A stretch of 64,000 nt of DNA, taken from positions 20,355-84,354 of the forward strand of contig JBPOIU010000031.1 of assembly GCA_052034255.1 (NCBI GenBank), written 5' to 3'. The notes under the pieces were generated by a model. The model searched no databases. It was not told where the DNA came from and worked only from the letters and a program-made list of their open reading frames with translations. The position numbers were made by a program, and so were the translations under genes. Shown one piece after another: positions 1-64,000 of the stretch. This DNA comes from Planctomycetota bacterium (lineage in GTDB: Bacteria > Planctomycetota > B15-G4 > JADJEK01). Each line of letters opens with the position of its first letter. Within the stretch, counting starts at the first letter, position 1.

Positions 1-306
1 GCGTCGGTGACCGACATGCTGGCGTGGGACCGAGCGTTGCGCGGAACGAAGATCTTGTCCGAAGCCGCGAAGCGGGAGTACTACACGGTCGGTCTGGAGC
101 AGTACGCGCTCGGCTGGGAACTCCAGCAGTGGGCCGGCCACACGGCGTACACGCACTCGGGGCACACCGGTGAAGTGGTGACGTTCTACTTCCGCAGTAT
201 CGACCCGGACGTGGTCGTGGCGATCGCGTTCAACGAGGAGCCGCCGCCCGTGCATCCGGGAACGCTGGCGCGAGAGCTCGCGGATCTCGCGCGCGCCGCC
301 GACTGA
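1..306 (+). CDS. Serine hydrolase / beta-lactamase-family protein, C-terminal part (5' end outside window)
   Basis: Frame open from base 1. YALGW...YTHSGHTG and VVVAIAFN match the C-terminal strands of class C beta-lactamase-like hydrolases. Confidence 0.7.
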   Translation, partial: ASVTDMLAWDRALRGTKILSEAAKREYYTVGLEQYALGWELQQWAGHTAYTHSGHTGEVVTFYFRSIDPDVVVAIAFNEEPPPVHPGTLARELADLARAAD

Positions 307-308
307 CA

Positions 309-366
309 GAACGTGAATCAATTGGGGGCAGACCCAACGGGGACTGCCCCCCATTGATTCACGTTC
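309..366. repeat. 23-bp inverted repeat (1 mismatch, 12-nt loop), REP-like
   Basis: gaacgtgaatcaattgggggcag (309-331) pairs with ctgccccccattgattcacgttc (344-366). Confidence 0.8.
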
Positions 367-368
367 GA

Positions 369-491
369 GGCGGCGCAGCCGCCGGACTCACCAGGTATCC
401 GAGGCGACGGCAGTCGCCGCCTCGTTCAACAGGCACTGATGTACGGCGTTGAATGACGCGAACGACCTGTTGATACGGCGGCAGCCGCCGC
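369..491. repeat. Three related short palindromes GGCG(G/A)C..GCAG(C/T)CGCC
   Basis: ggcggcgcagccgcc (369), ggcgacggcagtcgcc (about 403), cggcggcagccgccg (about 477), in the gap between convergent genes. Confidence 0.6.
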
Positions 492-628
492 CGTCGGCAC
501 CTTGTGCGTTCGGCTGTGAATCAATTCCTCGAAGCGAGGGCTTGTGTCACGGCCTCTGAATCGCGGCGGGCCGGCCGCTCGAAGCGCCATGCGGTACCGC
601 CTCGCAGCGCGGGAGTCGTTCCCGATCG

Positions 629-1678
629 TCAGGCGTGCGCGAACTCGGCGGGTAGCAGGACGGCATGACGCAGCATGCCGGCGCGCGCGAGGTCGAACAG
701 CACGTGGGTCAGGCGCTGGTCGAGGCGGCCGTTCTCGCACTCCTGTTCGAGGACGGCCATCGCGGCGCTCGGTTCCATCGGACTGCGGTACGAACGGTTC
801 GACGTGATCGCATCCCAATAGTCCGCGATGCGCACGATCCGCGCGTCGAGCGGTATCTGCTCGCCCTTCAATCCGTCCGGATATCCCGTGCCGTCGAGGT
901 TCTCGTGGTGCCAACGGATCATCGAGACCACCGGCGCCAAGCACGCGATCGGCTGGCAGAGATCGGCGCCACGTCCCGGGTGTTCCTTCATGATCGCGTA
1001 CTCGTCGGCGGTCAGCGGGCCCGGCTTGTCGAGGATGCAGTCCGGGATGGCGAGTTTGCCGATGTCGTGCAGGCGCGCGCCGAGCGCGATGCGGTCGATC
1101 TCGTCCTTCGACAGACCGATGCGTTCGGACATCAGTGCCGCGATGCGCGAGACGCGGTCGGAGTGCTGGCGCGTGTATCGACTCTTCATGTCGATGATGT
1201 GCGCGAGCGCCAGCATGAACTCCTTCAGGTGCGACTCGTCGGCGTTGCGGCGCTCCTTCAGGCGTTCGAGTTCGAGCGAGCGCCGCTGCAGGTGCTGCTT
1301 CTCGACCACGCGGTGGATCGTCGCCAGCACTTCCTCGAAGCGGAACGGCTTCTTGAAGAAGTCGAACGCGCCGACCTTCAACGACTGGATCGCGAACTCG
1401 AGTTCGAGATGGCCGGTGACCACCGCGACGTCGACGTCCGGGTAGTCGCGGCGCACGTGCGAGAGCAATTCGAGTCCGCCCATGCCCGGCATCGTCAGGT
1501 CCGTCAGGACGAGGAAGAAGCGCTGCTTGCGCAGGCAATCGAGTGCTTCATGGCCATTGCGGGCTTCGACGACGTGCGGGTAACCGCTGGCCCGGACGAA
1601 GCTGGCGAGCGCTTCGCGAATTCCGTCCTCGTCATCGACGATGAGGATTCCGCGCTCCGATGGACGATCTTCGATCAC
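629..1678 (-). CDS. Response regulator with HD-GYP (c-di-GMP phosphodiesterase) output domain, RpfG-like
   Basis: REC domain (ILIVDDE, LTDLTMP, FFKKP), then LHDIGK and HHENLDGTGYPDGL. GTG start at 1678 follows a GGGAGG RBS. Confidence 0.92.
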   Translation of the reverse strand: MIEDRPSERGILIVDDEDGIREALASFVRASGYPHVVEARNGHEALDCLRKQRFFLVLTDLTMPGMGGLELLSHVRRDYPDVDVAVVTGHLELEFAIQSLKVGAFDFFKKPFRFEEVLATIHRVVEKQHLQRRSLELERLKERRNADESHLKEFMLALAHIIDMKSRYTRQHSDRVSRIAALMSERIGLSKDEIDRIALGARLHDIGKLAIPDCILDKPGPLTADEYAIMKEHPGRGADLCQPIACLAPVVSMIRWHHENLDGTGYPDGLKGEQIPLDARIVRIADYWDAITSNRSYRSPMEPSAAMAVLEQECENGRLDQRLTHVLFDLARAGMLRHAVLLPAEFAHA

Positions 1679-1888
1679 GGCGCCCCTCCCAGTCGAAATG
1701 GCCACGCACGGAGTGCGGATGCCTTGTATCGGAGGGGCCGATGTGGCCGGGTGAGTTCTTCCAGGTTTTCCACGCCTTGGTCCACAGGTTGTGCACCGTT
1801 GTGTAACAGCGGTGAAACATCCGCAACGCGGGCAGGAAATGGCTGTTTGCCCCCAGGACTGGGGAACATCGCGTATTCGGAGTGTCGA

Positions 1889-2746
1889 TCAGCCGGCGCC
1901 TTCGGCGTTGCCTGCGGTGGGGGATTGGCCGCGAGTGTCGTCGTAGCGGAACCGTTGGCCCAGGTAGACCCGGCGGACTTCCTCGTCGTTGACGAGGTCG
2001 CGCGGCAAGCCTTCGCGCAGGATCTTGCCGGCGCTGATGATGTACGAGCGATCGGTGGTGCTCAGCGTCGAGTGGACGTCGTGGTCGGTCAGCAGGATGC
2101 CGATGCCGCGCTTCTTCAACGCGACCAGGATCTCGCTGATCTCTTCCTTCGCCTTCGGGTCGACGCCCGAGAAGGGTTCGTCGAGCAGGATCAGTCGCGG
2201 ATCGGTCGCCAACGTACGCGCGATCTCGAGGCGGCGACTCTCGCCGCCCGACAGCGTGTCGGCGCGATTCTTCGCGAGGAACGCGATGCCGAGTTCGTCG
2301 AGCAGCGCTTGCGTGATCTCCGCTCGCTGCGCGCGCGCGTACCCGCGCACTTCGAGCACGGCGAGGATGTTCTCCTCGACCGTCATCTGGCGGAATACCG
2401 AGCGCTCTTGCGACAGGTAGCCGATGCCGAGCCGCGCGCGCTTGTACATCGCGTGACGCGTGACGTCGATGCCGTCGAACTCGACCTTGCCTTGCTCCGG
2501 CGTGATCAGGCCCACGGTCATATGGAACGACGTGGTCTTGCCGGCGCCGTTCGGACCGAGCAGCCCGACGATCTCCGAGGGATTGACGTGGAACGAGACG
2601 CCGTCGACGACCGTGCGCTTGCCGTAGATCTTCACCAGTCCGCGGACGACCAGCAGCGGCTTTTGCGCCTGCGACGGGCGCGACTGCGTGGCCGGTCGCG
2701 GATTGGCGGACGGCGGTACGCGGAGCCGGGCTTCCGGTTGCGTCAT
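1889..2746 (-). CDS. lptB: LPS export ABC transporter ATP-binding protein
   Basis: GPNGAGKTT, LSGGESRRLEIAR, LLDEPFSGVDP, TDHDV, VRRVYLG are characteristic of LptB. Confidence 0.9.
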   Translation of the reverse strand: MTQPEARLRVPPSANPRPATQSRPSQAQKPLLVVRGLVKIYGKRTVVDGVSFHVNPSEIVGLLGPNGAGKTTSFHMTVGLITPEQGKVEFDGIDVTRHAMYKRARLGIGYLSQERSVFRQMTVEENILAVLEVRGYARAQRAEITQALLDELGIAFLAKNRADTLSGGESRRLEIARTLATDPRLILLDEPFSGVDPKAKEEISEILVALKKRGIGILLTDHDVHSTLSTTDRSYIISAGKILREGLPRDLVNDEEVRRVYLGQRFRYDDTRGQSPTAGNAEGAG

Positions 2747-4356
2747 CGAATCAGCTTCCAGCGAAAGTGCGGAACGATCGGCCAGAATACCGCCAGTGCT
2801 TTGCCGAGCAGCAACTTGCGCGGCGCGAACCGGAAGCGATCGTCGGCCACTTGGTGGAACGTCGCGTCCGAGCGCTGGCGCAGCCTATACGTCTCGCCGT
2901 AGATGTCGATGAACTGATCCGGCGCGCCGCCCTGCGCGTTGCTGATGTCGCGGTAGGTGCTGGTGCCGTCCGCGAAACGGACTTCTTGCACGTTCCAGTA
3001 CCGGCTGTCGCTGGAGTTCTGCGTGTTGTCGCCGAGCACGAGCAAGCCGTCGTCCGGCACGTCGAACGAGCCGAGCGGCGCGCGTCCCGACTTCGTGTAG
3101 TGGATGTCGCGACGCACGAGGAGGTCCGCGACGCGGGCCGTTCCGCCGACGATCTCGAACTCGATCCCGGACTCCGCGGCCTGAGCCGAGGGCATCTCGT
3201 CGTAGGCGTAGCGCAGCAGCGGATCGCCATCGACGCAGAGCAGCAGTTCCTGATCGACGTGGATGAACTCGACCCGCGACGTGCGTCCCTGGGCCAAGCC
3301 ACTCGTTTTGGCGGTGCCGACGATCGGTGAGCCGCCCGTCCGGCCGACCAACCCGGCGTCGCCACCTCCGAGCACGCCGGACTCGAGTCGGGCTTCGCCG
3401 TCGATGCGCAGGACGGCACGGTGCTCCAGGCCTTGTCCCGCGATCACGACGCGTACGTCGCTGCAGCCCGCATCCGGCGTGACGTCGAACGCGATCGACA
3501 GATCGGCGACGTTGTTCGCACCTTCGGAACCGCTCGCGGAGTGGGCCAGCGGAATGCCCCAGTCCGGGTCGTAGCCGTCGAGGTAGTGGTCACGAATGCC
3601 GTCGCCGTGACCGAAGCGAACGAGCGAGTCCGCGCCCACGGCGACTTCGTCGCCATCCGCCGTAGCTTGCCCGCGCAGCACGTCGAAGGCAGCGGCGAAC
3701 GACTCGCCCTTCACGCCCGACGGATACAGCGTCTTCATGACCGCATCGCGCACGCTCGTCGGCTTGCGCGCGATCTTGAACGGGCCATAGGTCCCGCTCT
3801 CGCCCTTCGTCGCCGTGAAGATGTTGCCGTTCTCGATGGAGATGCGTTCGCCCGGCAACCCGATCAAGCGCTTGATGTAGTTCTTGCTGCGATCGAGCGG
3901 GTACTTGAAGACCACGACGTCGAAGCGCTCGGGCTCGTCGAGCAGGTATGCGAATTTGTTGACGAGTACGCGGTCGTAGATCTGCGCCTCGTCGTTGCCG
4001 AGGATCGTCGGCTGCATCGAGCCGGTCGGGATCTTGTACGCCTCGAGCAGGAAGTGCTTCAGGATCAGCGCCATCACGACCGCGATCGCGAGGCACTCGA
4101 TGTTCTCGGCGACCACGCGGCCCTTGCCGACGCCGAACAGCCAGCCCATCCAACCGAACAGTCCGACGATCGCGAAGCGGCCGTAATGCCAGACCTGCGT
4201 CCGCTTCAGGGCGTCGTCGAGCAGAGGTTCGGCGAACTCCTTGACGCCGTATCCGATCAATACGCCGATCACGAGCATCAACACAGCGGAGGCCGGTACG
4301 TCGTTCGATTCGGGCGGCGTCGAGTGGGGCGTGGCACCGTCGCGTTCGTTCGCCAT
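2743..4356 (-). CDS. lepB: Signal peptidase I with large beta-rich insertion
   Basis: Catalytic Ser (IPTGSMQPT), Lys (YIKRLIG), GDNTQNSSDSRYW and GKALAVFWP. Lies downstream of lepA. Confidence 0.92.
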   Translation of the reverse strand: MANERDGATPHSTPPESNDVPASAVLMLVIGVLIGYGVKEFAEPLLDDALKRTQVWHYGRFAIVGLFGWMGWLFGVGKGRVVAENIECLAIAVVMALILKHFLLEAYKIPTGSMQPTILGNDEAQIYDRVLVNKFAYLLDEPERFDVVVFKYPLDRSKNYIKRLIGLPGERISIENGNIFTATKGESGTYGPFKIARKPTSVRDAVMKTLYPSGVKGESFAAAFDVLRGQATADGDEVAVGADSLVRFGHGDGIRDHYLDGYDPDWGIPLAHSASGSEGANNVADLSIAFDVTPDAGCSDVRVVIAGQGLEHRAVLRIDGEARLESGVLGGGDAGLVGRTGGSPIVGTAKTSGLAQGRTSRVEFIHVDQELLLCVDGDPLLRYAYDEMPSAQAAESGIEFEIVGGTARVADLLVRRDIHYTKSGRAPLGSFDVPDDGLLVLGDNTQNSSDSRYWNVQEVRFADGTSTYRDISNAQGGAPDQFIDIYGETYRLRQRSDATFHQVADDRFRFAPRKLLLGKALAVFWPIVPHFRWKLIR

Positions 4357-4428
4357 GGGTCTCGAGTTTCGTTTCGCGAAAGGGTCAGGAAGCTCTGGTC
4401 CGGACGCGCGAACGCCTGGCGTCCGCCG

Positions 4429-6242
<1,814 letters not shown>

Positions 6243-6246
<4 letters not shown>

Positions 6247-6854
6247 GGTGCTCGGCCTTCGATCCATCCAAGGCGGCGCAAGCTCTCCACGAGGTGGTCG
6301 AGAGCGTGGCCGCGGTGACTGAGAGCGTCTTTGCGCGACGAGTCCAGCTCCGCGAACGTCAGGCCGCTGCCTGGGTCCAGGAACAGCGGATCGTAGCCGA
6401 AGCCTCCGTTACCCCGCTGCTCGGTCAGGATCGCGCCTTCGCAGGTTCCCGTGGCTTCGGCGAGGATCTCGGCGCCTTGCGCCAACGCCAGCGCGCAGAC
6501 GAAGCGCGCCGTGCGCGCGGGCGCCGCGACGTGCGCGAGACGCTCGAGCAGCAAGCGGCGGTTCTTTGCGTCGTCGCTGGGCTCGCCGGCGAACCGCGCC
6601 GAACGCACGCCCGGGGCGCCGTGGAGCGCATCGACGGCCAATCCGGAGTCGTCCGCGAGCACCGGCAGCGACGTCACGGCCGCGAATGCCAGCGCCTTCT
6701 TGCGTGCGTTCTCGGCGAACGTCGTCCCGTCTTCGACCGGGTCGAGCGTCAAGCCGAGATCGGCGGGCACCAGCACCTCGACGCCGTGGCGGCCGAGGAT
6801 GCGGACCAGCTCGGCGCGCTTCTTCGCGTTGTTCGACGCGAGCAGCAATTTCAT
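6243..6854 (-). CDS. rdgB: Non-canonical purine NTP pyrophosphatase (RdgB/HAM1)
   Basis: MKLLLASNNAKK, ADDSGLAVDAL, GFGYDPLF, SHRG. ATG at 6854 overlaps the rph stop (ATGA). Confidence 0.95.
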
Positions 6855-7576
6855 GGCGCGTCCTCGCGGATCGCCGCGCGCTGCGCGTCGCGAACGGCGT
6901 GCGCGCCGGCGCGCGCGGCGTCGAGGAAGCGCAGCAGTTGGGCGTGGTCGAACGCGCCCCGTTCGGCGGTGCCTTGCACTTCGACGTACTCGTCGCGCTC
7001 GGTCAGGACGACGTTCAGATCGACTTCGGCGCGATTGTCCTCGGCGGCGTCGAGGTCGACCCACGTCTCGCCGTCGACTTTCCCGACCGACACGGCGGAC
7101 AGCAGCGACGTCAACGGGGACACCGTGACCTCGCCGCGCTCCAATGCGCGGCGGATCGCGTCGTGCACAGCGATCACGGCGCCGTTGATCGCCGCGGTGC
7201 GCGTGCCGCCATCGGCCTCGAGGACGTCGCAGTCGACGAACAACGTCATGCCGGGCATCCGACGCAAGTCGATGCACGCGCGCAGCGCGCGGCCGACCAA
7301 GCGTTGGATCTCCGTCGAGCGGCCGTCGACCTTGCCGCGGCCGCTGTCGCGGGCTTTGCGCGTTCGGGTCGAGCCCGGAAGCATCGCGTACTCGGCCGTC
7401 AGCCAGCCCTTGTCGGTGCCGAGCAGGAACGGCGGGACACCTTCTTCGAGCATGGCGGTGCAGAGGACTTTCGTCCGGCCCCAACGCACCAACACCGAAC
7501 CGCCGGGCGTCGCGGTGAAGCCGCGCTCGAAGGTCAGCGGTCGAATGGTGTGTTCGGTTCGCTCGAAACTGCGCAC
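6851..7576 (-). CDS. rph: Ribonuclease PH
   Basis: GWLTAEYAMLP, RSTEIQRLVGR, DGGTRTAAING, VEVQGTAE. Canonical rph-rdgB pair. Confidence 0.97.
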   Translation of the reverse strand: MRSFERTEHTIRPLTFERGFTATPGGSVLVRWGRTKVLCTAMLEEGVPPFLLGTDKGWLTAEYAMLPGSTRTRKARDSGRGKVDGRSTEIQRLVGRALRACIDLRRMPGMTLFVDCDVLEADGGTRTAAINGAVIAVHDAIRRALERGEVTVSPLTSLLSAVSVGKVDGETWVDLDAAEDNRAEVDLNVVLTERDEYVEVQGTAERGAFDHAQLLRFLDAARAGAHAVRDAQRAAIREDAP

Positions 7577-7647
7577 GACCCGCTCCAGGGCTTCCCGGTC
7601 GGAGCGACCGAGACGAAGCCGGGCAGTCTATCGCCCGGCGAGCCGCC

Positions 7648-8847
7648 TCAGGAAGCCTTGGCCTTGAGCGCTTCGTCGCGGGCGATGCGGCGGTCCGCCA
7701 GCATCAACAGGATCTTCTTCAGCGCCCCGAGCGCGTACAGAGTTGCCGCGAGCAGCACCAACAGCCCGCCGACCGCGATCTGGATCCACGGGTCGTCGAT
7801 CCGGCGGTATTCGAGATAGGTCGCGATCGCGTGCCGATTGAGCACGATCGCGGCCACGCAGCTGAGCGTGCCGAGCGTGAACGGGTGCGACAGCAGGATC
7901 GCGTCGCAGATGCGATGCAGCGCGTGCGGGGGGCCGCGCCGGCCATGCAAGATCGCGGTCGCGGCTTCGGCCACCAAGCCCGTCCCGAGCAGCGTGATCC
8001 CGGTCACCGTCAGCACCACGATCGTGAACACGCGGTAGATCGCGTCCGCCGGCAGCGCGCCGGTGTCCAGCAGATGGCGAATCGGTTGCGCGCTGTAGAG
8101 GCCAGCGATCACGAGGCAGAGCAGGCCCGGCGCACCGAAGAACGCGAACGGTCGATACGACAGCGCGATCTCGCCGAGCACGCGCAGGAAGCGTTGGCCG
8201 TCCTTCAGTACCGACAGCTTCGAGGTGCCGATGCGCTCGGCGTACGGGATCGGGACTTCGACCAGCTTCAGCGACTGGTCGAACACGGCCTTCGCGCTCA
8301 TCGCCGGCGTGAAGTGCATGCCGTCGGGCAGCGGGGCGAGCTTCGGCAGTGCGTCGCGTCGCATCACGCGCATGCCGCTCGCGAGGTCGGTGACGTGCTG
8401 CGGCGACACGACGTTGATCATCGTCGCGAACAGCCGATTGCCGAGCCGTCGGATCGGCGGCATGTGATTGCCCGGCGCCAAGCGGTTGCCGGAGACGACG
8501 TCGGCGTCCTGCTCGACGAGCGTCTTCGCGAGCCGGCCGAGCAGCAGGGGATCGCAGGTGCCGTCGGCGTCGAGGAACGACAGCAATTCGCCGCGCGCCG
8601 CCGCGAAGCCGGTCTTGATCGCGACGCCGTAGCCCTTGTTGACGCCGTGCTGCACGAGCTCTGCGTCGGCGATCTCGCGCACGATCGCGGCCGTGCGATC
8701 GGACGAGCCGTCGTCGACCACGATGACGTCGACGGCGTCGAGGCCGGCCTCGGCGCGGATGGCCGCGCGCGCGTCGAGACACGAGCGGACGGTCTTGCCG
8801 ATGGCCGCCTCTTCGTTGAAGGCGGGGATGACGATGGACAGGCGCAC
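7648..8847 (-). CDS. Glycosyltransferase family 2 (DPM-synthase-like) with C-terminal membrane helices
   Basis: IVIPAFNEE, VVDDGSSD, FLDADGT, PIPYAERIGTSKL. Start uncertain (8847 GTG or 8877). Confidence 0.88.
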   Translation of the reverse strand: MRLSIVIPAFNEEAAIGKTVRSCLDARAAIRAEAGLDAVDVIVVDDGSSDRTAAIVREIADAELVQHGVNKGYGVAIKTGFAAARGELLSFLDADGTCDPLLLGRLAKTLVEQDADVVSGNRLAPGNHMPPIRRLGNRLFATMINVVSPQHVTDLASGMRVMRRDALPKLAPLPDGMHFTPAMSAKAVFDQSLKLVEVPIPYAERIGTSKLSVLKDGQRFLRVLGEIALSYRPFAFFGAPGLLCLVIAGLYSAQPIRHLLDTGALPADAIYRVFTIVVLTVTGITLLGTGLVAEAATAILHGRRGPPHALHRICDAILLSHPFTLGTLSCVAAIVLNRHAIATYLEYRRIDDPWIQIAVGGLLVLLAATLYALGALKKILLMLADRRIARDEALKAKAS

Positions 8848-8938
8848 GCGCGGATTCTCTAGCGACCAAGGACACATTCAAGGGGGCGCGCCGATTGTTT
8901 CGCCGCGTTGGCTCGCTCCGGTGTTCGAGGTTCGGGGA

Positions 8939-9781
8939 TCACGCGGTCGGACTCGTCCCGTCGCGGCCACGTCCGTCGCGCGGCACGCCGTCGATCGCGA
9001 TGACCTCGACCAGTTCAGCGGCCCACGTGGTCCTCGAACCGTCGTCATGGGTGAGGATCGGCGCGAGGTCCGCGTCCACGCCCGCGAACGTTCCGACGCG
9101 GCGTTCGTGGCCGCGCGCGAGCTCGACGCGATGCCCCGACAGTCCGTCGTGCGCGTTCAACCGGTGCGCCAGTGCGGGGACGCCGTCGAGCTCGAACGCG
9201 CGCCACTCCTGTTCCAGTCCGTGCAGGACCGCATCGAGAGCCGAGCCGAGGTCGGCGAAGCGCGCGCCCGCGGCCTGCAGCGAGCCCGGTCGTTCGCGCA
9301 GCTCTTCAGGGGGCGGCGTGTTCGGAACCAGGACGTTGACGCCGATCCCGATCACGTGCGCGCGACCGCCGTCCAGTGCTTCGGCCAGGATGCCCGCGAC
9401 CTTGGCGCCATCCGCGTCCACGACGTCGTTCGGCCAGCGGACGCGCAGCACGCCGCCGTAGGCCGAAGCCGCGCGCACGACGCCGAGAGCGGCCAGCTGG
9501 GTGACGCACGCCGGCCGAGCCAACGCGCGGTGCGGCACGACCACCAGCGACAACGCGAGTCCCGCGCCGGGAGGCGACCACCACCGTCGTCCACGGGTCC
9601 CGCGGCCCGACGTCTGCTCGTGCGTGGTGACGACCAGGCCGTCGCTCGCCGCGCCGAGTTCGGCGTAGGCGAGCTTCGCCAAATCCTGCGTCGAGGATGC
9701 CGTCCGATGCACGTCGACGCGGCGGCCGAAGCGGCGGTCGCGATGCTCGCCCGCGCAGCGCTCGAGTCCGTCGTCGCTCAC
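8939..9781 (-). CDS. birA: Biotin--[acetyl-CoA carboxylase] ligase, no N-terminal HTH
   Basis: ASSTQD, QTSGRGTRGRRWWSP, RWPNDV, KVAGILAE, IGIGVNV. GTG start overlaps the upstream stop. Confidence 0.9.
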   Translation of the reverse strand: MSDDGLERCAGEHRDRRFGRRVDVHRTASSTQDLAKLAYAELGAASDGLVVTTHEQTSGRGTRGRRWWSPPGAGLALSLVVVPHRALARPACVTQLAALGVVRAASAYGGVLRVRWPNDVVDADGAKVAGILAEALDGGRAHVIGIGVNVLVPNTPPPEELRERPGSLQAAGARFADLGSALDAVLHGLEQEWRAFELDGVPALAHRLNAHDGLSGHRVELARGHERRVGTFAGVDADLAPILTHDDGSRTTWAAELVEVIAIDGVPRDGRGRDGTSPTA

Positions 9782-11157
9782 GGCTCGCCCTCGCGCGGGT
9801 CGCACAGCAGCGCGATCGCGGCGATCGCCAACGGCGCCATGTGGAAGAACGTGCGCGGGATCGAGGTCGCCAGCGAATCGACGATCGGCAGCGGCGTCAC
9901 CACGAACACCAACGCGTACGCGACGGCCATCGCGCACAACACGGCGAGCGTGAACACGACGGCCGGACGCGCGATGCGTCGCACGCAGAGCACGAGCGCG
10001 CCTGCGAGCGCGATCCACGCCACGCCGTGCCGATCGACCGCGAGTGCTTCGCCGACCGCGACGCGGACGATCACCCCGCCGCGCCAGGCGTTGGCTTCGA
10101 GGCGTTCTGTGGTGATCTGCTCCTGATAATTCTCGTCCCGTGCCGGGAGCTGCGCGCGGTACGCGAACCACGGCGCCGCGAGGGCAGTGGCGACGACCAG
10201 CGTCACACCGAGCGTGCGCAGGTCACCGCCGCGCGACGCTCGGAATCGCGTGACCGCGAGCGCGAGCACTCCGGCACCGGCGAGCGCGATCGTCAGCGGT
10301 TGGCCCTCGTTCTTCGTGAACAGCGCGAACCCGACGCAGGCGCCGAGCATCGCGGCGCTGCGTGCGTCGCGCCGCTGCGCCCACGTCAACGCAGTCGCCA
10401 GCGTCGCGGCGACGAGGGCGGTGAACATGGGATCGGCGTAACCGGCCGGGATCGAGCCGGGGAAGCGGAAGTCGATCCCACTGCGCCAGAATTGCGGCGT
10501 GGCGATCAACATCGCTCCGGCCAGAGCCGCGAGTCGGGGAGAGACGCGCGTGCGCAACGCGCCAAATAGCGCCAGCCCAGCGCCGAGCTGTGCGAGCAGG
10601 AACACGCCGCGCGCGGGGCCTTCGGCGGGTTCGCCGACGCAACCGTGGACGAACGCCTGAGCGAGCGGCACGACGAGCGGGTAGTTCGGATGGAACAGGA
10701 AGCGCCCGTCCTCGACCAGGTCCGGCGTCCGCACGGATCCGTCGCGTGCGAGTGCGAGCGCCTTCAGCCCCCAGTTGGAGAACGCGTCGTTGGCCGGGGG
10801 TAGCCACGCGACGAACGTGATGCCGAGGGCGAGGCAGGCGACGGGCACCGCGACGCGGGCCACGCGTTCGAACCATGGCGTGGGAGGTGCGGGTGCGGCC
10901 GCATCCGAGCTCCGCCGCGTGCGCCACGCGCTTGCCAGCCACACGACAAGCGTTACGCAGCCGAGAGCGCGGAACGCGACGGTGGTCCACGTCACGCCGG
11001 CGAGGCTGCCGACGAACGCCACCCAGGCGATGATCGCGGGCCCGAGGACGCACGCGAGCCCGCGACGCAGCGCTTCGTCCCGGCACGTCGCGCGCGCCAC
11101 GACGTCGCCCGCGGCATACGTCGAACACAATGCGAGTCCCGCCCACAGCGCGCTCAT
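9778..11157 (-). CDS. Multi-pass membrane protein, GT-C (PMT/ArnT-like) glycosyltransferase candidate
   Basis: Many TM segments; NDAFSNWGLKA, HPNYPL, GYADPM, FTKNEG motifs typical of GT-C-like proteins. ATG at 11157 in an ATGA overlap. Confidence 0.65.
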   Translation of the reverse strand: MSALWAGLALCSTYAAGDVVARATCRDEALRRGLACVLGPAIIAWVAFVGSLAGVTWTTVAFRALGCVTLVVWLASAWRTRRSSDAAAPAPPTPWFERVARVAVPVACLALGITFVAWLPPANDAFSNWGLKALALARDGSVRTPDLVEDGRFLFHPNYPLVVPLAQAFVHGCVGEPAEGPARGVFLLAQLGAGLALFGALRTRVSPRLAALAGAMLIATPQFWRSGIDFRFPGSIPAGYADPMFTALVAATLATALTWAQRRDARSAAMLGACVGFALFTKNEGQPLTIALAGAGVLALAVTRFRASRGGDLRTLGVTLVVATALAAPWFAYRAQLPARDENYQEQITTERLEANAWRGGVIVRVAVGEALAVDRHGVAWIALAGALVLCVRRIARPAVVFTLAVLCAMAVAYALVFVVTPLPIVDSLATSIPRTFFHMAPLAIAAIALLCDPREGEP

Positions 11158-11906
11158 GGACGCTCCGTGCCATCGGCGCGCAGCGGGATGATCGCGCGGG
11201 CATCGCCGGCGACGAGCCCGCGGAGGTCGACCACCGCCGCGTAACCGCGCGTGGCGCATTCGCGGGCGACGTCGGGCTTGGCGCGCAGCAAGGCGCGGAA
11301 CGTCGTCGCGTCGAACCGCGCGTTCGGGTCGGTCGGTGTGTAGATCCGCAGCGGGAATGCCACGTACCCGAATACGTGCAGGTGATCGGGGTCCGCGAAG
11401 TCGATCACCAGGACGCGGGCATCGGAAGGAACCGTGGCTGCGACGACCGCGGCGGCGCTCGTGGCCGCCGGATAGAGCTCCGCGAAGCGCTCGATGCGCG
11501 TGGCTCGCGGCAAACCCCGGCGCATGGCGGCGTGGACGACGTCGGTCTGTTCGATCGCAATCAGGCCGCTCGCCGCGAGGCCGCCCGCGAGCAGCACGCT
11601 GCCGAGCGGATGGGCGCGGGTCGCTTCGCGCGAGCCCGCGGCCGCCAGTCCCAAGGCCGCGAGCCCCAATGCCAGACCGAGGGTGCGGAGTCGGTCCGGC
11701 AGCCGTTCGAACTCGCGCTCGAGTCGGCCGGCGTTGTACTCCCGCGGACCGTCGGCATGGGCGGAACAGGTGGCGAGCGGCACGTCGACCAGCCAGCGCC
11801 GGGCGACCGCGGACGTCCCCAACGCCGGCGCCGCGAACGCGAGCCCGATGGCCAGCACGCCGACGGCGAGCGCCACTCCGCGGAAGTTCCACCGTTCCGT
11901 GCGCAT
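11154..11906 (-). CDS. Hypothetical membrane protein
   Basis: Several hydrophobic segments; translationally coupled to the downstream membrane gene. Confidence 0.6.
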   Translation of the reverse strand: MRTERWNFRGVALAVGVLAIGLAFAAPALGTSAVARRWLVDVPLATCSAHADGPREYNAGRLEREFERLPDRLRTLGLALGLAALGLAAAGSREATRAHPLGSVLLAGGLAASGLIAIEQTDVVHAAMRRGLPRATRIERFAELYPAATSAAAVVAATVPSDARVLVIDFADPDHLHVFGYVAFPLRIYTPTDPNARFDATTFRALLRAKPDVARECATRGYAAVVDLRGLVAGDARAIIPLRADGTERP

Positions 11907-12042
11907 GCGGTCAACAAACCCGGCACGAGCGCCCGTGGCAAGCATCCGGCGCTGTTTCCGATCGTCGGCCCCCGGGAGGGGTGCCCTGGAGGAGCATGCC
12001 TCCGAGCGCCCCGAAACGCCTTCCTGGCCGGTTCTTGGCCAG

Positions 12043-12051
12043 TGGTATCAT
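12043..12051 (+). promoter_or_regulatory. Extended -10 promoter element (TGgTATCAT), probably for a leaderless TPR gene
   Basis: TGnTAnnnT lies 7 nt before the in-frame GTG at 12059. The same 13-mer tatcatccggccc recurs at 26285. Confidence 0.55.
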
Positions 12052-12058
12052 CCGGCCC

Positions 12059-13291
12059 GTGTTCTGGGTTCGACGCGGTCTCGGCCTACCGCGGCTCGGT
12101 GCTCTCCTCATTTCGTGCGTTGCCGCATGTTCGCGTGCGGACGACGCCGCGACTTCGTCGACCGCGGACGTCGACGACTCCCGATTGCGCGAAGCGCCCG
12201 CGTTCCAGCGCGTGAAGTCGAAGGTCGAGAGTCTCGAGCGCCGCATCGCGACTCTGGAGCGCGACGCCGACGCCCGCGTCGACTTGGCGAAGGCCTACCT
12301 GCAAGGCGGGATGCGCGCGCGCGCCGAGGGACATTTGCGCGATGCGCTCGCGCTCGATCCCGACCAAATCGAAGCCCGCATCATCCTGGTCGATCTCGCG
12401 CTCGCGTCCGGGGACGTCGCCGCTGCACGCACTTGGATCGACGCCGGCCTGGCGCGGAAAGAGAGTGTCGCGCTGCTCGTGGCCGACGCCAAGGCCCGCG
12501 TGCTCGCCGATCCGGTGGGGGGACGCGCCGAGGCTCTGCGCGTGCTCCTGCGTGCGTTGGAGATGAAGCCCGATCATCTCGATGCGAACTACGAGGCGGC
12601 CACGTTGCTGCTCGAGAACGGCGACGCCGAAGCCGCGGCGACGCGACTCGAACGCGTCGTCCAAAGCTCCCCGAACCACCTGGGCGCGCAGTTCAAGCTC
12701 GCGCGTGCGTATCGCGCACTTGGTCGACTGGACGACGCCACGCGCGTCACGGCGACGCATCGGCGCCTCGGTCGACTGGACGACCTGGGCATGCTGAGTC
12801 AGGCCGACACACCGGAAGCGTCGCTCGCGTTGGCGGACGTGCTGGAGAAGGGCGGGGATCGGTCCGGTGCGCGGGCCGAGCTCGCACAGGCGCTGGAACG
12901 GTTCCCCGAGCACCCGCACCTGAACACGCGGCTCGCGACCGCATGTGCCTCCGACGGGGATCCGACGGCAGCCCAAGCAGCATTCGAGTCCGCGCTGCGG
13001 CGACTCCCCGACGACGTGGGCGTGTTGACGGAGTACGCGCGCTTCCTCGCGACGGGTCCCGCGGTGACGCGGGATGCTCCGCGGGCGGTGGCGATCGCGC
13101 GTGCCGCGGTCGATCGCACCTCCGGCACGGATGCGGGCACGATCGAAGTGCTGGCGGACGCCTATCTCGCGAATGGCGACACGGCGCGCGCCGTCGCCGC
13201 ATTGCGTGAGGCGGAGCGGCTCGCTCCGAAGAAGGTCGCGCTGGCACGGAAGCGGGAGCGGCTCGAGCGCGATGCCGGAGGTCCACCATGA
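12059..13291 (+). CDS. Tetratricopeptide-repeat (lipo)protein
   Basis: Signal/lipobox-like LLISCVAAC, then repeated TPR helices (ARVDLAKAY, ANYEAATLL, AQFKLARAY). ATGA overlap with the next gene. Confidence 0.75.
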   Translation: MFWVRRGLGLPRLGALLISCVAACSRADDAATSSTADVDDSRLREAPAFQRVKSKVESLERRIATLERDADARVDLAKAYLQGGMRARAEGHLRDALALDPDQIEARIILVDLALASGDVAAARTWIDAGLARKESVALLVADAKARVLADPVGGRAEALRVLLRALEMKPDHLDANYEAATLLLENGDAEAAATRLERVVQSSPNHLGAQFKLARAYRALGRLDDATRVTATHRRLGRLDDLGMLSQADTPEASLALADVLEKGGDRSGARAELAQALERFPEHPHLNTRLATACASDGDPTAAQAAFESALRRLPDDVGVLTEYARFLATGPAVTRDAPRAVAIARAAVDRTSGTDAGTIEVLADAYLANGDTARAVAALREAERLAPKKVALARKRERLERDAGGPP

Positions 13292-14970
13292 GTCCGCTGT
13301 TGCGTGCCTCGGTCGTCGGATGCGCGCTGGGTTTGGCGGGATGCGGAGCGGACTCCGCGCAGCCCGGGCCGTTCTCGTTCGTCGACGTGACGGCGGACAG
13401 TGGGATCGCGTTTCGGCACGCGAACGGAGCGCATGGTCAGCGGCAATTGCCGGAGACGATGGGCGGGTCGGCGGGTTGGTTCGACCTCGAGAACGATGGC
13501 GATTTCGACGTCTTCCTCGGGCAGAGCGGTGAACTCGGGGACGTCCCGCGCGGCGACCAAGGCCGCTCCGCCGTGTTCGTGAACGACGGCGGGACGTTCC
13601 GCGACGAGACCGCTCGTGTCCTTCCGCGCGCCGATCTCGGCTACGGGCAAGGCGTCGCGGTCGGCGACGTGAACGGCGACGGCGACGAGGACCTCTACGT
13701 CACGAACTACGGGCCGAACGTGCTGCTCGCGAATCGATCAGGGACGTTGGTCGACGTGACGTCCACCAGCGGTTGCGGCGATCCGTCGTGGTCCGCGTCC
13801 GCGGTGTTCTTCGACAAGGAAGGTGACGGCGACCTCGATCTCTACGTCACGAACTACGTCGAGTACGACCTCGCGGCCGCATTGGCGATGTCCCCGCGTG
13901 GTGAGGGCTTCGTGGCCTATCCGCATCCGGATCGCTTCCGCGCCGCGCCCGACGTGCTGTACGAGAACGATGGCGCCGGCAACCTGCGCGACGTCACGCA
14001 TGCAGCGGGCATTCATGACGTCGATGGCAAGGGGCTCGGCGTCGTGGCGGCGGACCTCGATCTCGATGGCGATCAGGACCTCTACGTCGCGAACGACTCG
14101 ACGCCGAATTTCTTGTTCCGCAACGAGGGCAACGGCACGTTTCGCGACGTCTCGGGTGACTCGAATGCCGCGTACGACGTCAACGGCCGCACACAAGCCG
14201 GCATGGGAGTCACGGTCGGCGACGCGGACGGTGACGGCCGCTTCGACCTGTTCGTGACCAACCTCGACCAGGAAACGAACACGCTGTACCGCCAGCTCGA
14301 TGCGCTCGTGTTCGAGGACGCGACGCTCCCGCGCGGGCTCGGTGTGGTGTCGCTGCCGTACGTCGGATTCGGCACCACGTTCGTCGATCTCGATCTGGAC
14401 GCGGACGAGGATCTGTTCGTCGCGAACGGTCACATCATCGACAACGTCGAGACGATCCAACCCGGCACGCCGACGACGTTCCGCCAACGTTGCCTGGTGT
14501 TCGAGAACGATGGCCGTGGCGTATTCACCGAACTCGGCCCCCGCGCGGCGCCCGCGCTCGCCGAACCCCGCGTCGCGCGGGCACTGGCGCTGGCCGACGT
14601 CGATGGGGACCTCGATCTCGACGCATTGATCGCGCAGAACGCGGGTCCCGCCGTCTTGCTGCGCAACGACTGCGCGCGCGTGCACCGTCCGCTGCGGGTC
14701 CACGCGGTCGACGCACACGGCGCGCCCGCGCGCGGCGCGGTGGTGGAGGTCGACGTCGACGGCATCGTCCAGCGGCGGATCGTCGGGCATCCGGGCTCGT
14801 ATTGCGCCGCGAACGATCCACGCGCGTTCTTCGCGGTTCCCCACGACCCGCGCAGCGTCGTGATCCGTTGGACGAACGGTCGGCGCACCGAGCTGACGGA
14901 CGTCGCCGCCGGAACCGCGATTCGCGTCCAGCACGATGGGCACTGCGTCGTCGAGCTCCCGGCGCGCTGA
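13288..14970 (+). CDS. CRTAC1-family FG-GAP repeat protein with ASPIC/UnbV-like C-terminus
   Basis: Repeated D-x-D-x-D-G-D-x-D-L-Y-V-x-N motifs; FVDVTADSGI, LPETMGG, ARALALADVDGDLDLD. Confidence 0.88.
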   Translation: MSPLLRASVVGCALGLAGCGADSAQPGPFSFVDVTADSGIAFRHANGAHGQRQLPETMGGSAGWFDLENDGDFDVFLGQSGELGDVPRGDQGRSAVFVNDGGTFRDETARVLPRADLGYGQGVAVGDVNGDGDEDLYVTNYGPNVLLANRSGTLVDVTSTSGCGDPSWSASAVFFDKEGDGDLDLYVTNYVEYDLAAALAMSPRGEGFVAYPHPDRFRAAPDVLYENDGAGNLRDVTHAAGIHDVDGKGLGVVAADLDLDGDQDLYVANDSTPNFLFRNEGNGTFRDVSGDSNAAYDVNGRTQAGMGVTVGDADGDGRFDLFVTNLDQETNTLYRQLDALVFEDATLPRGLGVVSLPYVGFGTTFVDLDLDADEDLFVANGHIIDNVETIQPGTPTTFRQRCLVFENDGRGVFTELGPRAAPALAEPRVARALALADVDGDLDLDALIAQNAGPAVLLRNDCARVHRPLRVHAVDAHGAPARGAVVEVDVDGIVQRRIVGHPGSYCAANDPRAFFAVPHDPRSVVIRWTNGRRTELTDVAAGTAIRVQHDGHCVVELPAR

Positions 14971-14995
14971 ACCCTCGGGGCCCCCGCACCAAGAC

Positions 14996-15037
14996 ACGAC
15001 GAGGACTCCGCCGTTCCCGTCGGAGCCCTCGTCGTGC
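14996..15037. terminator. Hairpin between convergent genes
   Basis: cacgacgagg (14996-15005) / cctcgtcgtg (15028-15037) plus inner ctccg/cggag; no clear U-tract. Confidence 0.45.
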
Positions 15038-15067
15038 GCGCGCCGTCGGCGGCGAGTCGACCACGCA

Positions 15068-15946
15068 TCAGGTCAGCAGCTTGCCCCGCACCTTGTCGAG
15101 CTGGACCTTCAGCTTGTTCATGACGTTCGAGTGGATCTGGCAGACGCGCGACTCGGTGAGGTTCAGGATCTCGCCGATCTCTCGCATGGTCAGACCTTCG
15201 TAGTAGTACATGATCACGATCAGCTTCTCCTTGCGGGAGAGCGAGCGCGTGATCGCGTGCATCACGTCCTTCTGGTTCAAGGCGTCGAGCGGATTCGCGC
15301 CCTGCTTGTCCTCGAGCACCTCGATCTTGCTCAACGAGTCGTCGTCGTCGCGCTCGTCCCATTTCTCGGACAGCGAGAAGATCGTGCGGGCCGACGAGGC
15401 CTCTTTGAGGTCGGAGTAGTCGTGGATGGAGATGCCGAGCTTCTTCGCCATCTCGTAGGCGGTCGGCGCGCGACCGAGTTCCATCTCGAGCTGCTGTTCG
15501 GCGCGCGAGATCTGACCGGCCTTGATGCGCACGAGGCGCGGCACCCAGTCCTGCGAGCGCAGCTCGTCGAGGATCGAACCGCGGATGCGGGTCGTGCAGT
15601 AGGTCTTGAACTTGATGCCGCGTTCGAGGTCGAAGCCATCGATCGCGTCCATGAGGCCGAAGACGCCGGCGCTCTGGAGGTCTTCGAGCTCGATGCTCTT
15701 CGGCAGACTCACGAGCAGGCGCTCGGAGATGTAGCGGACGAGCGGCATGTAGCGCTCGATCAGCTGATTGCGGAGCTCCGGCGAGCCCTGCGCCTTGTAT
15801 TGGCGCCAGACGTCGTCGATCTCGCTGTTGTTCGCGGGGGTCTCGCCGTTTTCTTTCACCGGCGTCTCGGTGCGCGTTTGCGCCGGCCGATGGCGAGTGA
15901 GGAACGAGGGGGCGTTGATCTTGGCGCGGGTCGACTCGCGGCTCAT
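15068..15946 (-). CDS. fliA: FliA/WhiG-family (sigma-28) RNA polymerase sigma factor
   Basis: RNQLIERYMPLV, GIKFKTYCTTRIRGSILDELRSQDWVPR, YYYEGLTMREIGEILNLTESRVCQIH. AAGGAG RBS. Confidence 0.93.
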   Translation of the reverse strand: MSRESTRAKINAPSFLTRHRPAQTRTETPVKENGETPANNSEIDDVWRQYKAQGSPELRNQLIERYMPLVRYISERLLVSLPKSIELEDLQSAGVFGLMDAIDGFDLERGIKFKTYCTTRIRGSILDELRSQDWVPRLVRIKAGQISRAEQQLEMELGRAPTAYEMAKKLGISIHDYSDLKEASSARTIFSLSEKWDERDDDDSLSKIEVLEDKQGANPLDALNQKDVMHAITRSLSRKEKLIVIMYYYEGLTMREIGEILNLTESRVCQIHSNVMNKLKVQLDKVRGKLLT

Positions 15947-15995
15947 CGGATCTCCTTTTCGACTCGTCGTGCGGCGTCTCCTCGTCGCGCTCGAG

Positions 15996-16082
15996 TCGGC
16001 AACTGGCTGCCATCCCGCTCCATCGATGAGCGGCTTAGGCCCTGAAGCTTTGCGTCCCTCCCTTTCGGGAGGTTTGCCCTTG
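15996..16082 (-). ncRNA. Cyclic di-GMP-I (GEMM-I) riboswitch in the fliA 5' leader
   Basis: Minus strand reads AAGGGCAAACC-UCCC-GAAA-GGGA-GGGACGCAAAGC-UUCAGGGCCUAAG-CCGCUC...GAGCGG-GAUGGCAGCCAGUUGCCGA. This shows a GNRA-capped P2, the GACGCAAAG junction, the CUAA...AUG receptor and the UUGCCGA end. Confidence 0.93.
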
Positions 16083-16126
16083 GACGGTGGCCGTCACACG
16101 GCGCAGCGGCGTTCGTCCAGGCGCAG

Positions 16127-16153
16127 AGTGTACCGGCGGTAGTCTCGGGTCAA
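16127..16153 (-). promoter_or_regulatory. Sigma70-like promoter for the riboswitch-fliA transcript (TTGACC-N15-TACACT)
   Basis: Good -35 and -10 hexamers about 45 nt upstream of the aptamer; the spacer is shorter than canonical. Confidence 0.5.
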
Positions 16154-16362
16154 GCTGGAAAATGTCAGCTTATACACTTTATTCGGACATGACCGTTTGG
16201 GCTTGAGGAGAAGCTGTGAAAAGCCGGGCTGCATCGGTGGAGAAGGCGTGAATGGCCGGTGGGCGGGAAGTTTGGCCGCGTGGAACGAGGGGCCTGCAAC
16301 GCGCGCGGGGCGCCCGGCGATGCCGGACGCCCCGCGCTTTGGTCGATTGGAGGAGCCGTCGC

Positions 16363-16887
16363 TCAGGGAGTCGGGACGGGCTTCAACGTGCGTCCGCGCG
16401 ACAACTTGAGGAAGTCGGCCGCGAACTCGACGAACTGTTCTTCGACGAAGCGGCTGAACCCGGAGAGATCGGCGGTGCCGTAGTCGACCGAGTAGGTGGA
16501 CGAATCGCGGTCGCCGTTGATCACCGTCTTCTTGACGTGCACCTGGATCGCGCCGGCGTCGGGCTGGATCTCGAGCAGGAACGTCAAGCGCGAGAAGAAC
16601 TTGCCGAGATGGCCTTGAGCGTCGAACAGCACTTCGTCGCAGTGCAGTTCGATGCGGTACTTGCCCTCGAAGAACGACTTGGTCCGGACGAAGCCGACGA
16701 CCTCGCCGCTGAACTTCTGGGCGTACTCGTCGATCACGTGCTCGAGCTGCTCGCGCCGTTCGAGGCGGAGTTCGACCGCGGACGCTCGGGCGAGTTCGCG
16801 CTCGGCCTCGGCCGCGCGGGCCTGGCGCTGAGCTTGATCTTGCTCTTCGCGAATCTGGCGCAGGCGATCCTGGAAATCCGTGACCAT
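16363..16887 (-). CDS. Hypothetical protein, N-terminal coiled coil plus alpha/beta domain
   Basis: GGAG RBS before ATG 16887; typical codon pattern; charged helical N-terminus (LRQIREEQDQAQRQ). Confidence 0.75.
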   Translation of the reverse strand: MVTDFQDRLRQIREEQDQAQRQARAAEAERELARASAVELRLERREQLEHVIDEYAQKFSGEVVGFVRTKSFFEGKYRIELHCDEVLFDAQGHLGKFFSRLTFLLEIQPDAGAIQVHVKKTVINGDRDSSTYSVDYGTADLSGFSRFVEEQFVEFAADFLKLSRGRTLKPVPTP

Positions 16888-17068
16888 GGACGCTCCACCT
16901 TCTGGCGATCGACTCCGAGGCGCTCGGAGCGAGTCGCGGTTCACTCTAGCCCACGATTTCCGCGGAAGAAAACGGGCGTTTCAAAAAGGGTTCCGTCGCC
17001 GTTCCACGCGTTCGTGTGCCGCTCGCCGCTTGCACCCTACAGGGCGATTCGACCGCGCGCCGCGCGCT

Positions 17069-17887
17069 TCAAGGATCGTCACCCGACTTCGAAGGAGTCT
17101 TGTCGTCCTTGATCTTGCGGACTGACGACGATTGGCGCACGAGTTCGAGGCGCTCCACGCGCGCGCGCGCGAGCTTCGCCGAGCCGCTCGTGCCTTGGAA
17201 ACGCGCCATGGCGTCGTCGATCGTCGTCAGCGCGGCGGTCGGATCGGAAGCCGCCAACGCCGCCGCTTGATCGACGACTTGATCGGCGGCGCGCTCCGAA
17301 GCCGACTGCAGTTCCGTCAACAGTAGTTCGATGTCGGAGCGATCGTCCGGCGATCGCTCACGCTCGATGCCCTGCAAGTAATCGAGGGCGGCCGTGAACT
17401 CGCCGCGCCCGACGATCTCGCGCGCGATCGCCGCCTGGCGTCCACGTGCTTCTTGCCAACGCGCCTGGCACGTCACGCGGACTTCGTCCTGGAGTTCCCG
17501 GAACTCGCGTTCGAACGGGCCTCCGACGAAGCGTGCGGCCTGTTCCGCGGCGATCGCGTCGAGCGCCGCGAGCGAGTGCGATCCCACGCGCTCCGACAGG
17601 GACTCGAGCAACTTCCTGCCATGGTCCCGTGCGGCCAGCGCCGCCTCGCAGCGCGCCTGCCCGAGTTCCGCGCGCGCCCGCGTCTCGCGCGTCGGAGCGT
17701 CGTCCGAGAGCGCGCGCCAATCGCGCGCCGCCGACTCGATCGCGCCCGAGCGCTCCGCGTGCTCGATCGCATCGGCCGCTTTGGTGAACGAGCGCTCGGC
17801 CTCGGAGCCCTCGGAACAGCCGAGGACGAGGCCGAGCGTCAAGCAAGCAACGCAGCGCGAAGCGACTCGAAGCGCGAACACGTTCAA
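17069..17887 (-). CDS. Hypothetical all-helical lipoprotein
   Basis: Lipobox-like LGLVLGC; TTG start overlaps the apt stop; TPR-like helices. Confidence 0.65.
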   Translation of the reverse strand: MNVFALRVASRCVACLTLGLVLGCSEGSEAERSFTKAADAIEHAERSGAIESAARDWRALSDDAPTRETRARAELGQARCEAALAARDHGRKLLESLSERVGSHSLAALDAIAAEQAARFVGGPFEREFRELQDEVRVTCQARWQEARGRQAAIAREIVGRGEFTAALDYLQGIERERSPDDRSDIELLLTELQSASERAADQVVDQAAALAASDPTAALTTIDDAMARFQGTSGSAKLARARVERLELVRQSSSVRKIKDDKTPSKSGDDP

Positions 17888-18399
17888 TACTGCAGCAGGG
17901 AGTGCACGTCGAGGCCGCGGAGCTTCTCGCGTCCGTTCAACAGCTTCAATTCGATCACGACCAGGCCGGCGAGCGGTTCGCCGCCGACCGCGCGCACGAG
18001 CTTCGCCGCGGCGGCCATCGTGCCGCCGGTCGCGAGCAGGTCGTCGACGATCGCGACGCGCTCACCGGGCGCGACGGCATCGCGGTGCATTTCGATCGCG
18101 TCGGTGCCGTACTCGAGCGAGTACGACTCACGGACCGTCTGGTAGGGGAGCTTGCCCGGCTTGCGGACCGGGACGAAGCCGAGGCCCATCTGGTGCGCGA
18201 GCGCGGTCCCGAAGATGAAGCCGCGCGACTCGATGCCGACGATCTTCGTGACGTTCTTGCCGGCGAGCAGATCCGCGAGCTTGCGGACCGTGAGGCGCAA
18301 GCCCTCGCCACTGCCGAGCAGCGGGGTCACGTCCTTGAACAGGATCCCCTTCTTGGGGAAGTCGGGGATGTCGCGGATCAGCTTCTTCAGTTCGTCCAT
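17884..18399 (-). CDS. apt: Adenine phosphoribosyltransferase
   Basis: IRDIPDFPKKGILFKD, GIESRGF, RKPGKLP, YSLEYG, IVDDLLATGGT. Confidence 0.97.
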   Translation of the reverse strand: MDELKKLIRDIPDFPKKGILFKDVTPLLGSGEGLRLTVRKLADLLAGKNVTKIVGIESRGFIFGTALAHQMGLGFVPVRKPGKLPYQTVRESYSLEYGTDAIEMHRDAVAPGERVAIVDDLLATGGTMAAAAKLVRAVGGEPLAGLVVIELKLLNGREKLRGLDVHSLLQY

Positions 18400-18403
18400 G
18401 ACT

Positions 18404-20119
18404 TCACATCTCCTCCAAGGCTTCGAGTCCGAGGACCGCGAGGCCATTCTTCAGCACGATCTGCGCGGCGCGCACCAGCGCGAGCCGAGCCTCGGACGTG
18501 GCAGGTTCTTCGCCGAGGATTCGGCATTCGATGTAGAAGCGGTTGAGGATCGCGCCCAGTTCGAGCAAATAGTCCGCGACGAACGACGGTTCGCAGGCGT
18601 CCGCCGCTCGGGTCAGAACGCCGCGGAAGTCCGACATCTTGCGGACCATTTCGCGTTCGACGTCGGTCCCTAGGCGCGCGAAGTCGGCACGCGCGAGCTC
18701 TGCGTCCGATTTCGCGCCGGCCTTGCGCAGGACGCTCGCGATGCGGGCGTAGCAGTACTGCACGTACGGACCGGTTTCGCCTTCGAACGCGAGCACCTCG
18801 TTCCAATCGAACACGATGTCGCGCACGCGGCGGTTCTTGAGGTCGTTGAACACGACGGCCCCGACGCCGATCGCTTTCGCGACGGCCGCGTCTTGCGCGA
18901 GGGCGGGGTTCTTCTCGGCGACGATCGCTTGGGCCCGCGCGACGGCTTGGGTCAGCACGTCCTCGAGCAGGAGGATGTCGCCGCTGCGGGTCGACATCTT
19001 GCGGTCCTTGAACCGCATCATGCCGAACGGCACGTGGACGACGCCGCTCGCGAACTCGCGGCCGAGCAGCTGCAGCACGCGGACCAGTTGCTGGAAGTGC
19101 AGCGATTGTGCGCCGCCGACCACGTACAGCGCCTTGGTGAAGCCGTACGTCGCGTGGCGATACATCGCCGCCGCGAGGTCACGCGTGACGTAGAGGCTCG
19201 AGTCGTCGGCCTTCTGGATCAAGCAGATGCCGAGTCCGTCGGCGCTGAGATCGACGATGCGCGCGTCGCGACTCTCCTGGAGCAGGCCCTTCGCGGCGAG
19301 CTCCGCGACCACCGGCGCCATCTTGTCCTCGAAGAACGACTCGCCGGTGAACGCGTCGAACTGGATGCCGAGCAAGTCGTAGATGCGCCGGAACTCCGCT
19401 TCGCTGACGTCGCGGAAACGCTTCCACAGCCGCCGCGCTTCCGGATCGCCGCGCTCGAGTTCCGCGAAGGCGCGGCGTGCGTCGTCGCGCAGACCGGGAT
19501 TCGTCGCGAGCTCCTGGTTGAACGCGACGTAGAGCTCGAGCAGGTACGGGATGCCCTCGGCGTCGAGCCGCGCCTCGTTGCCGTGACGGCGCCACGCCGT
19601 GATCAATTGGCCGAACTGCGTGCCCCAATCGCCGAGGTGATTGATGCCGACCACGCGGTACCCGAGCCGCCGATGGAGCCGCGCGATCGCGGCGCCGATG
19701 ACGGTGGAGCGCAGATGGTGGATGCCGAACGGCTTCGCGATGTTCGGGGACGAGAAGTCGACGACGACCGTCTTGCCCGCGCCGAGGTCGCTGTCGCCGT
19801 AGCGATCGCCCTCGCCGAGGATCGCTTGCAGTGTGGAGCCGACGAATGCGCCACGGTCGAGCGTGAAGTTCACGTACGGGCCGACGGCGCGCACGGACTC
19901 GAAGCCCGCTCCGCGCGCCAAGGGGGCGAGGGAGCCCGCGAGTTCGGTCGCGATCGCGACCGGGCTCTGTCGACGCTCTTTCGCGAGTTGGAAGCACGGC
20001 AGCGCGTAGTCGCCGAGCTTGGCTTCCTTGGGCGTTTCGATCCACGCGAGCGCTTGCGCTTCCGGGCAGGAAAGCGCCTGTGCCACCAGCTTCGCGATCG
20101 TGCTCTTGTGCTCGTCCAT
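18404..20119 (-). CDS. argS: Arginine--tRNA ligase
   Basis: DFSSPNIAKPFGIHHLRST (HIGH-like), NHLGDWGTQFG, KMSTRSG, FEGETGPYVQY. Confidence 0.97.
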   Translation of the reverse strand: MDEHKSTIAKLVAQALSCPEAQALAWIETPKEAKLGDYALPCFQLAKERRQSPVAIATELAGSLAPLARGAGFESVRAVGPYVNFTLDRGAFVGSTLQAILGEGDRYGDSDLGAGKTVVVDFSSPNIAKPFGIHHLRSTVIGAAIARLHRRLGYRVVGINHLGDWGTQFGQLITAWRRHGNEARLDAEGIPYLLELYVAFNQELATNPGLRDDARRAFAELERGDPEARRLWKRFRDVSEAEFRRIYDLLGIQFDAFTGESFFEDKMAPVVAELAAKGLLQESRDARIVDLSADGLGICLIQKADDSSLYVTRDLAAAMYRHATYGFTKALYVVGGAQSLHFQQLVRVLQLLGREFASGVVHVPFGMMRFKDRKMSTRSGDILLLEDVLTQAVARAQAIVAEKNPALAQDAAVAKAIGVGAVVFNDLKNRRVRDIVFDWNEVLAFEGETGPYVQYCYARIASVLRKAGAKSDAELARADFARLGTDVEREMVRKMSDFRGVLTRAADACEPSFVADYLLELGAILNRFYIECRILGEEPATSEARLALVRAAQIVLKNGLAVLGLEALEEM

Positions 20120-20248
20120 CGATGGGTCGGAGTTGGGTCCGTGTCGGCCGCGAATGACCGCGTCGGGAAAACGCGACAGGCTAGCAGCCCGTCGAAGAAA
20201 TCCGACGCCCTGCCCGGCGTTCGGCCCTTCGAATCTTGCGACGTCCCG

Positions 20249-20686
20249 TCAAACGGGGGGCAACCCGAGCGTGCGGCCAACCTGTTCCAGGACGAGCCGC
20301 AGATCGGGGTACGCGAGCAGCCGGTGCGCGTCCTCGTAACCCGCCCAGCACGTGTCGTCGTGTTCGTGGGACTGGACGACGCGGTCGTCACCGACCTCGC
20401 CGAGGAAGAACTCGACCGTCTTCAGCAGGCGGCCCTGGCTACCGCGGACCGGATAGGCGATCTCGGCATGGAACGACGGGTGAAGCCGCACGGTGCGGAT
20501 GCCGGTTTCCTCGAGCGTCTCGCGGTACGCGGTCTCGAGTGCGGTCTCGTTGCGCTCGGCACGCCCCTTCGGGAAGCCCCACGTGTGATGCATCCGGTTG
20601 CGCAATAGCAAGAAACGCACACCCGCCTCGCAGCGGAGGTAGATGACGATGCCGGCGGCGCGCTGGTGGGGAAGGGGCTCGTGCAT
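20249..20686 (-). CDS. NUDIX hydrolase, Ap4A-hydrolase-like
   Basis: WGFPKG, Nudix box ETALETAYRETLEETG, KTVEFFL, SHEH. Confidence 0.85.
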   Translation of the reverse strand: MHEPLPHQRAAGIVIYLRCEAGVRFLLLRNRMHHTWGFPKGRAERNETALETAYRETLEETGIRTVRLHPSFHAEIAYPVRGSQGRLLKTVEFFLGEVGDDRVVQSHEHDDTCWAGYEDAHRLLAYPDLRLVLEQVGRTLGLPPV

Positions 20687-20926
20687 GGACTCGTGGGGGA
20701 AGCGACGTGGATCACGCGGGAGAACGGATTCGATGCGTCCGCCCGAGGCCATTTCCCGGCATCGCGTCGAGTCGACCAGCTCGGCTCGGGTGGTGCCTCG
20801 AGCCCCGCTCGTCCCGTTGCTCCACGCATCATGCGTCGGACGGTCGTCGGACGGTTTCGCGGGACCGTTATCGCATGGAAGGGTGCGCGGATACAGGCTC
20901 GCGCCGACGAAATCGGCGGTGCCGTG

Positions 20927-23074
20927 TCACGGCAGCGGACCACCATCGTTGCCGACGACGATCGCGATCGCCCACAGTTGGGGATGTGCGGTATCGGTCG
21001 CGGCGAATCCTCGGGGGAAGCGCGGCCGGGCCGTGCCGTCCAGCCAATCGAGGGACGCGGCGCGCGCAGCGTCGGCCGCGGGCAGGTTCGCGCCGTGGCG
21101 ATGGAAGGCCGCCATCCACGCGGCGCCCGCACGGTCGTCGACCGGTCGCAGCGTGGAGATGACGCAGGACGCGCCGCGGAACAGGAACGCGCGCCACAGA
21201 CCGAGCATGCCTTCGCCCGGCCGCAGCGGTCCGAGCGCCGTGCCGCACCCGGAGAGCACGACGCGAACGCCGGGAGTCAACGGCAGCGGGTCGTCGGCGC
21301 CCGCGACACGCTCGAGATCCAATCGACCATCCAGGCCCGCGCCCGGCGCAAGGCGCAGCACGGCGCGGCGTTGATCCGCGCGTGTCCATTCCGCGTGACA
21401 CGCGAGATGCAGCCAACCCGTCGGCGCCCGGCGCAACGCCGCCCGCAGGCGCGGCAACGTCGCCATCGGACCTTCGAGGATCTCGCAATCCCGATGCGCT
21501 TTGCACAGCGCGGTCGCCTCGCCCCGCGCGTGGACCAGACGCGGGAGTCGCGCGTCGTCGAGTTGCGGGTCCAGCACCGCCACCGCGCGATCGGCCGCGT
21601 TCGGCGCGGGGAGCGCGCGCAGCGTCGACAGCGCCGGAACGCGCAGCACGCTGGTGGAACGGACGACGTACGGGAGCGCGGCGAACGACGCCGCGGTCGT
21701 GGGTGCGGTGACCAAGGCCTCGAACGGGATCCCCTCGAGCGGGCCATTCACGAGCAGGACGAGGCGCCGTGGCGCCACGGCGGGGTCGGCGAACGCGTCG
21801 GCCACCGGACCGCAGAGCGACGCGAACAACGCGAAGGCATCGCGCGCGTAGTCCGCCGCGGCGCCGCGCAGGCCGTCGGGAGCGAACCACTGCTCGAGGA
21901 AGCGATCGGCCACCGCTTCGATCGCGTCGCACCGACCGAGACTCCGCAGCGCGAATCGTTCGCGATGGCGGTACATCACGACCAGTTCAGCGGGGGAGTC
22001 GTGCGGCACGGCGCAGAAGAGCCGTAATCGCGCGACGTCCGCATCGACTTCCGGAGTCGTCGTCGCACGCTCGATTCCCCGCGCGGCGTTCGAGCGGCGC
22101 AACGCGGTCGACAGCGTGGTCGCCTGCAGGTGGTCGACGACCGTCTCGGCGAGCGCGAGCGCGCGTTCCTCGTCGGCGGGACGACGCATCGCGAGATGCG
22201 CCAGCTCGAGGACGAGGTCGCTTTGCAACCGCTGCGCGCGATCGGACCAGAACAACATGTCGTTCAACGTGAGGCCGGCCTGGAGGCCGGCGTCGAGCGC
22301 GCGCTGCCGTTCGAACGTGGATTCCGCGAGGTCGAGATCGTCGCAGCGCACCGCCAACACCGCGGCGAGATGGACGCTGTCCCGAAGTTCGGGGAGCAGG
22401 CCCGCGTCGGCGATGCGTTCGAGTTCCGCCTGGTGGCGCGCGAGCACGCGCAGCGCGAGCCGGGGATCACCGGCGACCGCGAGGTTCGTCGCGCGCCGCC
22501 GCAAACACCGAGCTGCCGAGCGCGCCTCGCCGAGTGCGCGGAACACCGCCTCCGCGGCACGGAAATCGCCATCGGCGGCGTGGACCGCGCGCAGCCTCGT
22601 GCGCACGTTGCCGCGCCATTCCAGGCGGATCGCGCGCTGCAACGAGGTAGCCCCTTCGAGCGACGCTCCGTACAGCGCTTCCGCCGCCGACAGCGCGGCG
22701 CGCTGTCGCTCTGCGTCCTGCTGCGGTCGTGAGCGCTGGAACTCCGCACGAGCGAACGCGACCTCGCCCGCGAACGTCGCGTCGACCGGGAGCGCCGCGA
22801 GCGCTGCATCGAGTTCCGCCGCGACGTCGAACCGGCCGCGCCATACCGCCGCGCGCAGACGCAAGCCGAGGAGTCGCCGCGCGAGCGGATCCGCCGCGTC
22901 GAACTCCATGTGCTCGAGCGTGGAGAGATCGGATTGCGCCGCGTCGAGATCGCCGCGATCGAGCGCCGCCGCCACGCGGTCGAGGACCGCCCCCGCCTCG
23001 GGCGGGCGCGGTTCGGCGCGGATCGCGCCTGCGATCAGCCACACGGCGAAGATCACGCGAGCGAACGTGCCCAT
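20927..23074 (-). CDS. Secreted TPR-like + CHAT (caspase-like) protease
   Basis: Signal-like MGTFARVIFAVWLIAGAIRA; helical repeats; catalytic His (LHLACHA) and Cys (VVLSGCGT); HPQLWA C-terminal motif. Confidence 0.85.
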   Translation of the reverse strand: MGTFARVIFAVWLIAGAIRAEPRPPEAGAVLDRVAAALDRGDLDAAQSDLSTLEHMEFDAADPLARRLLGLRLRAAVWRGRFDVAAELDAALAALPVDATFAGEVAFARAEFQRSRPQQDAERQRAALSAAEALYGASLEGATSLQRAIRLEWRGNVRTRLRAVHAADGDFRAAEAVFRALGEARSAARCLRRRATNLAVAGDPRLALRVLARHQAELERIADAGLLPELRDSVHLAAVLAVRCDDLDLAESTFERQRALDAGLQAGLTLNDMLFWSDRAQRLQSDLVLELAHLAMRRPADEERALALAETVVDHLQATTLSTALRRSNAARGIERATTTPEVDADVARLRLFCAVPHDSPAELVVMYRHRERFALRSLGRCDAIEAVADRFLEQWFAPDGLRGAAADYARDAFALFASLCGPVADAFADPAVAPRRLVLLVNGPLEGIPFEALVTAPTTAASFAALPYVVRSTSVLRVPALSTLRALPAPNAADRAVAVLDPQLDDARLPRLVHARGEATALCKAHRDCEILEGPMATLPRLRAALRRAPTGWLHLACHAEWTRADQRRAVLRLAPGAGLDGRLDLERVAGADDPLPLTPGVRVVLSGCGTALGPLRPGEGMLGLWRAFLFRGASCVISTLRPVDDRAGAAWMAAFHRHGANLPAADAARAASLDWLDGTARPRFPRGFAATDTAHPQLWAIAIVVGNDGGPLP

Positions 23075-23133
23075 GGAAGTCCCGCATGCGCGCGGAACCA
23101 GCGCGAGGACGCGCCGGTCTGGTGAGGCCGAGC

Positions 23134-23160
23134 ACATGAATCCATCGGGTGGATTCATGT
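23134..23160. terminator. Perfect 11-bp inverted repeat between the aminotransferase stop and the CHAT gene (terminator or operator)
   Basis: acatgaatcca-tcggg-tggattcatgt. Confidence 0.55.
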
Positions 23161-23164
23161 TGTC

Positions 23165-24430
23165 TCAACCTTCGCGCAGCATCTGCTCGAGTCGGCTCAG
23201 ACCGAGTTTCACGTTGTCCAGCGGCGGACCGAACGAGAAGCGCATCCACGATGCATCGGGCGAAGCTCCTCGTCGATATCCGCCGGGATTCACGTCGAAG
23301 AACCGACCGGGGACCGTCATGACCTTGCGCTCGAGCGCGCGACGGAAGAACACGTCGGGATCGTCGAATGGCGCGGGCAGCCGTTCCAGCGAGCCCCAGC
23401 AATAGAAGGTGCCGAGCGGTTCGTGGGCGAAGCGGACGCCGAGACGCTTCAGAGCATCGAGCATGACGTTGCGTTTCTGCGCGAAGACCTTGCGCACGGC
23501 TTTGGTCTCCTGATCCGCACGCTTCGGTTCCAGTGCGAGCAGCGCGGCACGCTGCGCGATGCGGGACGGCCCGCCGTCGATCGCGGACGCGGTGCGCGCC
23601 ATGCTCTGCACCATCGCGCTCGGACCGACCGCCCAGCCGACGCGCCAGCCGGGATAACGAAAGCTCTTCGTCAGTCCGTCGATCAACACCACCGGATCGC
23701 GCTCGACGTCGTCGACGGCTTGGGCGCCCGACACCGGACCCGCGCCCGGCTTGCCATCGGCCGTATAGATGTAGTGGTTGTAGAACTCGTCGAGCAACAA
23801 CGTCACGCGCCGCTTGCGCGCGATGCGCACGAGCCCGTCCAACGCGTCGTCGGAGAGCAGGGCTCCCGTCGGATTGGTCGGATTCGACAGCAGGAACGCG
23901 GACAGGCCGAGGTCTTTCACCGCGCGTTCGAAGCGAGCAGGCGGCACGGTGAACCCGTCCTCGGGGCGAGCACGCACCGGTACGGCGGACAGCCGCGCGA
24001 GGTGCGTCGTCAGCATGTCCTCGTACGCCGTGTAGTCGGGAACCTGGTACCCGACCACGCACGACGACAGCGCGGCCATCGCGCGCGTGAGGCCGAGCCG
24101 GCCGCCTTGCACGATCGCGACGTTCTGCGGCCCGTACTGGCTGCGCTTGCCCTTGCGGAACAGCCGGTTGTAGTGCGCGGCGACGCGCTCGCGCAATTCC
24201 GGGATGCCTTCGAGGGGACCGTAGGCGTGGTCGCTCGGATCGATGTCGACCGACTCGATGCGCGGTGGCGCGCCCGTCATCGGGCCGCATTCGGGCTGAC
24301 CTTGCCCGAGGTTGCACCAATCCGGATGACCATTGCGGAAGCCGAGCTTCATCGCCTCGGCGACCACCCAGATCACGCCCATGTAGGGCACGTCGCGGAA
24401 TGCGCCACGGTCGTCGTCGGTCGTCGTCAT
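23165..24430 (-). CDS. PLP-dependent aminotransferase class I/II
   Basis: LSNPTNPTG, LLDEFY, DGLTKSFRYPGWRVGW (PLP lysine). Confidence 0.92.
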   Translation of the reverse strand: MTTTDDDRGAFRDVPYMGVIWVVAEAMKLGFRNGHPDWCNLGQGQPECGPMTGAPPRIESVDIDPSDHAYGPLEGIPELRERVAAHYNRLFRKGKRSQYGPQNVAIVQGGRLGLTRAMAALSSCVVGYQVPDYTAYEDMLTTHLARLSAVPVRARPEDGFTVPPARFERAVKDLGLSAFLLSNPTNPTGALLSDDALDGLVRIARKRRVTLLLDEFYNHYIYTADGKPGAGPVSGAQAVDDVERDPVVLIDGLTKSFRYPGWRVGWAVGPSAMVQSMARTASAIDGGPSRIAQRAALLALEPKRADQETKAVRKVFAQKRNVMLDALKRLGVRFAHEPLGTFYCWGSLERLPAPFDDPDVFFRRALERKVMTVPGRFFDVNPGGYRRGASPDASWMRFSFGPPLDNVKLGLSRLEQMLREG

Positions 24431-24537
24431 GGATTCCTCGAAGGGGCGAGCGGAGCGATGCGTGCGGCAGGATGCGGCGTCGGCGCCGCCGCCGGCCGCT
24501 CATCGCGCGCCGTGGACGTCAAGGCAGGCGCGGGAGT

Positions 24538-26178
24538 CTACGGGCGGGTCGCCGTCGGTCCACCGGGTAGCGCGGCGGAGGGCGAACCGAGGCGTGGGAC
24601 GCGGAGGACCGGGAACTCTTCGCCTTCGCGCAGCCAGGGACCGAACGAGTTCCACGTCACGAGCCCGTCCTCGCATTGCGGCTCGAGCAGGATCACGCAC
24701 AGCGTGCCGAGCCGTTGCGCCAGATCGACGCGGATCCAACCCGCGGGAATGGTCCGTGTCGCCGCGATGGTCTCGGTGTCGACCGAGACCTCGTGATGAC
24801 CTTCGAACGGACGGCTCGCGGTCGTGACCTTCTTCACGATCTGGATCTCGACTGGCGTTTCGAGAGGCTGCTCCAAGCGCTCGAGGACCACGCCGTGCTC
24901 GCGCAGTTTCGCGATCACGGTCTCGCACTTCGGATCGATCAAGTACGCGCGCGGTCGTTCGACCGTCAGCGTGCCTTCGAAGTGGTCGTAGTGCAGGACC
25001 TCGACGTCGTGCGGTGTCGTCGTCGGATGCGTCTTGCCGTGTTCATCGGTCGTTTCGACGACGCCGAGGATCGTCACCGGCGCAGGGGCCGCCGCCATGC
25101 GCGTGCGGATCGGCACCGGATCGGATCCGTGCCGGGTCGCCTTCGCGATCGTCTCGGCTTCCGCGCGCGCGAGCGTGTCGTCGAGCGTCGCCCGCCAGTC
25201 GCAGGCCAAGTCCACGCACTCGCGCACGAACTCGAGCGTGACGTCGACGCGCGTCGCGAATTCCGCGTAGGCGTAGGCTTCCGACAGGATGCACGCGCGT
25301 TGACGCAGCCCGCGGTACGGGTCTCCGAAGCGGGGCTGCGACGAGTAGGTTTCCCACGCCACGCGCTTCGCGTCGAAATTGCCGTAGAAGAACGTCCGAT
25401 AGCCGGTCCGCTCGAACAGGCGCCGCGTGATCTCCGGCAGCATTCGCCCGCGCACGAGTTCTTCGAGCGGGCGTTCGGTCGCGGGGTGCAGCGGACCGTC
25501 GTACGTGAGTTCGTAGCGGTGGAAGCTGCCGTTCGTCGTGTGCGTGTCGATCGTCAACGCGGGATTCCAGCGGTCGTACAGCGCGGCCAACGCGCGCGAT
25601 TCCGGCGCTTCGAGCTTCACGTAGTCGCGATTGAGATCGAGACGCTGCGCGTTCGCTCGCTGTCCCATGCCGCGGATCGGCCCGATCTGTCCCGGGCGAT
25701 TGCCGACGTCGATGCGCTCGTTGCCGTCGGCGTTGTAGATCGGCGCGATCAGCAGCACGCATTGGTCGAGGATCGCGCGGTTGTCGCGATGGCGTGGGTT
25801 CAACAGCAGATCGCGCGCGAACATCAGCAGCGCTTCCTTGCCGCAGACTTCGCCCGCATGGATGTTGCCGAGCAACAGGATCACGAGCTTGTCCGCGTCG
25901 CGCGCCGCTTCGGGCGTCGCGCACGGCGGTTCCCCGATCACGAGCAACGGCAGCGGGCGGCCTTCGACGCTGACTCCGAAGTCCTCGCGGCGCGCGCGCG
26001 TGCGGTCGGTCGCGACCAAGCGATCGACCAACTCCACGACGTCGGCGTACAGCGCCGTCGCTTCGAAGTTCGTGCGTTCCGCGACGGTCCGTAGTTCGGG
26101 CGGCACTTCGACGCGCGGCGTCGAACACGCCGAGAGTGCACACGTGAGACCACCGACGACGAATCCGAGCCAACGCAT
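24538..26178 (-). CDS. M14 zinc carboxypeptidase-family lipoprotein
   Basis: LSAC lipobox; GNIHAGE, NADGNE, RANAQRLDLNRD, IDTHTTNG. Confidence 0.88.
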   Translation of the reverse strand: MRWLGFVVGGLTCALSACSTPRVEVPPELRTVAERTNFEATALYADVVELVDRLVATDRTRARREDFGVSVEGRPLPLLVIGEPPCATPEAARDADKLVILLLGNIHAGEVCGKEALLMFARDLLLNPRHRDNRAILDQCVLLIAPIYNADGNERIDVGNRPGQIGPIRGMGQRANAQRLDLNRDYVKLEAPESRALAALYDRWNPALTIDTHTTNGSFHRYELTYDGPLHPATERPLEELVRGRMLPEITRRLFERTGYRTFFYGNFDAKRVAWETYSSQPRFGDPYRGLRQRACILSEAYAYAEFATRVDVTLEFVRECVDLACDWRATLDDTLARAEAETIAKATRHGSDPVPIRTRMAAAPAPVTILGVVETTDEHGKTHPTTTPHDVEVLHYDHFEGTLTVERPRAYLIDPKCETVIAKLREHGVVLERLEQPLETPVEIQIVKKVTTASRPFEGHHEVSVDTETIAATRTIPAGWIRVDLAQRLGTLCVILLEPQCEDGLVTWNSFGPWLREGEEFPVLRVPRLGSPSAALPGGPTATRP

Positions 26179-26281
26179 GCGGCGCTCCGAGCGGTGAATC
26201 GACGAACGAGGGGAACGGGGGACGTTCGCGCCGACGCGTGTTGCGGGCGGTGACGGTGCGGACGTCGTTTCGGAACCGGCC

Positions 26282-26290
26282 CGCTATCAT
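26282..26290 (+). promoter_or_regulatory. -10 element cgcTATCAT
   Basis: Lies upstream of the hydrolase gene; shares the 13-mer tatcatccggccc with 12046. Confidence 0.45.
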
Positions 26291-26361
26291 CCGGCCCGGA
26301 TGCGCGGCTGCAAGCGTCGCGCGGATGCGTTCGCTCGGTCCCGGCGTGGCGGTGTCGTTCG

Positions 26362-27486
26362 ATGTACGTGCAGTTCCTCGGCATCGTCGTCGGAATCGGG
26401 ACGGGCATCTGGCTCGCGCTCGCGCTGTTGCTGTGGCTCGTGCTGCGTCTCGCGCACAAGAAGCCGCGGCGCTTCTGGTGGCCCGTGTTGGGCCTCGCGC
26501 TGGTGTTCATTCCGCTGCACGTGTTCGTGACCGCGCCCAACGCCGCCGCGTGGTTCGCGGTGCGGATGGCGCGAACGCGGGGCGACGAGATCTTCTACAC
26601 CGGGCCCAAGATCGCCGCGGACGGTCATTGGATCCTGCAGGAGCGTCGCAACTGGCGCGACGTGCCCGCCGACGCCGAGACCTCGCCGCGCGATCCGACC
26701 GAACCGCGTTCGCCGTACGAAGTGAACTTCGAGGCACGGGACGGCGTCGGCCTCCGAGGCTTCTTGGTGCTGCCCGCGCAGGCGCCGCCTCGGTTCGTCG
26801 CCGTGCTCGCGCATGGCTTGTGGCGCGGGGCGCTGGAGATCGAAACGGTCGGGGCGATGTTCCGCGAGCTCGGCGGCGCGGTCCTGCTGCTCGAAATGCG
26901 CAACCACGGCCGCAGTGAGCACGCGACGTTCACGTTCGGCGACCACGAGTCGTTCGACGTCGTCGCCGCGGTGTCGTTCGTGCGGGAGCGAGAGGACCTG
27001 CGCGATCTGCCGCTCGTGCTGTTCGGAGTTTCCCTGGGTTCGGCGGCCACGGCCCTCGCCGCGCCGCACGTCGATCGCTTGGCGGGGCTCGTCCTCGACG
27101 CGCCGATCGACTCGGTGGGCGCCGTCGCCGATCGCATGGTGAACGGCCGCCGCCGCTTCGTTCCGAGCTGGGCGTGGTCGGACCTGAAGCGCGCGCTCAG
27201 CCGGTGGTCGGAGACGTCGATCGACGACGTCGCGCCGAAGGTCGCTCTACGAGCGCTGGCGCCGGAGGTGCATGTGCTCGTGATCGGCGGAGCCGAAGAC
27301 GCGCGCTGTCCGCCGGAAGCGGCAGAGGCGGTGTTCGACGCGATTCCGACGCCCGCGACGAACAAGACGCTGTGGATCGAGCCCGACGCGGATCACGGCA
27401 AGGTGTGGCAGGTCGCGCCGGACAAGTACCGCGAACACCTGCGCGCGTTCATCGACGCGGTGTTGGCGGGTGCGCGACGACCTTGA
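26362..27486 (+). CDS. Membrane-anchored alpha/beta hydrolase
   Basis: Two N-terminal TM helices; LAHGL, MRNHGRSE, nucleophile GVSLG, D and H of the triad (GGAED, ADHG). Confidence 0.85.
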   Translation: MYVQFLGIVVGIGTGIWLALALLLWLVLRLAHKKPRRFWWPVLGLALVFIPLHVFVTAPNAAAWFAVRMARTRGDEIFYTGPKIAADGHWILQERRNWRDVPADAETSPRDPTEPRSPYEVNFEARDGVGLRGFLVLPAQAPPRFVAVLAHGLWRGALEIETVGAMFRELGGAVLLLEMRNHGRSEHATFTFGDHESFDVVAAVSFVREREDLRDLPLVLFGVSLGSAATALAAPHVDRLAGLVLDAPIDSVGAVADRMVNGRRRFVPSWAWSDLKRALSRWSETSIDDVAPKVALRALAPEVHVLVIGGAEDARCPPEAAEAVFDAIPTPATNKTLWIEPDADHGKVWQVAPDKYREHLRAFIDAVLAGARRP

Positions 27487-27538
27487 GCGCGGGCCGCGAG
27501 CGCACTCGGATCCCCGCGCGACGTCTCTTCCCGCTCCG

Positions 27539-28423
27539 TCAGCCGTAGCGAACGAGTGTTTCCTCGAGTCGCGTCTCGACGGCGCGCGCCGCGCTGGTCA
27601 ACAGCGCGGCATCGAGTCCGAGGCGGGCACAGGCCTCGCCGTCGAGCTCCGGGATCGTCGCTTGGTCCGTGGGACCGACGGTGCTGTGGTTCGAGAGGTT
27701 GCTCGCGACGTGCACCAGATCCGCGACCGCGAACACCTTGTCGTCGTGCGTCGCGCCGGCCGCGGCTTCCTGTTCGCGCGATCGACTCGGGTTCTCGTGG
27801 AAGCGGATGCCGATGACGATCGAGTCCGGCAGGCCCCAGCGTTGCGCGATCGTGCCACCGAGCGCTCCGTGACCGATGCCGAGGACCGCGGCTTCGGCCG
27901 CTTCGAAATCGAGTCCGGCTTCGGCGCGTGCCCGGTGCACCGATGCGGCCGTGTCGCGGTCGAGGAACCGATTCAGCACGAGCTTGCCGATGTCATGCAG
28001 CAGCGCGGCGGTGAAGGCCTCCGGCGGCAGCGAGACCTTGCGCACGAGCGGCTTCAGTACCTCGGCCGCGAGCGCCGCGGCCACCGAGTGCCGCCACAGT
28101 TCGCCTTCGCCGAGGCCGTAACCGGGCAGCGCTCCGCCTGCGGTGTTCTTCACCGAACTCGCCATCGCGAACGACAGCACGAGTCCCGATCCGAGCCTGA
28201 CCACCGCATCCTTGACCGTGCCGATCTGCGAGCGCGACGCGGACAGCGCCGAGTTCGCCGCCTTCAGCATCCGCGCCGTCAACGCTTGGTCGAGCTGGAC
28301 CACCTCGACGACTTCGCGCAGGTCGACGTCTTCCTTCGACACGATGGCCGTCAGGCGCGCGACGCTGGCCGGCAGCGGCTTCAGGGTTTGGGCGGAGGCG
28401 AGCACCGCGTCGAGGTCGAGCAT
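27539..28423 (-). CDS. HDOD domain protein
   Basis: LKPLP, DQALTARMLKAANSA, LWRHSVAAA, ALLHDIGKLVL, WGLP...IRFHENP. Confidence 0.9.
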   Translation of the reverse strand: MLDLDAVLASAQTLKPLPASVARLTAIVSKEDVDLREVVEVVQLDQALTARMLKAANSALSASRSQIGTVKDAVVRLGSGLVLSFAMASSVKNTAGGALPGYGLGEGELWRHSVAAALAAEVLKPLVRKVSLPPEAFTAALLHDIGKLVLNRFLDRDTAASVHRARAEAGLDFEAAEAAVLGIGHGALGGTIAQRWGLPDSIVIGIRFHENPSRSREQEAAAGATHDDKVFAVADLVHVASNLSNHSTVGPTDQATIPELDGEACARLGLDAALLTSAARAVETRLEETLVRYG

Positions 28424-28637
28424 GCGGCGGTTCCGTGGGCGGGTGGGAGGGGAGTGGCCGCGAGCGGGCGCACGCGGCGCGATCCCAGGGATCGCTTCCT
28501 GGATCGGCATTCGCCGAGGCGCACGTGCAGGCAAAAAGTGCCAACCGACGTCGCGCGCCGCGCCGTGCCGCACCGCATCCGGAGGCGACGCCTCGCTGCC
28601 AACCGCGGTCTCGACCGCTCGCTCGTGACTCGGCCGA

Positions 28638-29345
28638 TCACGGCTCGGGCGTCTTTGCGAACGGGTCGAGCGCGAGGTGCGTGAGGTCGACGGTGCATGC
28701 GCGCGCCTGCCGCAGCCGGTCGAGGTACGTGGCGCGCGCGATCGCGAACGCACCCATGCTGGCGAGATGCTCGGTGACGTATTGGACGTCGAACAGCCGG
28801 ATGCCGGCGCGAAACAGGCTGCGCACCGCCACGACCAACGCCACCTTCGACGCATCGGTGGCGCGATGGAACATGCTCTCCGCCGCGAACGCGGCTCCGC
28901 GTTGGACGCCGTACAGTCCGCCTGCCAATGCCGTGCCGCTCCACACTTCGATGCTGAACGCGTGTCCGAGGCGATGCAGCTCGACGTAGGCGGCCCGGAT
29001 TCCCGGCAGGATCCACGGGTCCGGGCGCCCCTCGGCACAGCCATCGATGACCGCCGGGAACGAGGTGTTCCAAGTCCAGCGGAACGTCGATCCGCGCAAC
29101 GTCCGCGCCAGGCGGCGGGACACATGCAGGCTCGCGGGGGTCACGATCGCGCGCGGATGCGGGGACCACCACAGGGGCGGCGAGTCCTCGCCGAAACACG
29201 GGAAGATGCCGTGGTCGTAGGCATCCAGTAGGCGCGATACCGACAGATCCCCGCCGTACGCGACCAATCCGTCGGCCTCGGCATGGCGCGGGTCCGGGAA
29301 TCCAGGCGCTCCACCGGCCGGCAAGAACCACGGCAGTGGTTTCAT
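28638..29345 (-). CDS. aat: Leucyl/phenylalanyl-tRNA--protein transferase
   Basis: AYGGDLS, YDHGIFP, WWSPHPRA, AGGLYGV, ESMFH, DASKVAL, LFDVQ. Confidence 0.93.
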   Translation of the reverse strand: MKPLPWFLPAGGAPGFPDPRHAEADGLVAYGGDLSVSRLLDAYDHGIFPCFGEDSPPLWWSPHPRAIVTPASLHVSRRLARTLRGSTFRWTWNTSFPAVIDGCAEGRPDPWILPGIRAAYVELHRLGHAFSIEVWSGTALAGGLYGVQRGAAFAAESMFHRATDASKVALVVAVRSLFRAGIRLFDVQYVTEHLASMGAFAIARATYLDRLRQARACTVDLTHLALDPFAKTPEP

Positions 29346-29468
29346 GCAATCCCCTCGAAGCTTGACCGGGCGCGGTTCGCGCAGTCGACTGTCGGCCGGG
29401 TGGGTGAAGCGTGCGGAGCCCGAGTCGGGCTCCGTCGTCGTGAAAGCGAGACCTTCGTGCGTCGAATC

Positions 29469-30716
29469 ATGGCGTGGAGCGCCGGAATCGTCATCGGCTT
29501 GTGCGGGCAGGCGTCCCGCGCGGTCGCCGCCGAGTTCACGGCCGGCAATCTGTTCTACACCGCGACTTCGGCCGATCTCGTCGTCGAGGTGGCGTCGAAC
29601 GGCACCGCGGTGAAGAGTTACGGACCTTTCGCCAACTTCGATCAGCCTGCTGACGTCGCGTTCGGCCCGGACGGACTCATGTACGTCGCGGTGCGGGGTT
29701 CGAACCGTGTGACGAAGATCGACGCGGGCGGCGCGGTCGTCGGTGCGGTTGGCACGACCTCGGGTTTGACGAATCCGGTCGCGGTCGCGTTCACGGCCGA
29801 CGGTCACCTGCTGGTCGCTTCCGAGAATCAAAACCTCGTCTACGAATACGATCGCAACGGCACGTTCCTGCGTTCCTTCGGCGCCGGCAGCGGACTCACG
29901 GTCCCGCGCGGGATCGCGGGGACGCCCGGGGGGCACGTCTTCGTGTCGTCGGCGGGCACCAACCGCGTGCTCGAGTTCGACTCTTCGGGCGCCTTGCTGC
30001 GCGAGCTCGGAGCGGGCTCGACGTTGGTCGCGCCCGCGCGCGTCGAGCTCGGCGCCGACGGCCGCCTGTGGGTCGCATCGCAGAGCTCGAGCGAAGTTCT
30101 GGCGTTCGATGCCGCGGGCGACGTCGTCGCGACCTTGGGCAGCGGTTCTCCGCTCGCTTCGCCGGTGCGCAGCGCGCGCGGCGCGGATGGTCGCCTCTAC
30201 GTCACCGACGCGGCGGCGGCGCGCATCGTCGTATTCGATGCGCTCGGCGCGCCGTTCTCGACGATCACCGGCCTGACGCAGGCGCCGTCCGGCCTCGCGA
30301 TCGCGCCGCAGCGCTTCAGCGTGACGATCAAGGGCAAAGCCGATCGCATCGGGCTGTCGACGGTCAACGTCAAGGAGACCGCGACGCTGTCCGTGCTGCC
30401 GGGCTCCGGGTTCGTCCAGATCGACCTGATCGACGACACGGGCACGGCGCTCGATCTCGCGACGCTGTTCGCGACGCGCACGTGGTCGGGGACGGGATTC
30501 GAACTCGCGCCGTCGCCGAAGCTGCGCACGCTGCAGTCGTTCGGCGTCGGTCCCGAAGCGCAGCAGACCGGCATCGCGACGTTCGCGCTGAAGCTGAAAG
30601 GCAAGACCGCGAGCACGGGCGCCTTCCGCGCCACGGGAGTGGCGGGCAGCTTCGCGTTCGCACGCGAAGGCCGCGCGTTCATCGGCGCCATCAAGTCGAA
30701 GAAGGCGCTCAACTGA
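29469..30716 (+). CDS. Secreted NHL-repeat beta-propeller protein with extra C-terminal beta domain
   Basis: Signal peptide; about 6 repeats of P-x-x-V-A-F-x-x-D-G-x-L-Y-V (PADVAFGPDG, PVAVAFTADG, PRGIAGTPGG). Confidence 0.8.
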   Translation: MAWSAGIVIGLCGQASRAVAAEFTAGNLFYTATSADLVVEVASNGTAVKSYGPFANFDQPADVAFGPDGLMYVAVRGSNRVTKIDAGGAVVGAVGTTSGLTNPVAVAFTADGHLLVASENQNLVYEYDRNGTFLRSFGAGSGLTVPRGIAGTPGGHVFVSSAGTNRVLEFDSSGALLRELGAGSTLVAPARVELGADGRLWVASQSSSEVLAFDAAGDVVATLGSGSPLASPVRSARGADGRLYVTDAAAARIVVFDALGAPFSTITGLTQAPSGLAIAPQRFSVTIKGKADRIGLSTVNVKETATLSVLPGSGFVQIDLIDDTGTALDLATLFATRTWSGTGFELAPSPKLRTLQSFGVGPEAQQTGIATFALKLKGKTASTGAFRATGVAGSFAFAREGRAFIGAIKSKKALN

Positions 30717-30738
30717 CGGACAGAGTGCTCGCCGCGGG

Positions 30739-31476
30739 TCACGCTCCCGACGGCGAGTGCAGGGCCGCGGCGAGCGCGAAGGCTCGCGGGAACAGCACGT
30801 TGTTCTCTTCGTGCATGTGTTCGAGCAGATCGGCTTCCATCGCGCGCAGCCCATCGACCCAGGCCCGCCAGGTCGCGCAGGCGTCGCTCGGCGCGCGGTA
30901 GCCGTTCGTCCCGCGGCGGAAGCGGTGGATCGCGTCGCCGGCGCGTTCGTGCTCGTAGCGCATCGCGGCGATCGGCCCGTCGATGCCGCAGTGGTGGATC
31001 CGACCGCCGCCGCGCGCGAGTCCCGCGATGGTCGGGAACAACACGATCTCCTCCTTCTGCATGTGCAGTTCGAGTTCGATCGCGAACTCCCGGAACTCGT
31101 TCTTCAGTTCGATGGTCTCCGGATGGCGCGCGCCGTGCGCGGCGGCGACCTTGTCCGCGAGCGCCGCGAGGCGCGGGAGTTCGCGACGCAGATAGGCGTG
31201 ATGCTGATCCAACACGTGCGTCAGCAGAGCCTCCGTCGTCGCGCGCGCGGCGTCGAACGTCGCGGGGACGGGGGTGTCGGCGTCGAGACGGCGCAACGCA
31301 TCGAGAACGACCGAAGGGTCGAGTTTCGCCTCGGCACAGGCCTCGGCCAGCGTCCGCCCACCGCCGCAACAGGCGTCGAGTCCGAACTCCATGAGGACGT
31401 GGAGTCGGTCGGAGCGCTCGAGGGCGAGGTCGCGCAGCGTGCGCGAGACCGAAGTCGAAGGAAGGTCACGATCCAT
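30739..31476 (-). CDS. ric: Iron-sulfur cluster repair di-iron protein (Ric/YtfE)
   Basis: DACCGG (ScdA N-terminal motif), QHHAYLR, HMQKEE..LFP, MRYEH, HMHEENNVLFP. Confidence 0.95.
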   Translation of the reverse strand: MDRDLPSTSVSRTLRDLALERSDRLHVLMEFGLDACCGGGRTLAEACAEAKLDPSVVLDALRRLDADTPVPATFDAARATTEALLTHVLDQHHAYLRRELPRLAALADKVAAAHGARHPETIELKNEFREFAIELELHMQKEEIVLFPTIAGLARGGGRIHHCGIDGPIAAMRYEHERAGDAIHRFRRGTNGYRAPSDACATWRAWVDGLRAMEADLLEHMHEENNVLFPRAFALAAALHSPSGA

Positions 31477-31522
31477 GGTTGCCTCCGCGGATGAATGAGC
31501 TTCGGCTCGTTGTGTCCCGAAG

Positions 31523-31553
31523 GTATTCGTAAATCACGGATTTCGAATACATC
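31523..31553. promoter_or_regulatory. AT-rich palindromic operator upstream of ric (Rrf2/NsrR-like half site ATACATCTT)
   Basis: gtattcg-t-aaatc-acg-gattt-cgaatac followed by atctt, in the divergent ric/recQ gap. Confidence 0.5.
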
Positions 31554-31647
31554 TTTGCGTGCGGCATGCGGCCGCGCGTGGCGGCCTGTCGCGGAGCACG
31601 GGCCCGGCGTTGAGGCCGGGGCCGGTCGGGGCAAGAATGGAGGATCC

Positions 31648-33375
31648 ATGGACGACACGGACGATCCCCTCCTCGCGGCGCTCGAGCGCCATTTCGGTCA
31701 CACGGCGTTCGTCGGTTGCCAACGCGCCGTCGTCGAACACGTGCTGGCCGGAAGGGATGCGGTCGTGCTGATGCCGACCGGTTCGGGGAAGTCGATCTGC
31801 TACCAACTGCCCGCGATGCTGCAAGCCGGCGTGACGGTGGTGTTGTCGCCGCTGATCGCGTTGATGCAGGATCAGGTCGAGAAGCTCACTCGGCGCGGCT
31901 TGCCGGCGACGTTCATCAATTCCGCGCTGTCGCGAGACGAGCGCGAACGACGCGTCGCGGCGCTCGCGCGCGGGGACTTCAAGCTCGTCTACGTGACTCC
32001 CGAGCGCTTCCGCAGTGACGCCTTCAGAGCGGCGCTGCTGCCGCAGCGCATCGCGTTGTTGGCGGTCGACGAGGCGCATTGCGTGTCGGCGTGGGGGCAC
32101 GATTTCCGGCCGGAGTACGGCAAGGTCGGCGAGATCCGGGCCGCACTGGGCGATCCGCCGACGCTCGCACTGACCGCGACCGCGACGCCGCGCACGCAGG
32201 AGTCGATCAAGGACACGCTGCGCATCCCGCAGGCACGGACGTTCTCGCTCGGCATCGAGCGCGCGAATCTCCGCGTGTTCGTGCGCGAGATCCACGGCGC
32301 CGACGAACGCGTCGCGCGCATCGCGGAGATCGCCACCACGCTGCGCGGTCCAGGCATCGTCTACATGGCGCTGATCCAAGAGCTGCAGCGCACCCAGGAG
32401 CGACTGCACGCGCTCGGCATCGAGGCGGACGTCTACCACGGCGACTTGTCGGCGTCGGAGCGACGGCGGGTGCTGCGGCGCTTCCTCGACGCTCGCGATG
32501 GTTTGCTGCTCGCGACCAACGCATTCGGGCTGGGTGTCGACAAGCCCGACATCCGCTACATCGTCCACGGTCAGGTGCCGGGCAGCGTCGAGGCGTACAC
32601 GCAGGAGATCGGTCGCGCTGGCCGCGACGGCGCGCTCAGCGCATGCGAGCTGCTGTACGACGTCGAGGACGTCGCCGTGCAGCAGCGCTTCGTCGAATGG
32701 GCGAACCCCGACGCGGAGTTCCTCCGCCGTGTGGTGGCGCAGTTGCTGGCGTGGGGCGACACGCTGCATGCGCGCGAGGCCGACGATCTGCGCGACGCGT
32801 TGCTGGTCAAGGCCCGCGGTGATGGTCGGGTCGAGACCGCCATCGCGTTGCTGCGCGCGGAGCGCATCGTCGACGGGACGTTCGAAGACCATTCACTGCG
32901 CGTGGTGCGGCCGCTGGCACCCGGGGAAGAAACCCGGATCGTCCCCGCGGGCAAGCGCGAGCGTGACCTGTCGCGACTGCTCGACGTCGTGCGCTTCGTG
33001 CGCGATGCCGGTTGTCGCAAGCGCGCGATCCACGCGTATTTCGGATTCGAGTCCGCGCCGGACTGGCGCTGCGACGCGTGCGATCTGTGCTGCGGAGCGG
33101 AGGCTTTCGCGGCAGGCATGGAGCGGCGTGGTGCGCACCAGTGCGGCGCGACCACGTTGCCCGCCGTCCCCGGAGCGGGTGCGGCACCGCCTGCCGCGCC
33201 GGTCGCGGTCGGGGATTGGTTGCGGATCGACGATCGGCACACGGTGGTCGTGACCAAGGTGGACACCGACGCGCGTGGCGTCCGGATCGAAGCGCAGAGC
33301 GCCGGCGATTTTCGCTTTCGCCGCTATGACCTGACTCGCGTGCGGTGGCAGTTCGTGCCGCGCGACGCCCCCTGA
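31648..33375 (+). CDS. recQ: RecQ-family ATP-dependent DNA helicase
   Basis: MPTGSGKSICYQLPA, YVTPERF, VDEAHCVSAWGHDFRPEY, ATNAFGLGVDKPDIR, QEIGRAGRDG, Zn site CRKR...CDACDLC. Confidence 0.93.
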   Translation: MDDTDDPLLAALERHFGHTAFVGCQRAVVEHVLAGRDAVVLMPTGSGKSICYQLPAMLQAGVTVVLSPLIALMQDQVEKLTRRGLPATFINSALSRDERERRVAALARGDFKLVYVTPERFRSDAFRAALLPQRIALLAVDEAHCVSAWGHDFRPEYGKVGEIRAALGDPPTLALTATATPRTQESIKDTLRIPQARTFSLGIERANLRVFVREIHGADERVARIAEIATTLRGPGIVYMALIQELQRTQERLHALGIEADVYHGDLSASERRRVLRRFLDARDGLLLATNAFGLGVDKPDIRYIVHGQVPGSVEAYTQEIGRAGRDGALSACELLYDVEDVAVQQRFVEWANPDAEFLRRVVAQLLAWGDTLHAREADDLRDALLVKARGDGRVETAIALLRAERIVDGTFEDHSLRVVRPLAPGEETRIVPAGKRERDLSRLLDVVRFVRDAGCRKRAIHAYFGFESAPDWRCDACDLCCGAEAFAAGMERRGAHQCGATTLPAVPGAGAAPPAAPVAVGDWLRIDDRHTVVVTKVDTDARGVRIEAQSAGDFRFRRYDLTRVRWQFVPRDAP

Positions 33376-33552
33376 ACCCGGCGTCGACTCGCGCCCTGCT
33401 TGGGCCTGTTCGACTCGACCGGCGGTGACACCAGCAGGCCGTATCACTGACGGAACTGCGTTCCACGCCGCAACTTCGGCCGCTCGAAGCGTGTCATCCG
33501 GAAAGATCCCGCAGAAACTTGGCGGACGGCTTCCGGAACTACCGTTTCAGCC

Positions 33553-33834
33553 GGTGCGGATTCGAATCGAGTGCTCTGAACCCGTCCAGCAGCGGGTGCC
33601 CAGCGGGAGCCCAATGGGAACCCACCGGGTGCTCAACGGGTTTGTAGTGGAACTCCGGGAATCGATGCTGTGTGGGGGGTATGGAGAGTCCGGGGGGACT
33701 CTCGAGGCGTCGGGTTCGGAGCACTCCCCTTTCGGTCCGCACGAGGAACTCCGGGGCGTGACTTCGGTCGCGCAAGAGCAGTGGGATTTGAGTTTTCCAG
33801 CCGAGCGGGCGCACGTCCGCTCGGCTGGTTTTTT
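33553..33834 (+). ncRNA. Candidate structured small RNA (about 190-nt rod plus UUCG hairpin; 6S-like size)
   Basis: 33569-33584 pairs with 33711-33726 (16 bp, one G-U); 33554-33560 with 33736-33742; hairpin 33684-33703; C(UUCG)G hairpin 33756-33773; TAnnnT at 33540. Confidence 0.5.
33797..33834 (+). terminator. Intrinsic terminator
   Basis: ccagccgagcgg / ccgctcggctgg 12-bp stem followed by TTTTTT. Confidence 0.85.
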
Positions 33835-33880
33835 CGTTTCGCGCAATTCCCAGCGTGTCGCGCGCCGGTGGTTCGCGCGA

Positions 33881-36646
33881 TCAGGTCTTGTAGGCCGAGT
33901 CCGCCGGACGCACGGCGCGGGCGAAGTGCAGCGGTCGGCGCAATCCGCCCGGACCCGGAGCGGGCCGCGCTTTCGCCAACCACTCGCGGTAGATCTGCAT
34001 CGACTTCGATGGATCGACTTCGATGTCGCCGTAGCGGTCGCCGGGCTTCGCCTTCTCGACCGTGACCTTCTGATGCCAGCAGTGCATGCCGGACACGGGA
34101 TCGGGTTGCACCGGGAACGTCGCGTTCTGGTGCACGCCACCATCGGTCCACCAGACGCGCTTGCTGTCGGGGTCCTTCGAATCGAACGGGCCGACGTCCG
34201 CCAGGCGCGTGAACTTGACGACGCCGTTGCCGGTCTGTTCGCGCTTCACGAGCGCGGATGCCCAACGATCCGTGCCGACTTCGTCGAACAGACGCCAGCG
34301 CCCCAAGTGGTGCGAGCACGCGACCACACCCGGCCGAATCCCCTCCGTCACCCACGCCTTGTTCACGAAGTAGCCGATACGCGTCGTCACGCGCACGAGA
34401 TCGCCGGTCTTCACGCCGACCCGCTCGGCGTCCTTGCGATGGATCCACACCGGATTCGTGTTCGAGAGTTCGACGAGCCACTTCGCATTCGCCGAGCGGG
34501 TGTGGATCAGCGTCGGCAATCGAAACGTCGGCACCAGCGCGAACTCACCGGCTCCTGAGTTCAAGTGGGCGCGATGCACGTGACTGCGGAGGTAGGTCGG
34601 CGTCGCGTATTCGGGCCAGCCCCAATCCGCGAGCGTCGGTGAGAACACTTCGAGGCGTCGCGACGGCGTGTTGAAGCCGGCCACGGGCTTCCCGTCGAGC
34701 AACACGCCGACGGTCTTGCCGCCCTTCGTCACGTCGCCGGTTTCGGTCGACACGTCGCATCCATCCAGCGCGATCGGCTTCTCGTGGGCGTTCCACGTGT
34801 CGCGCTCGATCTCGAACGCGCCGTAGCGGCGCATGTATTCGAGCGGCGTCAGGCCGACCTTCTGCGCGGCCGCCGGCAGGCCCGGCACCGAGTTCTCGAA
34901 CATCCAGCGGTAGTACTCGTGGATCGTGATCTTCTCGTTCTTGCGATACGGCGATTCGAAGTACTTGCGGATGCCGAGCGAGCCGTCGGGGTCGATCGCC
35001 CACGACAACTCGATCCAGAACTCGTCCTCTTCCCAGACCTCACCGGGGTTCGTTTCACGCGTCGTGTCGACGCGCTTGCCCTGACGTTCGAGGTAGGCGC
35101 GCACGACCGGCTGGCGGAAGCTGATCCACTTGCTCGAGTGGGTTTCCTGACTCATCACGTCGTGGCGCTCGGGCCCGAGCCCCATCGGCAGCACGTAGTC
35201 GGCGTATTGCGCGGTCTCGCTCCACACCGGCGTCAACGCGGCGTGCAGCTCGATCAACGACTCGTCCTTCAGCACCTGTTCCCACAACATGCCGTCGGGG
35301 TTCGTCCAGACCGGGTTGTAGACCCGCGTGAAGTACGCGGCGAGCTTGCCGCGACCTTCGAGCAAGAAGTGGGGCAGCAGGTACGACAGCTCGTGATGCG
35401 AGAGTGGCCACTCCTTCGGATAGAGCAGTTCGCTCCACACTTGCTGCGGCGATGGCTTCAGGAACGGCGCCGCGACGAACTTGTCCGACGTGTTGCAGTT
35501 CGTGCCGCCCTTGGCGTTGATCGCTCCGACCAACGTCGACACGAATGCCAGGCAGCGCGCGACCGCCCAGCCACCTTCGTTGCCGGACGCGGCGTTGCGC
35601 CAAACGTGCGATGCGAACGCCGACCCCGCGGCGCCGATCTCGCGCGCCACCGCGAGGATCGTGCCGCGCGGCACGCCGCATTCGGATTCCGCGGCATCGG
35701 GCGTGTACACGGCGTACTCCGCCTTCAGCGCATCGATGAACGCGTCGAACGTCGGCGCCTTGTCCGGGGCTTTGGCCGCGAGGTACGCGCGCCAGTTCGT
35801 CCACTGCCGCAGGTAGTCGCGGTCGATGCGATCTTCCGCGAGCAGCACGTGCGCGAACGACAGCAACAGGAACGCCTCGGTGCCCGGATGGGGCGCGAGC
35901 CAATAGTCGCCGACCGACGCCGTGTTCGACAGACGCACGTCGATCACCGCGATCTTCGCACCCTTCATCTTGCCGTCGATGATGCGCTGCGCGTGCGGGT
36001 TGAAGTAGTGGCCGGTCTCGAGGTGGCTCGAGAGCAGCAACATGAACTTCGCGTTCTCGTGATCCGGCGACGGACGGTCGGCGCCCATCGTGGTCGCGTA
36101 CCCGAGGCGCGCCGCGGCCGAACACACGTTCGTGTGGGAGTTGTGGCCGTCGACGCCCCAGCTTTGCAGCACGCGGTCCATGTAGCCGTCGTGCCCAGGG
36201 CGACCGACGTGATACATGACCTCGGTCTTGCGTCCGGCGGTCAATGCGTTGCGGATCTTCGTCGAGAAGACCTCGATCACTTCCTGCCACGAGCACGGCT
36301 CGAACTTGCCGCTGCCGCGCGGTCCGACGCGCTTCAGCGGGAACAGGATGCGCTCGGGATCCTGGATCTGGTTCAGCGTCGCCGGACCCTTCGCGCAGTT
36401 GCGGCCGCGTGATCCCGGATGGTGCGGATTGCCTTCGAGTTTGCGGATCGACAGGTCTTCCTTGTCGACGTACGCCATCAACCCACAGGCGGCTTCGCAG
36501 TTGAAGCACGTCGTCGGCACCAGCGCGTAATGGCGTTCGACCTTCTTCGGCCACGCCTTCGGGTCGTACTCGACCCAGTCGTCCCAGCGATCCTGCGGCG
36601 GGAACGACTCGAGCGGGGTCACGGTGATCGGTGCGGGTTCTTCCAT
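33881..36646 (-). CDS. Molybdopterin (Mo-bisPGD) oxidoreductase catalytic subunit, Psr/Arr/Ttr-like, no Tat signal
   Basis: TTCFNCEAACG...NCAKG [4Fe-4S] motif; SHTNVCS putative Cys ligand; C-terminal HTRSANA and VACSHHLG molydopterin-binding domain. Confidence 0.9.
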   Translation of the reverse strand: MEEPAPITVTPLESFPPQDRWDDWVEYDPKAWPKKVERHYALVPTTCFNCEAACGLMAYVDKEDLSIRKLEGNPHHPGSRGRNCAKGPATLNQIQDPERILFPLKRVGPRGSGKFEPCSWQEVIEVFSTKIRNALTAGRKTEVMYHVGRPGHDGYMDRVLQSWGVDGHNSHTNVCSAAARLGYATTMGADRPSPDHENAKFMLLLSSHLETGHYFNPHAQRIIDGKMKGAKIAVIDVRLSNTASVGDYWLAPHPGTEAFLLLSFAHVLLAEDRIDRDYLRQWTNWRAYLAAKAPDKAPTFDAFIDALKAEYAVYTPDAAESECGVPRGTILAVAREIGAAGSAFASHVWRNAASGNEGGWAVARCLAFVSTLVGAINAKGGTNCNTSDKFVAAPFLKPSPQQVWSELLYPKEWPLSHHELSYLLPHFLLEGRGKLAAYFTRVYNPVWTNPDGMLWEQVLKDESLIELHAALTPVWSETAQYADYVLPMGLGPERHDVMSQETHSSKWISFRQPVVRAYLERQGKRVDTTRETNPGEVWEEDEFWIELSWAIDPDGSLGIRKYFESPYRKNEKITIHEYYRWMFENSVPGLPAAAQKVGLTPLEYMRRYGAFEIERDTWNAHEKPIALDGCDVSTETGDVTKGGKTVGVLLDGKPVAGFNTPSRRLEVFSPTLADWGWPEYATPTYLRSHVHRAHLNSGAGEFALVPTFRLPTLIHTRSANAKWLVELSNTNPVWIHRKDAERVGVKTGDLVRVTTRIGYFVNKAWVTEGIRPGVVACSHHLGRWRLFDEVGTDRWASALVKREQTGNGVVKFTRLADVGPFDSKDPDSKRVWWTDGGVHQNATFPVQPDPVSGMHCWHQKVTVEKAKPGDRYGDIEVDPSKSMQIYREWLAKARPAPGPGGLRRPLHFARAVRPADSAYKT

Positions 36647-36719
36647 CGAGGACTCTCGTTGCGATGCGGGCGAACGGAAAGACCGGCGACCACGGAACCG
36701 TGCCGGCGGGATGGAGACG

Positions 36720-38195
36720 TCACGACAACGGGGGTAATTGGCCCGCGCGCACGAATGCGTGCTCGTGGAACAACAGGCCGAGGAACGCGAGCACGAACGC
36801 GATCGGCGGCACGAAGTGCGCGCCGAGTTGAGCGGCGAACACCAGTGCCAACCCGACCGCGAATGCCGGCAGTGACCACAGGCGGACTCGACCGAGGAAG
36901 CCCGCCGCTTGTCGCGCGTTCGCCGAACGATGGGGCAGCTTCCACTCGAGCAGGGCGACCATCGTGTGGACGAAGAAGCCACACCAGCCGACCCAAGCCA
37001 GCGTCGACAGCGTGCCCGCGAACGGCACGAACGCGAGGGCGCCGAGGAAGATGGCCTGACCGAGCAATTGCGGCAACAGCAGCGAGCCTTGCCACAGATC
37101 GCGGCCTTCGCACTGCTTGAACAAGAACGCCGTGTACGCGGCCGCTAGCGCGGCGAACGGCAGGTTCACCCAGCGCAGCGTGTCCGCGAGTTGGTCCTGT
37201 CCGAGCCAGCGCAAACCGAGGATCGCGGTCGTCAGCGTCGAGAACCCGATCAGGATCCATGCGCCGCGGACCAACCAGCTCTTCGTGTTCGGGCGCGTCA
37301 GCAGCGTCAAGAACTTCAGCGGGCGCGTCAGGTCCTCGACCAGCAAGAACGTCGTGATCCCCGTGAACGCGAGCGCGAGCAATTCCGGCAGGTACGCCTG
37401 CGCGAAGCCCCCGACGCCGAGCGCCGCGAGGAACGGCGCGAGCAGCGCGGCTCCTGCGGCGACGCCTTTCGTCACCAGGTACAGCGCGACCGCGAAGCCC
37501 CATTCGACGCGGTGGCCCGCGTCGAGCACGACGCGCGTGTGGTTCTTCGGCGCGACGTCATCGCGCGTCGGCCACGCCTCGGGCTTGTGCGGCGGACGGT
37601 CGGACCACAGGTACATCGACGGGCGCTCGGCGACTCCGGGTCGCAGGATGTCGGGGTCGTGTCCGAGGTAGTGGACGTTCGGCCCGGTGTTCTGTTCGGG
37701 GCGACGCACCTCGGTCGCGAACTCCTTCGTCATGCGAGCGATCTTCGACCCTGGATCGTGCAGGTCCCCCGGCACGATCGCTTGTTCGGGGCAGACGACG
37801 ACGCACGCCGGTTCGAGACCGACCTCGATGCGATGCGCGCAGTAGTGGCACTTCTCGACGTTGCCCGAGTCCTCGTTGAGATGGATCGCGTCGTAGGGAC
37901 AGGCCTGCATGCAGGCGCGGCAACCGATGCACGCGTCCTTGTCGATGTCGACGATGCCGTCCTTGCGCTTGTCGAGAGCCGTGACCGGGCAGATCGTCAC
38001 GCACGGCGCGTTCGTGCAGTGGTTGCAGCGCAACACCCCGAAGCTGCGTTTCACTTCGGGGAACTTGCCCGATTCGACGTACTTGACCCACGTGCGGAAG
38101 TTGCCGACGGGGACTTCGTTCTCGGACTTGCAGGCCACGGTGCAGGCGTGGCAGCCGATGCACCGCCGATGATCGATCAGGAAACCGTATTGCAT
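36720..38195 (-). CDS. Fused four-cluster FeS subunit + NrfD/PsrC-type membrane anchor
   Basis: CIGCHACTVAC, CNHCTNAPCVTICP, CIGCRACMQACP, KCHYC..CVVVCP; then WGFAVALYL, EDLTRP and about 8 TM helices. Confidence 0.9.
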   Translation of the reverse strand: MQYGFLIDHRRCIGCHACTVACKSENEVPVGNFRTWVKYVESGKFPEVKRSFGVLRCNHCTNAPCVTICPVTALDKRKDGIVDIDKDACIGCRACMQACPYDAIHLNEDSGNVEKCHYCAHRIEVGLEPACVVVCPEQAIVPGDLHDPGSKIARMTKEFATEVRRPEQNTGPNVHYLGHDPDILRPGVAERPSMYLWSDRPPHKPEAWPTRDDVAPKNHTRVVLDAGHRVEWGFAVALYLVTKGVAAGAALLAPFLAALGVGGFAQAYLPELLALAFTGITTFLLVEDLTRPLKFLTLLTRPNTKSWLVRGAWILIGFSTLTTAILGLRWLGQDQLADTLRWVNLPFAALAAAYTAFLFKQCEGRDLWQGSLLLPQLLGQAIFLGALAFVPFAGTLSTLAWVGWCGFFVHTMVALLEWKLPHRSANARQAAGFLGRVRLWSLPAFAVGLALVFAAQLGAHFVPPIAFVLAFLGLLFHEHAFVRAGQLPPLS

Positions 38196-38222
38196 CGAGG
38201 ATCCCGCCGGAGTGAGGGCGGG

Positions 38223-38231
38223 ACTTTAGCA
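38223..38231 (-). promoter_or_regulatory. Extended -10 (tgcTAAAGT) for the molybdoenzyme operon
   Basis: TGnTAnnnT about 28 nt upstream of the ATG at 38195. Confidence 0.5.
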
Positions 38232-38405
38232 GACCTTCTCGACGTGCCGTTCGCCAGCGGACGAAGAAGTCCGACGGCATGCGCCCGACGCGGACGGCCG
38301 CGGTGATCGACGTCGCGGCGTGCTGCGCGGGCCGGCTGCGATCCCTCGCGAAAGGTCGGTGCTGCCCGCTGGATTCACGTCGGCGAACTCGCGAGACTTC
38401 GGGCC

Positions 38406-39209
38406 ATGCCCGCCTTCCATGCCCCCGTGCTCGCGAACCGTGAACTCCCGCCGGATGCCGCCGTACTGACGGTTGCGGTGCCCGCGCACCTGACGGTCGA
38501 GCCGTTCCAGTTCGCGATGCTGTCGATTCCGGCCGACGCGAACTTCCCGTTCCTGCCGCGGCCGTTCTCGATCTACGACGCGCGGCCGGGCGAATGGGAC
38601 TTCCTGGTCAAGCGCGTGGGCCGCGGTACCGGAGGCCTTGCCGACGCGCGTCCCGGGCAATCGGTCTACGTCGCGGGCCCGGTCGGAAACGGCATCACCG
38701 CGTTGCCGCGCGACCGCCGTCCGATCGGCGTCGCGGGTGGCGTCGGGATCGCGCCGTTCCTCGCGCTGTATCGCGAGTGGATGGCGGGGCGAGTCGATCT
38801 CGGCGCGCAACGACCGCTGTTGCTGTTCGGTGGTCGAACGCGCGACATGCTCTACGACCTCGAACGCTTCACCGCTCTGCCGATCGAGGTGCGTTGCTCG
38901 ACCGACGATGGCAGCTTCGGAGTGCAGGGCCGCGTCACGGCGCTGCTCGAACGAGCGCTCGCCGAGGGTCCTGCCGACGTCCTGTGCTGCGGTCCCGATC
39001 CGATGATGGAAGCGGTCGCGGCGGTGAGCGCGCGATCGTCCACGCCGTGTCGGCTGTCGCTCGAGACGTTCATGGCGTGCGGCTACGGCGTCTGCAACGC
39101 GTGCGCCGTGATGGTCAAGGACGACCGCTATCCGCAGGGCTACCGCTACGACCGCTGCTGCGTCGACGGCCCGGTGTTCGACGCGACGACGCTCGTCCAC
39201 GCGCATTGA
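38406..39209 (+). CDS. pyrK: Dihydroorotate dehydrogenase electron-transfer subunit
   Basis: RPFSI, GPVGNG, GGVGIAP, CGPDPMM, ETFMACGYGVCNAC...CCVDGPVF [2Fe-2S]. Confidence 0.85.
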   Translation: MPAFHAPVLANRELPPDAAVLTVAVPAHLTVEPFQFAMLSIPADANFPFLPRPFSIYDARPGEWDFLVKRVGRGTGGLADARPGQSVYVAGPVGNGITALPRDRRPIGVAGGVGIAPFLALYREWMAGRVDLGAQRPLLLFGGRTRDMLYDLERFTALPIEVRCSTDDGSFGVQGRVTALLERALAEGPADVLCCGPDPMMEAVAAVSARSSTPCRLSLETFMACGYGVCNACAVMVKDDRYPQGYRYDRCCVDGPVFDATTLVHAH

Positions 39210-39413
39210 GGTCGACGACGGGCACGCGCGCGTCGTCGCCGCGTTTGGCGCGGCCGGTTCTCGGTGATCGACGGCGAACTTCTTTTTTCTCCGTCCAATC
39301 GGGCGCGTCGCGACATGTCCCCAATCGACGGGGCTCCACTCCGAGCCCCGACCCCGCAGGTCACTGCCGCCGTAGGACTTGGTGGCGTGTGCGCCCTACC
39401 CCCGAGGTTCTCC

Positions 39414-41258
39414 ATGAAACGTCATGTGCTTTCGCTCCTCGCCGCCGCAGCGATTCCGCTCGCGCCCGCAGCCGATGCGCGCCAGCTGTACTGGGCGACG
39501 TACGACTACCCGGTGCCATCGACGATCCCGACCAGCTCGGTGTCGTGGCGCAACGCCGCCGTCGGCGACTTCGACGGTGATCGCCACACCGACTTCGTCT
39601 CGCTCGTCATCGATCCGAGCACCGGAAGCGGTGAAGTCCTGTTCGTCCAAGCGCCCGACGTCTACCAGAGCCTGCATGCGGTGGGTTCGCGTACGGCGAC
39701 CGACCTCCTGACATGGACCGGCGCTGGCACCGACAAGACCGACGCGTTCCTGAGCGTTGGATCCCACGGCGCCTCGCTGTGGACGCTCGACACGAACGAT
39801 CAGATCGTGCCGACGACGATCGTCGGCAGTCCACTGACGGGAGCGAAGTTCATTCGCGGACCCGTCAGCGGCTCGGCGATTTCGACGCATGCCTTCGTCG
39901 TCGTCGGCAGCGACGCACGCACCGTCTACAAGCTCTATCGTTCGGGCGGTGCATGGACGACTTCGGTGATTCGGACCCATGCGTCGGACATCCTCGACGT
40001 CGAAGTCCTCGACTGGAACGGAACCGGGGACGCCGACATCGCGTTGATGACCGCCTCGAGCTTGACCGTCATCGACACCAGCAACACCGTATTGTCGACG
40101 GCCTCGGCGTCGGGCGTCTGCATCACGACCGTTCGACACAAGGGGCGCACCGGCGATCAACTCGCGTGGGTGACCAACGTCACTGGATCGTCGAATCAGG
40201 CGATTCACGTCGTCGGAGACGGCGTGACGGAGACGGGCATCGTCATCGGTCCGTTGGACGTCGCCGCGGTCGCGAGCGGTGACCTGGATGCGGACGGCGA
40301 TTCCGAGGTCTTGATCTCTCATCGATTCAGCGGCGATCAAGTGATCCTCGTCAACGTGTCGAGTTCGACCTCGAGCTCCGAGAGTTACTCGTGGAGCGCG
40401 TACGAGCTCTACACGCTCGCGGGCTACGGGGTGAGTTTCGCATCGAACGCGGCGACTCCCGTGATCGCCGACCTCGACGCCGACACCGACCTCGACGTCG
40501 CGATGCTGTGCCAACCGACGACGAAGCTCGAAGTCGCACGCAACCAGCGCATCGACGAGAACGACCTGCGCGTCCTTCCGATCGAGATCGAGAGCGACGA
40601 CTTGCCGCGCTTGACGGTCTACAACTACACGCAATCCGTTCGCATCCAATTGCCGCTCAAGGCGCCGCAGGTCTCGACATCGCGCGACGTCCTGGAAGTG
40701 AAGGCATGGATCAAGGCCGTCGGTGCGAGCGTGTCGCCGGAACTCGTCCACCACGAGACGATTTCGACCGGTGCATCCTGGTCGATCCCCGTGTTGTTCG
40801 ACGTGCTCGTGGAATCGGATTGGCAGCCGCTCGAGGGTGATCGTCTCTACGTCGAACTGCGCATGGTCGACGTCGACACCAACGGTGAATACGCGTCGAC
40901 CGGCCCAGTCGCGACGCTGGTCTGTGACGGCTCGGAGGACGGCTTCGAAGCCGATCAGGGCGCGTTCGAGAACCTCTACGGCAGCTCCGGTCCGCCCGTG
41001 TTCTCGGCGAGGTTCGTCGTGGATTCGGCGGTCGTGCCGTTCGATAGCGGCGATCCGAATCCGTACACGTCCGTGATGGCCGACTCGTCGATGTACCCAA
41101 ATGGGTGGGACTCGGACTATCTGTTCCAGCAACTCGACGAGGTCGTCGGCCTCGGCACGAAAAAGGGAGGAGCTGCGAGCGGCGGCACCTCGACGGTGCC
41201 GAACGTCGACCCGTTCGATCCGAACGGCCCGCCTCCCCCTCCGCCGCGCCGACCCTGA
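39414..41258 (+). CDS. Secreted FG-GAP beta-propeller protein with C-terminal beta domain and Gly/Pro-rich tail
   Basis: Signal MKRHVLSLLAAAAIPLAPAADA; GDFDGDRHTD, DWNGTGDAD, GDLDADGDSE, ADLDADTDLD; ends NGPPPPPPRRP. Confidence 0.8.
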   Translation: MKRHVLSLLAAAAIPLAPAADARQLYWATYDYPVPSTIPTSSVSWRNAAVGDFDGDRHTDFVSLVIDPSTGSGEVLFVQAPDVYQSLHAVGSRTATDLLTWTGAGTDKTDAFLSVGSHGASLWTLDTNDQIVPTTIVGSPLTGAKFIRGPVSGSAISTHAFVVVGSDARTVYKLYRSGGAWTTSVIRTHASDILDVEVLDWNGTGDADIALMTASSLTVIDTSNTVLSTASASGVCITTVRHKGRTGDQLAWVTNVTGSSNQAIHVVGDGVTETGIVIGPLDVAAVASGDLDADGDSEVLISHRFSGDQVILVNVSSSTSSSESYSWSAYELYTLAGYGVSFASNAATPVIADLDADTDLDVAMLCQPTTKLEVARNQRIDENDLRVLPIEIESDDLPRLTVYNYTQSVRIQLPLKAPQVSTSRDVLEVKAWIKAVGASVSPELVHHETISTGASWSIPVLFDVLVESDWQPLEGDRLYVELRMVDVDTNGEYASTGPVATLVCDGSEDGFEADQGAFENLYGSSGPPVFSARFVVDSAVVPFDSGDPNPYTSVMADSSMYPNGWDSDYLFQQLDEVVGLGTKKGGAASGGTSTVPNVDPFDPNGPPPPPPRRP

Positions 41259-41283
41259 TCGACGATTTGGAGCGCGAGCGGCC

Positions 41284-43773
41284 TCAATCGTCCGCTCCGC
41301 TGACTTGCAGCTGCGCCCAGAAGTACGGATGATCGAAACGACTCTCGGTCGCCAGGTGATCGCGCGCCGCGCGCATCGCCTCGGCGACCGAGGCGCGTTC
41401 GCGAAGGGCCGGCGCGATTCCCTCGACGATTCGCAGACTCGACTCGAGATCGGCTGGGCCGACGGCGAGCACGACGGTGCGGGCACCCGCGCAATGCAGA
41501 GCGCCGCCGAGCAGGTTCAAGCCGTCGTCGCCGGCGCGACGCGGCCCACGCGCCGCACCGCAGGCGAGCAGCACGACGGTGCGCGCCGGTGAACAGGCCT
41601 CGGCGTCGTCAGTCGTGAACGTGGACGCGTCTGGTGAGTCGCCCGCACACGCGAGCACGACCGGGCGGACGCGCCGAAGATCCAGAGTTCCATGCGCGAT
41701 GACGATCTGCGCGGTCGCGCGCGAGCCGTCGTATGCGCGCAGAGCGACGGCCGTCGCGTCGTCTCCCGCGATCAACGCGGCGTCGAGCTGCTTCGCGATC
41801 GCGCCGAGCCGATCGCGGTCGACGTCGAACGGGACCACGCGCGAGTCCTGAGCGCTGAACGGCTTCGCCGGGTCGGTTGCAGCGAACACCAGTCCGCTGC
41901 GCGTGCCCTCGTGTCGAGTTCGCGTCGCCACGTAGGCCGCGATCGGGACCGACGCGACGTGGCGAATGGCGTGCGAGCGGCCGAGGGCCCGATCACCGAC
42001 GATGCATGCTTCGAGCGGGATCGTCCCGATCACGTCCGCGCCGCAGGCCACGACCCGCTTCCACGTCGCCATGCGACGGGCGATGGGTTCGGGGAAGAAC
42101 GCGTTCCCCAACGCCCGCTGTCGCGACGTCACCGCGCGCGTCGCGGCGGACGACACCGCGCCGTCCGCGGCTCGCGCCGGACGTGACGAGCAGTGCTCGA
42201 ACAGCGCGGCCGCGGCGTCCGCGAGCTCGGAGCTGTCGGGAATCGGCGCGAGCGCCAGACCCTGCGCGTCGATCGCGAACACGTAACCGTTGCGGCGCGG
42301 AGCCGGTAAGAACAGGACGAGGCCTTCGTCCGGGAGGAGGACGCGCGACCGGATGTCGGCGAGCGTTCCGCAGCGTGCACCGACGCGGCGCGCGAAGGTC
42401 CCGGCCTCCTGCCCGGTAAGCAGGAGTTCGAGCGCATGCTCGGCTCCGCGCTCCGGATCCTGGCGCAGCGTGGCTTCGATCCACGAGGCGTACGCCGCGC
42501 GCACGGTCGGGAAGTAGAGCGGACCGGCTCCGGTGTCGACGGCACCGACTCGGCCGAAGATCGCAATGCGGTCGAGGATCGCGGTCTTCAGTTCAGCGTT
42601 GGCCGCGGCCAACGACGCCGCCGTCGTCTCCGTTTCGAGGCGCAGCAATGCTTCGACATGGAAACCGAGCAGCTCGAGCACACGCAATCCGGATCCGGGC
42701 ATCGAGCTCGACGACATCGACGTCAATCGCGCGAGTTCGTCGTATGCGCCGGCTCCGAGCAGGAGGCTCGCCAGATGGACTCGCGCGCGCGCGCGATTCT
42801 CGGCGCTGAGCCCGTCGTCCTCGCTCGCTCGCCGCAAGACCTGGATCGACACCGCCGGTTCCCACGCGCGGGGATCGGATCCGCGGCGCGTCGATGCCAG
42901 CGCACGCCGGAACTCGAGCGGTGAAATCGGGTCGCCCGCCGCCTCCGCGCGCTCGATCGCGTCGAACGCGGTCGCCTGATCACCGGCAGCGGTCGCCGCG
43001 TCGATCTCCATCAAGCGCAGATTGCAGTGATTCGCCGCAAACCGAATCGGGTCGAGGCCCGTGGCGGCCACGCGGGCCTGCCGCGTCCAGTACCCCATCC
43101 GATCGGGTTGCCCGAGATCCTCGGCGAGCTGAACCCGCTCCTCGAACAGACCGAACCACTGCGCCCGTGTCCATGCGTCGTTCTCGGCGCACTCCTCGAG
43201 CGGGACGAGCAGCGCTTCGCAGCGCGCGCCGATCGCGTCGAGCCGATCGAGTGCGCCGCACAGGCGCAATGCGCGATGCAACTTCGTCAACGCGAACGGC
43301 ACGGATTGCGCGCGCCGTGCTTCGAGTTCACGGATTCGATCGTCCAGAATCCGATCGACGTCCGCGGCGCGGCCGGCCCGGATCAGCTCCTCGGCCAGCA
43401 GAGCCGCGAAGAACGACGCGCCGTCCGCGTGTCCCGCGCGAAGGACCTCAGTCGTGGTCCGGTCGAGGATCGAAATCAATCGAGCGCTGTCGAGTCGTGT
43501 CGGTCCGTCGTCCTGGAACAGCGCGCGCGCCGCGGATCCCAAGCGCTTCGCGTCCGCGAGGTCGATCGCTGCGCCGGAATCGATCCGACCGATGATCGCC
43601 TCATAGGTGGCGAGCGGAGGGTCTTCGGCTCCGCTTCGAACCGCGGTGGACGCGATCGTCATCGCGGATCCGACTCGAGAATTCGCGGCAGCGAACGCCG
43701 CAATCAGCGCCAGGACGATGCGGACGCCGAGTCGAGAGGTTGTCCCGTCGAATCGAGCCACGTCACACGCCAT
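41284..43773 (-). CDS. Helical-repeat + CHAT (caspase-like) protease, probably exported
   Basis: IVIAHG (His), VVLLACG (Cys), HPYFWAQL. Hydrophobic IVLALIAAFAAA near the N-terminus. Start uncertain. Confidence 0.85.
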   Translation of the reverse strand: MACDVARFDGTTSRLGVRIVLALIAAFAAANSRVGSAMTIASTAVRSGAEDPPLATYEAIIGRIDSGAAIDLADAKRLGSAARALFQDDGPTRLDSARLISILDRTTTEVLRAGHADGASFFAALLAEELIRAGRAADVDRILDDRIRELEARRAQSVPFALTKLHRALRLCGALDRLDAIGARCEALLVPLEECAENDAWTRAQWFGLFEERVQLAEDLGQPDRMGYWTRQARVAATGLDPIRFAANHCNLRLMEIDAATAAGDQATAFDAIERAEAAGDPISPLEFRRALASTRRGSDPRAWEPAVSIQVLRRASEDDGLSAENRARARVHLASLLLGAGAYDELARLTSMSSSSMPGSGLRVLELLGFHVEALLRLETETTAASLAAANAELKTAILDRIAIFGRVGAVDTGAGPLYFPTVRAAYASWIEATLRQDPERGAEHALELLLTGQEAGTFARRVGARCGTLADIRSRVLLPDEGLVLFLPAPRRNGYVFAIDAQGLALAPIPDSSELADAAAALFEHCSSRPARAADGAVSSAATRAVTSRQRALGNAFFPEPIARRMATWKRVVACGADVIGTIPLEACIVGDRALGRSHAIRHVASVPIAAYVATRTRHEGTRSGLVFAATDPAKPFSAQDSRVVPFDVDRDRLGAIAKQLDAALIAGDDATAVALRAYDGSRATAQIVIAHGTLDLRRVRPVVLACAGDSPDASTFTTDDAEACSPARTVVLLACGAARGPRRAGDDGLNLLGGALHCAGARTVVLAVGPADLESSLRIVEGIAPALRERASVAEAMRAARDHLATESRFDHPYFWAQLQVSGADD

Positions 43774-44258
43774 GTGATCCTCGTCGGCAGGCGCGAGATC
43801 TCGGCGGGCGTCAGTCGCAGGCGCTCCGTACTCACGGACCTGCGCAGGACTTCGGCGCCTTCACTGCCGGGCATCGCGGATTCGACGACCAGAACATAGC
43901 GGGGGTGCGAGGTCCCGGTGACCTGCCAGCGGAACTCCTCGAACGCGGGCACCTGGCCGATCGGCGACAGCGGCGTGATCGCGCCATGACCGAGTTCGAC
44001 CTCGGGCCGGGTGAACGTCTCCGTCCGGATCGTGATGAGCCACGTCCCCATCCCGATCAGGAGCAGCGCGGCAGCGAGCCTGGCCACATGGTGCACGTAG
44101 GGCCGGCGTCGACGTACGCCGAGTCGAGCACCGAGCTCGTCGAGAACCCGGCGTTCGTACGCCGGAGGCTGACCCTGCTCCGCGTCCCGCAGGATCCGCT
44201 CGCGGTCCGATGCCACGCTGCGCAAGAGCTCGCGCATCGGGTCTTCCGTCGAACTCAT
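43704..44258 (-). CDS. Single-pass membrane anti-sigma-like protein with extracytoplasmic beta-sandwich
   Basis: ATGA-coupled to the ECF gene; RRRRP then TM LAAALLLIGMGTWLI; FRWQ..YVLVV..ITWRVTW pattern. Confidence 0.7.
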   Translation of the reverse strand: MSSTEDPMRELLRSVASDRERILRDAEQGQPPAYERRVLDELGARLGVRRRRPYVHHVARLAAALLLIGMGTWLITIRTETFTRPEVELGHGAITPLSPIGQVPAFEEFRWQVTGTSHPRYVLVVESAMPGSEGAEVLRRSVSTERLRLTPAEISRLPTRITWRVTWLDSTGQPLDSASASSWR

Positions 44259-44866
44259 GTCGACCCCTCGCCCGCCCGGCCGGTGCGGTCGTTCGCGCCG
44301 TCATCCGGGTGGTATCCAAATTTCGGTGCGAGTCGACGGCGAAGTCGATGCATCGCCGCACCGTGGCGTGTCTTCAACGTGCTGGCGGGGATGTTCCAAC
44401 GCCGAGCGATCTCATCGAAGGTCAGCTCGTCGAGGTGTCTCGCCTCGATCAAGGCGCGGTCATCGGGACTCAAGCACGCGAATGCTTCGTGGAACACGGC
44501 GATGTCCAACAGGTCGTCGCGCGTCGGTTCGTCCTGCGCCGGTTCGGTGACCGCGTCGAGCGGAGAGGCGGCCCTGCGCCAGTGCTTCCGAACGCGGTTC
44601 AAGAACACGTTGCGGCAGAAACAGAACACCCACCGATCGAGTACGCCGCCCGGCGGGAACTGCGGCAGGTGAACGAGGATCTCGGTGATCGCCTGCTGCG
44701 CGAGATCTTGCGATTCGTCGGCATCCAGAGGGCGGCCCGAAGCCCGGTTCATCGCGTCGACGATCCGCGTGACGCAGCGCATGCGTTCGACGAAAGCTTC
44801 GCAGGCGATCGGTTCCCGAGCGATGACGCGGCGAACGAGGTCGTGGTCCGGAAGCGGCGGGTTCAC
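44255..44866 (-). CDS. ECF-family RNA polymerase sigma factor
   Basis: DHDLVRR, QDLAQQA, region 2 WVFCFCRNVFLNRVRK, region 4 LTFDEIARRWNIPASTLKTR. GTG start inferred. Confidence 0.88.
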   Translation of the reverse strand: MNPPLPDHDLVRRVIAREPIACEAFVERMRCVTRIVDAMNRASGRPLDADESQDLAQQAITEILVHLPQFPPGGVLDRWVFCFCRNVFLNRVRKHWRRAASPLDAVTEPAQDEPTRDDLLDIAVFHEAFACLSPDDRALIEARHLDELTFDEIARRWNIPASTLKTRHGAAMHRLRRRLAPKFGYHPDDGANDRTGRAGEGST

Positions 44867-45007
44867 GGGCTGCGATCGACTCGATTCAAAGAGGAACTTC
44901 ACGACGGTGGGATCAACGGGGAACCAGTGAGTGAAGGCAGAACCTGGTTCGCGCGCCGACAGGGCGGCACGGCGCGGATCTTGCATCGAGATCCACGCGG
45001 TCCCGCG

Positions 45008-45050
45008 CAATAAATTCGGCTCTCCGCGCGTTTGGCGCGCGGAGAGCCGA
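45008..45050 (-). terminator. Intrinsic terminator after the DUF1565-like gene
   Basis: Perfect 15-bp stem tcggctctccgcgcg / cgcgcggagagccga followed on the minus strand by ATTTATTG. Confidence 0.8.
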
Positions 45051-45101
45051 CGTCCGTTTGCTGGATCGTTCACCACCCGAGAGAGCCCCGGGGGGCCGCG
45101 A

Positions 45102-47279
45102 TCAGTCGAACGTACCTTGCATGTTCGACAGATGGTTCTGCAGCGCCGTCGGGCCGAGGAACGGGAAGTACAGGGCCTGTTCGGCCTCGTACACGCCGTT
45201 GTTCAGTGCTGGCGACGACTGCACCGCGATGCCGTGGTTCGACCAGTCAAACGGCGAGATATAGAGCCCGGCGGCCAGCGACTGGATCGGCACGAGCGTG
45301 CGGGCCGGGAACGGAATCACCCAATCGACGTCGAACCCCGGGACGAAGCCGGTGAGCGTGGCGGCCGGGACCAAAGACCCGGGCCACGTCGCGAACGAAA
45401 CCGAGGCGGGCGGCGGCGCCGTGGGATTCGGAGCGAACACCGAATGGATGCCGACCTGTGGGTAGATGTAGATGTGGGCTCCCAGTGCGATCGGTGCCGG
45501 CGGAATGAACAGCTGTCCCGCGAGGCCAGACAGGGTCCCCGGGCTCGAATGGATGACCGAGTCGTTCGCCACGCCGCAGTCGATCAAGATCCCGGTCTCG
45601 TCGAACCCGATGTCGACTTCGGGGCCGATCGGCAACGTGTTCAAGACGTTCGCCAGCGTCGCCTGGACGCGCGGATTGCCATAGCCCTCACCGTCGAAGT
45701 CGAACGACGAGAACGGGCAACCGATGTCGACGTGCTGCGTCAGATTCACGGCGCGCAACAGCTGATTGAGTGGTCCGGTTCCAGCATTCACGAGGAACGA
45801 ATCGGGAACCAGTCGCCAATCGAAACCGACGCTGACGGGCGAACCATTGCTGGTCAGTAGTTCGCCGACGAATGCCGGATCGAGCCCGGCCGTCAGGCCG
45901 TTCGGGTTGAGCGGGTACGGCGACGGCACGGAACCCAAGAACGCCGCCGGACTCAGCGGAATCGAACGCGGGAGCGGAGCCAGTGGAGAGCCGATCATTT
46001 GAACGGCTCCATTGACCCACATCTGTGAGCAGAACACGATTCCACCAGGGCTTGCGGGCGGAGGCGTCGAACCGCCGACGGCGTTGGGATCGAACGCATT
46101 CGACGGACCGGTGTTCGTACCGATCAAGCAAGTCACGTCCGTGGCATCGATGCCGAGCAATGCGGTCGGTGGCGTCGTGTCGAAGGCGCGAATCAGATTG
46201 CTCTGGATGTTCGGGTTGCCCACTCCGCGCAGCATCGCGTTGGGATCGCCAGCCGCGCCAAGATCGCACCTCGGATCGTTGACGTCGCAGATCGCGACAT
46301 TGTGAGGCACCGCGGCGAGCCCGACCGGAACGACGCCGACGTTCGGATCGGTCACGGTCGGCGTCGGCTCCCACGATTGGATCATCGTGTTGTTGAAGAT
46401 GTTCAGGTACACGTCGGCGTAGCCGTTATCGATGCTGCCGCCGACAGTCGGGCCGGGGATGGGCGGATCGTGCGGGGGGTCGCCGGGTTCCTCGGGGTTC
46501 GGCACATCCGGAGCGTGCGACGGATCGACGAACGTCGCTCCCAGCCACGGGTGCACCATCAAGATGCCGAACCATGGGCCGATCAGCGACGTTGGGTCGT
46601 TCGAATGATCGAGGAGATCGAACACGCAGTTCGAGATGCGGCCGAAGATCGCGCCGTTCGTGGATTCCGCGTACACCTGGATGTAGGCGCCTCGCAGCGT
46701 CACGGCGTCGAGCATTTCGTCGTAGGCGAGGTTGGTCAACCCACTGAAGTCGAACAGCGTCTCGAGCGCACCGATGCGCGCTCCGCACATGCAGTCGTTC
46801 TCGAGAGCGAGTGGCAAGAACGGCATGAATCCGCCCGTCGAACCGTCGCCTTGGATGATGACTTGCTTCGCGCCGATGCCTTGGACGTCGATCCAGTCGA
46901 CCATCGTGATCGGAAACGTCTCGCCGGTCGTCGCCACCGAGTAGATGCCCGGGTTGATGATCACGAGGCCGCGGTTCGCCGCGCCGAGCGGGTTGCCCGT
47001 CGTGGTCGGAATCTGAGTCACGAGGCCTTGGATCGCGCCGTTCACGGTCGAGAACGGCAGCTGGCTGTTGTTGATTAGCCCGATGGAGTCGAGCCCGAAC
47101 GTGGCGTCGACGTATGCGATGTTCGTCGTGACACCGGCGTTCTGACACGGTGCCGCGGTCTGCGCGGCACCGTTCGACATCGTGAGGCAGAGTGCGCCGA
47201 GGCTGAAAAGGGACGTTGCGGCAAGCCGCCAGCCGGCCCCGCGCCCACGGCGCGGGGTGTGATCAGGATTCGAGATCAT
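45102..47279 (-). CDS. Large secreted protein: DUF1565-like/beta-helix region plus choice-of-anchor-Q-like motif
   Basis: Signal-like N-terminus; AYVDAT...PFSTVNGAI, INPGIYSVATTGETFPI; later DFDGEGYGNPRV...VDIGFDE. Confidence 0.75.
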   Translation of the reverse strand: MISNPDHTPRRGRGAGWRLAATSLFSLGALCLTMSNGAAQTAAPCQNAGVTTNIAYVDATFGLDSIGLINNSQLPFSTVNGAIQGLVTQIPTTTGNPLGAANRGLVIINPGIYSVATTGETFPITMVDWIDVQGIGAKQVIIQGDGSTGGFMPFLPLALENDCMCGARIGALETLFDFSGLTNLAYDEMLDAVTLRGAYIQVYAESTNGAIFGRISNCVFDLLDHSNDPTSLIGPWFGILMVHPWLGATFVDPSHAPDVPNPEEPGDPPHDPPIPGPTVGGSIDNGYADVYLNIFNNTMIQSWEPTPTVTDPNVGVVPVGLAAVPHNVAICDVNDPRCDLGAAGDPNAMLRGVGNPNIQSNLIRAFDTTPPTALLGIDATDVTCLIGTNTGPSNAFDPNAVGGSTPPPASPGGIVFCSQMWVNGAVQMIGSPLAPLPRSIPLSPAAFLGSVPSPYPLNPNGLTAGLDPAFVGELLTSNGSPVSVGFDWRLVPDSFLVNAGTGPLNQLLRAVNLTQHVDIGCPFSSFDFDGEGYGNPRVQATLANVLNTLPIGPEVDIGFDETGILIDCGVANDSVIHSSPGTLSGLAGQLFIPPAPIALGAHIYIYPQVGIHSVFAPNPTAPPPASVSFATWPGSLVPAATLTGFVPGFDVDWVIPFPARTLVPIQSLAAGLYISPFDWSNHGIAVQSSPALNNGVYEAEQALYFPFLGPTALQNHLSNMQGTFD

Positions 47280-47446
47280 GGGGGGATGCTCCGTGTGGGA
47301 GAAGTCGTCGTGCGGGGCGCGCTCGCGCCTCGCCAACGGGATGTGTCGCCGAATCGTCGGCGGTCGGCACGGATTCGTGCGATCCGAGCACGATTCGAAG
47401 CAAGGCGCGAGACCGCGCCGCGGGCGGCGTACGGCCGCCGAAGACG

Positions 47447-48712
47447 TCAGGCGACCGCGGGAGCGCGCGCTTCGTTTCGCGTCGCCTCGAACAACGGCCA
47501 AGGCGTGAAGCCGAACGCGCGCGCGAGCAGCGAGCGCGGAAACGTCGCGATCGTCGTGTTGAACTCGGTCGCGCAGTCGTCGAAGAACGTGCGGTCGTGC
47601 GCGATCTTGTCCTCGAGCGCGACGAGTTGGTCGTGCAACTTCGCGTACGCGGTGGACGCGCGCAGCTCCGGGTACTTCTCGGCGAGCGCGAGCACCTGCG
47701 CGACGGAGCCGCGGATCGACGTTTCGGCGCGGATCGCCGCACGCGCGTCCTGCGCCGCCGTGCGCAGGCGCGACAGTTCCTCGAACGTCGTGCGCTCGTG
47801 CGCCGCGGTGGCCGCGACGATCGTCGCGAGGCGCGGCACCAGATCGAAGCGCTGCTTCAGATCGACGTCGATGTGCCGCCATGCCGCGAGCGTGCGGGTG
47901 CGGTACGCGATCAGCGTGTTGTACGCGTGCATGACCCAGGTCCCGAGCGTGACGAGCGCGGCGATCGTTGTCGCGACGACCGCGAACTTCGGCACGAACA
48001 CAGGGTCGACGTAGGAACCCTGGACGTGCATCCACCCGCCGTAGGCTCCCGCGAGCACGCCGAGGAACAGCAGCGCGAAACCGAAGCGGCGCAGCCAACG
48101 TTCGCCGGTCTCCGCGCCGCGGAGGAACGCGTCGCGCGTGCGCCGACAGAGCAAGAGCGGGATGTTGGCGTGCGCTTCGAGTCCGTGGCCGTCTTCCGTG
48201 ACGCAACCGAGCGCGCTGCGCTCGTCGGCGAGCGGCACGTACGCCGCGCTGTAGCGCCGACTCCATTCGTGGTCGTAACCGCTGGACTCGAGGTCGTGCA
48301 GATCGGCGCCCGTGGGGTCGATTCGAAGGCGGTGGTCGCCCTCGACCAAGTCGAACGGCACGCCTTGGACGTCGCGTTGCACGACCGCCCAGTACGTCTC
48401 GGTGCGCGTTCCGCCCTTCGACGTGCGGACGGTGCGCGTGCGCTTCTCCTCGACCAGGTACTCGAAGTACACGCATCGCGCACCGAAGCGCGGCACGGTG
48501 ATCGGTGCCGCGCATTCGACGACGCCGCGGACCCAGGCGTCGTCGCGCGCGGTCAGCAACCGGATCGGCAACTGCGGCGCGCGGGCGTAGATCCAGTTGC
48601 GGGCGTCGGCGCGACGAGCACCGATCAACAATGCGATCGCGATCGCCGTCACGATGCCGCATGCGACGAGGCACGGCACCACCGCGGGGTTTTGCAGCGC
48701 GAGTTCGATCAT
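47447..48712 (-). CDS. GIDE-like domain fused to LemA domain
   Basis: N-terminal TM, VRGVVEC...CVYFEYLVEE...PFDL region, two TMs, then LemA motifs AYNTL, WRHIDVDLKQRFDLVPRL, AEKYPEL, LEDKIAHDRTFF, FPRSLLA. Confidence 0.75.
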   Translation of the reverse strand: MIELALQNPAVVPCLVACGIVTAIAIALLIGARRADARNWIYARAPQLPIRLLTARDDAWVRGVVECAAPITVPRFGARCVYFEYLVEEKRTRTVRTSKGGTRTETYWAVVQRDVQGVPFDLVEGDHRLRIDPTGADLHDLESSGYDHEWSRRYSAAYVPLADERSALGCVTEDGHGLEAHANIPLLLCRRTRDAFLRGAETGERWLRRFGFALLFLGVLAGAYGGWMHVQGSYVDPVFVPKFAVVATTIAALVTLGTWVMHAYNTLIAYRTRTLAAWRHIDVDLKQRFDLVPRLATIVAATAAHERTTFEELSRLRTAAQDARAAIRAETSIRGSVAQVLALAEKYPELRASTAYAKLHDQLVALEDKIAHDRTFFDDCATEFNTTIATFPRSLLARAFGFTPWPLFEATRNEARAPAVA

Positions 48713-49257
48713 CGAGCGCCGCGTGCGAAGTGACGGTCGAGCAACATCAAACCACCCCAGGACTGCGCATCGCACAGCTCTTGCTCGAGCAGCCGCGCAC
48801 GGGCCGCGTCGAACGCCATGCGATGCAGCGTGATGTCTTCTTCGGGTTCGAGGCGCTGGGGGACCTCGGTCAGGCCCTCGGCCAGGAAGTAGTGGGTGTG
48901 CTCGGTGGAGACACCTTTGTACGGCGCGAACGCACCGAGGTACGTCCAGCGCGACGCGAGCAATCCCGCTTCTTCTTCGAGTTCATGCTCCGCGGCATGA
49001 CGCGGGTCCTCGCCGCGCTTCATGCCGCCGATCGGGAACTCCCACAGATGGCGACCGAGCAGGTAGCGCCATTGGCGGCACAACAACGTCGTGCCGTCGT
49101 CGAAGCGCGGGATGATCCCCACCGCGCCGGGCATGTCGACGTAGAAGTACTCGCCTTCGCTGCCGTCGGCCCGCACGTAGCGGTCGACGCAGTAGCGATG
49201 CCACGGGTTGTCGATCAAGACCTTGGTCGCGATTCGCGTGAACGGGGCGTCACTCAT
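48709..49257 (-). CDS. NUDIX hydrolase (ADP-ribose pyrophosphatase-like)
   Basis: RQWRY...WEFPIGG, GEDPRHAAEHELEEEAG, EPEEDI. Confidence 0.9.
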   Translation of the reverse strand: MSDAPFTRIATKVLIDNPWHRYCVDRYVRADGSEGEYFYVDMPGAVGIIPRFDDGTTLLCRQWRYLLGRHLWEFPIGGMKRGEDPRHAAEHELEEEAGLLASRWTYLGAFAPYKGVSTEHTHYFLAEGLTEVPQRLEPEEDITLHRMAFDAARARLLEQELCDAQSWGGLMLLDRHFARGAR

Positions 49258-49417
49258 GCGCGAAGTGTAGGAACGCGCGGGGACGAATCGACCGTCGGCC
49301 CCGCACGGGGCCGCGATCCGCTCCCGAGCCGTCGCGGCGAACGGAGTCGGGCCGGGGCACGTGTCCGACTTCTGCAACGGGCTGCTAAGCTCGCGGCCCT
49401 TCGTCGCCGGAGGCCGC

Positions 49418-50641
49418 ATGCAGCAGCACGTCGCGTTCGTGGTCCCGTTCCGATTCGAGACGTCCCTGCGATTCCTGCGGGCGACGTTGGACGTCCCCGG
49501 TTGCGTGGTCAGCTTGCTGACGCAGGAACCGAAGGAGGCGTTCGACCCCGAACTGCTGCGCCGTTTGGCCGGCTTCCAGCAAGTGAAGGACGCGCTGTCC
49601 GCGGGGCATCTCGTGGATGGCGTGCGACAGCTCGCGCAGCGGCTCGGACCCGTCGATCGGTTGATCGGCGTGCTCGAGCAACTGCAAGTCCCGCTTGCCG
49701 AGGCGCGCGCCGCGTTGCGACTGCCGGGCCTGTCGATCGATGCGGCCGTGAACTTCCGCGAGAAGTCCCGCATGAAAGACGTGCTGCGCGCAGCGGGCTT
49801 GCCGTGTGCGCGGCACACGAAGGCCACGAGCCTGGCCGAGGTGAAGAGTTTCGTCGGCGCGGTCGGGTATCCGCTGGTCATGAAGCCGATCGACGGCGCG
49901 GGAGCGCGCAACACGTTCCGCATCGAGAACGACACGCAACTGGCCGAAGCGCTCGGCTCGTTCCCACCGAACGCCAGCGCGCCGATGATGCTCGAAGAGT
50001 TCATCGTCGGCGACGAGCACAGCTACGACGCGGTCGCCGTGCGCGGCGAGGTCGTGTGGCATTCGATCAGTCGCTACTCGCCGTCGCCACTGACGGTGAA
50101 GGAGAACGACTGGATCCAGTGGACGGTGCTGTTGCCGCGCGAGATCTCCGGGCCGGAGTTCGCCGGCATCCGGGCGGTGGGGCCGCGGTCGCTGAAGGCA
50201 CTCGGCGTCGGCACCCAGCTCTGTCACATGGAGTGGTTCCGGCGCAAGGACGGGTCGGTCGCCGTGTCGGAAGTCGGCGCGCGTCCGCCCGGAGCGCAAT
50301 TCACCACCCTGATGAGTTGGTGCCACGATGTCGACATGTACAAGGCGTGGGCGCGCTTGATGGTCCACGACGCATTCGATCCACCGCAGCGCAAGTTCGC
50401 CGCGGGCGCCGCGTACCTACGCGGCCAAGGCCACGGCAAAGTGGTGCGGATCCACGGACTCGACGTCGCGCAGAAAGAGCTCGGGCACCTGGTCGTCGAG
50501 GTCCGCCTGCCGAAGGCTGGCCAAGAGCACGCGACGACCTACGAGGGCGACGGGTACGTGATCCTGCGCCATCCCGAGACGAGCGTCGTCGAAGAGGGCT
50601 TGAAGCGCCTGGTCTCGATCGTGAGGGTCGAACTCCAATGA
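49418..50641 (+). CDS. ATP-grasp domain protein (first of a tandem pair)
   Basis: FREKSRMK, VMKPIDGAGA, EEFIVGDE, HMEWF, SEVGARPPG; preceded by tgcTAAGCT at 49383. Confidence 0.88.
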   Translation: MQQHVAFVVPFRFETSLRFLRATLDVPGCVVSLLTQEPKEAFDPELLRRLAGFQQVKDALSAGHLVDGVRQLAQRLGPVDRLIGVLEQLQVPLAEARAALRLPGLSIDAAVNFREKSRMKDVLRAAGLPCARHTKATSLAEVKSFVGAVGYPLVMKPIDGAGARNTFRIENDTQLAEALGSFPPNASAPMMLEEFIVGDEHSYDAVAVRGEVVWHSISRYSPSPLTVKENDWIQWTVLLPREISGPEFAGIRAVGPRSLKALGVGTQLCHMEWFRRKDGSVAVSEVGARPPGAQFTTLMSWCHDVDMYKAWARLMVHDAFDPPQRKFAAGAAYLRGQGHGKVVRIHGLDVAQKELGHLVVEVRLPKAGQEHATTYEGDGYVILRHPETSVVEEGLKRLVSIVRVELQ

Positions 50642-51861
50642 ACGTGTTGATGCTGTCCCCCGGCTTCCCGGTCGAGATGAGCTATTTCACGCAAGCGCTG
50701 GCGAAGATCGGCGCGCGCGTGATCGGCGTCGGTGAACAGCCGGTGGCCGCGTTCTCGGAGGACACGCGCAAAGCGTTGTCCGCGTACGTCCAGGTCAAGT
50801 CGCTGGTCGACGAGAAGGGCGTGATCGACGAGATCCGGCGCGAAGTGCTCGGACGGGGTCTGACGCTCGATCGCATCGAATGCCTCTGGGAGCCATTCAT
50901 CATCCTCGCGGCGCAACTGCGCGAAGCGTTCGGCGTGCCCGGCATGGACGTCGCCACCGCGCTGCCGTTCCGCGACAAGGAAGCGATGAAGCAGAAGCTC
51001 GACGCGGCCGGCATCCGCACGCCGCGCCACGCGAAGTGTTCGAACGAAAAAGAGTCGCGCGCCGCCGCCGAACGCATCGGCTATCCCCTGATCATCAAGC
51101 CGATCGCGGGCGCGGGCTCCGCCGACACGCATCGTTGCGACGATCCGAAGCAGTTCGAGGCCGCGCTCGCAGCGACGCGTCACGTCCCGGTGGTGTCCGT
51201 CGAGGAGTTCATCGACGGTGAGGAGTTCACGTTCGACACGATCACGGTCGACAACGTGCCGCGGTTCTACAACGTGTGTTGGTACCGCCCGCGGCCGCTG
51301 ATCCAGCGCCAGCACGAGTGGATCTCGCCGCAGACGATCGCTCTGCGCGATCCCGACGCGCCGCGGCTGCGGTCCGGCGTGAAGATGGGCTTCGACGTCA
51401 TCCGCGCGCTCGAATACCCGTACGGCTTCACGCACATGGAGTGGTTCCTGAAGCAGGACGGCGAAGCGGTGTTCGGCGAGATCGGTGGTCGCGTGCCCGG
51501 CGCGCGCACGTCCGACCTGATGAACTTCGCCACCGATTCCGACGTCTACATCGGCTGGGCGCAGGCGGTGTGTTTCGGTCGCGTCGACCAGCCGTTCCCG
51601 CGCAAGTTCAACGCGGCGTCGATCTTCAAGCGAGCGCAGGGCCAAGGCCATATCCAACGCATCACCGGTGTCGAGGGCTTCCTCGCGCGCTACGGCCAGT
51701 ACGTCGCGGTGATGGAGCTGTTGCCGGTCGGCGCGCCGCGGCGCAACTGGAAGCAGACGCTGATCTCCGATGGCATCGTGATCGTGCGGCACCAGGATCT
51801 CGGCTCGTGCTGCGAGATCGCCGATCACGTTGGGACCGACATCCAGCTCTACGCGGGTTGA
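50638..51861 (+). CDS. ATP-grasp domain protein (second of a tandem pair)
   Basis: ATGA overlap; MNVLMLSPGFP, FRDKEAMK, IIKPIAGAGS, EEFIDGEE, HMEWF, GEIGGRVPG. Confidence 0.88.
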   Translation: MNVLMLSPGFPVEMSYFTQALAKIGARVIGVGEQPVAAFSEDTRKALSAYVQVKSLVDEKGVIDEIRREVLGRGLTLDRIECLWEPFIILAAQLREAFGVPGMDVATALPFRDKEAMKQKLDAAGIRTPRHAKCSNEKESRAAAERIGYPLIIKPIAGAGSADTHRCDDPKQFEAALAATRHVPVVSVEEFIDGEEFTFDTITVDNVPRFYNVCWYRPRPLIQRQHEWISPQTIALRDPDAPRLRSGVKMGFDVIRALEYPYGFTHMEWFLKQDGEAVFGEIGGRVPGARTSDLMNFATDSDVYIGWAQAVCFGRVDQPFPRKFNAASIFKRAQGQGHIQRITGVEGFLARYGQYVAVMELLPVGAPRRNWKQTLISDGIVIVRHQDLGSCCEIADHVGTDIQLYAG

Positions 51862-51869
51862 GGGCGTCG

Positions 51870-52925
51870 ATGGACGCGACGACGCGACGGACGGCGCGCA
51901 CTCTGCGACGGCATGGGACCTTCGACGACGTCACGCAGCCACAGCTGCCTTCGATCCCCGGGCAGATCTCGAAGTCCGAGTGCCGGTTCCTCTATTGGTT
52001 GGTCGCGAGCACGTACACCGGACGCGGCGCCGTCGTCGAACTCGGGAGTTGGCTCGGGCTGTCGTCGGCTCACCTCGCCGCGGGCCTCCGCGACTCCGGG
52101 ATCGCGGGGGAGTTGCACTGCTTCGACCGCTTCACGTGGGATCAGAAGAAATCGGTCGACGTGGGGCGCGTGCTGCGGCTCGGCGACGACACCACCGACG
52201 TCTTCCTCGCGCACGTGAAGCCGGTCTTCGAGGCCGTCGTCGCGCACCGGACCGAAATCGAATCGATGCGCTGGGACGGCGGTCCCGTCGAGATCCTGTT
52301 CCTCGACGCGCCGAAGGGTCGGAAGCCGTTCGTGCATGTGCTGTCGCTGTTCCAGCCGCACCTCGATCCGGCGTTCTCGTACGTCGCGTCGCAGGACTTC
52401 GGTCTGCCGACGGCATTTGCGCAAGCGCTGTGCGTCGGCCGGCTGTCGGACGTCTTCGAGCTGCGCCACACCGCTGGCTACACCGCCGGCTTCACGCTCG
52501 CGCGTCCGTTGCCGCCGGAGCCCGAGCTGCGCGCGCGGCTCGATCCGAAGCAATGGTCCGCCGAGGACGACCTCCGCACGTGGGACGCGATGCTCGAGCG
52601 CATCGACGACCCCGAGTTCCGCACGCGGCTCGAACCCGGCATTTGCATGCACTTGATCCGTCGTGGCGAGCCGCGCCTGGCGCTGTCCCGGCTCCGGGCA
52701 TGCCGCTTCGATGACGCCGCGCTCGCGTTGTGGCGCAAGTTCGCCGCGGAGTCCGACAAGGCCGAGAAGTACCAGCCGCTGTTTTCCGAACTGGGCATCG
52801 CGCCGGCCGCGCGGACGGGCTGGTTCCGCCGGCTGTTCCCCGCGGCCCTCCTCGCCGAATTCGCTGCCAGTGAAGTTTTCGAGTCCACCCTGGCCTTCGG
52901 AGCGCAAGTTCTTCGCGAAGCGTGA
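51870..52925 (+). CDS. Class I SAM-dependent methyltransferase (Methyltransf_24-like)
   Basis: VVELGSWLGLS, LHCFDRF, VEILFLDAPK; starts 8 nt after the ATP-grasp stop. Confidence 0.75.
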   Translation: MDATTRRTARTLRRHGTFDDVTQPQLPSIPGQISKSECRFLYWLVASTYTGRGAVVELGSWLGLSSAHLAAGLRDSGIAGELHCFDRFTWDQKKSVDVGRVLRLGDDTTDVFLAHVKPVFEAVVAHRTEIESMRWDGGPVEILFLDAPKGRKPFVHVLSLFQPHLDPAFSYVASQDFGLPTAFAQALCVGRLSDVFELRHTAGYTAGFTLARPLPPEPELRARLDPKQWSAEDDLRTWDAMLERIDDPEFRTRLEPGICMHLIRRGEPRLALSRLRACRFDDAALALWRKFAAESDKAEKYQPLFSELGIAPAARTGWFRRLFPAALLAEFAASEVFESTLAFGAQVLREA

Positions 52926-53015
52926 GTCGGGTTCGAAGTGCGAACTCGCCTCTGGATTCCGTGTGACGGCGCGAGCCGCTCCTGGATTCTGAACGTGGAC
53001 ACGCGGAGGTTTGCG

Positions 53016-53396
53016 ATGCGAAACATCCTGATCAGCTTGCTGACGTGCGCTGCCCTCACCGGCGGTTCCGGCCTGCTGTCGGATTCTGCCGGCGCATCGC
53101 AAGCTTCTCGCCAATCGGTACTTGAGTCGATTCGGCTGGGTCAGATCAGCATCGACGTCGGTGCGGCTGACCGCGCTCTCGCCGCGTTCCAGACCGCGGT
53201 CACGGTCGACCCGTCCCAGCCGCTGGCGTGGTTCGGCCTGGCTCAGGCGCACCGTCAGGCGGGCGACGAACCGTCCGCCCTGGCCGCGATCCGCGAGGCG
53301 AAGCGCCGCATCGCCGGTGCGACCAGTGAACAGCGCAGCGGGATTCTGGCGTTCGAACGCCAGGGTGGCCGCGAAGCGATCGTCGCGATGCGCTGA
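53016..53396 (+). CDS. Small secreted TPR protein
   Basis: GGAGG RBS, signal peptide, TPR DPSQPLAWFGLAQAH. Confidence 0.7.
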   Translation: MRNILISLLTCAALTGGSGLLSDSAGASQASRQSVLESIRLGQISIDVGAADRALAAFQTAVTVDPSQPLAWFGLAQAHRQAGDEPSALAAIREAKRRIAGATSEQRSGILAFERQGGREAIVAMR

Positions 53397-53453
53397 AGCA
53401 AGCAGGATCCGCGCGCCGGCGACATCCACCGGTCGCGCCCGCGGACCCCACGG

Positions 53454-55961
53454 TCACGCGCCGCCCGCATCCCACTGATCCGCGACCTTCTTCACTTCGC
53501 CGATGAACTCGGCGATCAAGCCGTCGGTGTTGGCGAAGCCTTCGAAGCGGCCGAGGATCTCCTCGGTGTTCGGATCGAGCAACAAGTAGTAGGGCTGCGC
53601 AGTGATCCCCGTCATGCGCTCTTGGAAATCCGCGTTGAACTTCGCGTCGGGTCGGTCGCCGTCGACGTAGAGCTGCGCCCGCACGTAGCGCGCGAGTTGC
53701 TCCTTCACTTGCGGCAACGGGAACACGTTGTTCTCCATTGCGCGGCAGTTGGCACAGGTGATGCCGGTGAAGTCGAGGAACAGCGGCCGGTGCTCCGCGA
53801 TGGCGGCCGCCTTCGCTTCGGCGTACGTCGGGTGGAACGACAGGTGTTCGGACTCGCCGTGGGAAGCTCCGCCCGAGCCGAGGTGCGCGATGCCGTAGCC
53901 CCGCGGCGGTAGCCAGCCGTCCAGGATCGACGGGAACTTCGTGCCGAAGAACCCGGACGCGAGATACAGCGAGAACGACAGGAACGTCACGCCGAACAAC
54001 AGGCGGTAGGGTCCGACACCGGCGTTCGGATCGTCGTACGCCGTCTTGATGATGCCGAGCAAATACAGCGCTGCGACGCCGAAGATCGCGACCCACGCGG
54101 TCAGCATCGTCGGCCAGGTGATGATGCCCCAGTTCCACAACAGGTCGACGTTCGACAGGAACTTGAACGCGAACGCGAGTTCGAGGAAGCCCATCGTGAC
54201 CTTGACCGCGTTCATCCAACCGCCGGCCTGCGGCAGCGCGCGCAGCGTGCTCGGGAACAGCGCGATCAGGAAGAACGGCAGCGCGAACGTCGACGAGAAC
54301 GCGACCATGCCGAGGATCGGCCGCAAATAGCTGCCGTCCGCCGCTTCGACGAGCAGTCCGCCGACGATCGGCACCGTGCAGGTGAACGACGTCAGGGTGA
54401 ACACGAACCCCATCAGCAGCACGGACACCACGCCGGTCTGGCGGTGTTGCATCTCGGCCGCGCCGGAGACGAGGAAGCTCGGCAAGCGCAACTCGAACGC
54501 TCCGAGCAGCGACGCGGCGAACACGACGAACAGCGTGCCGAGCGTCAGGTTCACCCAGCCGTTCGACGCGATCGCGTTCGCACCCTGAGCGCCCGAGAAC
54601 ACCGCGGTCAACACGCCGAACAGCGTGAACGTGACCACGATGCCGAGCGCGTAGACGACGGCGAGGAACACGGAGCGCGCGCGACTCCCGCCGGCGTCCT
54701 TGCTGAACACCGAAACGGTGATCGGGATCATCGGGAACACGCAGGGCGTGCCGAGGGACAGCAGCGCGGACAGAATTGCCGCGACGAGGAACGCGCCGAG
54801 CGACGTCTTGGCCTTCACGCCGACCGCCGCCTTGCGAGTCGCCTCCGGCGCGGCGTCGCCGCCACTCGCCGCCGCCGTGTTTCCTGCGGTCGGCGCGGTC
54901 GGGGGCGCGCCGGCGCGGGCCGGGTCCGCGCTGCCGGCGAGGATCGTGAGCGGCGCCCCGAACGTCAGCGCGTGATCCTCACAGGTTCGGTCGTCGCACG
55001 CTTGACCCGACATCGTCCCGATCACCAGCAACGGGCCGGGCGTTGCCGTCGGTGGCACGCGAAACACTTGGCGATACAGGACGGTTCCGGTGTGGAACAG
55101 CACCTGTTCCCCCCAACCCGGATCGAGCGTCCACTTGCCGGGATCGAAGGTCAGCGTTCCCTCCGGCTGCGGGACGTTGTTCGCGGCCCAGGTCAGCGTC
55201 GTCGGGATCCCCATGCCCTTCGGCGAGTCCGGCGCATACGTGTGCTGTCCCTTCGCCATGGACAGCTTCATCACGAGCGTCACCCATTCGCCGGCGCGAG
55301 CCTCCGCGGGTTCGAATGCGACGTCGAGTGACACCCTTGCCGTCGCCACCGAAGACGAAGGAGCGGACGGCGAGTCCGTGTCCTCCTCGTCGTCCTCCGA
55401 GGGGTCGGTCGCATCCTCCGTGTCGTCGACTTCCGTGTCGGTCGCGGGGACGTCATGCGCGCTCTCGGAGGCCGCGTCGGCGCCGTCGATCGCCACCGTC
55501 GTCAGCAACGTGTGCGTCTCGCGCGTGCAGGTGCGGTCATTGCAGATCTGCAGCGTGAACGTGCCGAGGATCGGCAACTCACCGGGCTTGGCGTTCGCGT
55601 CGATCTCGAACTCCTGCTCGAGCCAACCGTCGCTCTTCTCGTACGTGCGCACGTTCATCTTGAACGCGGGGTCGAACTTCTCGTGCGAGGGTGCGAAGCG
55701 CAGGTCGCCGACGGGCTTCGCGACCGGACTCGCGGTCCAGACGACCTTCGCGGCCTCGCCGCCGCCTTTCTGCGAATCCGGCGCGTAGATCCAATGCGCC
55801 GCGGGAACCGTGGTCTCGATGCGCACCGTCACGCGCGCGCCGGCGCTGGCCGCGGCCGGCGTCACGCTCGCGGTGACCCCGACCTTGTTCTTCGGCGCGG
55901 CGGACACCGCTGCCATGAACACCGCGGACGACAGCAGCACCAACGCGAACGTGCGACGCAT
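53454..55961 (-). CDS. dsbD: Protein-disulfide reductase DsbD with two N-terminal DsbD-alpha domains
   Basis: QICNDRTC and QACDDRTC, TM GTPCVFPMIP and FTCTVP, thioredoxin CANC; preceded by tgcTATCCT. Confidence 0.9.
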   Translation of the reverse strand: MRRTFALVLLSSAVFMAAVSAAPKNKVGVTASVTPAAASAGARVTVRIETTVPAAHWIYAPDSQKGGGEAAKVVWTASPVAKPVGDLRFAPSHEKFDPAFKMNVRTYEKSDGWLEQEFEIDANAKPGELPILGTFTLQICNDRTCTRETHTLLTTVAIDGADAASESAHDVPATDTEVDDTEDATDPSEDDEEDTDSPSAPSSSVATARVSLDVAFEPAEARAGEWVTLVMKLSMAKGQHTYAPDSPKGMGIPTTLTWAANNVPQPEGTLTFDPGKWTLDPGWGEQVLFHTGTVLYRQVFRVPPTATPGPLLVIGTMSGQACDDRTCEDHALTFGAPLTILAGSADPARAGAPPTAPTAGNTAAASGGDAAPEATRKAAVGVKAKTSLGAFLVAAILSALLSLGTPCVFPMIPITVSVFSKDAGGSRARSVFLAVVYALGIVVTFTLFGVLTAVFSGAQGANAIASNGWVNLTLGTLFVVFAASLLGAFELRLPSFLVSGAAEMQHRQTGVVSVLLMGFVFTLTSFTCTVPIVGGLLVEAADGSYLRPILGMVAFSSTFALPFFLIALFPSTLRALPQAGGWMNAVKVTMGFLELAFAFKFLSNVDLLWNWGIITWPTMLTAWVAIFGVAALYLLGIIKTAYDDPNAGVGPYRLLFGVTFLSFSLYLASGFFGTKFPSILDGWLPPRGYGIAHLGSGGASHGESEHLSFHPTYAEAKAAAIAEHRPLFLDFTGITCANCRAMENNVFPLPQVKEQLARYVRAQLYVDGDRPDAKFNADFQERMTGITAQPYYLLLDPNTEEILGRFEGFANTDGLIAEFIGEVKKVADQWDAGGA

Positions 55962-56192
55962 GCGGGACCTCGATGGACTCGTGGCGAACGAAGGGGCCAG
56001 AGGATAGCAGCCGATCCGCGGGGACCGGCTCACTCGCGCGCACGGCGCGCAGTGCGTGCCGCGGCGAACGATTCCGCCCTTGGATACGCGAACCGCGGCA
56101 ATCGGTTCGGCACCATCGCGACTTCATGCGCTCGGGACGAGGCAGGCGCATGACGGAAACGCGTGCGTCGATCGAGTAGCCTGCGCGGCCCC

Positions 56193-58088
56193 ATGACCCT
56201 GATCGCGCTCAAAGACGTCGAGTTCGGCTACGGCGGACCACCGCTGCTGCGCCAGGTGAGCGTCGGGATCGAACCCGGCGAGCGCGTGGGCCTGCTCGGC
56301 AGGAACGGCGCCGGCAAGTCGACGCTGTTGTCGCTGGTGCTCGGCCGGCTCGCTCCGACGTCGGGGATCCTCGCGAAGCGCCAGGGGCTGACGATCGCGG
56401 AGCTGTCGCAACGCTTGCCGACGGACGTCGTGGGCCCGGCGCGCGACGTGGTCGCGCTCGGCCTGCCGGCGTTCGGCGAGAAGCTCGCGCGCTACCACCA
56501 TCTGACGCACGCGTTGCCTGCGGAGCCGACGGCGCGCCAGCTCGAGGAGATCGACCGGCTGCATCACGAAATCGAAGAGGCCGGCGGTTTCGCGCGCGAA
56601 TCGGAGATCGAGCGCGTCCTCGATCTCGTGCGCGTGGAGCCCGACGCCGAATGGTCGACGTTGTCCGTCGGTCGAAGGCGACGCGTACTGCTGGCGCGCG
56701 CGTTGGTCGCCGCGCCGGATCTGTTGGTGCTCGACGAGCCCACGAACCACCTCGACGTCGAGGCGATCGAAGCGCTCGAAGACGTGCTGCTGCGCGTGAA
56801 GTCGAGCCTGCTGTTCGTCACGCACGATCGCGCGTTCCTGCGGCGACTCGCGACACGCGTGTGGTTCCTCGATCGCGGCGACGTGAAGAGCTACGCCTGC
56901 GGTTACGACGCGTTCGTCACGCGACGCGACGCCGATCTCGAAGCGGAAGCGTTGAACGACGCCGAAGCCGATCGGCTGCTCGAGAAGGAAGAGGCCTGGG
57001 CCAAGCAAGGCGTGAAAGCGCGGCGCACGCGAGCCGCCGCACGCGTGCGCGCGCTCGAAGGGCTGCGCGAACAGCGCCGGCAGCGGCGCTCGATCCAAGG
57101 CAGTGCGAAGATCGACGTGGCCCACGCCGAGCGTTCCGGCGACCTCGTCGTCGAATGCAAGGACGTCGGGTTCCGCTTCGGCGACGCTCCACCGCTGTTC
57201 CGCGGCTTCGACGCGTTGATCCAGCGCAACGACAAGATCGGCGTGATCGGCAAGAACGGGGTCGGCAAGACCACGCTGCTGCGGTTGCTGCTCGGCGAAC
57301 TCCAACCGACGACCGGAACCGTGCGTCATGGCGTGCGGCTCGAAGTCGCGTACTTCGACCAACTGCATCGCGAACTCGACGAAACCAAGACGGTCGCGCA
57401 GAACGTCACGCCGCTCGAACACGTGGACATCGGCGGTCGTCGGCGCCACATCGTGGGCTTCCTCGGCGACTTCCTGTTCCGGCCGGAGCAGGTTCGAGGC
57501 TCGGTGCGCGATCTCTCGGGCGGAGAGCGCAATCGCCTGCTGCTCGCGCGGCTGTTCACGCGGCCGTCGAACGTGCTCGTGCTCGACGAGCCGACGAACG
57601 ACCTCGATGCCGAGACGGTCGAAGTCCTCGAGGACCTGCTGATCGACTACCCCGGCACGATCCTGCTCGTCAGTCACGACCGCGAGTTCCTGAACCGCGT
57701 GGTCACGAGCACGCTCGTGCTCGAAGGCGACGGCACCATCGGTGATTTCGTCGGCGGCTACGACGATTGGCTGGTGCAGCGCAAAGCGCCGCCGATACCG
57801 CAGGCGTCGCGTCCGGATCCGGCGCCACCGTGCGCGTCCGAACGTGCGCCGACGCAAAAGCCGCGCAAGCGCAGTTTCGCCGAGTCGAAGGAACTCGCGC
57901 AGTTGCCCGCGCGCATCGAAGGCTGGGAAGCCGAGCGCGAAGTCATCCACGCCGAGATGGCGAAACCCGGCTATTTCGCGCGCGACAAGAACGAGATCGC
58001 CGCGAACGGCACGCGTTTGGCGGAGCTCGGTCAGCGAATCGACGCGGCCTACGCACGCTGGCAGGAACTCGAAGCGTTGCCCGGCTGA
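56193..58088 (+). CDS. uup: ABC-F ATPase (Uup-like)
   Basis: GRNGAGKS, LDEPTNHLD, GVKARRTR, GKNGVGKTT, LSGGERNR, LDEPTNDLD, C-terminal coiled coil. Confidence 0.92.
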   Translation: MTLIALKDVEFGYGGPPLLRQVSVGIEPGERVGLLGRNGAGKSTLLSLVLGRLAPTSGILAKRQGLTIAELSQRLPTDVVGPARDVVALGLPAFGEKLARYHHLTHALPAEPTARQLEEIDRLHHEIEEAGGFARESEIERVLDLVRVEPDAEWSTLSVGRRRRVLLARALVAAPDLLVLDEPTNHLDVEAIEALEDVLLRVKSSLLFVTHDRAFLRRLATRVWFLDRGDVKSYACGYDAFVTRRDADLEAEALNDAEADRLLEKEEAWAKQGVKARRTRAAARVRALEGLREQRRQRRSIQGSAKIDVAHAERSGDLVVECKDVGFRFGDAPPLFRGFDALIQRNDKIGVIGKNGVGKTTLLRLLLGELQPTTGTVRHGVRLEVAYFDQLHRELDETKTVAQNVTPLEHVDIGGRRRHIVGFLGDFLFRPEQVRGSVRDLSGGERNRLLLARLFTRPSNVLVLDEPTNDLDAETVEVLEDLLIDYPGTILLVSHDREFLNRVVTSTLVLEGDGTIGDFVGGYDDWLVQRKAPPIPQASRPDPAPPCASERAPTQKPRKRSFAESKELAQLPARIEGWEAEREVIHAEMAKPGYFARDKNEIAANGTRLAELGQRIDAAYARWQELEALPG

Positions 58089-58250
58089 AACCACGTGGCG
58101 ATCGAGGCACCCTTTCGGGGTTGCACCGGTCCGCGGCGATCGCCACCATCGTGTGCCTCGTGTTTGCCGGTGGTCCCGCATCGACGAGCATCGCGACGCG
58201 ACTTCGAGCGCGCTCGCGCCGCCAAGCGGTGCCGCAGGGTGGAGGAGTCC

Positions 58251-60158
58251 ATGATCGATCTGTCCTCGACGCGCGCGCGTGTCTTCGCGTTCGTCGTCCT
58301 GCTGGTCTTTTGCGCCCTCGCGTTCGTCAGCGTGCGCGAGGTCGAGAAGGCGCAGCGCGAGATCGATCTGATCCTCGACGAGGGAGTCGTCGGTCTCGAC
58401 CGGGCGGAAGACATGCTGCAGTCGCTGCTCGACTTGCGCACCGCGGTGATCTCGACACTGTTGCCGGCGACCGCCGCGGATCGTGAGGCGCTGGCGCTCG
58501 AGTTGGAGGATCGGCTGGTCGCGCTCGATCGGCAGAACGACCGCTTGGCCGAACTGCAGCTCGAACACATGTTGCACGAAGACGAGAGCATCGCGCTGAC
58601 GGGACTCGTCGACGTCGCGGAGGAGTCCGTCCGCCAAGTCGTCGCGCAGGTCCGAGTGCCCGGTGGCGACATGGCCGTATCGGTACGCAAGGCCACCGAC
58701 GTTTCGGCGCAGCTCGATGCATGTGCGGCGGAGCTCCACGCGCTTGCGACCCGCGTCGCGGGGCGCGCGCGCGTGGCGGACTCCGCGATCCCCGAAGCGC
58801 TGTCGCAGGCGCAACACCTGACGCTGGCGATGGCGAGTCTCACGTTCCTGATCGCGGTGTTCGGGCTGGTCCGCGTCGTGGAATCGCGGCGTGCTCGACT
58901 GGCCGAGTCCATCGCGACCCGCGTGCTCGCGCGCACTCCGCAGCCGCCGATCGTGGTCGCCGGCGACCGGCCGCTGCGCATCGTCCACGTCCTCAGTCAC
59001 ACCGATGCGACGCGCGGCGGCGCGATCCAGGCGCTGTTGCTCGCGCGTGAACAGCAGCGCGCGGGCCATCACGTCACCGTGATCGCGAACAGCAAGTCGA
59101 GACGCCGCGAGGCGCACGCGACGTTCAAGCCCTGGTCGGATGCCGGGCTCGACTTCCGGATGCTGCCGATGGGCGCTCCGCAGCGGGTCTGGATGTCGCC
59201 GCGCGGCGTGATGCGGATGCGCGCCATGCTGAAGGCGATCCCGCACGACGTGATCCACGTCCATCGCGATCGGGCATTGCTCTACGTGTTGGCCGCGACG
59301 GCGGGCATGGAGCCGCCCGCGCTGATCTCGCAGCGCGGCACGACGCGTCGTTTTCGGCACGTCGTCATCGCGATCGCGCATCGTTCGCCGTGCGTCCATC
59401 GGATCATCGCGGTCGCGCAGGCCGTCAAGGACGCGTTGGTGGAGCAGAACGTCGACGCCGCGAAGGTCGACGTCGTCTACGGCTCCTTCGACGTCGATCG
59501 CTTCGATCCGCAGCGCATCGATCGCGCGGCGGCGCGGAAGGCGCTTCGCATCGCCGCCGATCAGTTCGTATTGCTCGCGCTCGGAGAGCTGAATCCGCGC
59601 AAGGACCCCGCGACGTACATCGACGCGTTCGCGCGCGTGATGGCGCAGCATCCCCACGTCGTCGCTCTGCACGCGGGCGACGCGAAGGCGGAACGACGGG
59701 CCGAATACGAACGCCTCGCGAACGAACGCTGCGGTGATCGCATGCGCTTCCTCGGCTGGCGGTCGGACGTCCCGGAACTGCTCGCCGCGGCGGATGTCGT
59801 CGTCAACGCGTCGGTCGGCGACGAAGGCTTGACCGGAACGGTGCGCGAAGCCCTCGCCATGGCGAAGCCCGTGGTTTGCACGCAGACCGACGGCAATCCG
59901 GAACTCGTCACCGATGAAGTCACCGGCATCCTGGTCCCGCGCCGGAAGCCGGGGGTGATGGCCGAGGCGATCGTGCGCCTGATGAACGACCCTGCGCTGC
60001 GCGAACGACTGGGGACGGCCGGGCGAGAGCGCGTGCTCGAACGCATGACGCTCGCGGTGCGCGCTCCGCGCGTGGAACAGATCTACCGCGAGGTCCTGGC
60101 CAGTCGCTCGTCCGCGGCGTCCGCTCCGCCGCCCGCCTCCATGCCCTCGAACGCGTGA
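58251..60158 (+). CDS. TM / four-helix-bundle sensor-like domain / TM fused to GT4 (GT-B) glycosyltransferase
   Basis: GGAGGAG RBS; two TMs flank about 160 helical residues; then RIVHVLS...GGAIQ and [25 protein letters not shown] (EX7E). Confidence 0.8.
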
Positions 60159-60230
60159 CATCCCCGGTTCGCGCGGGCGCCGGCTGCATGGCGGGCACTC
60201 CCCGTGCCGTCGAGCGACCAACCGCCGCAG

Positions 60231-60259
60231 TTGGGATCCATATGAAGGTGCGCTAACAT
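60231..60259 (+). promoter_or_regulatory. Sigma70-like promoter TTGGGA-N17-TAACAT for the thiolase operon
   Basis: Canonical spacing, about 33 nt upstream of ATG 60292. Confidence 0.55.
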
Positions 60260-60291
60260 CCTCGGCCTTTGACCCGTCTTGGGAGAGCGCC

Positions 60292-61476
60292 ATGTTGGAA
60301 GCCGTCATCGTCAGCGCGTGCCGCACCCCGATCGGCAAGTTCCAAGGCGCGTTCGCGTCGATGCGCGCTCCGGAGTTGGGCGCGATCGCGATCAAGGATG
60401 CGGTTGCGCGCGCCGGCGTGGCGCCGACCGACGTCGAAGAAGTGATCTTCGGTTGCGTGCTGCAAGCCGGTCTCGGCCAGAACCCGGCGCGTCAGGCCGC
60501 GCGCGGCGCGGGGCTACCGGACGCGATCGGTTCGGTGACCATCAACAAGGTCTGCGGATCGGGGCTGAAGTCGGTGATGCTCGCCGCGCAGGCGATTCGC
60601 GCCGGTGACGCCAAGTGCCTGGTCGCGGGCGGCATGGAATCGATGTCGAACGCGCCGTACCTGCTGCCGTCGGGCCGCAATGGCGCGCGCCTCGGTCACA
60701 CGCAACTGCTCGACGCGATGGTCCATGACGGTCTGTGGGACATCTACAACGACTATCACATGGGCATCACGGCGGAGAACGTCGCGACGCGGTACGAGAT
60801 CGGCCGCGAGCAGCAGGACCAATTCGCCGCGAACTCGCAGAGCAAGGCCGTCGCCGCGATGAAGGCCGGCAAGTTCGCGAATGAGATCACGCCGGTCCCC
60901 GTCCCGCAGAAGAAGGGCGAGCCGGTGCTGATCAAGGACGACGAAGGACCGCGCGCCGAGTCGACGGCGGATGCGCTCGCGAAGCTGCGTCCGGCGTTCA
61001 AGAAGGACGGCACCGTGACGCCCGGCAACGCGTCGACGATCAACGACGGCGCCGCCGCGGTGGTCGTCATGGAAGCGCAGGAAGCGAAGCGTCGGGGCTT
61101 GAAGCCGCTCGCGCGGATCCTCGGCTACGCGACCGGCGGCATGGCTCCCGAGTGGGTCATGATGGCGCCCGTCGAGGCGGTGAAGAACCTGAACGGCAAG
61201 CTCGGATTGAAGGCGGACGCGTACGGCGTCGTCGAGCTGAACGAAGCGTTCGCGGTGCAGGCGCTCGCCGTCACGCGCGAATGCGGTTTCGATCCGGCGC
61301 GCGTCAACGTCAACGGTGGCGCGGTGGCGCTCGGGCATCCGATCGGAGCTTCCGGCTGCCGCGTGCTGGTCACGCTGTTGCACGCGATGGAGCAGAAGAA
61401 CGAGCGGCTCGGCCTCGCGAGCCTGTGTCTCGGCGGCGGCAACGCCGTCGCGCTCGCGGTCGAGCGCATCGCCTGA
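60292..61476 (+). CDS. Acetyl-CoA C-acetyltransferase (thiolase)
   Basis: [34 protein letters not shown]. Confidence 0.95.
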
Positions 61477-61567
61477 AGTCGCATCGAAGCCAGCGGCCGC
61501 GCGAGCGGCCGCTCGGCGTTGCGGTGGAACTCGAATCCTTTCTTTCGACCTCTCACGCAGGACTCCC

Positions 61568-62419
<852 letters not shown>

Positions 62420-62491
62420 ACCGAGTTCGAACGCCGCCGCCGGAGCGGCACTCGACACGAACGCAACGACCACGCTCTGGAGCCCGACGCG

Positions 62492-63646
62492 ATGGACTTC
62501 AACCTGCCCGAAGACCTGGTGCTGCTGCAGCAGACGGTGCGCAAGTTCGCGGACGACGAGGTCGCGCCGCACGCGGCCGACCGCGATCGAGCCCATGAGT
62601 TCCCGCTCGCGCTGATCCGCAGTGCCGCGAACCTCGGACTGATGGGCGCATCGGTACCGGAGGAGTGGGGCGGTTCGTCGCTCGGAAACCTCGGCGGTTC
62701 TCTGATCACCGAGGAGGTCTCCCGCGTCGACGCTTCGCTCGGTGTCGCGCTGTCGGTCCACAACTCACTGGTCGCGACGCCGATCCTGCGCTTCGGAGCC
62801 GACGACTTGAAGCGCAAGTACCTGCCGAAGCTCGCTTCCGGCGAGTGGCTCGGCGCCTACGCGCTGACCGAGGCACAAGCCGGATCGGATGCGGCCAATC
62901 AGGCGACGAAGGCCGAGAAGCGTGGCGACACGTACGTGCTGAACGGCGTGAAGATGTGGATCACGAATGGCGCGTACGCCGACGTGTTCATCGTGTTCGC
63001 GCGCACGTCGATGGATGACCCGACGAAGAAGCACAAGGGCATCACGGCGTTCGTCGTGGAGAAGACGATGCCGGGCATCCGTCCCGGCAAGACCGAGCAC
63101 AAGCTCGGCATCCGCGCGTCGTCGACTACCGAACTCGTCCTCGATCAGTGCGTCGTGCCGGCGTCCAACGTCCTCGGCGAAGTCGGCAAGGGCTTCTCGG
63201 TCGCGATGGACACGTTGGACGGCGGCCGCATCGGGATCGCATCGCAGGCGATCGGCATCGCGCAGGGCTGCCTCGACGCGTCGCTGAAGTACGCGAAGCA
63301 GCGCAAGCAATTCAATCGCCCGCTGGCGGACTTCCAGGCGATCCAGTGGAAGCTCGCCGAGATGGCGACGGGTATCGAATCGGCCCGACTGCTCGTGCGC
63401 CGAGCGGCATGGCTGCGCGATCGCGGCGAGCCGTGCTCGGTCGCCGCGTCGATGGCGAAGATGCAGGCCTCGGTGATGGCGAATCGTTGTGCCGAGGAAG
63501 CCGTGCAGATCCACGGCGGAGCCGGCTATACGACCGACTTCCCGGTCGAGCGCTTCATGCGCGATGCGCGGATCACGGAGATCTACGAAGGTACGACCGA
63601 GATCCAGCATCTCGTGATCGCGAAGCACGTGTTGTCGGCGACCTGA
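62492..63646 (+). CDS. Acyl-CoA dehydrogenase (short/branched-chain, Bcd-like)
   Basis: ALTEAQAGSDA, NGVKMWITNG, GRIGIASQA, QIHGGAGY, IYEGTTEIQ. Confidence 0.93.
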   Translation: MDFNLPEDLVLLQQTVRKFADDEVAPHAADRDRAHEFPLALIRSAANLGLMGASVPEEWGGSSLGNLGGSLITEEVSRVDASLGVALSVHNSLVATPILRFGADDLKRKYLPKLASGEWLGAYALTEAQAGSDAANQATKAEKRGDTYVLNGVKMWITNGAYADVFIVFARTSMDDPTKKHKGITAFVVEKTMPGIRPGKTEHKLGIRASSTTELVLDQCVVPASNVLGEVGKGFSVAMDTLDGGRIGIASQAIGIAQGCLDASLKYAKQRKQFNRPLADFQAIQWKLAEMATGIESARLLVRRAAWLRDRGEPCSVAASMAKMQASVMANRCAEEAVQIHGGAGYTTDFPVERFMRDARITEIYEGTTEIQHLVIAKHVLSAT

Positions 63647-63664
63647 CAAGGAAGGCGAGACCGC

Positions 63665-64000
63665 GTGACGGCGACGAGCGCGCGAGCCGAAGCTTGGAAC
63701 CAGCGGGCGCGATCGGGGGATCGCGTGGCGCTGGCACGCCTGCTGACGCTGGCGGAGCGCGGCGGCGACGAGTTCGCCACGGTGCATCCGGCGATCCATG
63801 CGGCGATGGGGCACGCGCACCGGATCGGCTTCACCGGTCCGCCCGGAGCCGGCAAGAGCACGTTGGTCGAAGCCTATGCGCTCGATCTGCGCAAGCGCCA
63901 GGAGAGCGTGGCGGTGATCTGCGTCGACCCGACCAGCCCGTTCACGGGCGGCGCTCTGCTCGGTGACCGCGTGCGCATGAATCGTTTGACGCTCGACCCG
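63665..64000 (+). CDS. meaB: Methylmalonyl-CoA mutase-associated GTPase (runs off window end)
   Basis: My translation: ALARLLT...RIGFTGPPGAGKSTL...VDPTSPFTGGALLGDRVRM. Confidence 0.92.
   Translation, partial: MTATSARAEAWNQRARSGDRVALARLLTLAERGGDEFATVHPAIHAAMGHAHRIGFTGPPGAGKSTLVEAYALDLRKRQESVAVICVDPTSPFTGGALLGDRVRMNRLTLDP

Follow-up and report, generated by a model that had tools for sequence, protein, structure and literature searches.

A c-di-GMP-I riboswitch aptamer in the leader of a FliA/WhiG-family sigma factor gene of Planctomycetota and its probable action on translation

Cyclic di-GMP (c-di-GMP) usually reaches flagellar expression through proteins (FleQ, FlrA, YcgR, RsiG) or through a riboswitch on the Clostridioides difficile flagellar operon. 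It represses flagellar sigma output in C. difficile through the riboswitch Cd1 (PMC5386303) and flagellar-type sigma output in Streptomyces through RsiG-WhiG (PMC7005675). The GEMM motif was found to be common in certain 'Plantomycetes' orders and to be associated with flagellar, pilus and chemotaxis genes by Weinberg et al. 2007, whose table of gene families seen more than once contains no sigma factor (PMC1950547). Our search of the literature in full text, with Sudarsan 2008 and Weinberg 2017 outside its coverage, found neither a c-di-GMP riboswitch directly on fliA nor such phylum-wide conservation as is described here. Little is understood of how the life cycle of Planctomycetota, in which a sessile mother produces a swimming daughter, is regulated, and genetics in the phylum is hard. 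In the locus described here, c-di-GMP seems to target the sigma factor gene directly, across much of the phylum, through a fliA leader that is short and self-contained.

The window, by which we mean the whole 64-kb stretch of planctomycetotal DNA that was analyzed, encodes a sigma factor (Table 1) that scored 253.2 bits against the TIGR02479 FliA_WhiG model (cut-off 189.6). That family is defined by sigma-70 regions 2, 3 and 4 without region 1, and Pfam located regions 2, 3 and 4 in the protein, whereas the score against the WhiG equivalog NF004935 (285 bits) fell below the cut-off of 343. The closest solved structures were those of WhiG (6PFV/6PFJ, E 7e-64; 219 bits) and E. coli FliA (6PMI; 179 bits), and the N-terminus, M-x-R-D/E, is conserved in nine relatives. 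Members of the FliA/WhiG family direct the transcription of late flagellar and motility genes from promoters of the TAAA-N15-GCCGATAA type. The first-pass annotation had seen no flagellar or anti-sigma gene adjacent to fliA, and no known flagellar, FlgM-like or RsiG-like gene was found among the open reading frames scanned within the 64 kb; the flagellar role of the sigma factor therefore rests on family membership. Because the next gene downstream is convergent, fliA is apparently monocistronic; in other lineages, it is followed by a gene for an HDOD protein or a CheY-like receiver. The response regulator with an HD-GYP-type domain encoded elsewhere in the window suggests that the organism uses c-di-GMP. 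A conserved protein encoded upstream was considered as an anti-sigma factor or c-di-GMP receptor and set aside, as it had no sequence match in Pfam, NCBIfam or the PDB (E up to 0.2); its homologues are all hypothetical, and its AlphaFold model (pLDDT 83.6) had no significant fold match in the PDB.

Table 1 Features of the fliA locus and its surroundings in the window
Feature	Position	Strand	Basis or detail
Response regulator with HD-GYP-type domain	629-1705		
FG-GAP gene	13288-14970	+	convergent with fliA
fliA/whiG-family sigma factor gene, 292 aa	15068-15946	-	TIGR02479 and Pfam Sigma70_r2, r3, r4
Ribosome-binding site (RBS) and start codon	15944-15957	-	AAGGAG 15957-15952, ATG 15946-15944; read from sequence
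Expression-platform hairpin	15960-15998	-	tail CGACUCG 15998-15992 pairs with CGAGUCG 15966-15960
c-di-GMP-I (GEMM-I) aptamer	15995-16088	-	RF01051 covariance model
5' leader helix	16081-16119	-	UGGACG 16119-16114 / CGUCCA 16086-16081; unconstrained lowest-energy fold
Sigma-70-like promoter	16127-16153	-	-35 TTGACC 16153-16148, 15-nt spacer, -10 TACACT 16132-16127; read from sequence
A+T-rich tract GAATAAAGTGTATAAGCTGACATTTT, UP-element-like	16159-16184	-	partly conserved alignment block upstream of the -35

The only Rfam match in the window was to the c-di-GMP-I model RF01051, which aligned over its full length (model positions 1-87 of 87) at 76.1 bits (E 3.7e-13), above the gathering threshold of 35 bits. 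A complete GEMM-I aptamer had been proposed from the letters at 15996-16082; it proved complete and canonical, the Rfam extent being 16088-15995. Its two-hairpin architecture comprises a GNRA-capped helix, formed by CCUCCC-GAAA-GGGAGG, a GGCAAAC...GACGCAAA junction, and a second helix, P3, bearing the CCUAAG...GAUGG tetraloop receptor. Through the model alignment, the equivalents of Vc2 positions G19, G20, A47, C92 and C93 were placed at 16079, 16078, 16051, 15999 and 15998, respectively, with 16078 aligning to the conserved unpaired G of the model. For G20, A47 and C92 as ligand contacts we presume the numbering of the Vc2 structures, and by that numbering the predicted pocket (G, A and C) is of the c-di-GMP type. 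Helix P1 is short, consisting of G19-C93 and the pairing of GUC (16085-16083) with GAC (15997-15995). The aptamer lies in cis on the fliA strand, its tail 48 nt from the ATG.

The first-pass annotation had placed this aptamer between a promoter and the fliA RBS, an arrangement now backed by related leaders: 13 of 16 contain a TTGnnn-15/16-TAnnnT box whose end lies 40-48 nt upstream of the aptamer core. A simple consensus promoter scan of the window did not pick up TTGACC/TACACT. From this box, transcription would be expected to start at about 16121-16119, giving a predicted 5' untranslated region of roughly 175 nt. T-rich tracts occur in other leaders at the place equivalent to the A+T-rich tract, which may have an UP-element-like role.

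A survey of fliA leaders across the phylum, suggested as a check in the first-pass annotation, showed that the pairing of aptamer and gene is kept in 102 of 160 related Planctomycetota loci. These comprise 58 of 80 species-representative genomes, with an Rfam match upstream of fliA on the same strand, and 44 of 80 metagenome contigs, with a match to our own model built in this analysis. When the comparison is restricted to loci whose FliA identity is 60% or more and whose upstream sequence reaches 400 nt, 72 of 82 carry the aptamer. In all of the roughly 100 loci, it has the orientation of fliA and is flanked by the promoter and the start codon. Alignment of 57 related leaders showed that the G at the G20 position, already pointed out in the window, is invariant, as is the CGCAAA block; 84.7% of cells in the aptamer helices were paired, compared with 71.5% in shuffles, and the tetraloop helix displayed compensatory changes in all six pairs. 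The aptamer is missing from ten loci at or above 60% FliA identity, L087 and L094 (69-74%) among them, so some lineages can dispense with this control. That a different riboswitch class has taken its place at the aptamer-less fliA loci was considered and dropped, as they gave no Rfam match at all. Many long-leader relatives have an AUG within the P1 3' strand (CGAAAUGAAGC); it was likewise rejected as a start codon or upstream open reading frame, given the variants CUG, ACG and GGA and inconsistent frames.

Downstream of the pocket, the aptamer tail is predicted to enter a second, competing structure. The claim that the 3' end of the aptamer can pair with a CGAGUCG immediately before the RBS held exactly, as a perfect 7-bp complement, and the pairing turned out to be part of a hairpin conserved in relatives. 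Its inner stem spans 15990-15969 with the loop AGGAGA (15982-15977), and it ends 2 nt upstream of the Shine-Dalgarno sequence (SD). C93 and the P1 3' strand belong to both the hairpin and the aptamer, so that formation of the hairpin excludes P1 and C93 pairing, and vice versa. The lowest-energy fold of the 44-nt segment UGCCG..UCGAA (about 16001-15958) has -18 kcal/mol (z -2.2), and the 15998-15960 hairpin alone has -16.5 kcal/mol. In all nine relatives with short leaders, a two-tier hairpin that begins in the tail and stops 2-8 nt short of the SD is the lowest-energy fold (z -0.6 to -4.4), with inner stems that differ in sequence; the distance from tail to AUG is constant at 48-53 nt in nine relatives. 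A second CGAGUCG copy in codons 3-5 (15938-15932) was examined as an alternative partner of the tail and discarded, as it is not conserved in L081, and is probably a coincidence.

The 5' strand of P1 is also engaged elsewhere. In the unconstrained fold, the UGGACG/CGUCCA helix sequesters GUC 16085-16083, and one of its pairs covaries, being A-U in the window, G-C in L001 and G.U in L081, the two nearest relatives. It encloses the hairpin GACGG 16095-16091 / CCGUC 16087-16083, which had been put forward as a competitor of P1. The sequences for this smaller hairpin are indeed present, but it is weak (-4.9 kcal/mol) and absent from L001 and L081, and we rejected it as a conserved competitor, its place being taken by the UGGACG/CGUCCA helix. 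Folding of the leader gave -73.2 kcal/mol for the tail-hairpin state, compared with -58.4 kcal/mol when P1 was forced. A gap of this size fits ligand binding of the kind known for Vc2, which Smith et al. in 2009 reportedly found to be slow and kinetically controlled. No intrinsic terminator was found on the coding strand after the aptamer, and transcription attenuation of the Cd1 type was dropped for this reason; with a leader lacking a terminator, the output is most likely translation initiation, in agreement with the earlier proposal that control is probably translational.

From these elements we propose the following model. Without ligand, both strands of P1 would be tied up elsewhere, the 5' strand by the UGGACG/CGUCCA helix and the 3' strand by the tail hairpin. 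Binding of c-di-GMP during RNA synthesis would lock P1 and the tail into the aptamer, preventing the tail hairpin and releasing its 3' half beside the RBS. The output would be fliA translation initiation, perhaps accompanied by secondary effects involving mRNA stability or Rho, and c-di-GMP would lower FliA synthesis, thereby turning off the sigma-28-type regulon, presumably the late flagellar and motility genes, when the cell turns sessile. That a genuine c-di-GMP riboswitch acts on fliA we consider highly likely. A mainly translational output is probable, and control is more likely to be OFF than ON with c-di-GMP; the explanation as a whole, a c-di-GMP-I riboswitch on fliA including translational repression, is one that we hold with moderate confidence.

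The direction of control is not given by sequence or folding, and repression by c-di-GMP is our best guess, because the RBS of relatives abuts or overlaps P1 and because of the biology. About 15 relatives form a second group, whose SD either overlaps the P1 3' strand or begins 0-5 nt beyond it; in four of these (L050, L130, L135 and L137), the SD can base-pair with the 5' flank and so extend P1. Such an overlap of P1 or its extension with the SD would be an OFF design. For the short-leader group, the sign was sought with aptamer-masked full-leader ensembles, with folds of sub-sequences from varied starts after the tail, and with duplex energies compared with shuffles; across the nine relatives, no consistent sign emerged. 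Two-state folding gave inconsistent changes in SD and AUG accessibility between tail-free and tail-locked states, with SD accessibility in the window at 0.67-0.72 when tail-free and 0.67-0.85 when tail-locked. The duplex test was significant in L001 and L081 only, where the complementarity of the released strand to the AUG-proximal region exceeds that of shuffles (z -3.6 and -1.9, respectively); in the window, complementarity of the released strand to the RBS region was within chance (z -1.07). Nor did the leader in the window reveal an anti-SD sequence. RNAduplex comparison of 5' flanks with 3' leaders yielded long, probably spurious duplexes in this G+C-rich RNA and was read in individual cases only.

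The same riboswitch may instead operate with the opposite sign, the ligand-free tail hairpin hindering the 30S subunit and c-di-GMP turning fliA/whiG translation ON. This would suit a sigma factor of a sessile or developmental programme, as WhiG is, rather than of swimming, and the greater likeness of the protein to WhiG than to E. coli FliA speaks for it. So do the ligand-free hairpin, as the sole conserved structure in contact with the RBS region, the lack of a bound-state anti-SD in the window, and the slightly higher SD accessibility in tail-locked models (0.84 versus 0.72). A hairpin 5' of a free SD, however, is usually not a strong block. ON-type GEMM-I switches do exist, for example in a terminator-overlap design (PMC1950547), whereas the known c-di-GMP inputs to flagellar sigma factors are inhibitory and the SD-adjacent relatives have the OFF-type overlap described above. 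We therefore regard activation by c-di-GMP as unlikely, and repression remains the preferred sign.

Less probable still, in our view, is a riboswitch whose main target is the fate of the transcript and not translation initiation, either through Rho-dependent termination within the leader or the first part of the coding region or through decay dependent on the 5' end, where P1 formation would open the 5'-terminal helix. That helix begins at about the predicted 5' end of the transcript and competes with P1, the SD is not clearly masked in either folded state, and the genome is G+C-rich with a leader free of U-tract terminators, all of which would accommodate such a route. Against it, no C-rich unstructured rut-like tract is evident, and the SD closely follows the platform hairpin at a conserved spacing in nine relatives and immediately adjoins P1 in about 15 others, a placement that points to the ribosome as the target.

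A change of ligand, to 3',3'-cGAMP as in GEMM-Ib or to the ligand of the GGC variant, is very improbable. Rfam files ten orthologous leaders under RF03167 (c-di-GMP-I-GGC), a class in which the A47 position is occupied by G (GACGC-G-AA), but all ten carry A there (GACGC-A-AA), as does the window with its GACGCAAA, and a GGC-type ligand change in the orthologues was rejected in the absence of the defining G. The cGAMP-selective GEMM-Ib RNAs are said, from the 2015 work of Kellenberger and of Nelson, to carry A at position 20, whereas the window has G at 16078 and shares this G and the CGCAAA block with all 57 aligned leaders. A chance match or a decaying relic without regulatory role, to which the missing aptamer in some fairly close relatives (L087 and L094) might point, is effectively refuted by the E value of 3.7e-13 and by conservation with compensatory changes over about 100 loci.

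Taken alone, the window locus is a routine Rfam annotation. Across the orthologous leaders, it may be, although we advance this only tentatively, that in a large part of Planctomycetota a flagellar-type sigma factor is wired directly to c-di-GMP, one RNA serving as the master switch between swimmer and sessile (daughter and mother) states of these dimorphic bacteria, and that the aptamer has been combined with at least three platforms at a single orthologous gene. One platform would have the SD abutting P1; in the second, as in the window, a tail hairpin of roughly 50 nt would intervene; and in the third, a structured leader of 230-390 nt would carry a distant CUCCAG anti-SD. If true, this would provide a natural series in which the evolution of riboswitch platforms could be followed, and the hundred-odd orthologous leaders with three platform architectures form a useful comparative set for riboswitch mechanism and evolution.

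Among described systems, Vc2 of Vibrio cholerae tfoY resembles the window aptamer in its GAAA tetraloop, its CCUAAG/GAUGG-type receptor, its AGGGC junction with G19 and G20, and its CCGA tail. Vc2 lacks a terminator and is thought to act on translation. It differs in its expression platform and downstream gene, controlling a regulator of motility and type VI secretion rather than a sigma factor. Cd1, in the 5' UTR of the C. difficile flgB operon, which contains sigD, shares the aptamer class and ligand (PMC5386303); its output includes a flagellar sigma-28-type factor, so that a whole sigma regulon follows c-di-GMP through one RNA, and it is the closest precedent for riboswitch control of a sigma-28 regulon. 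Cd1, however, lies about 500 nt ahead of flgB and acts through premature intrinsic termination, with sigD far downstream in a long operon of a member of the Bacillota, whereas the aptamer described here, from a Phycisphaerae-like member of the Planctomycetota, lies 48 nt from the start codon of an apparently monocistronic fliA, has no terminator and probably acts translationally. The RsiG-(c-di-GMP)-WhiG complex of Streptomyces (6PFV/6PFJ) likewise places a FliA/WhiG-family sigma factor under c-di-GMP control, but by sequestration at the protein level (PMC7005675), and no RsiG-like protein was detected adjoining fliA here. The association with fliA and its breadth were not described by Weinberg et al. 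2007. The riboswitch class was already known; its direct placement on fliA and its phylum-wide conservation are what the present analysis appears to add.

Rfam scanning of the 64 kb returned a single match, a c-di-GMP-I aptamer (RF01051) on the minus strand that is full-length to the model and scores 76.1 bits (gathering threshold 35; E 3.7e-13); it lies before fliA, where the first-pass annotation had placed a complete aptamer. Its GAAA tetraloop and CCUAAG/GAUGG receptor make it a Vc2-type aptamer. Model alignment located the equivalents of G20, A47 and C92 (Vc2 numbering), confirming the G previously read at the G20 position. GGC-variant and cGAMP-type GEMM-Ib identities were ruled out. Score, fold, pocket nucleotides, cis position and a competing expression platform identify a predicted full member of the c-di-GMP-I class.

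Features of the fliA locus and its surroundings (window coordinates)
Feature	Position	Strand	Basis
c-di-GMP-I aptamer, RF01051 match	16088-15995	minus	Rfam scan
G20 equivalent, conserved unpaired G	16078	minus	model alignment
A47 equivalent, A after GACGC	16051	minus	model alignment
C92 equivalent, first C of CCG tail	15999	minus	model alignment
Promoter-like boxes TTGACC and TACACT, 15 nt apart, upstream of aptamer	16153-16148; 16132-16127	minus	
5' hairpin, GACGG with CCGUC	16095-16091; 16087-16083	minus	first-pass annotation
Outer stem, CGACUCG with exact complement CGAGUCG	15998-15992; 15966-15960	minus	folding, sequence
Inner stem, loop AGGAGA	15990-15969	minus	folding
AAGGAG (ribosome-binding site, SD)	15957-15952	minus	sequence
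ATG start of fliA	15946	minus	sequence
fliA/whiG-family sigma factor gene, 292 aa	15946-15068	minus	ORF
FG-GAP/ASPIC gene, downstream	13288-14970	convergent to fliA	
174/193-aa ORF	16363-16887/16944	minus	
apt	17884-18447	minus	
argS	18404-20119	minus	
Response regulator with HD_5/HD-GYP-type domain, candidate c-di-GMP phosphodiesterase	629-1705	minus	

Two of the checks proposed beforehand, a covariance-model search and a survey of fliA leaders, proved positive. The survey covered 80 species-representative genome loci and 80 metagenome loci encoding FliA relatives. Rfam found a same-strand aptamer of this class upstream of fliA in 58 of the 80 genome loci, and a covariance model that we built from Rfam-found fliA-leader aptamers identified 44 more in the 80 metagenome loci and none in the Rfam-negative genome loci, including with filters off. 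Among loci having 400 nt or more of upstream sequence, the aptamer was present in 72/82 at FliA identities to the window of at least 60%, in 29/47 at 55-59% and in 1/17 below 55%; aptamer-less fliA loci carried no other Rfam family. An alignment of 57 leaders showed no variation in the G20 column or in the CGCAAA block; in these leaders the aptamer helices covaried strongly (84.7% of cells paired versus 71.5% in shuffles) and the tetraloop helix displayed compensatory changes at all six of its pairs. Partner sliding reduced aptamer-helix pairing to 29-44%.

Ten related leaders (L007, L011, L018, L019, L028, L033, L052, L057, L058 and L064) were labelled RF03167, 'c-di-GMP-I-GGC', by Rfam. Alignments rejected the GGC-variant identity, as these leaders carry A after GACGC, not the defining G. 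All ten are ordinary c-di-GMP-I aptamers, which seem to win on RF03167 only because that model includes the stem of the closing helix P1 (cacg...cgaag), resembling these leaders; an automated pipeline would mislabel all ten.

The fliA product passed the TIGR02479 FliA/WhiG model (253 bits; cut-off 189.6), contains sigma-70 regions 2, 3 and 4, and scored under both the WhiG and the FliA equivalog cut-offs. Its closest relatives are all from Planctomycetota MAGs, some labelled Phycisphaeraceae or Phycisphaerales; the G+C content of the window is 68%. The gene order is argS, apt, a 272-aa ORF, the 174/193-aa ORF, riboswitch, fliA and the FG-GAP/ASPIC gene, and since the last is convergent, fliA looks monocistronic. 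Pfam scans of ORFs picked as likely genes across the 64 kb detected no flagellar, chemotaxis, FlgM or RsiG-like gene, in agreement with the earlier remark that no flagellar or anti-sigma gene adjoins fliA. The response regulator scored 208 bits on a 'response regulator c-di-GMP phosphodiesterase' model, under its cut-off, and shows that putative c-di-GMP turnover genes are present nearby.

The order argS-apt-(variable small genes)-fliA is kept across Planctomycetota (17069-20119, minus, and 91 related loci); in an aptamer-less clade (e.g. L066-L068), fliA starts almost immediately after apt. The 174/193-aa ORF, next to the riboswitch-fliA unit on its upstream side, encodes a conserved hypothetical protein, 174 aa from its MVTDFQDRLRQ start and syntenic in 37 related loci. 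Its AlphaFold model (pLDDT 83.6) comprises a 60-residue N-terminal helix, a five-stranded sheet and a C-terminal helix, and it resembles no known fold significantly; by sequence, the protein matched nothing in Pfam, NCBIfam or PDB. In six relatives (L012, L015, L021 and L027 at ~3800-4850; L016 and L035 at ~3960-4380), a same-strand signalling gene follows fliA, encoding an HDOD-domain protein or a single-domain CheY-like receiver; neither occurs downstream of fliA in the window. The same 64 kb encodes two large CHAT-domain (caspase-like) proteins (20927-23158 and 41284-43773, both minus) and a LemA-domain protein (47447-48775).

The promoter-like boxes were missed by a simple consensus promoter scan. 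In alignments of close relatives they are among the few conserved upstream columns, and in 13 of 16 related leaders a TTGnnn-15/16-TAnnnT box, usually preceded by a T-rich tract, ends 40-48 nt before the aptamer core. This position suggests that transcription likely starts at ~16121-16119, upstream of the aptamer.

The AAGGAG/ATG, CGACUCG/CGAGUCG and GACGG/CCGUC elements of the first-pass annotation were all found in place. Nine short leaders (the window, L001, L081, L002, L003, L082, L083, L084 and L085) have in common a distance of 48-53 nt from the aptamer 3' end (tail) to AUG and an M-x-R-D/E N-terminus. In all nine, the lowest-energy fold is a two-tier hairpin (-12.9 to -27.7 kcal/mol; z -0.6 to -4.4) that begins at the tail (UGCCG...) and stops 2-8 nt short of the SD; the outer stem joins the tail to a downstream complement, and the inner-stem sequence varies by lineage. 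The proposed CGACUCG/CGAGUCG pairing is therefore real, and it is the conserved feature of the short-leader platform. In the window, the hairpin takes up C93 and GAC (15997-15995), the P1 partners of G19 and GUC (16085-16083), and because these nucleotides are used in both structures it excludes the ligand-competent fold.

The inner-hairpin loop contains an SD-like AGGAGA (15977-15982, minus), 12 nt past the tail with no start codon behind it; the loop holds GGAGAG in L081 and AGGGAAAG in L001. It may be a decoy or a relic of an architecture in which the SD abuts P1. A second exact CGAGUCG (15932-15938, minus), in fliA codons 3-5, is likewise complementary to the tail; it occurs in L001 and, being absent from L081, is probably a codon coincidence.

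The suggestion that the GACGG/CCGUC hairpin competes with P1 held only in part: the sequences are present, but the helix is weak (-4.9 kcal/mol), is not kept in L001 or L081, and another is preferred. The unconstrained lowest-energy fold pairs UGGACG (16119-16114) with CGUCCA (16086-16081), a helix with an A-U pair in the window, G-C in L001 and G.U in L081. With P1 forced, the leader reached -58.4 kcal/mol versus -73.2 kcal/mol in the tail-hairpin state; because the P1-forced state is less stable, the c-di-GMP-bound fold would have to be trapped while the leader is being transcribed. This agrees with Vc2, whose ligand binding is slow and under kinetic control.

Two other architectures were observed on fliA. 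In about 15 relatives (L046, L048, L050, L055, L060, L070, L109, L113, L120, L126, L130, L134-L137), the SD begins 0-5 nt past, or overlaps, the P1 3' strand (ACGAC/CGAC), and an inserted hairpin separates the P1 5' strand (GUCGU) from the aptamer core; in L050, L130, L135 and L137 the SD can pair with a 5'-flank pyrimidine stretch as a P1 extension. Sixteen long-leader loci (L012, L016, L024, L025, L029, L030, L034, L040, L041, L045, L051, L065, L111, L112, L119, L123) mostly have 230-390 nt; the tail-to-SD distance is ~140 nt in L041, L111, L112, L119 and L123. In all sixteen, an exact CUCCAG lies ~50-130 nt past the aptamer and the AUG is preceded by a CUGGAG SD, suggesting a large structured 5' UTR with a putative distant, long-range anti-SD. 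The CUGGAG SD precedes AUGGCCAAGUCC, GGGAAGGGAA/CUUCCCUUCCC blocks are held in common, and a GGCUCCC 5' flank faces a downstream GGAGCC.

The coding strand has no terminator-like site, and control of fliA is probably translational. We favour, with some confidence, c-di-GMP turning fliA off, because in the SD-abuts-P1 relatives a ligand-stabilised P1 would occlude the SD and because characterised c-di-GMP inputs into flagellar sigma factors are all inhibitory (PMC7005675; PMC5386303). That c-di-GMP instead turns fliA on is unlikely given those inputs. The folding models themselves pointed in neither direction: differences in SD and AUG accessibility between tail-free and tail-locked states were small and inconsistent, and only L001 (z -3.6) and L081 (z -1.9) had a released hairpin 3' half more complementary to the RBS region than shuffles, with z -1.07 in the window. 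It is improbable that the switch works chiefly through mRNA fate or Rho. As a whole, the first-pass reading is essentially supported, with the direction of control a matter of probability.

Collectively, the sequence evidence points to a canonical c-di-GMP-I riboswitch that in many Planctomycetota targets the gene for the flagellar-type sigma factor. A 2007 paper described GEMM as common among Planctomycetes and associated with genes for flagella and chemotaxis; its recurrent gene families include no sigma factor (PMC1950547). In our search of full texts, which covered subscription papers only in part, we found nothing describing a c-di-GMP riboswitch that acts directly on fliA or whiG; within that literature, this target is previously undescribed, yet widely conserved. 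Any Rfam-based annotation would flag the aptamer, and the single locus is of moderate interest, to which phylum-wide conservation and three platform architectures on one orthologous gene add somewhat. Among solved structures, the window sigma factor is most similar to Streptomyces WhiG chains; in Streptomyces, c-di-GMP controls WhiG via the anti-sigma factor RsiG (PMC7005675), whereas an RsiG-like neighbour is absent here. In function, the nearest precedent is C. difficile Cd1, an OFF switch of the c-di-GMP-I class, which lowers sigD by terminating transcription of the flgB operon (PMC5386303). The logic is alike, but Cd1 belongs to another phylum, acts by termination rather than, as is probable here, translation, and sits in an operon leader, whereas the Planctomycetota aptamer lies directly on the sigma factor gene.

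Follow-up and report, generated by a model that had tools for sequence, protein, structure and literature searches.

Between a recQ-like helicase gene and a convergent molybdoenzyme operon, this planctomycete genome carries a structured RNA element of roughly 330 bases on the plus strand (about 33499-33834 of the window, the term used here for the whole stretch of 64,000 nucleotides that was analyzed). The element is conserved, non-coding, and restricted to one uncultured planctomycete genus; it belongs to no described RNA family and is not a 6S RNA. The reading we prefer, tentatively and with slightly less than even confidence, is that this genus-restricted RNA domain is transcribed as the 3′ untranslated region (UTR) of recQ, ends at a terminator of its own, and probably gives rise to a stable RNA. 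To our knowledge, almost nothing is known about regulatory RNAs in the Planctomycetota, and the element is a concrete candidate with comparative support, whose boundaries, strand, and core structure are defined; an uncultured host and a tiny family of four lineages limit its practical weight.

Locus and architecture of the element

The gap that holds the element measures 505 bp (33376-33880), from the end of the recQ-like open reading frame (ORF) at 33375 to the end of the minus-strand molybdopterin oxidoreductase ORF at 33881. Both its size and the lack of a credible coding sequence agree with the initial annotation of this DNA, and no reading frame in it is conserved in homologues. The recQ-like product contains the Pfam domains DEAD, Helicase_C, and RecQ_Zn_bind; its called start is probably at 31648, giving 575 amino acids, and the 575-aa called RecQ product (P0001) is 100% identical to the recQ product of the window. 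No sense-strand gene follows the element, the next gene being convergent, with its stop codon 46 nt past the T tract of the terminator. The features of the locus are as follows.

31495-33375, plus strand: RecQ-family helicase gene (longest ORF), directly upstream of the element on the same strand
33376-33498, plus strand: non-conserved spacer from the recQ stop codon to the element, without a terminator or a promoter-like site
33499-33517, plus strand: conserved A-rich block GGAAAGAUCCCGCAGAAAC (GGAGAAAAACGnGAGAAUC in other lineages), just 5′ of the structured part
33519-33548, plus strand: invariant 5′ segment UUGGCGGACGG followed by GGAACUACCGUUUC, the latter being the 5′ arm of a candidate closing stem
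33556-33590, plus strand: 5′ strand of the long rod, pairing with 33707-33740
33593-33641, plus strand: insert of the window's own lineage (G000), 4.5 tandem copies of the 11-nt unit CGGGTGCCCAA (Tandem Repeats Finder)
33650-33659, plus strand: motif copy 1, GAACUCCGGG, in the apical junction; invariant in all lineages
33674-33703, plus strand: G-rich apical part, with an invariant GGGGGG at 33674-33679 and a hairpin at 33684-33703
33707-33740, plus strand: 3′ strand of the long rod, pairing with 33556-33590
33746-33755, plus strand: motif copy 2, GAACUCCGGG, in the basal junction between the rod and the 7-bp hairpin; invariant
33756-33773, plus strand: 7-bp hairpin GCGUGAC-UUCG-GUCGCGC, with 100% of cells paired
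33777-33796, plus strand: conserved 3′ segment AGCAGUGGGAU...GAGUUUU, 3′ arm of the candidate closing stem
33797-33834, plus strand: intrinsic terminator, with a 14-bp GC-rich stem, a 4-nt loop, and a T6 tail
33881-36982, minus strand: convergent molybdopterin oxidoreductase gene (Pfam Molybdop_Fe4S4, Molybdopterin, Molydop_binding)

The core of the element is a near-continuous 27-bp rod, in which 33556-33565 pairs with 33732-33740 (9 bp) and 33569-33586 with 33709-33726 (18 bp), and in this form the long-range rod proposed from the single sequence is confirmed. Two further features reported at that stage were also found, namely the 8-bp internal hairpin, GAGAGUCC-GGGG-GGACUCUC, at 33684-33703, and the repeated ggaactccggg, which starts at 33649 and at 33745, although the GGA that precedes the GAACUCCGGG motif is not conserved. 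The C(UUCG)G hairpin fared less uniformly: its 7-bp stem is present and conserved, but the UUCG loop is not, being replaced by CUCG, CUCG, or a 6-nt loop in homologues.

A candidate closing stem joins 33535-33548 to 33776-33789 (alignment pairs 1-13 with 268-280 in RNAalifold, mostly invariant with some mismatches) and is also formed in the minimum free energy (MFE) folds of the homologues G001 and G002, introduced below; its columns hardly vary and therefore lend it little support. In the modeled helix 4, motif copy 1 (33650-33659) may pair with the G run at 33689-33695, a region in which the G000 row of the alignment is misaligned. Motif copy 2 (33746-33755) is unpaired in most predicted folds, and its GAACUC could alternatively pair with GAGUUU at 33790-33795, all of these bases being invariant. 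Invariant stretches are found at the junctions: at either end of the rod a copy of GAACUCCGGG, and in addition GGGGGG, GCUCUCG, and AGCAGUGGGAU.

Lineages differ mainly in inserts. The CGGGTGCCCAA tandem array folds into an extra hairpin of its own and is missing from G001, G002, and a further lineage, L259, which carries its own insert of about 45 nt, predicted to form a hairpin, in the region of the 3′ strand of the rod (L259:4540-4600; Logan SRR25822370). A partial third copy of the motif, GAACUCCGGGAACUCGAG, occurs in G002 and L259. The length of the element accordingly ranges from about 270 to 350 nt (272-347 nt).

Homologues and conservation

The element is single-copy in its own genome, as judged by BLAST, by an nhmmer profile, and by a covariance model that gave one real match; REP and MITE families, which are defined by many copies per genome, were set aside on this ground. 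Homologues are present in both other species of the genus in the genome collection, G001 and G002, the latter a Planctomycetota metagenome-assembled genome (JADJEK010000007.1). Exact-protein look-ups with RecQ added seven contigs at the strain level, L259 as a fourth lineage, and L260, a near relative of G001, and the order recQ, element, and convergent molybdoenzyme gene is kept in all four lineages. DNA sequencing runs in which the locus is present include SRR14234029, SRR28520263/282/285/287/290, SRR28715703, SRR25822370, and SRR14787578. Searches by other routes extended this set no further: a search with the C-terminal fragment of the molybdoenzyme gave no further genus-level contigs, and in scans of genome and metagenome contigs for GAACTCCGGG-N70-100-GAACTCCGGG, too loose a pattern, L108 (identical with G002) was the only real hit among the loci screened from the matches listed, at least 120 in each scan.

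Between lineages, the element is 57-74% identical with large indels counted, while the adjacent spacer is 26-51% identical, which is about random. The figure for the element is comparable to that for the third codon positions of recQ (51-68%) and close to the overall nucleotide identity of recQ, and the density of strain-level single-nucleotide polymorphisms, being equal in the element and the flanking genes, is uninformative. In the alignment, conservation between lineages starts abruptly at the A-rich block (33499-33517), about 20 nt before the invariant UUGGCGG.

The indels among homologues, of 1, 43, and 45 nt, mean that no reading frame is conserved. A small peptide was considered and rejected, since the frames opened in every lineage by an AUG at 33665 are shifted apart by the 1-nt indel.

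Folding, covariation, and strand

The plus strand of 33519-33834 folds at -162.6 kcal/mol (z = -5.2), and none of 100 dinucleotide shuffles folded as well. For the homologues, the z score was -4.1 in G002 and only -1.6, marginally better than shuffles, in G001. Across six distinct sequences, standard pairs occupied 94.6% of the pair cells. Compensatory changes in homologues, on which the initial annotation had made its structured RNA depend, were found on both sides of 8 pairs, against 0-1 when the 3′ partners were slid by 1-3 columns. Helices 1-3, which form the rod, were 89-98% paired and held 7 pairs with compensatory changes; the terminator stem likewise shows such changes between lineages. 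Support from covariation comes mainly from the rod and the terminator, the columns of the apical domain and the closing stem being nearly invariant. Because the six sequences represent no more than four independent lineages, in an alignment that was itself fitted to the model, we regard this support as moderate, not strong.

Several observations place the RNA on the recQ strand, convergent with the molybdoenzyme operon: (i) homologues together show 37 G-U cells versus 4 A-C cells, which upholds the earlier remark that G-U pairs favor the plus strand; (ii) the three variable positions of the 7-bp hairpin are all one-sided C-to-U changes on the 5′ arm, which keep the pairing on the plus strand only; (iii) the plus-strand fold is the more stable, the MFE of the minus strand being 22 kcal/mol weaker; and (iv) a U tract follows the terminator hairpin on the plus strand only, with AAAACUC in that place on the minus strand. 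The same observations bear on the idea that the functional strand is the minus strand, as the 3′ UTR of the molybdoenzyme operon, or that the element acts at the DNA level as a palindromic repeat or MITE remnant. The minus strand does fold well (z = -5.6), as any long inverted repeat would, yet on that strand the 37 G-U cells turn into A-C mismatches, 28 molybdoenzyme orthologue loci in other genomes have nothing like the element downstream, and a DNA-level element sits poorly with a single copy and no paralogues in the genome. Taken as a pair, these readings are highly improbable.

Comparison with 6S RNA and other families

The initial annotation suggested either a divergent 6S RNA or a new class of small RNA (sRNA), and proposed a search of Rfam. 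At the gathering score, this search gave no family in the region of the element and no 6S RNA (RF00013, gathering threshold 46.4 bits) anywhere in the window; a permissive search of 33300-33950 at E ≤ 10 returned four weak matches, driven by the terminator hairpin and none of them 6S. A canonical 6S gene lies elsewhere in the same genome (C103:18898-19086, equivalent to L007:1501-1689; 51 bits), with a TTGCAC-N17-TACTCT promoter, a CCGCCGG discriminator, and a U-tailed terminator with a UUCG loop. 6S RNA was also found in G002, G003, G005, and G007, and none was seen in G001, which is only 84% complete.

The resemblance that prompted the suggestion is real to the extent that the element is non-coding, broadly rod-like with a long irregular helix, and ended by a terminator, as 6S RNA is. 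Unlike 6S RNA, however, its fold has no central bubble, consisting instead of the near-continuous 9- and 18-bp rod, an asymmetric basal three-way junction, and a branched G-rich apex, so that the doubt already voiced about a missing bubble is shared by the predicted and comparative structures. It is also longer (270-350 nt versus about 185 nt), fails the RF00013 model even at E ≤ 10, and would have to exist beside a promoter-bearing canonical 6S gene. A divergent 6S RNA, or a 6S paralogue that binds the RNA polymerase holoenzyme, is therefore rejected as scarcely credible. The second suggestion stands in part, in that the element is conserved, structured, plus-strand, non-coding, and without an Rfam family; the independent transcription that an sRNA gene implies is unsupported.

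A riboswitch or cis-regulatory leader was likewise discarded, there being no Rfam aptamer match and the following gene being convergent. A literature search on planctomycete sRNAs and 6S RNA gave nothing relevant. As a side observation on the RNA genes of this genome, ARAGORN reported a standard tmRNA at C86:17096 and a second, permuted "tmRNA*" at C231:159319, which may be a false positive.

Transcription of the element

In this genome, an obvious cTTGnn-N17-TAnnnT promoter followed by a GC-rich discriminator precedes the 6S gene and about 25 tRNA genes. (At the tRNA genes, the -10 box is often TAGAnT or TAACAT and the discriminator CCCGC(C/G)CTTC, which makes a useful standard for judging promoters in this lineage.) No TTGnnn-N16-18-nAnnnT was present in the 400 nt before the element in any of the four lineages. 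The TAnnnT at 33540-33545 (TACCGT), singled out earlier at the 5′ end of the rod, reads TGCCGT, AGCCGT, or CGCCGT in the other lineages; this lack of conservation and its place within a conserved stretch that is probably base-paired mean that it is no promoter element.

At the 3′ end, the strong U-tailed terminator described from the single sequence is plainly there: at 33797-33834, a GC-rich hairpin (33797-33828; 11 G-C pairs in the 14-bp stem) is followed by T6 on the transcribed strand. It is the only strong intrinsic-terminator-like site in 24000-43999, where most genes seem to lack canonical intrinsic terminators, and a scan of 33376-33796 gave no terminator-like site. Since no terminator intervenes, transcripts of recQ should run through the element and stop at 33834. 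This, together with the lack of a sigma-70-type promoter, makes a 3′ UTR of recQ the most likely origin of the RNA. Of the independently terminated RNA that was first proposed, the termination holds, and transcription of its own is unsupported, for want of a sigma-70-type promoter and of a recQ terminator before the element.

The main competitor, which we consider a good deal less likely and still worth weighing, is a stand-alone sRNA gene that would start at about 33515-33520, be transcribed from a promoter in the A-rich block, and yield a trans-acting RNA of about 315 nt. A -10-like nAGAAT lies in this block, 1-7 nt before the first invariant bases, and would have to be recognized without a -35 box or by an alternative sigma factor. 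Such a start fits the abrupt onset of conservation about 20 nt before UUGGCGG, the apparent use of GAGAAT or CAGAAT as a -10 box by two tRNA genes of this genome, and a strong, sRNA-like terminator resembling that of the 6S gene. It is harder to square with the lack, in every lineage, of a -35 TTG at 16-18 nt, which the tRNA and 6S promoters do have, and with the hexamer itself, whose critical A2 and T6 are kept in only two of the four lineages (it is CAGAAA in G000 and AGGAAT in L259); transcripts of recQ would, moreover, enter the element anyway, as no recQ terminator precedes it. A promoter within the block, weak or serving another sigma factor, is possible, and the block could be either a single-stranded leader, a processing site, or a weak -10-like box. 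By eye, sigma-54 and ECF-type promoters were tried in this block and rejected, the GG/GC spacing being one base short and L259 having no GG.

The terminator could also be conditional. In a signal-responsive attenuator, UUGGCGG at the 5′ end of the element would pair with the 5′ arm of the terminator, CCAGCCGAG, and so allow antisense read-through into the molybdoenzyme operon, in the manner of riboswitch-controlled antisense RNAs. All lineages retain an 8-bp complementarity between these two segments, the terminator stem varies in its distal part and is conserved at its base, and the molybdoenzyme stop codon is only 46 nt further on. We nevertheless regard this as very unlikely: where one would expect covariation, G001 shows a mismatch; the alternative pairing is much less stable than the 14-bp terminator stem; the element matches no aptamer family; and all the segments involved are invariant.

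Possible fate and function of the RNA

In the recQ 3′ UTR reading, which we continue to favor, recQ and the element would be co-transcribed, the element forming a long 3′ UTR that ends at its own intrinsic terminator. The 27-bp rod and the terminator would together act as a nuclease-resistant 3′ block, so that a stable 3′-UTR-derived RNA of about 270-350 nt, depending on the lineage, would probably be left or released, possibly by processing in the A-rich block at about 33499-33517. RNAs of this origin are known from enterobacteria, where CpxQ, SdhX, DapZ, and SroC are about 60-110 nt long. The element resembles them in lying on the same strand directly after a coding sequence, with no intervening terminator and alike in four lineages, in using the intrinsic terminator of that gene, in being more conserved than the spacer before it, and in having an A-rich single-stranded stretch ahead of the structure. 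It differs in being several times longer (270-350 nt), in its dominant 27-bp rod, in the lack of a detected Hfq, and in a processing step and trans target that are only putative.

The invariant sequences lie in the junctions and not in the helices, which suggests a sequence-specific partner, whether RNA or protein. Through its CUCC core, the repeated motif could base-pair with ribosome-binding sites of the type GGAG, without Hfq or CsrA. A comparable case is icaR of Staphylococcus aureus, whose long regulatory 3′ UTR acts through a C/U-rich motif resembling an anti-Shine-Dalgarno sequence. The element is likewise a long structured 3′ UTR with a CUCC motif able to pair with GGAG; unlike in icaR, its complementarity to the recQ ribosome-binding site (GGAGGA) extends over only about 5 bp, no better than a generic Shine-Dalgarno/anti-Shine-Dalgarno match, and an interaction between the 5′ and 3′ ends of the mRNA would be hypothetical. 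A target search for CCCGGAGUU(C) near start codons of the same genome gave only noise and is uninformative, because the 9-mer commonly occurs as a string coding for Pro-Glu-Phe and, with a GC content of 68%, long spurious ORFs are plentiful.

Hfq was not detected in this 94%-complete genome, either with PF17209 or by tblastn with the Escherichia coli protein; CsrA was unmatched with PF02599, and ProQ and FliW gave no tblastn match. Classical chaperone-dependent or Csr-sponge mechanisms are therefore disfavored. With CsrB and RsmZ, the element shares the repetition of a short invariant motif in junction or loop positions (two copies, and the partial third in G002 and L259); in contrast to them, the motif is GAACUCCGGG and not A(N)GGA, there are only 2-3 copies, and no CsrA was detected.

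A more ambitious proposal, which we rate as improbable, makes the element a large riboregulator class tied to RecQ that binds a partner or senses a signal, working either as a decoy for the helicase or as an antisense read-through switch. In either form, the rigid rod would act as a spacer of about 27 bp between two identical, invariant GAACUCCGGG sites. As a decoy, the G-rich apex RNA would offer the co-transcribed helicase a G-quadruplex or a single strand; as a switch, the RNA would be extended by read-through into the convergent molybdoenzyme operon as an antisense RNA. RecQ-family helicases unwind G-quadruplex structures. A canonical G-quadruplex motif is present in the apical region of G001/L260, G002, and L259 and absent from G000, and such motifs are rare in this genome, with 312 in 5.56 Mb, or one per 18 kb, despite a GC content of 67.6%.

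Distribution and origin

A covariance model of 193 positions, covering the rod, the apex, motif copy 2, and the hairpin, scored members of the genus at 159-184 bits. Nothing credible was found with it in the other 39 of the 42 genomes of the order, and it gave no match in an even sample of 401 Planctomycetota genomes, where filtering was stricter and scoring was confined to the best candidates. No homologue of the element occurs downstream of recQ in six further genera of this family. Orthologues of the molybdoenzyme are common in the phylum (134 of the 401 genomes).

The order of genes around recQ differs between this genus and its relatives. Among the five other genera of the family with a readable downstream region, three (G009, G008, and G004; L268, L269, and L272) have a co-directional pyrK-like gene about 60 nt after recQ, and the remaining two have different genes there. 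In the present genus, the element and a reversed two-gene molybdoenzyme operon sit between recQ and pyrK, a separation that suggests an insertion or rearrangement at this point.

That the element is present only where a convergent operon separates recQ from pyrK, and that it supplies the sole strong terminator in 20 kb, is also what one would expect of a purely cis-acting 3′ end, which would protect the recQ mRNA from 3′ exonucleases and insulate the convergent units from each other, with no function in trans. An insulator needs a terminator only, however, and would leave about 280 nt under selection unaccounted for, as it would the invariant unpaired sequences of 10-11 nt that occur twice and the compensatory changes that preserve the rod. 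For this reason, we think such a restricted role unlikely.

The distribution of the element within a single genus, together with the changed gene order, indicates that it is young and arose with or after the rearrangement. A recent origin tied to a change in gene order makes the locus a possible example for studying the birth of a long structured 3′ UTR or sRNA.
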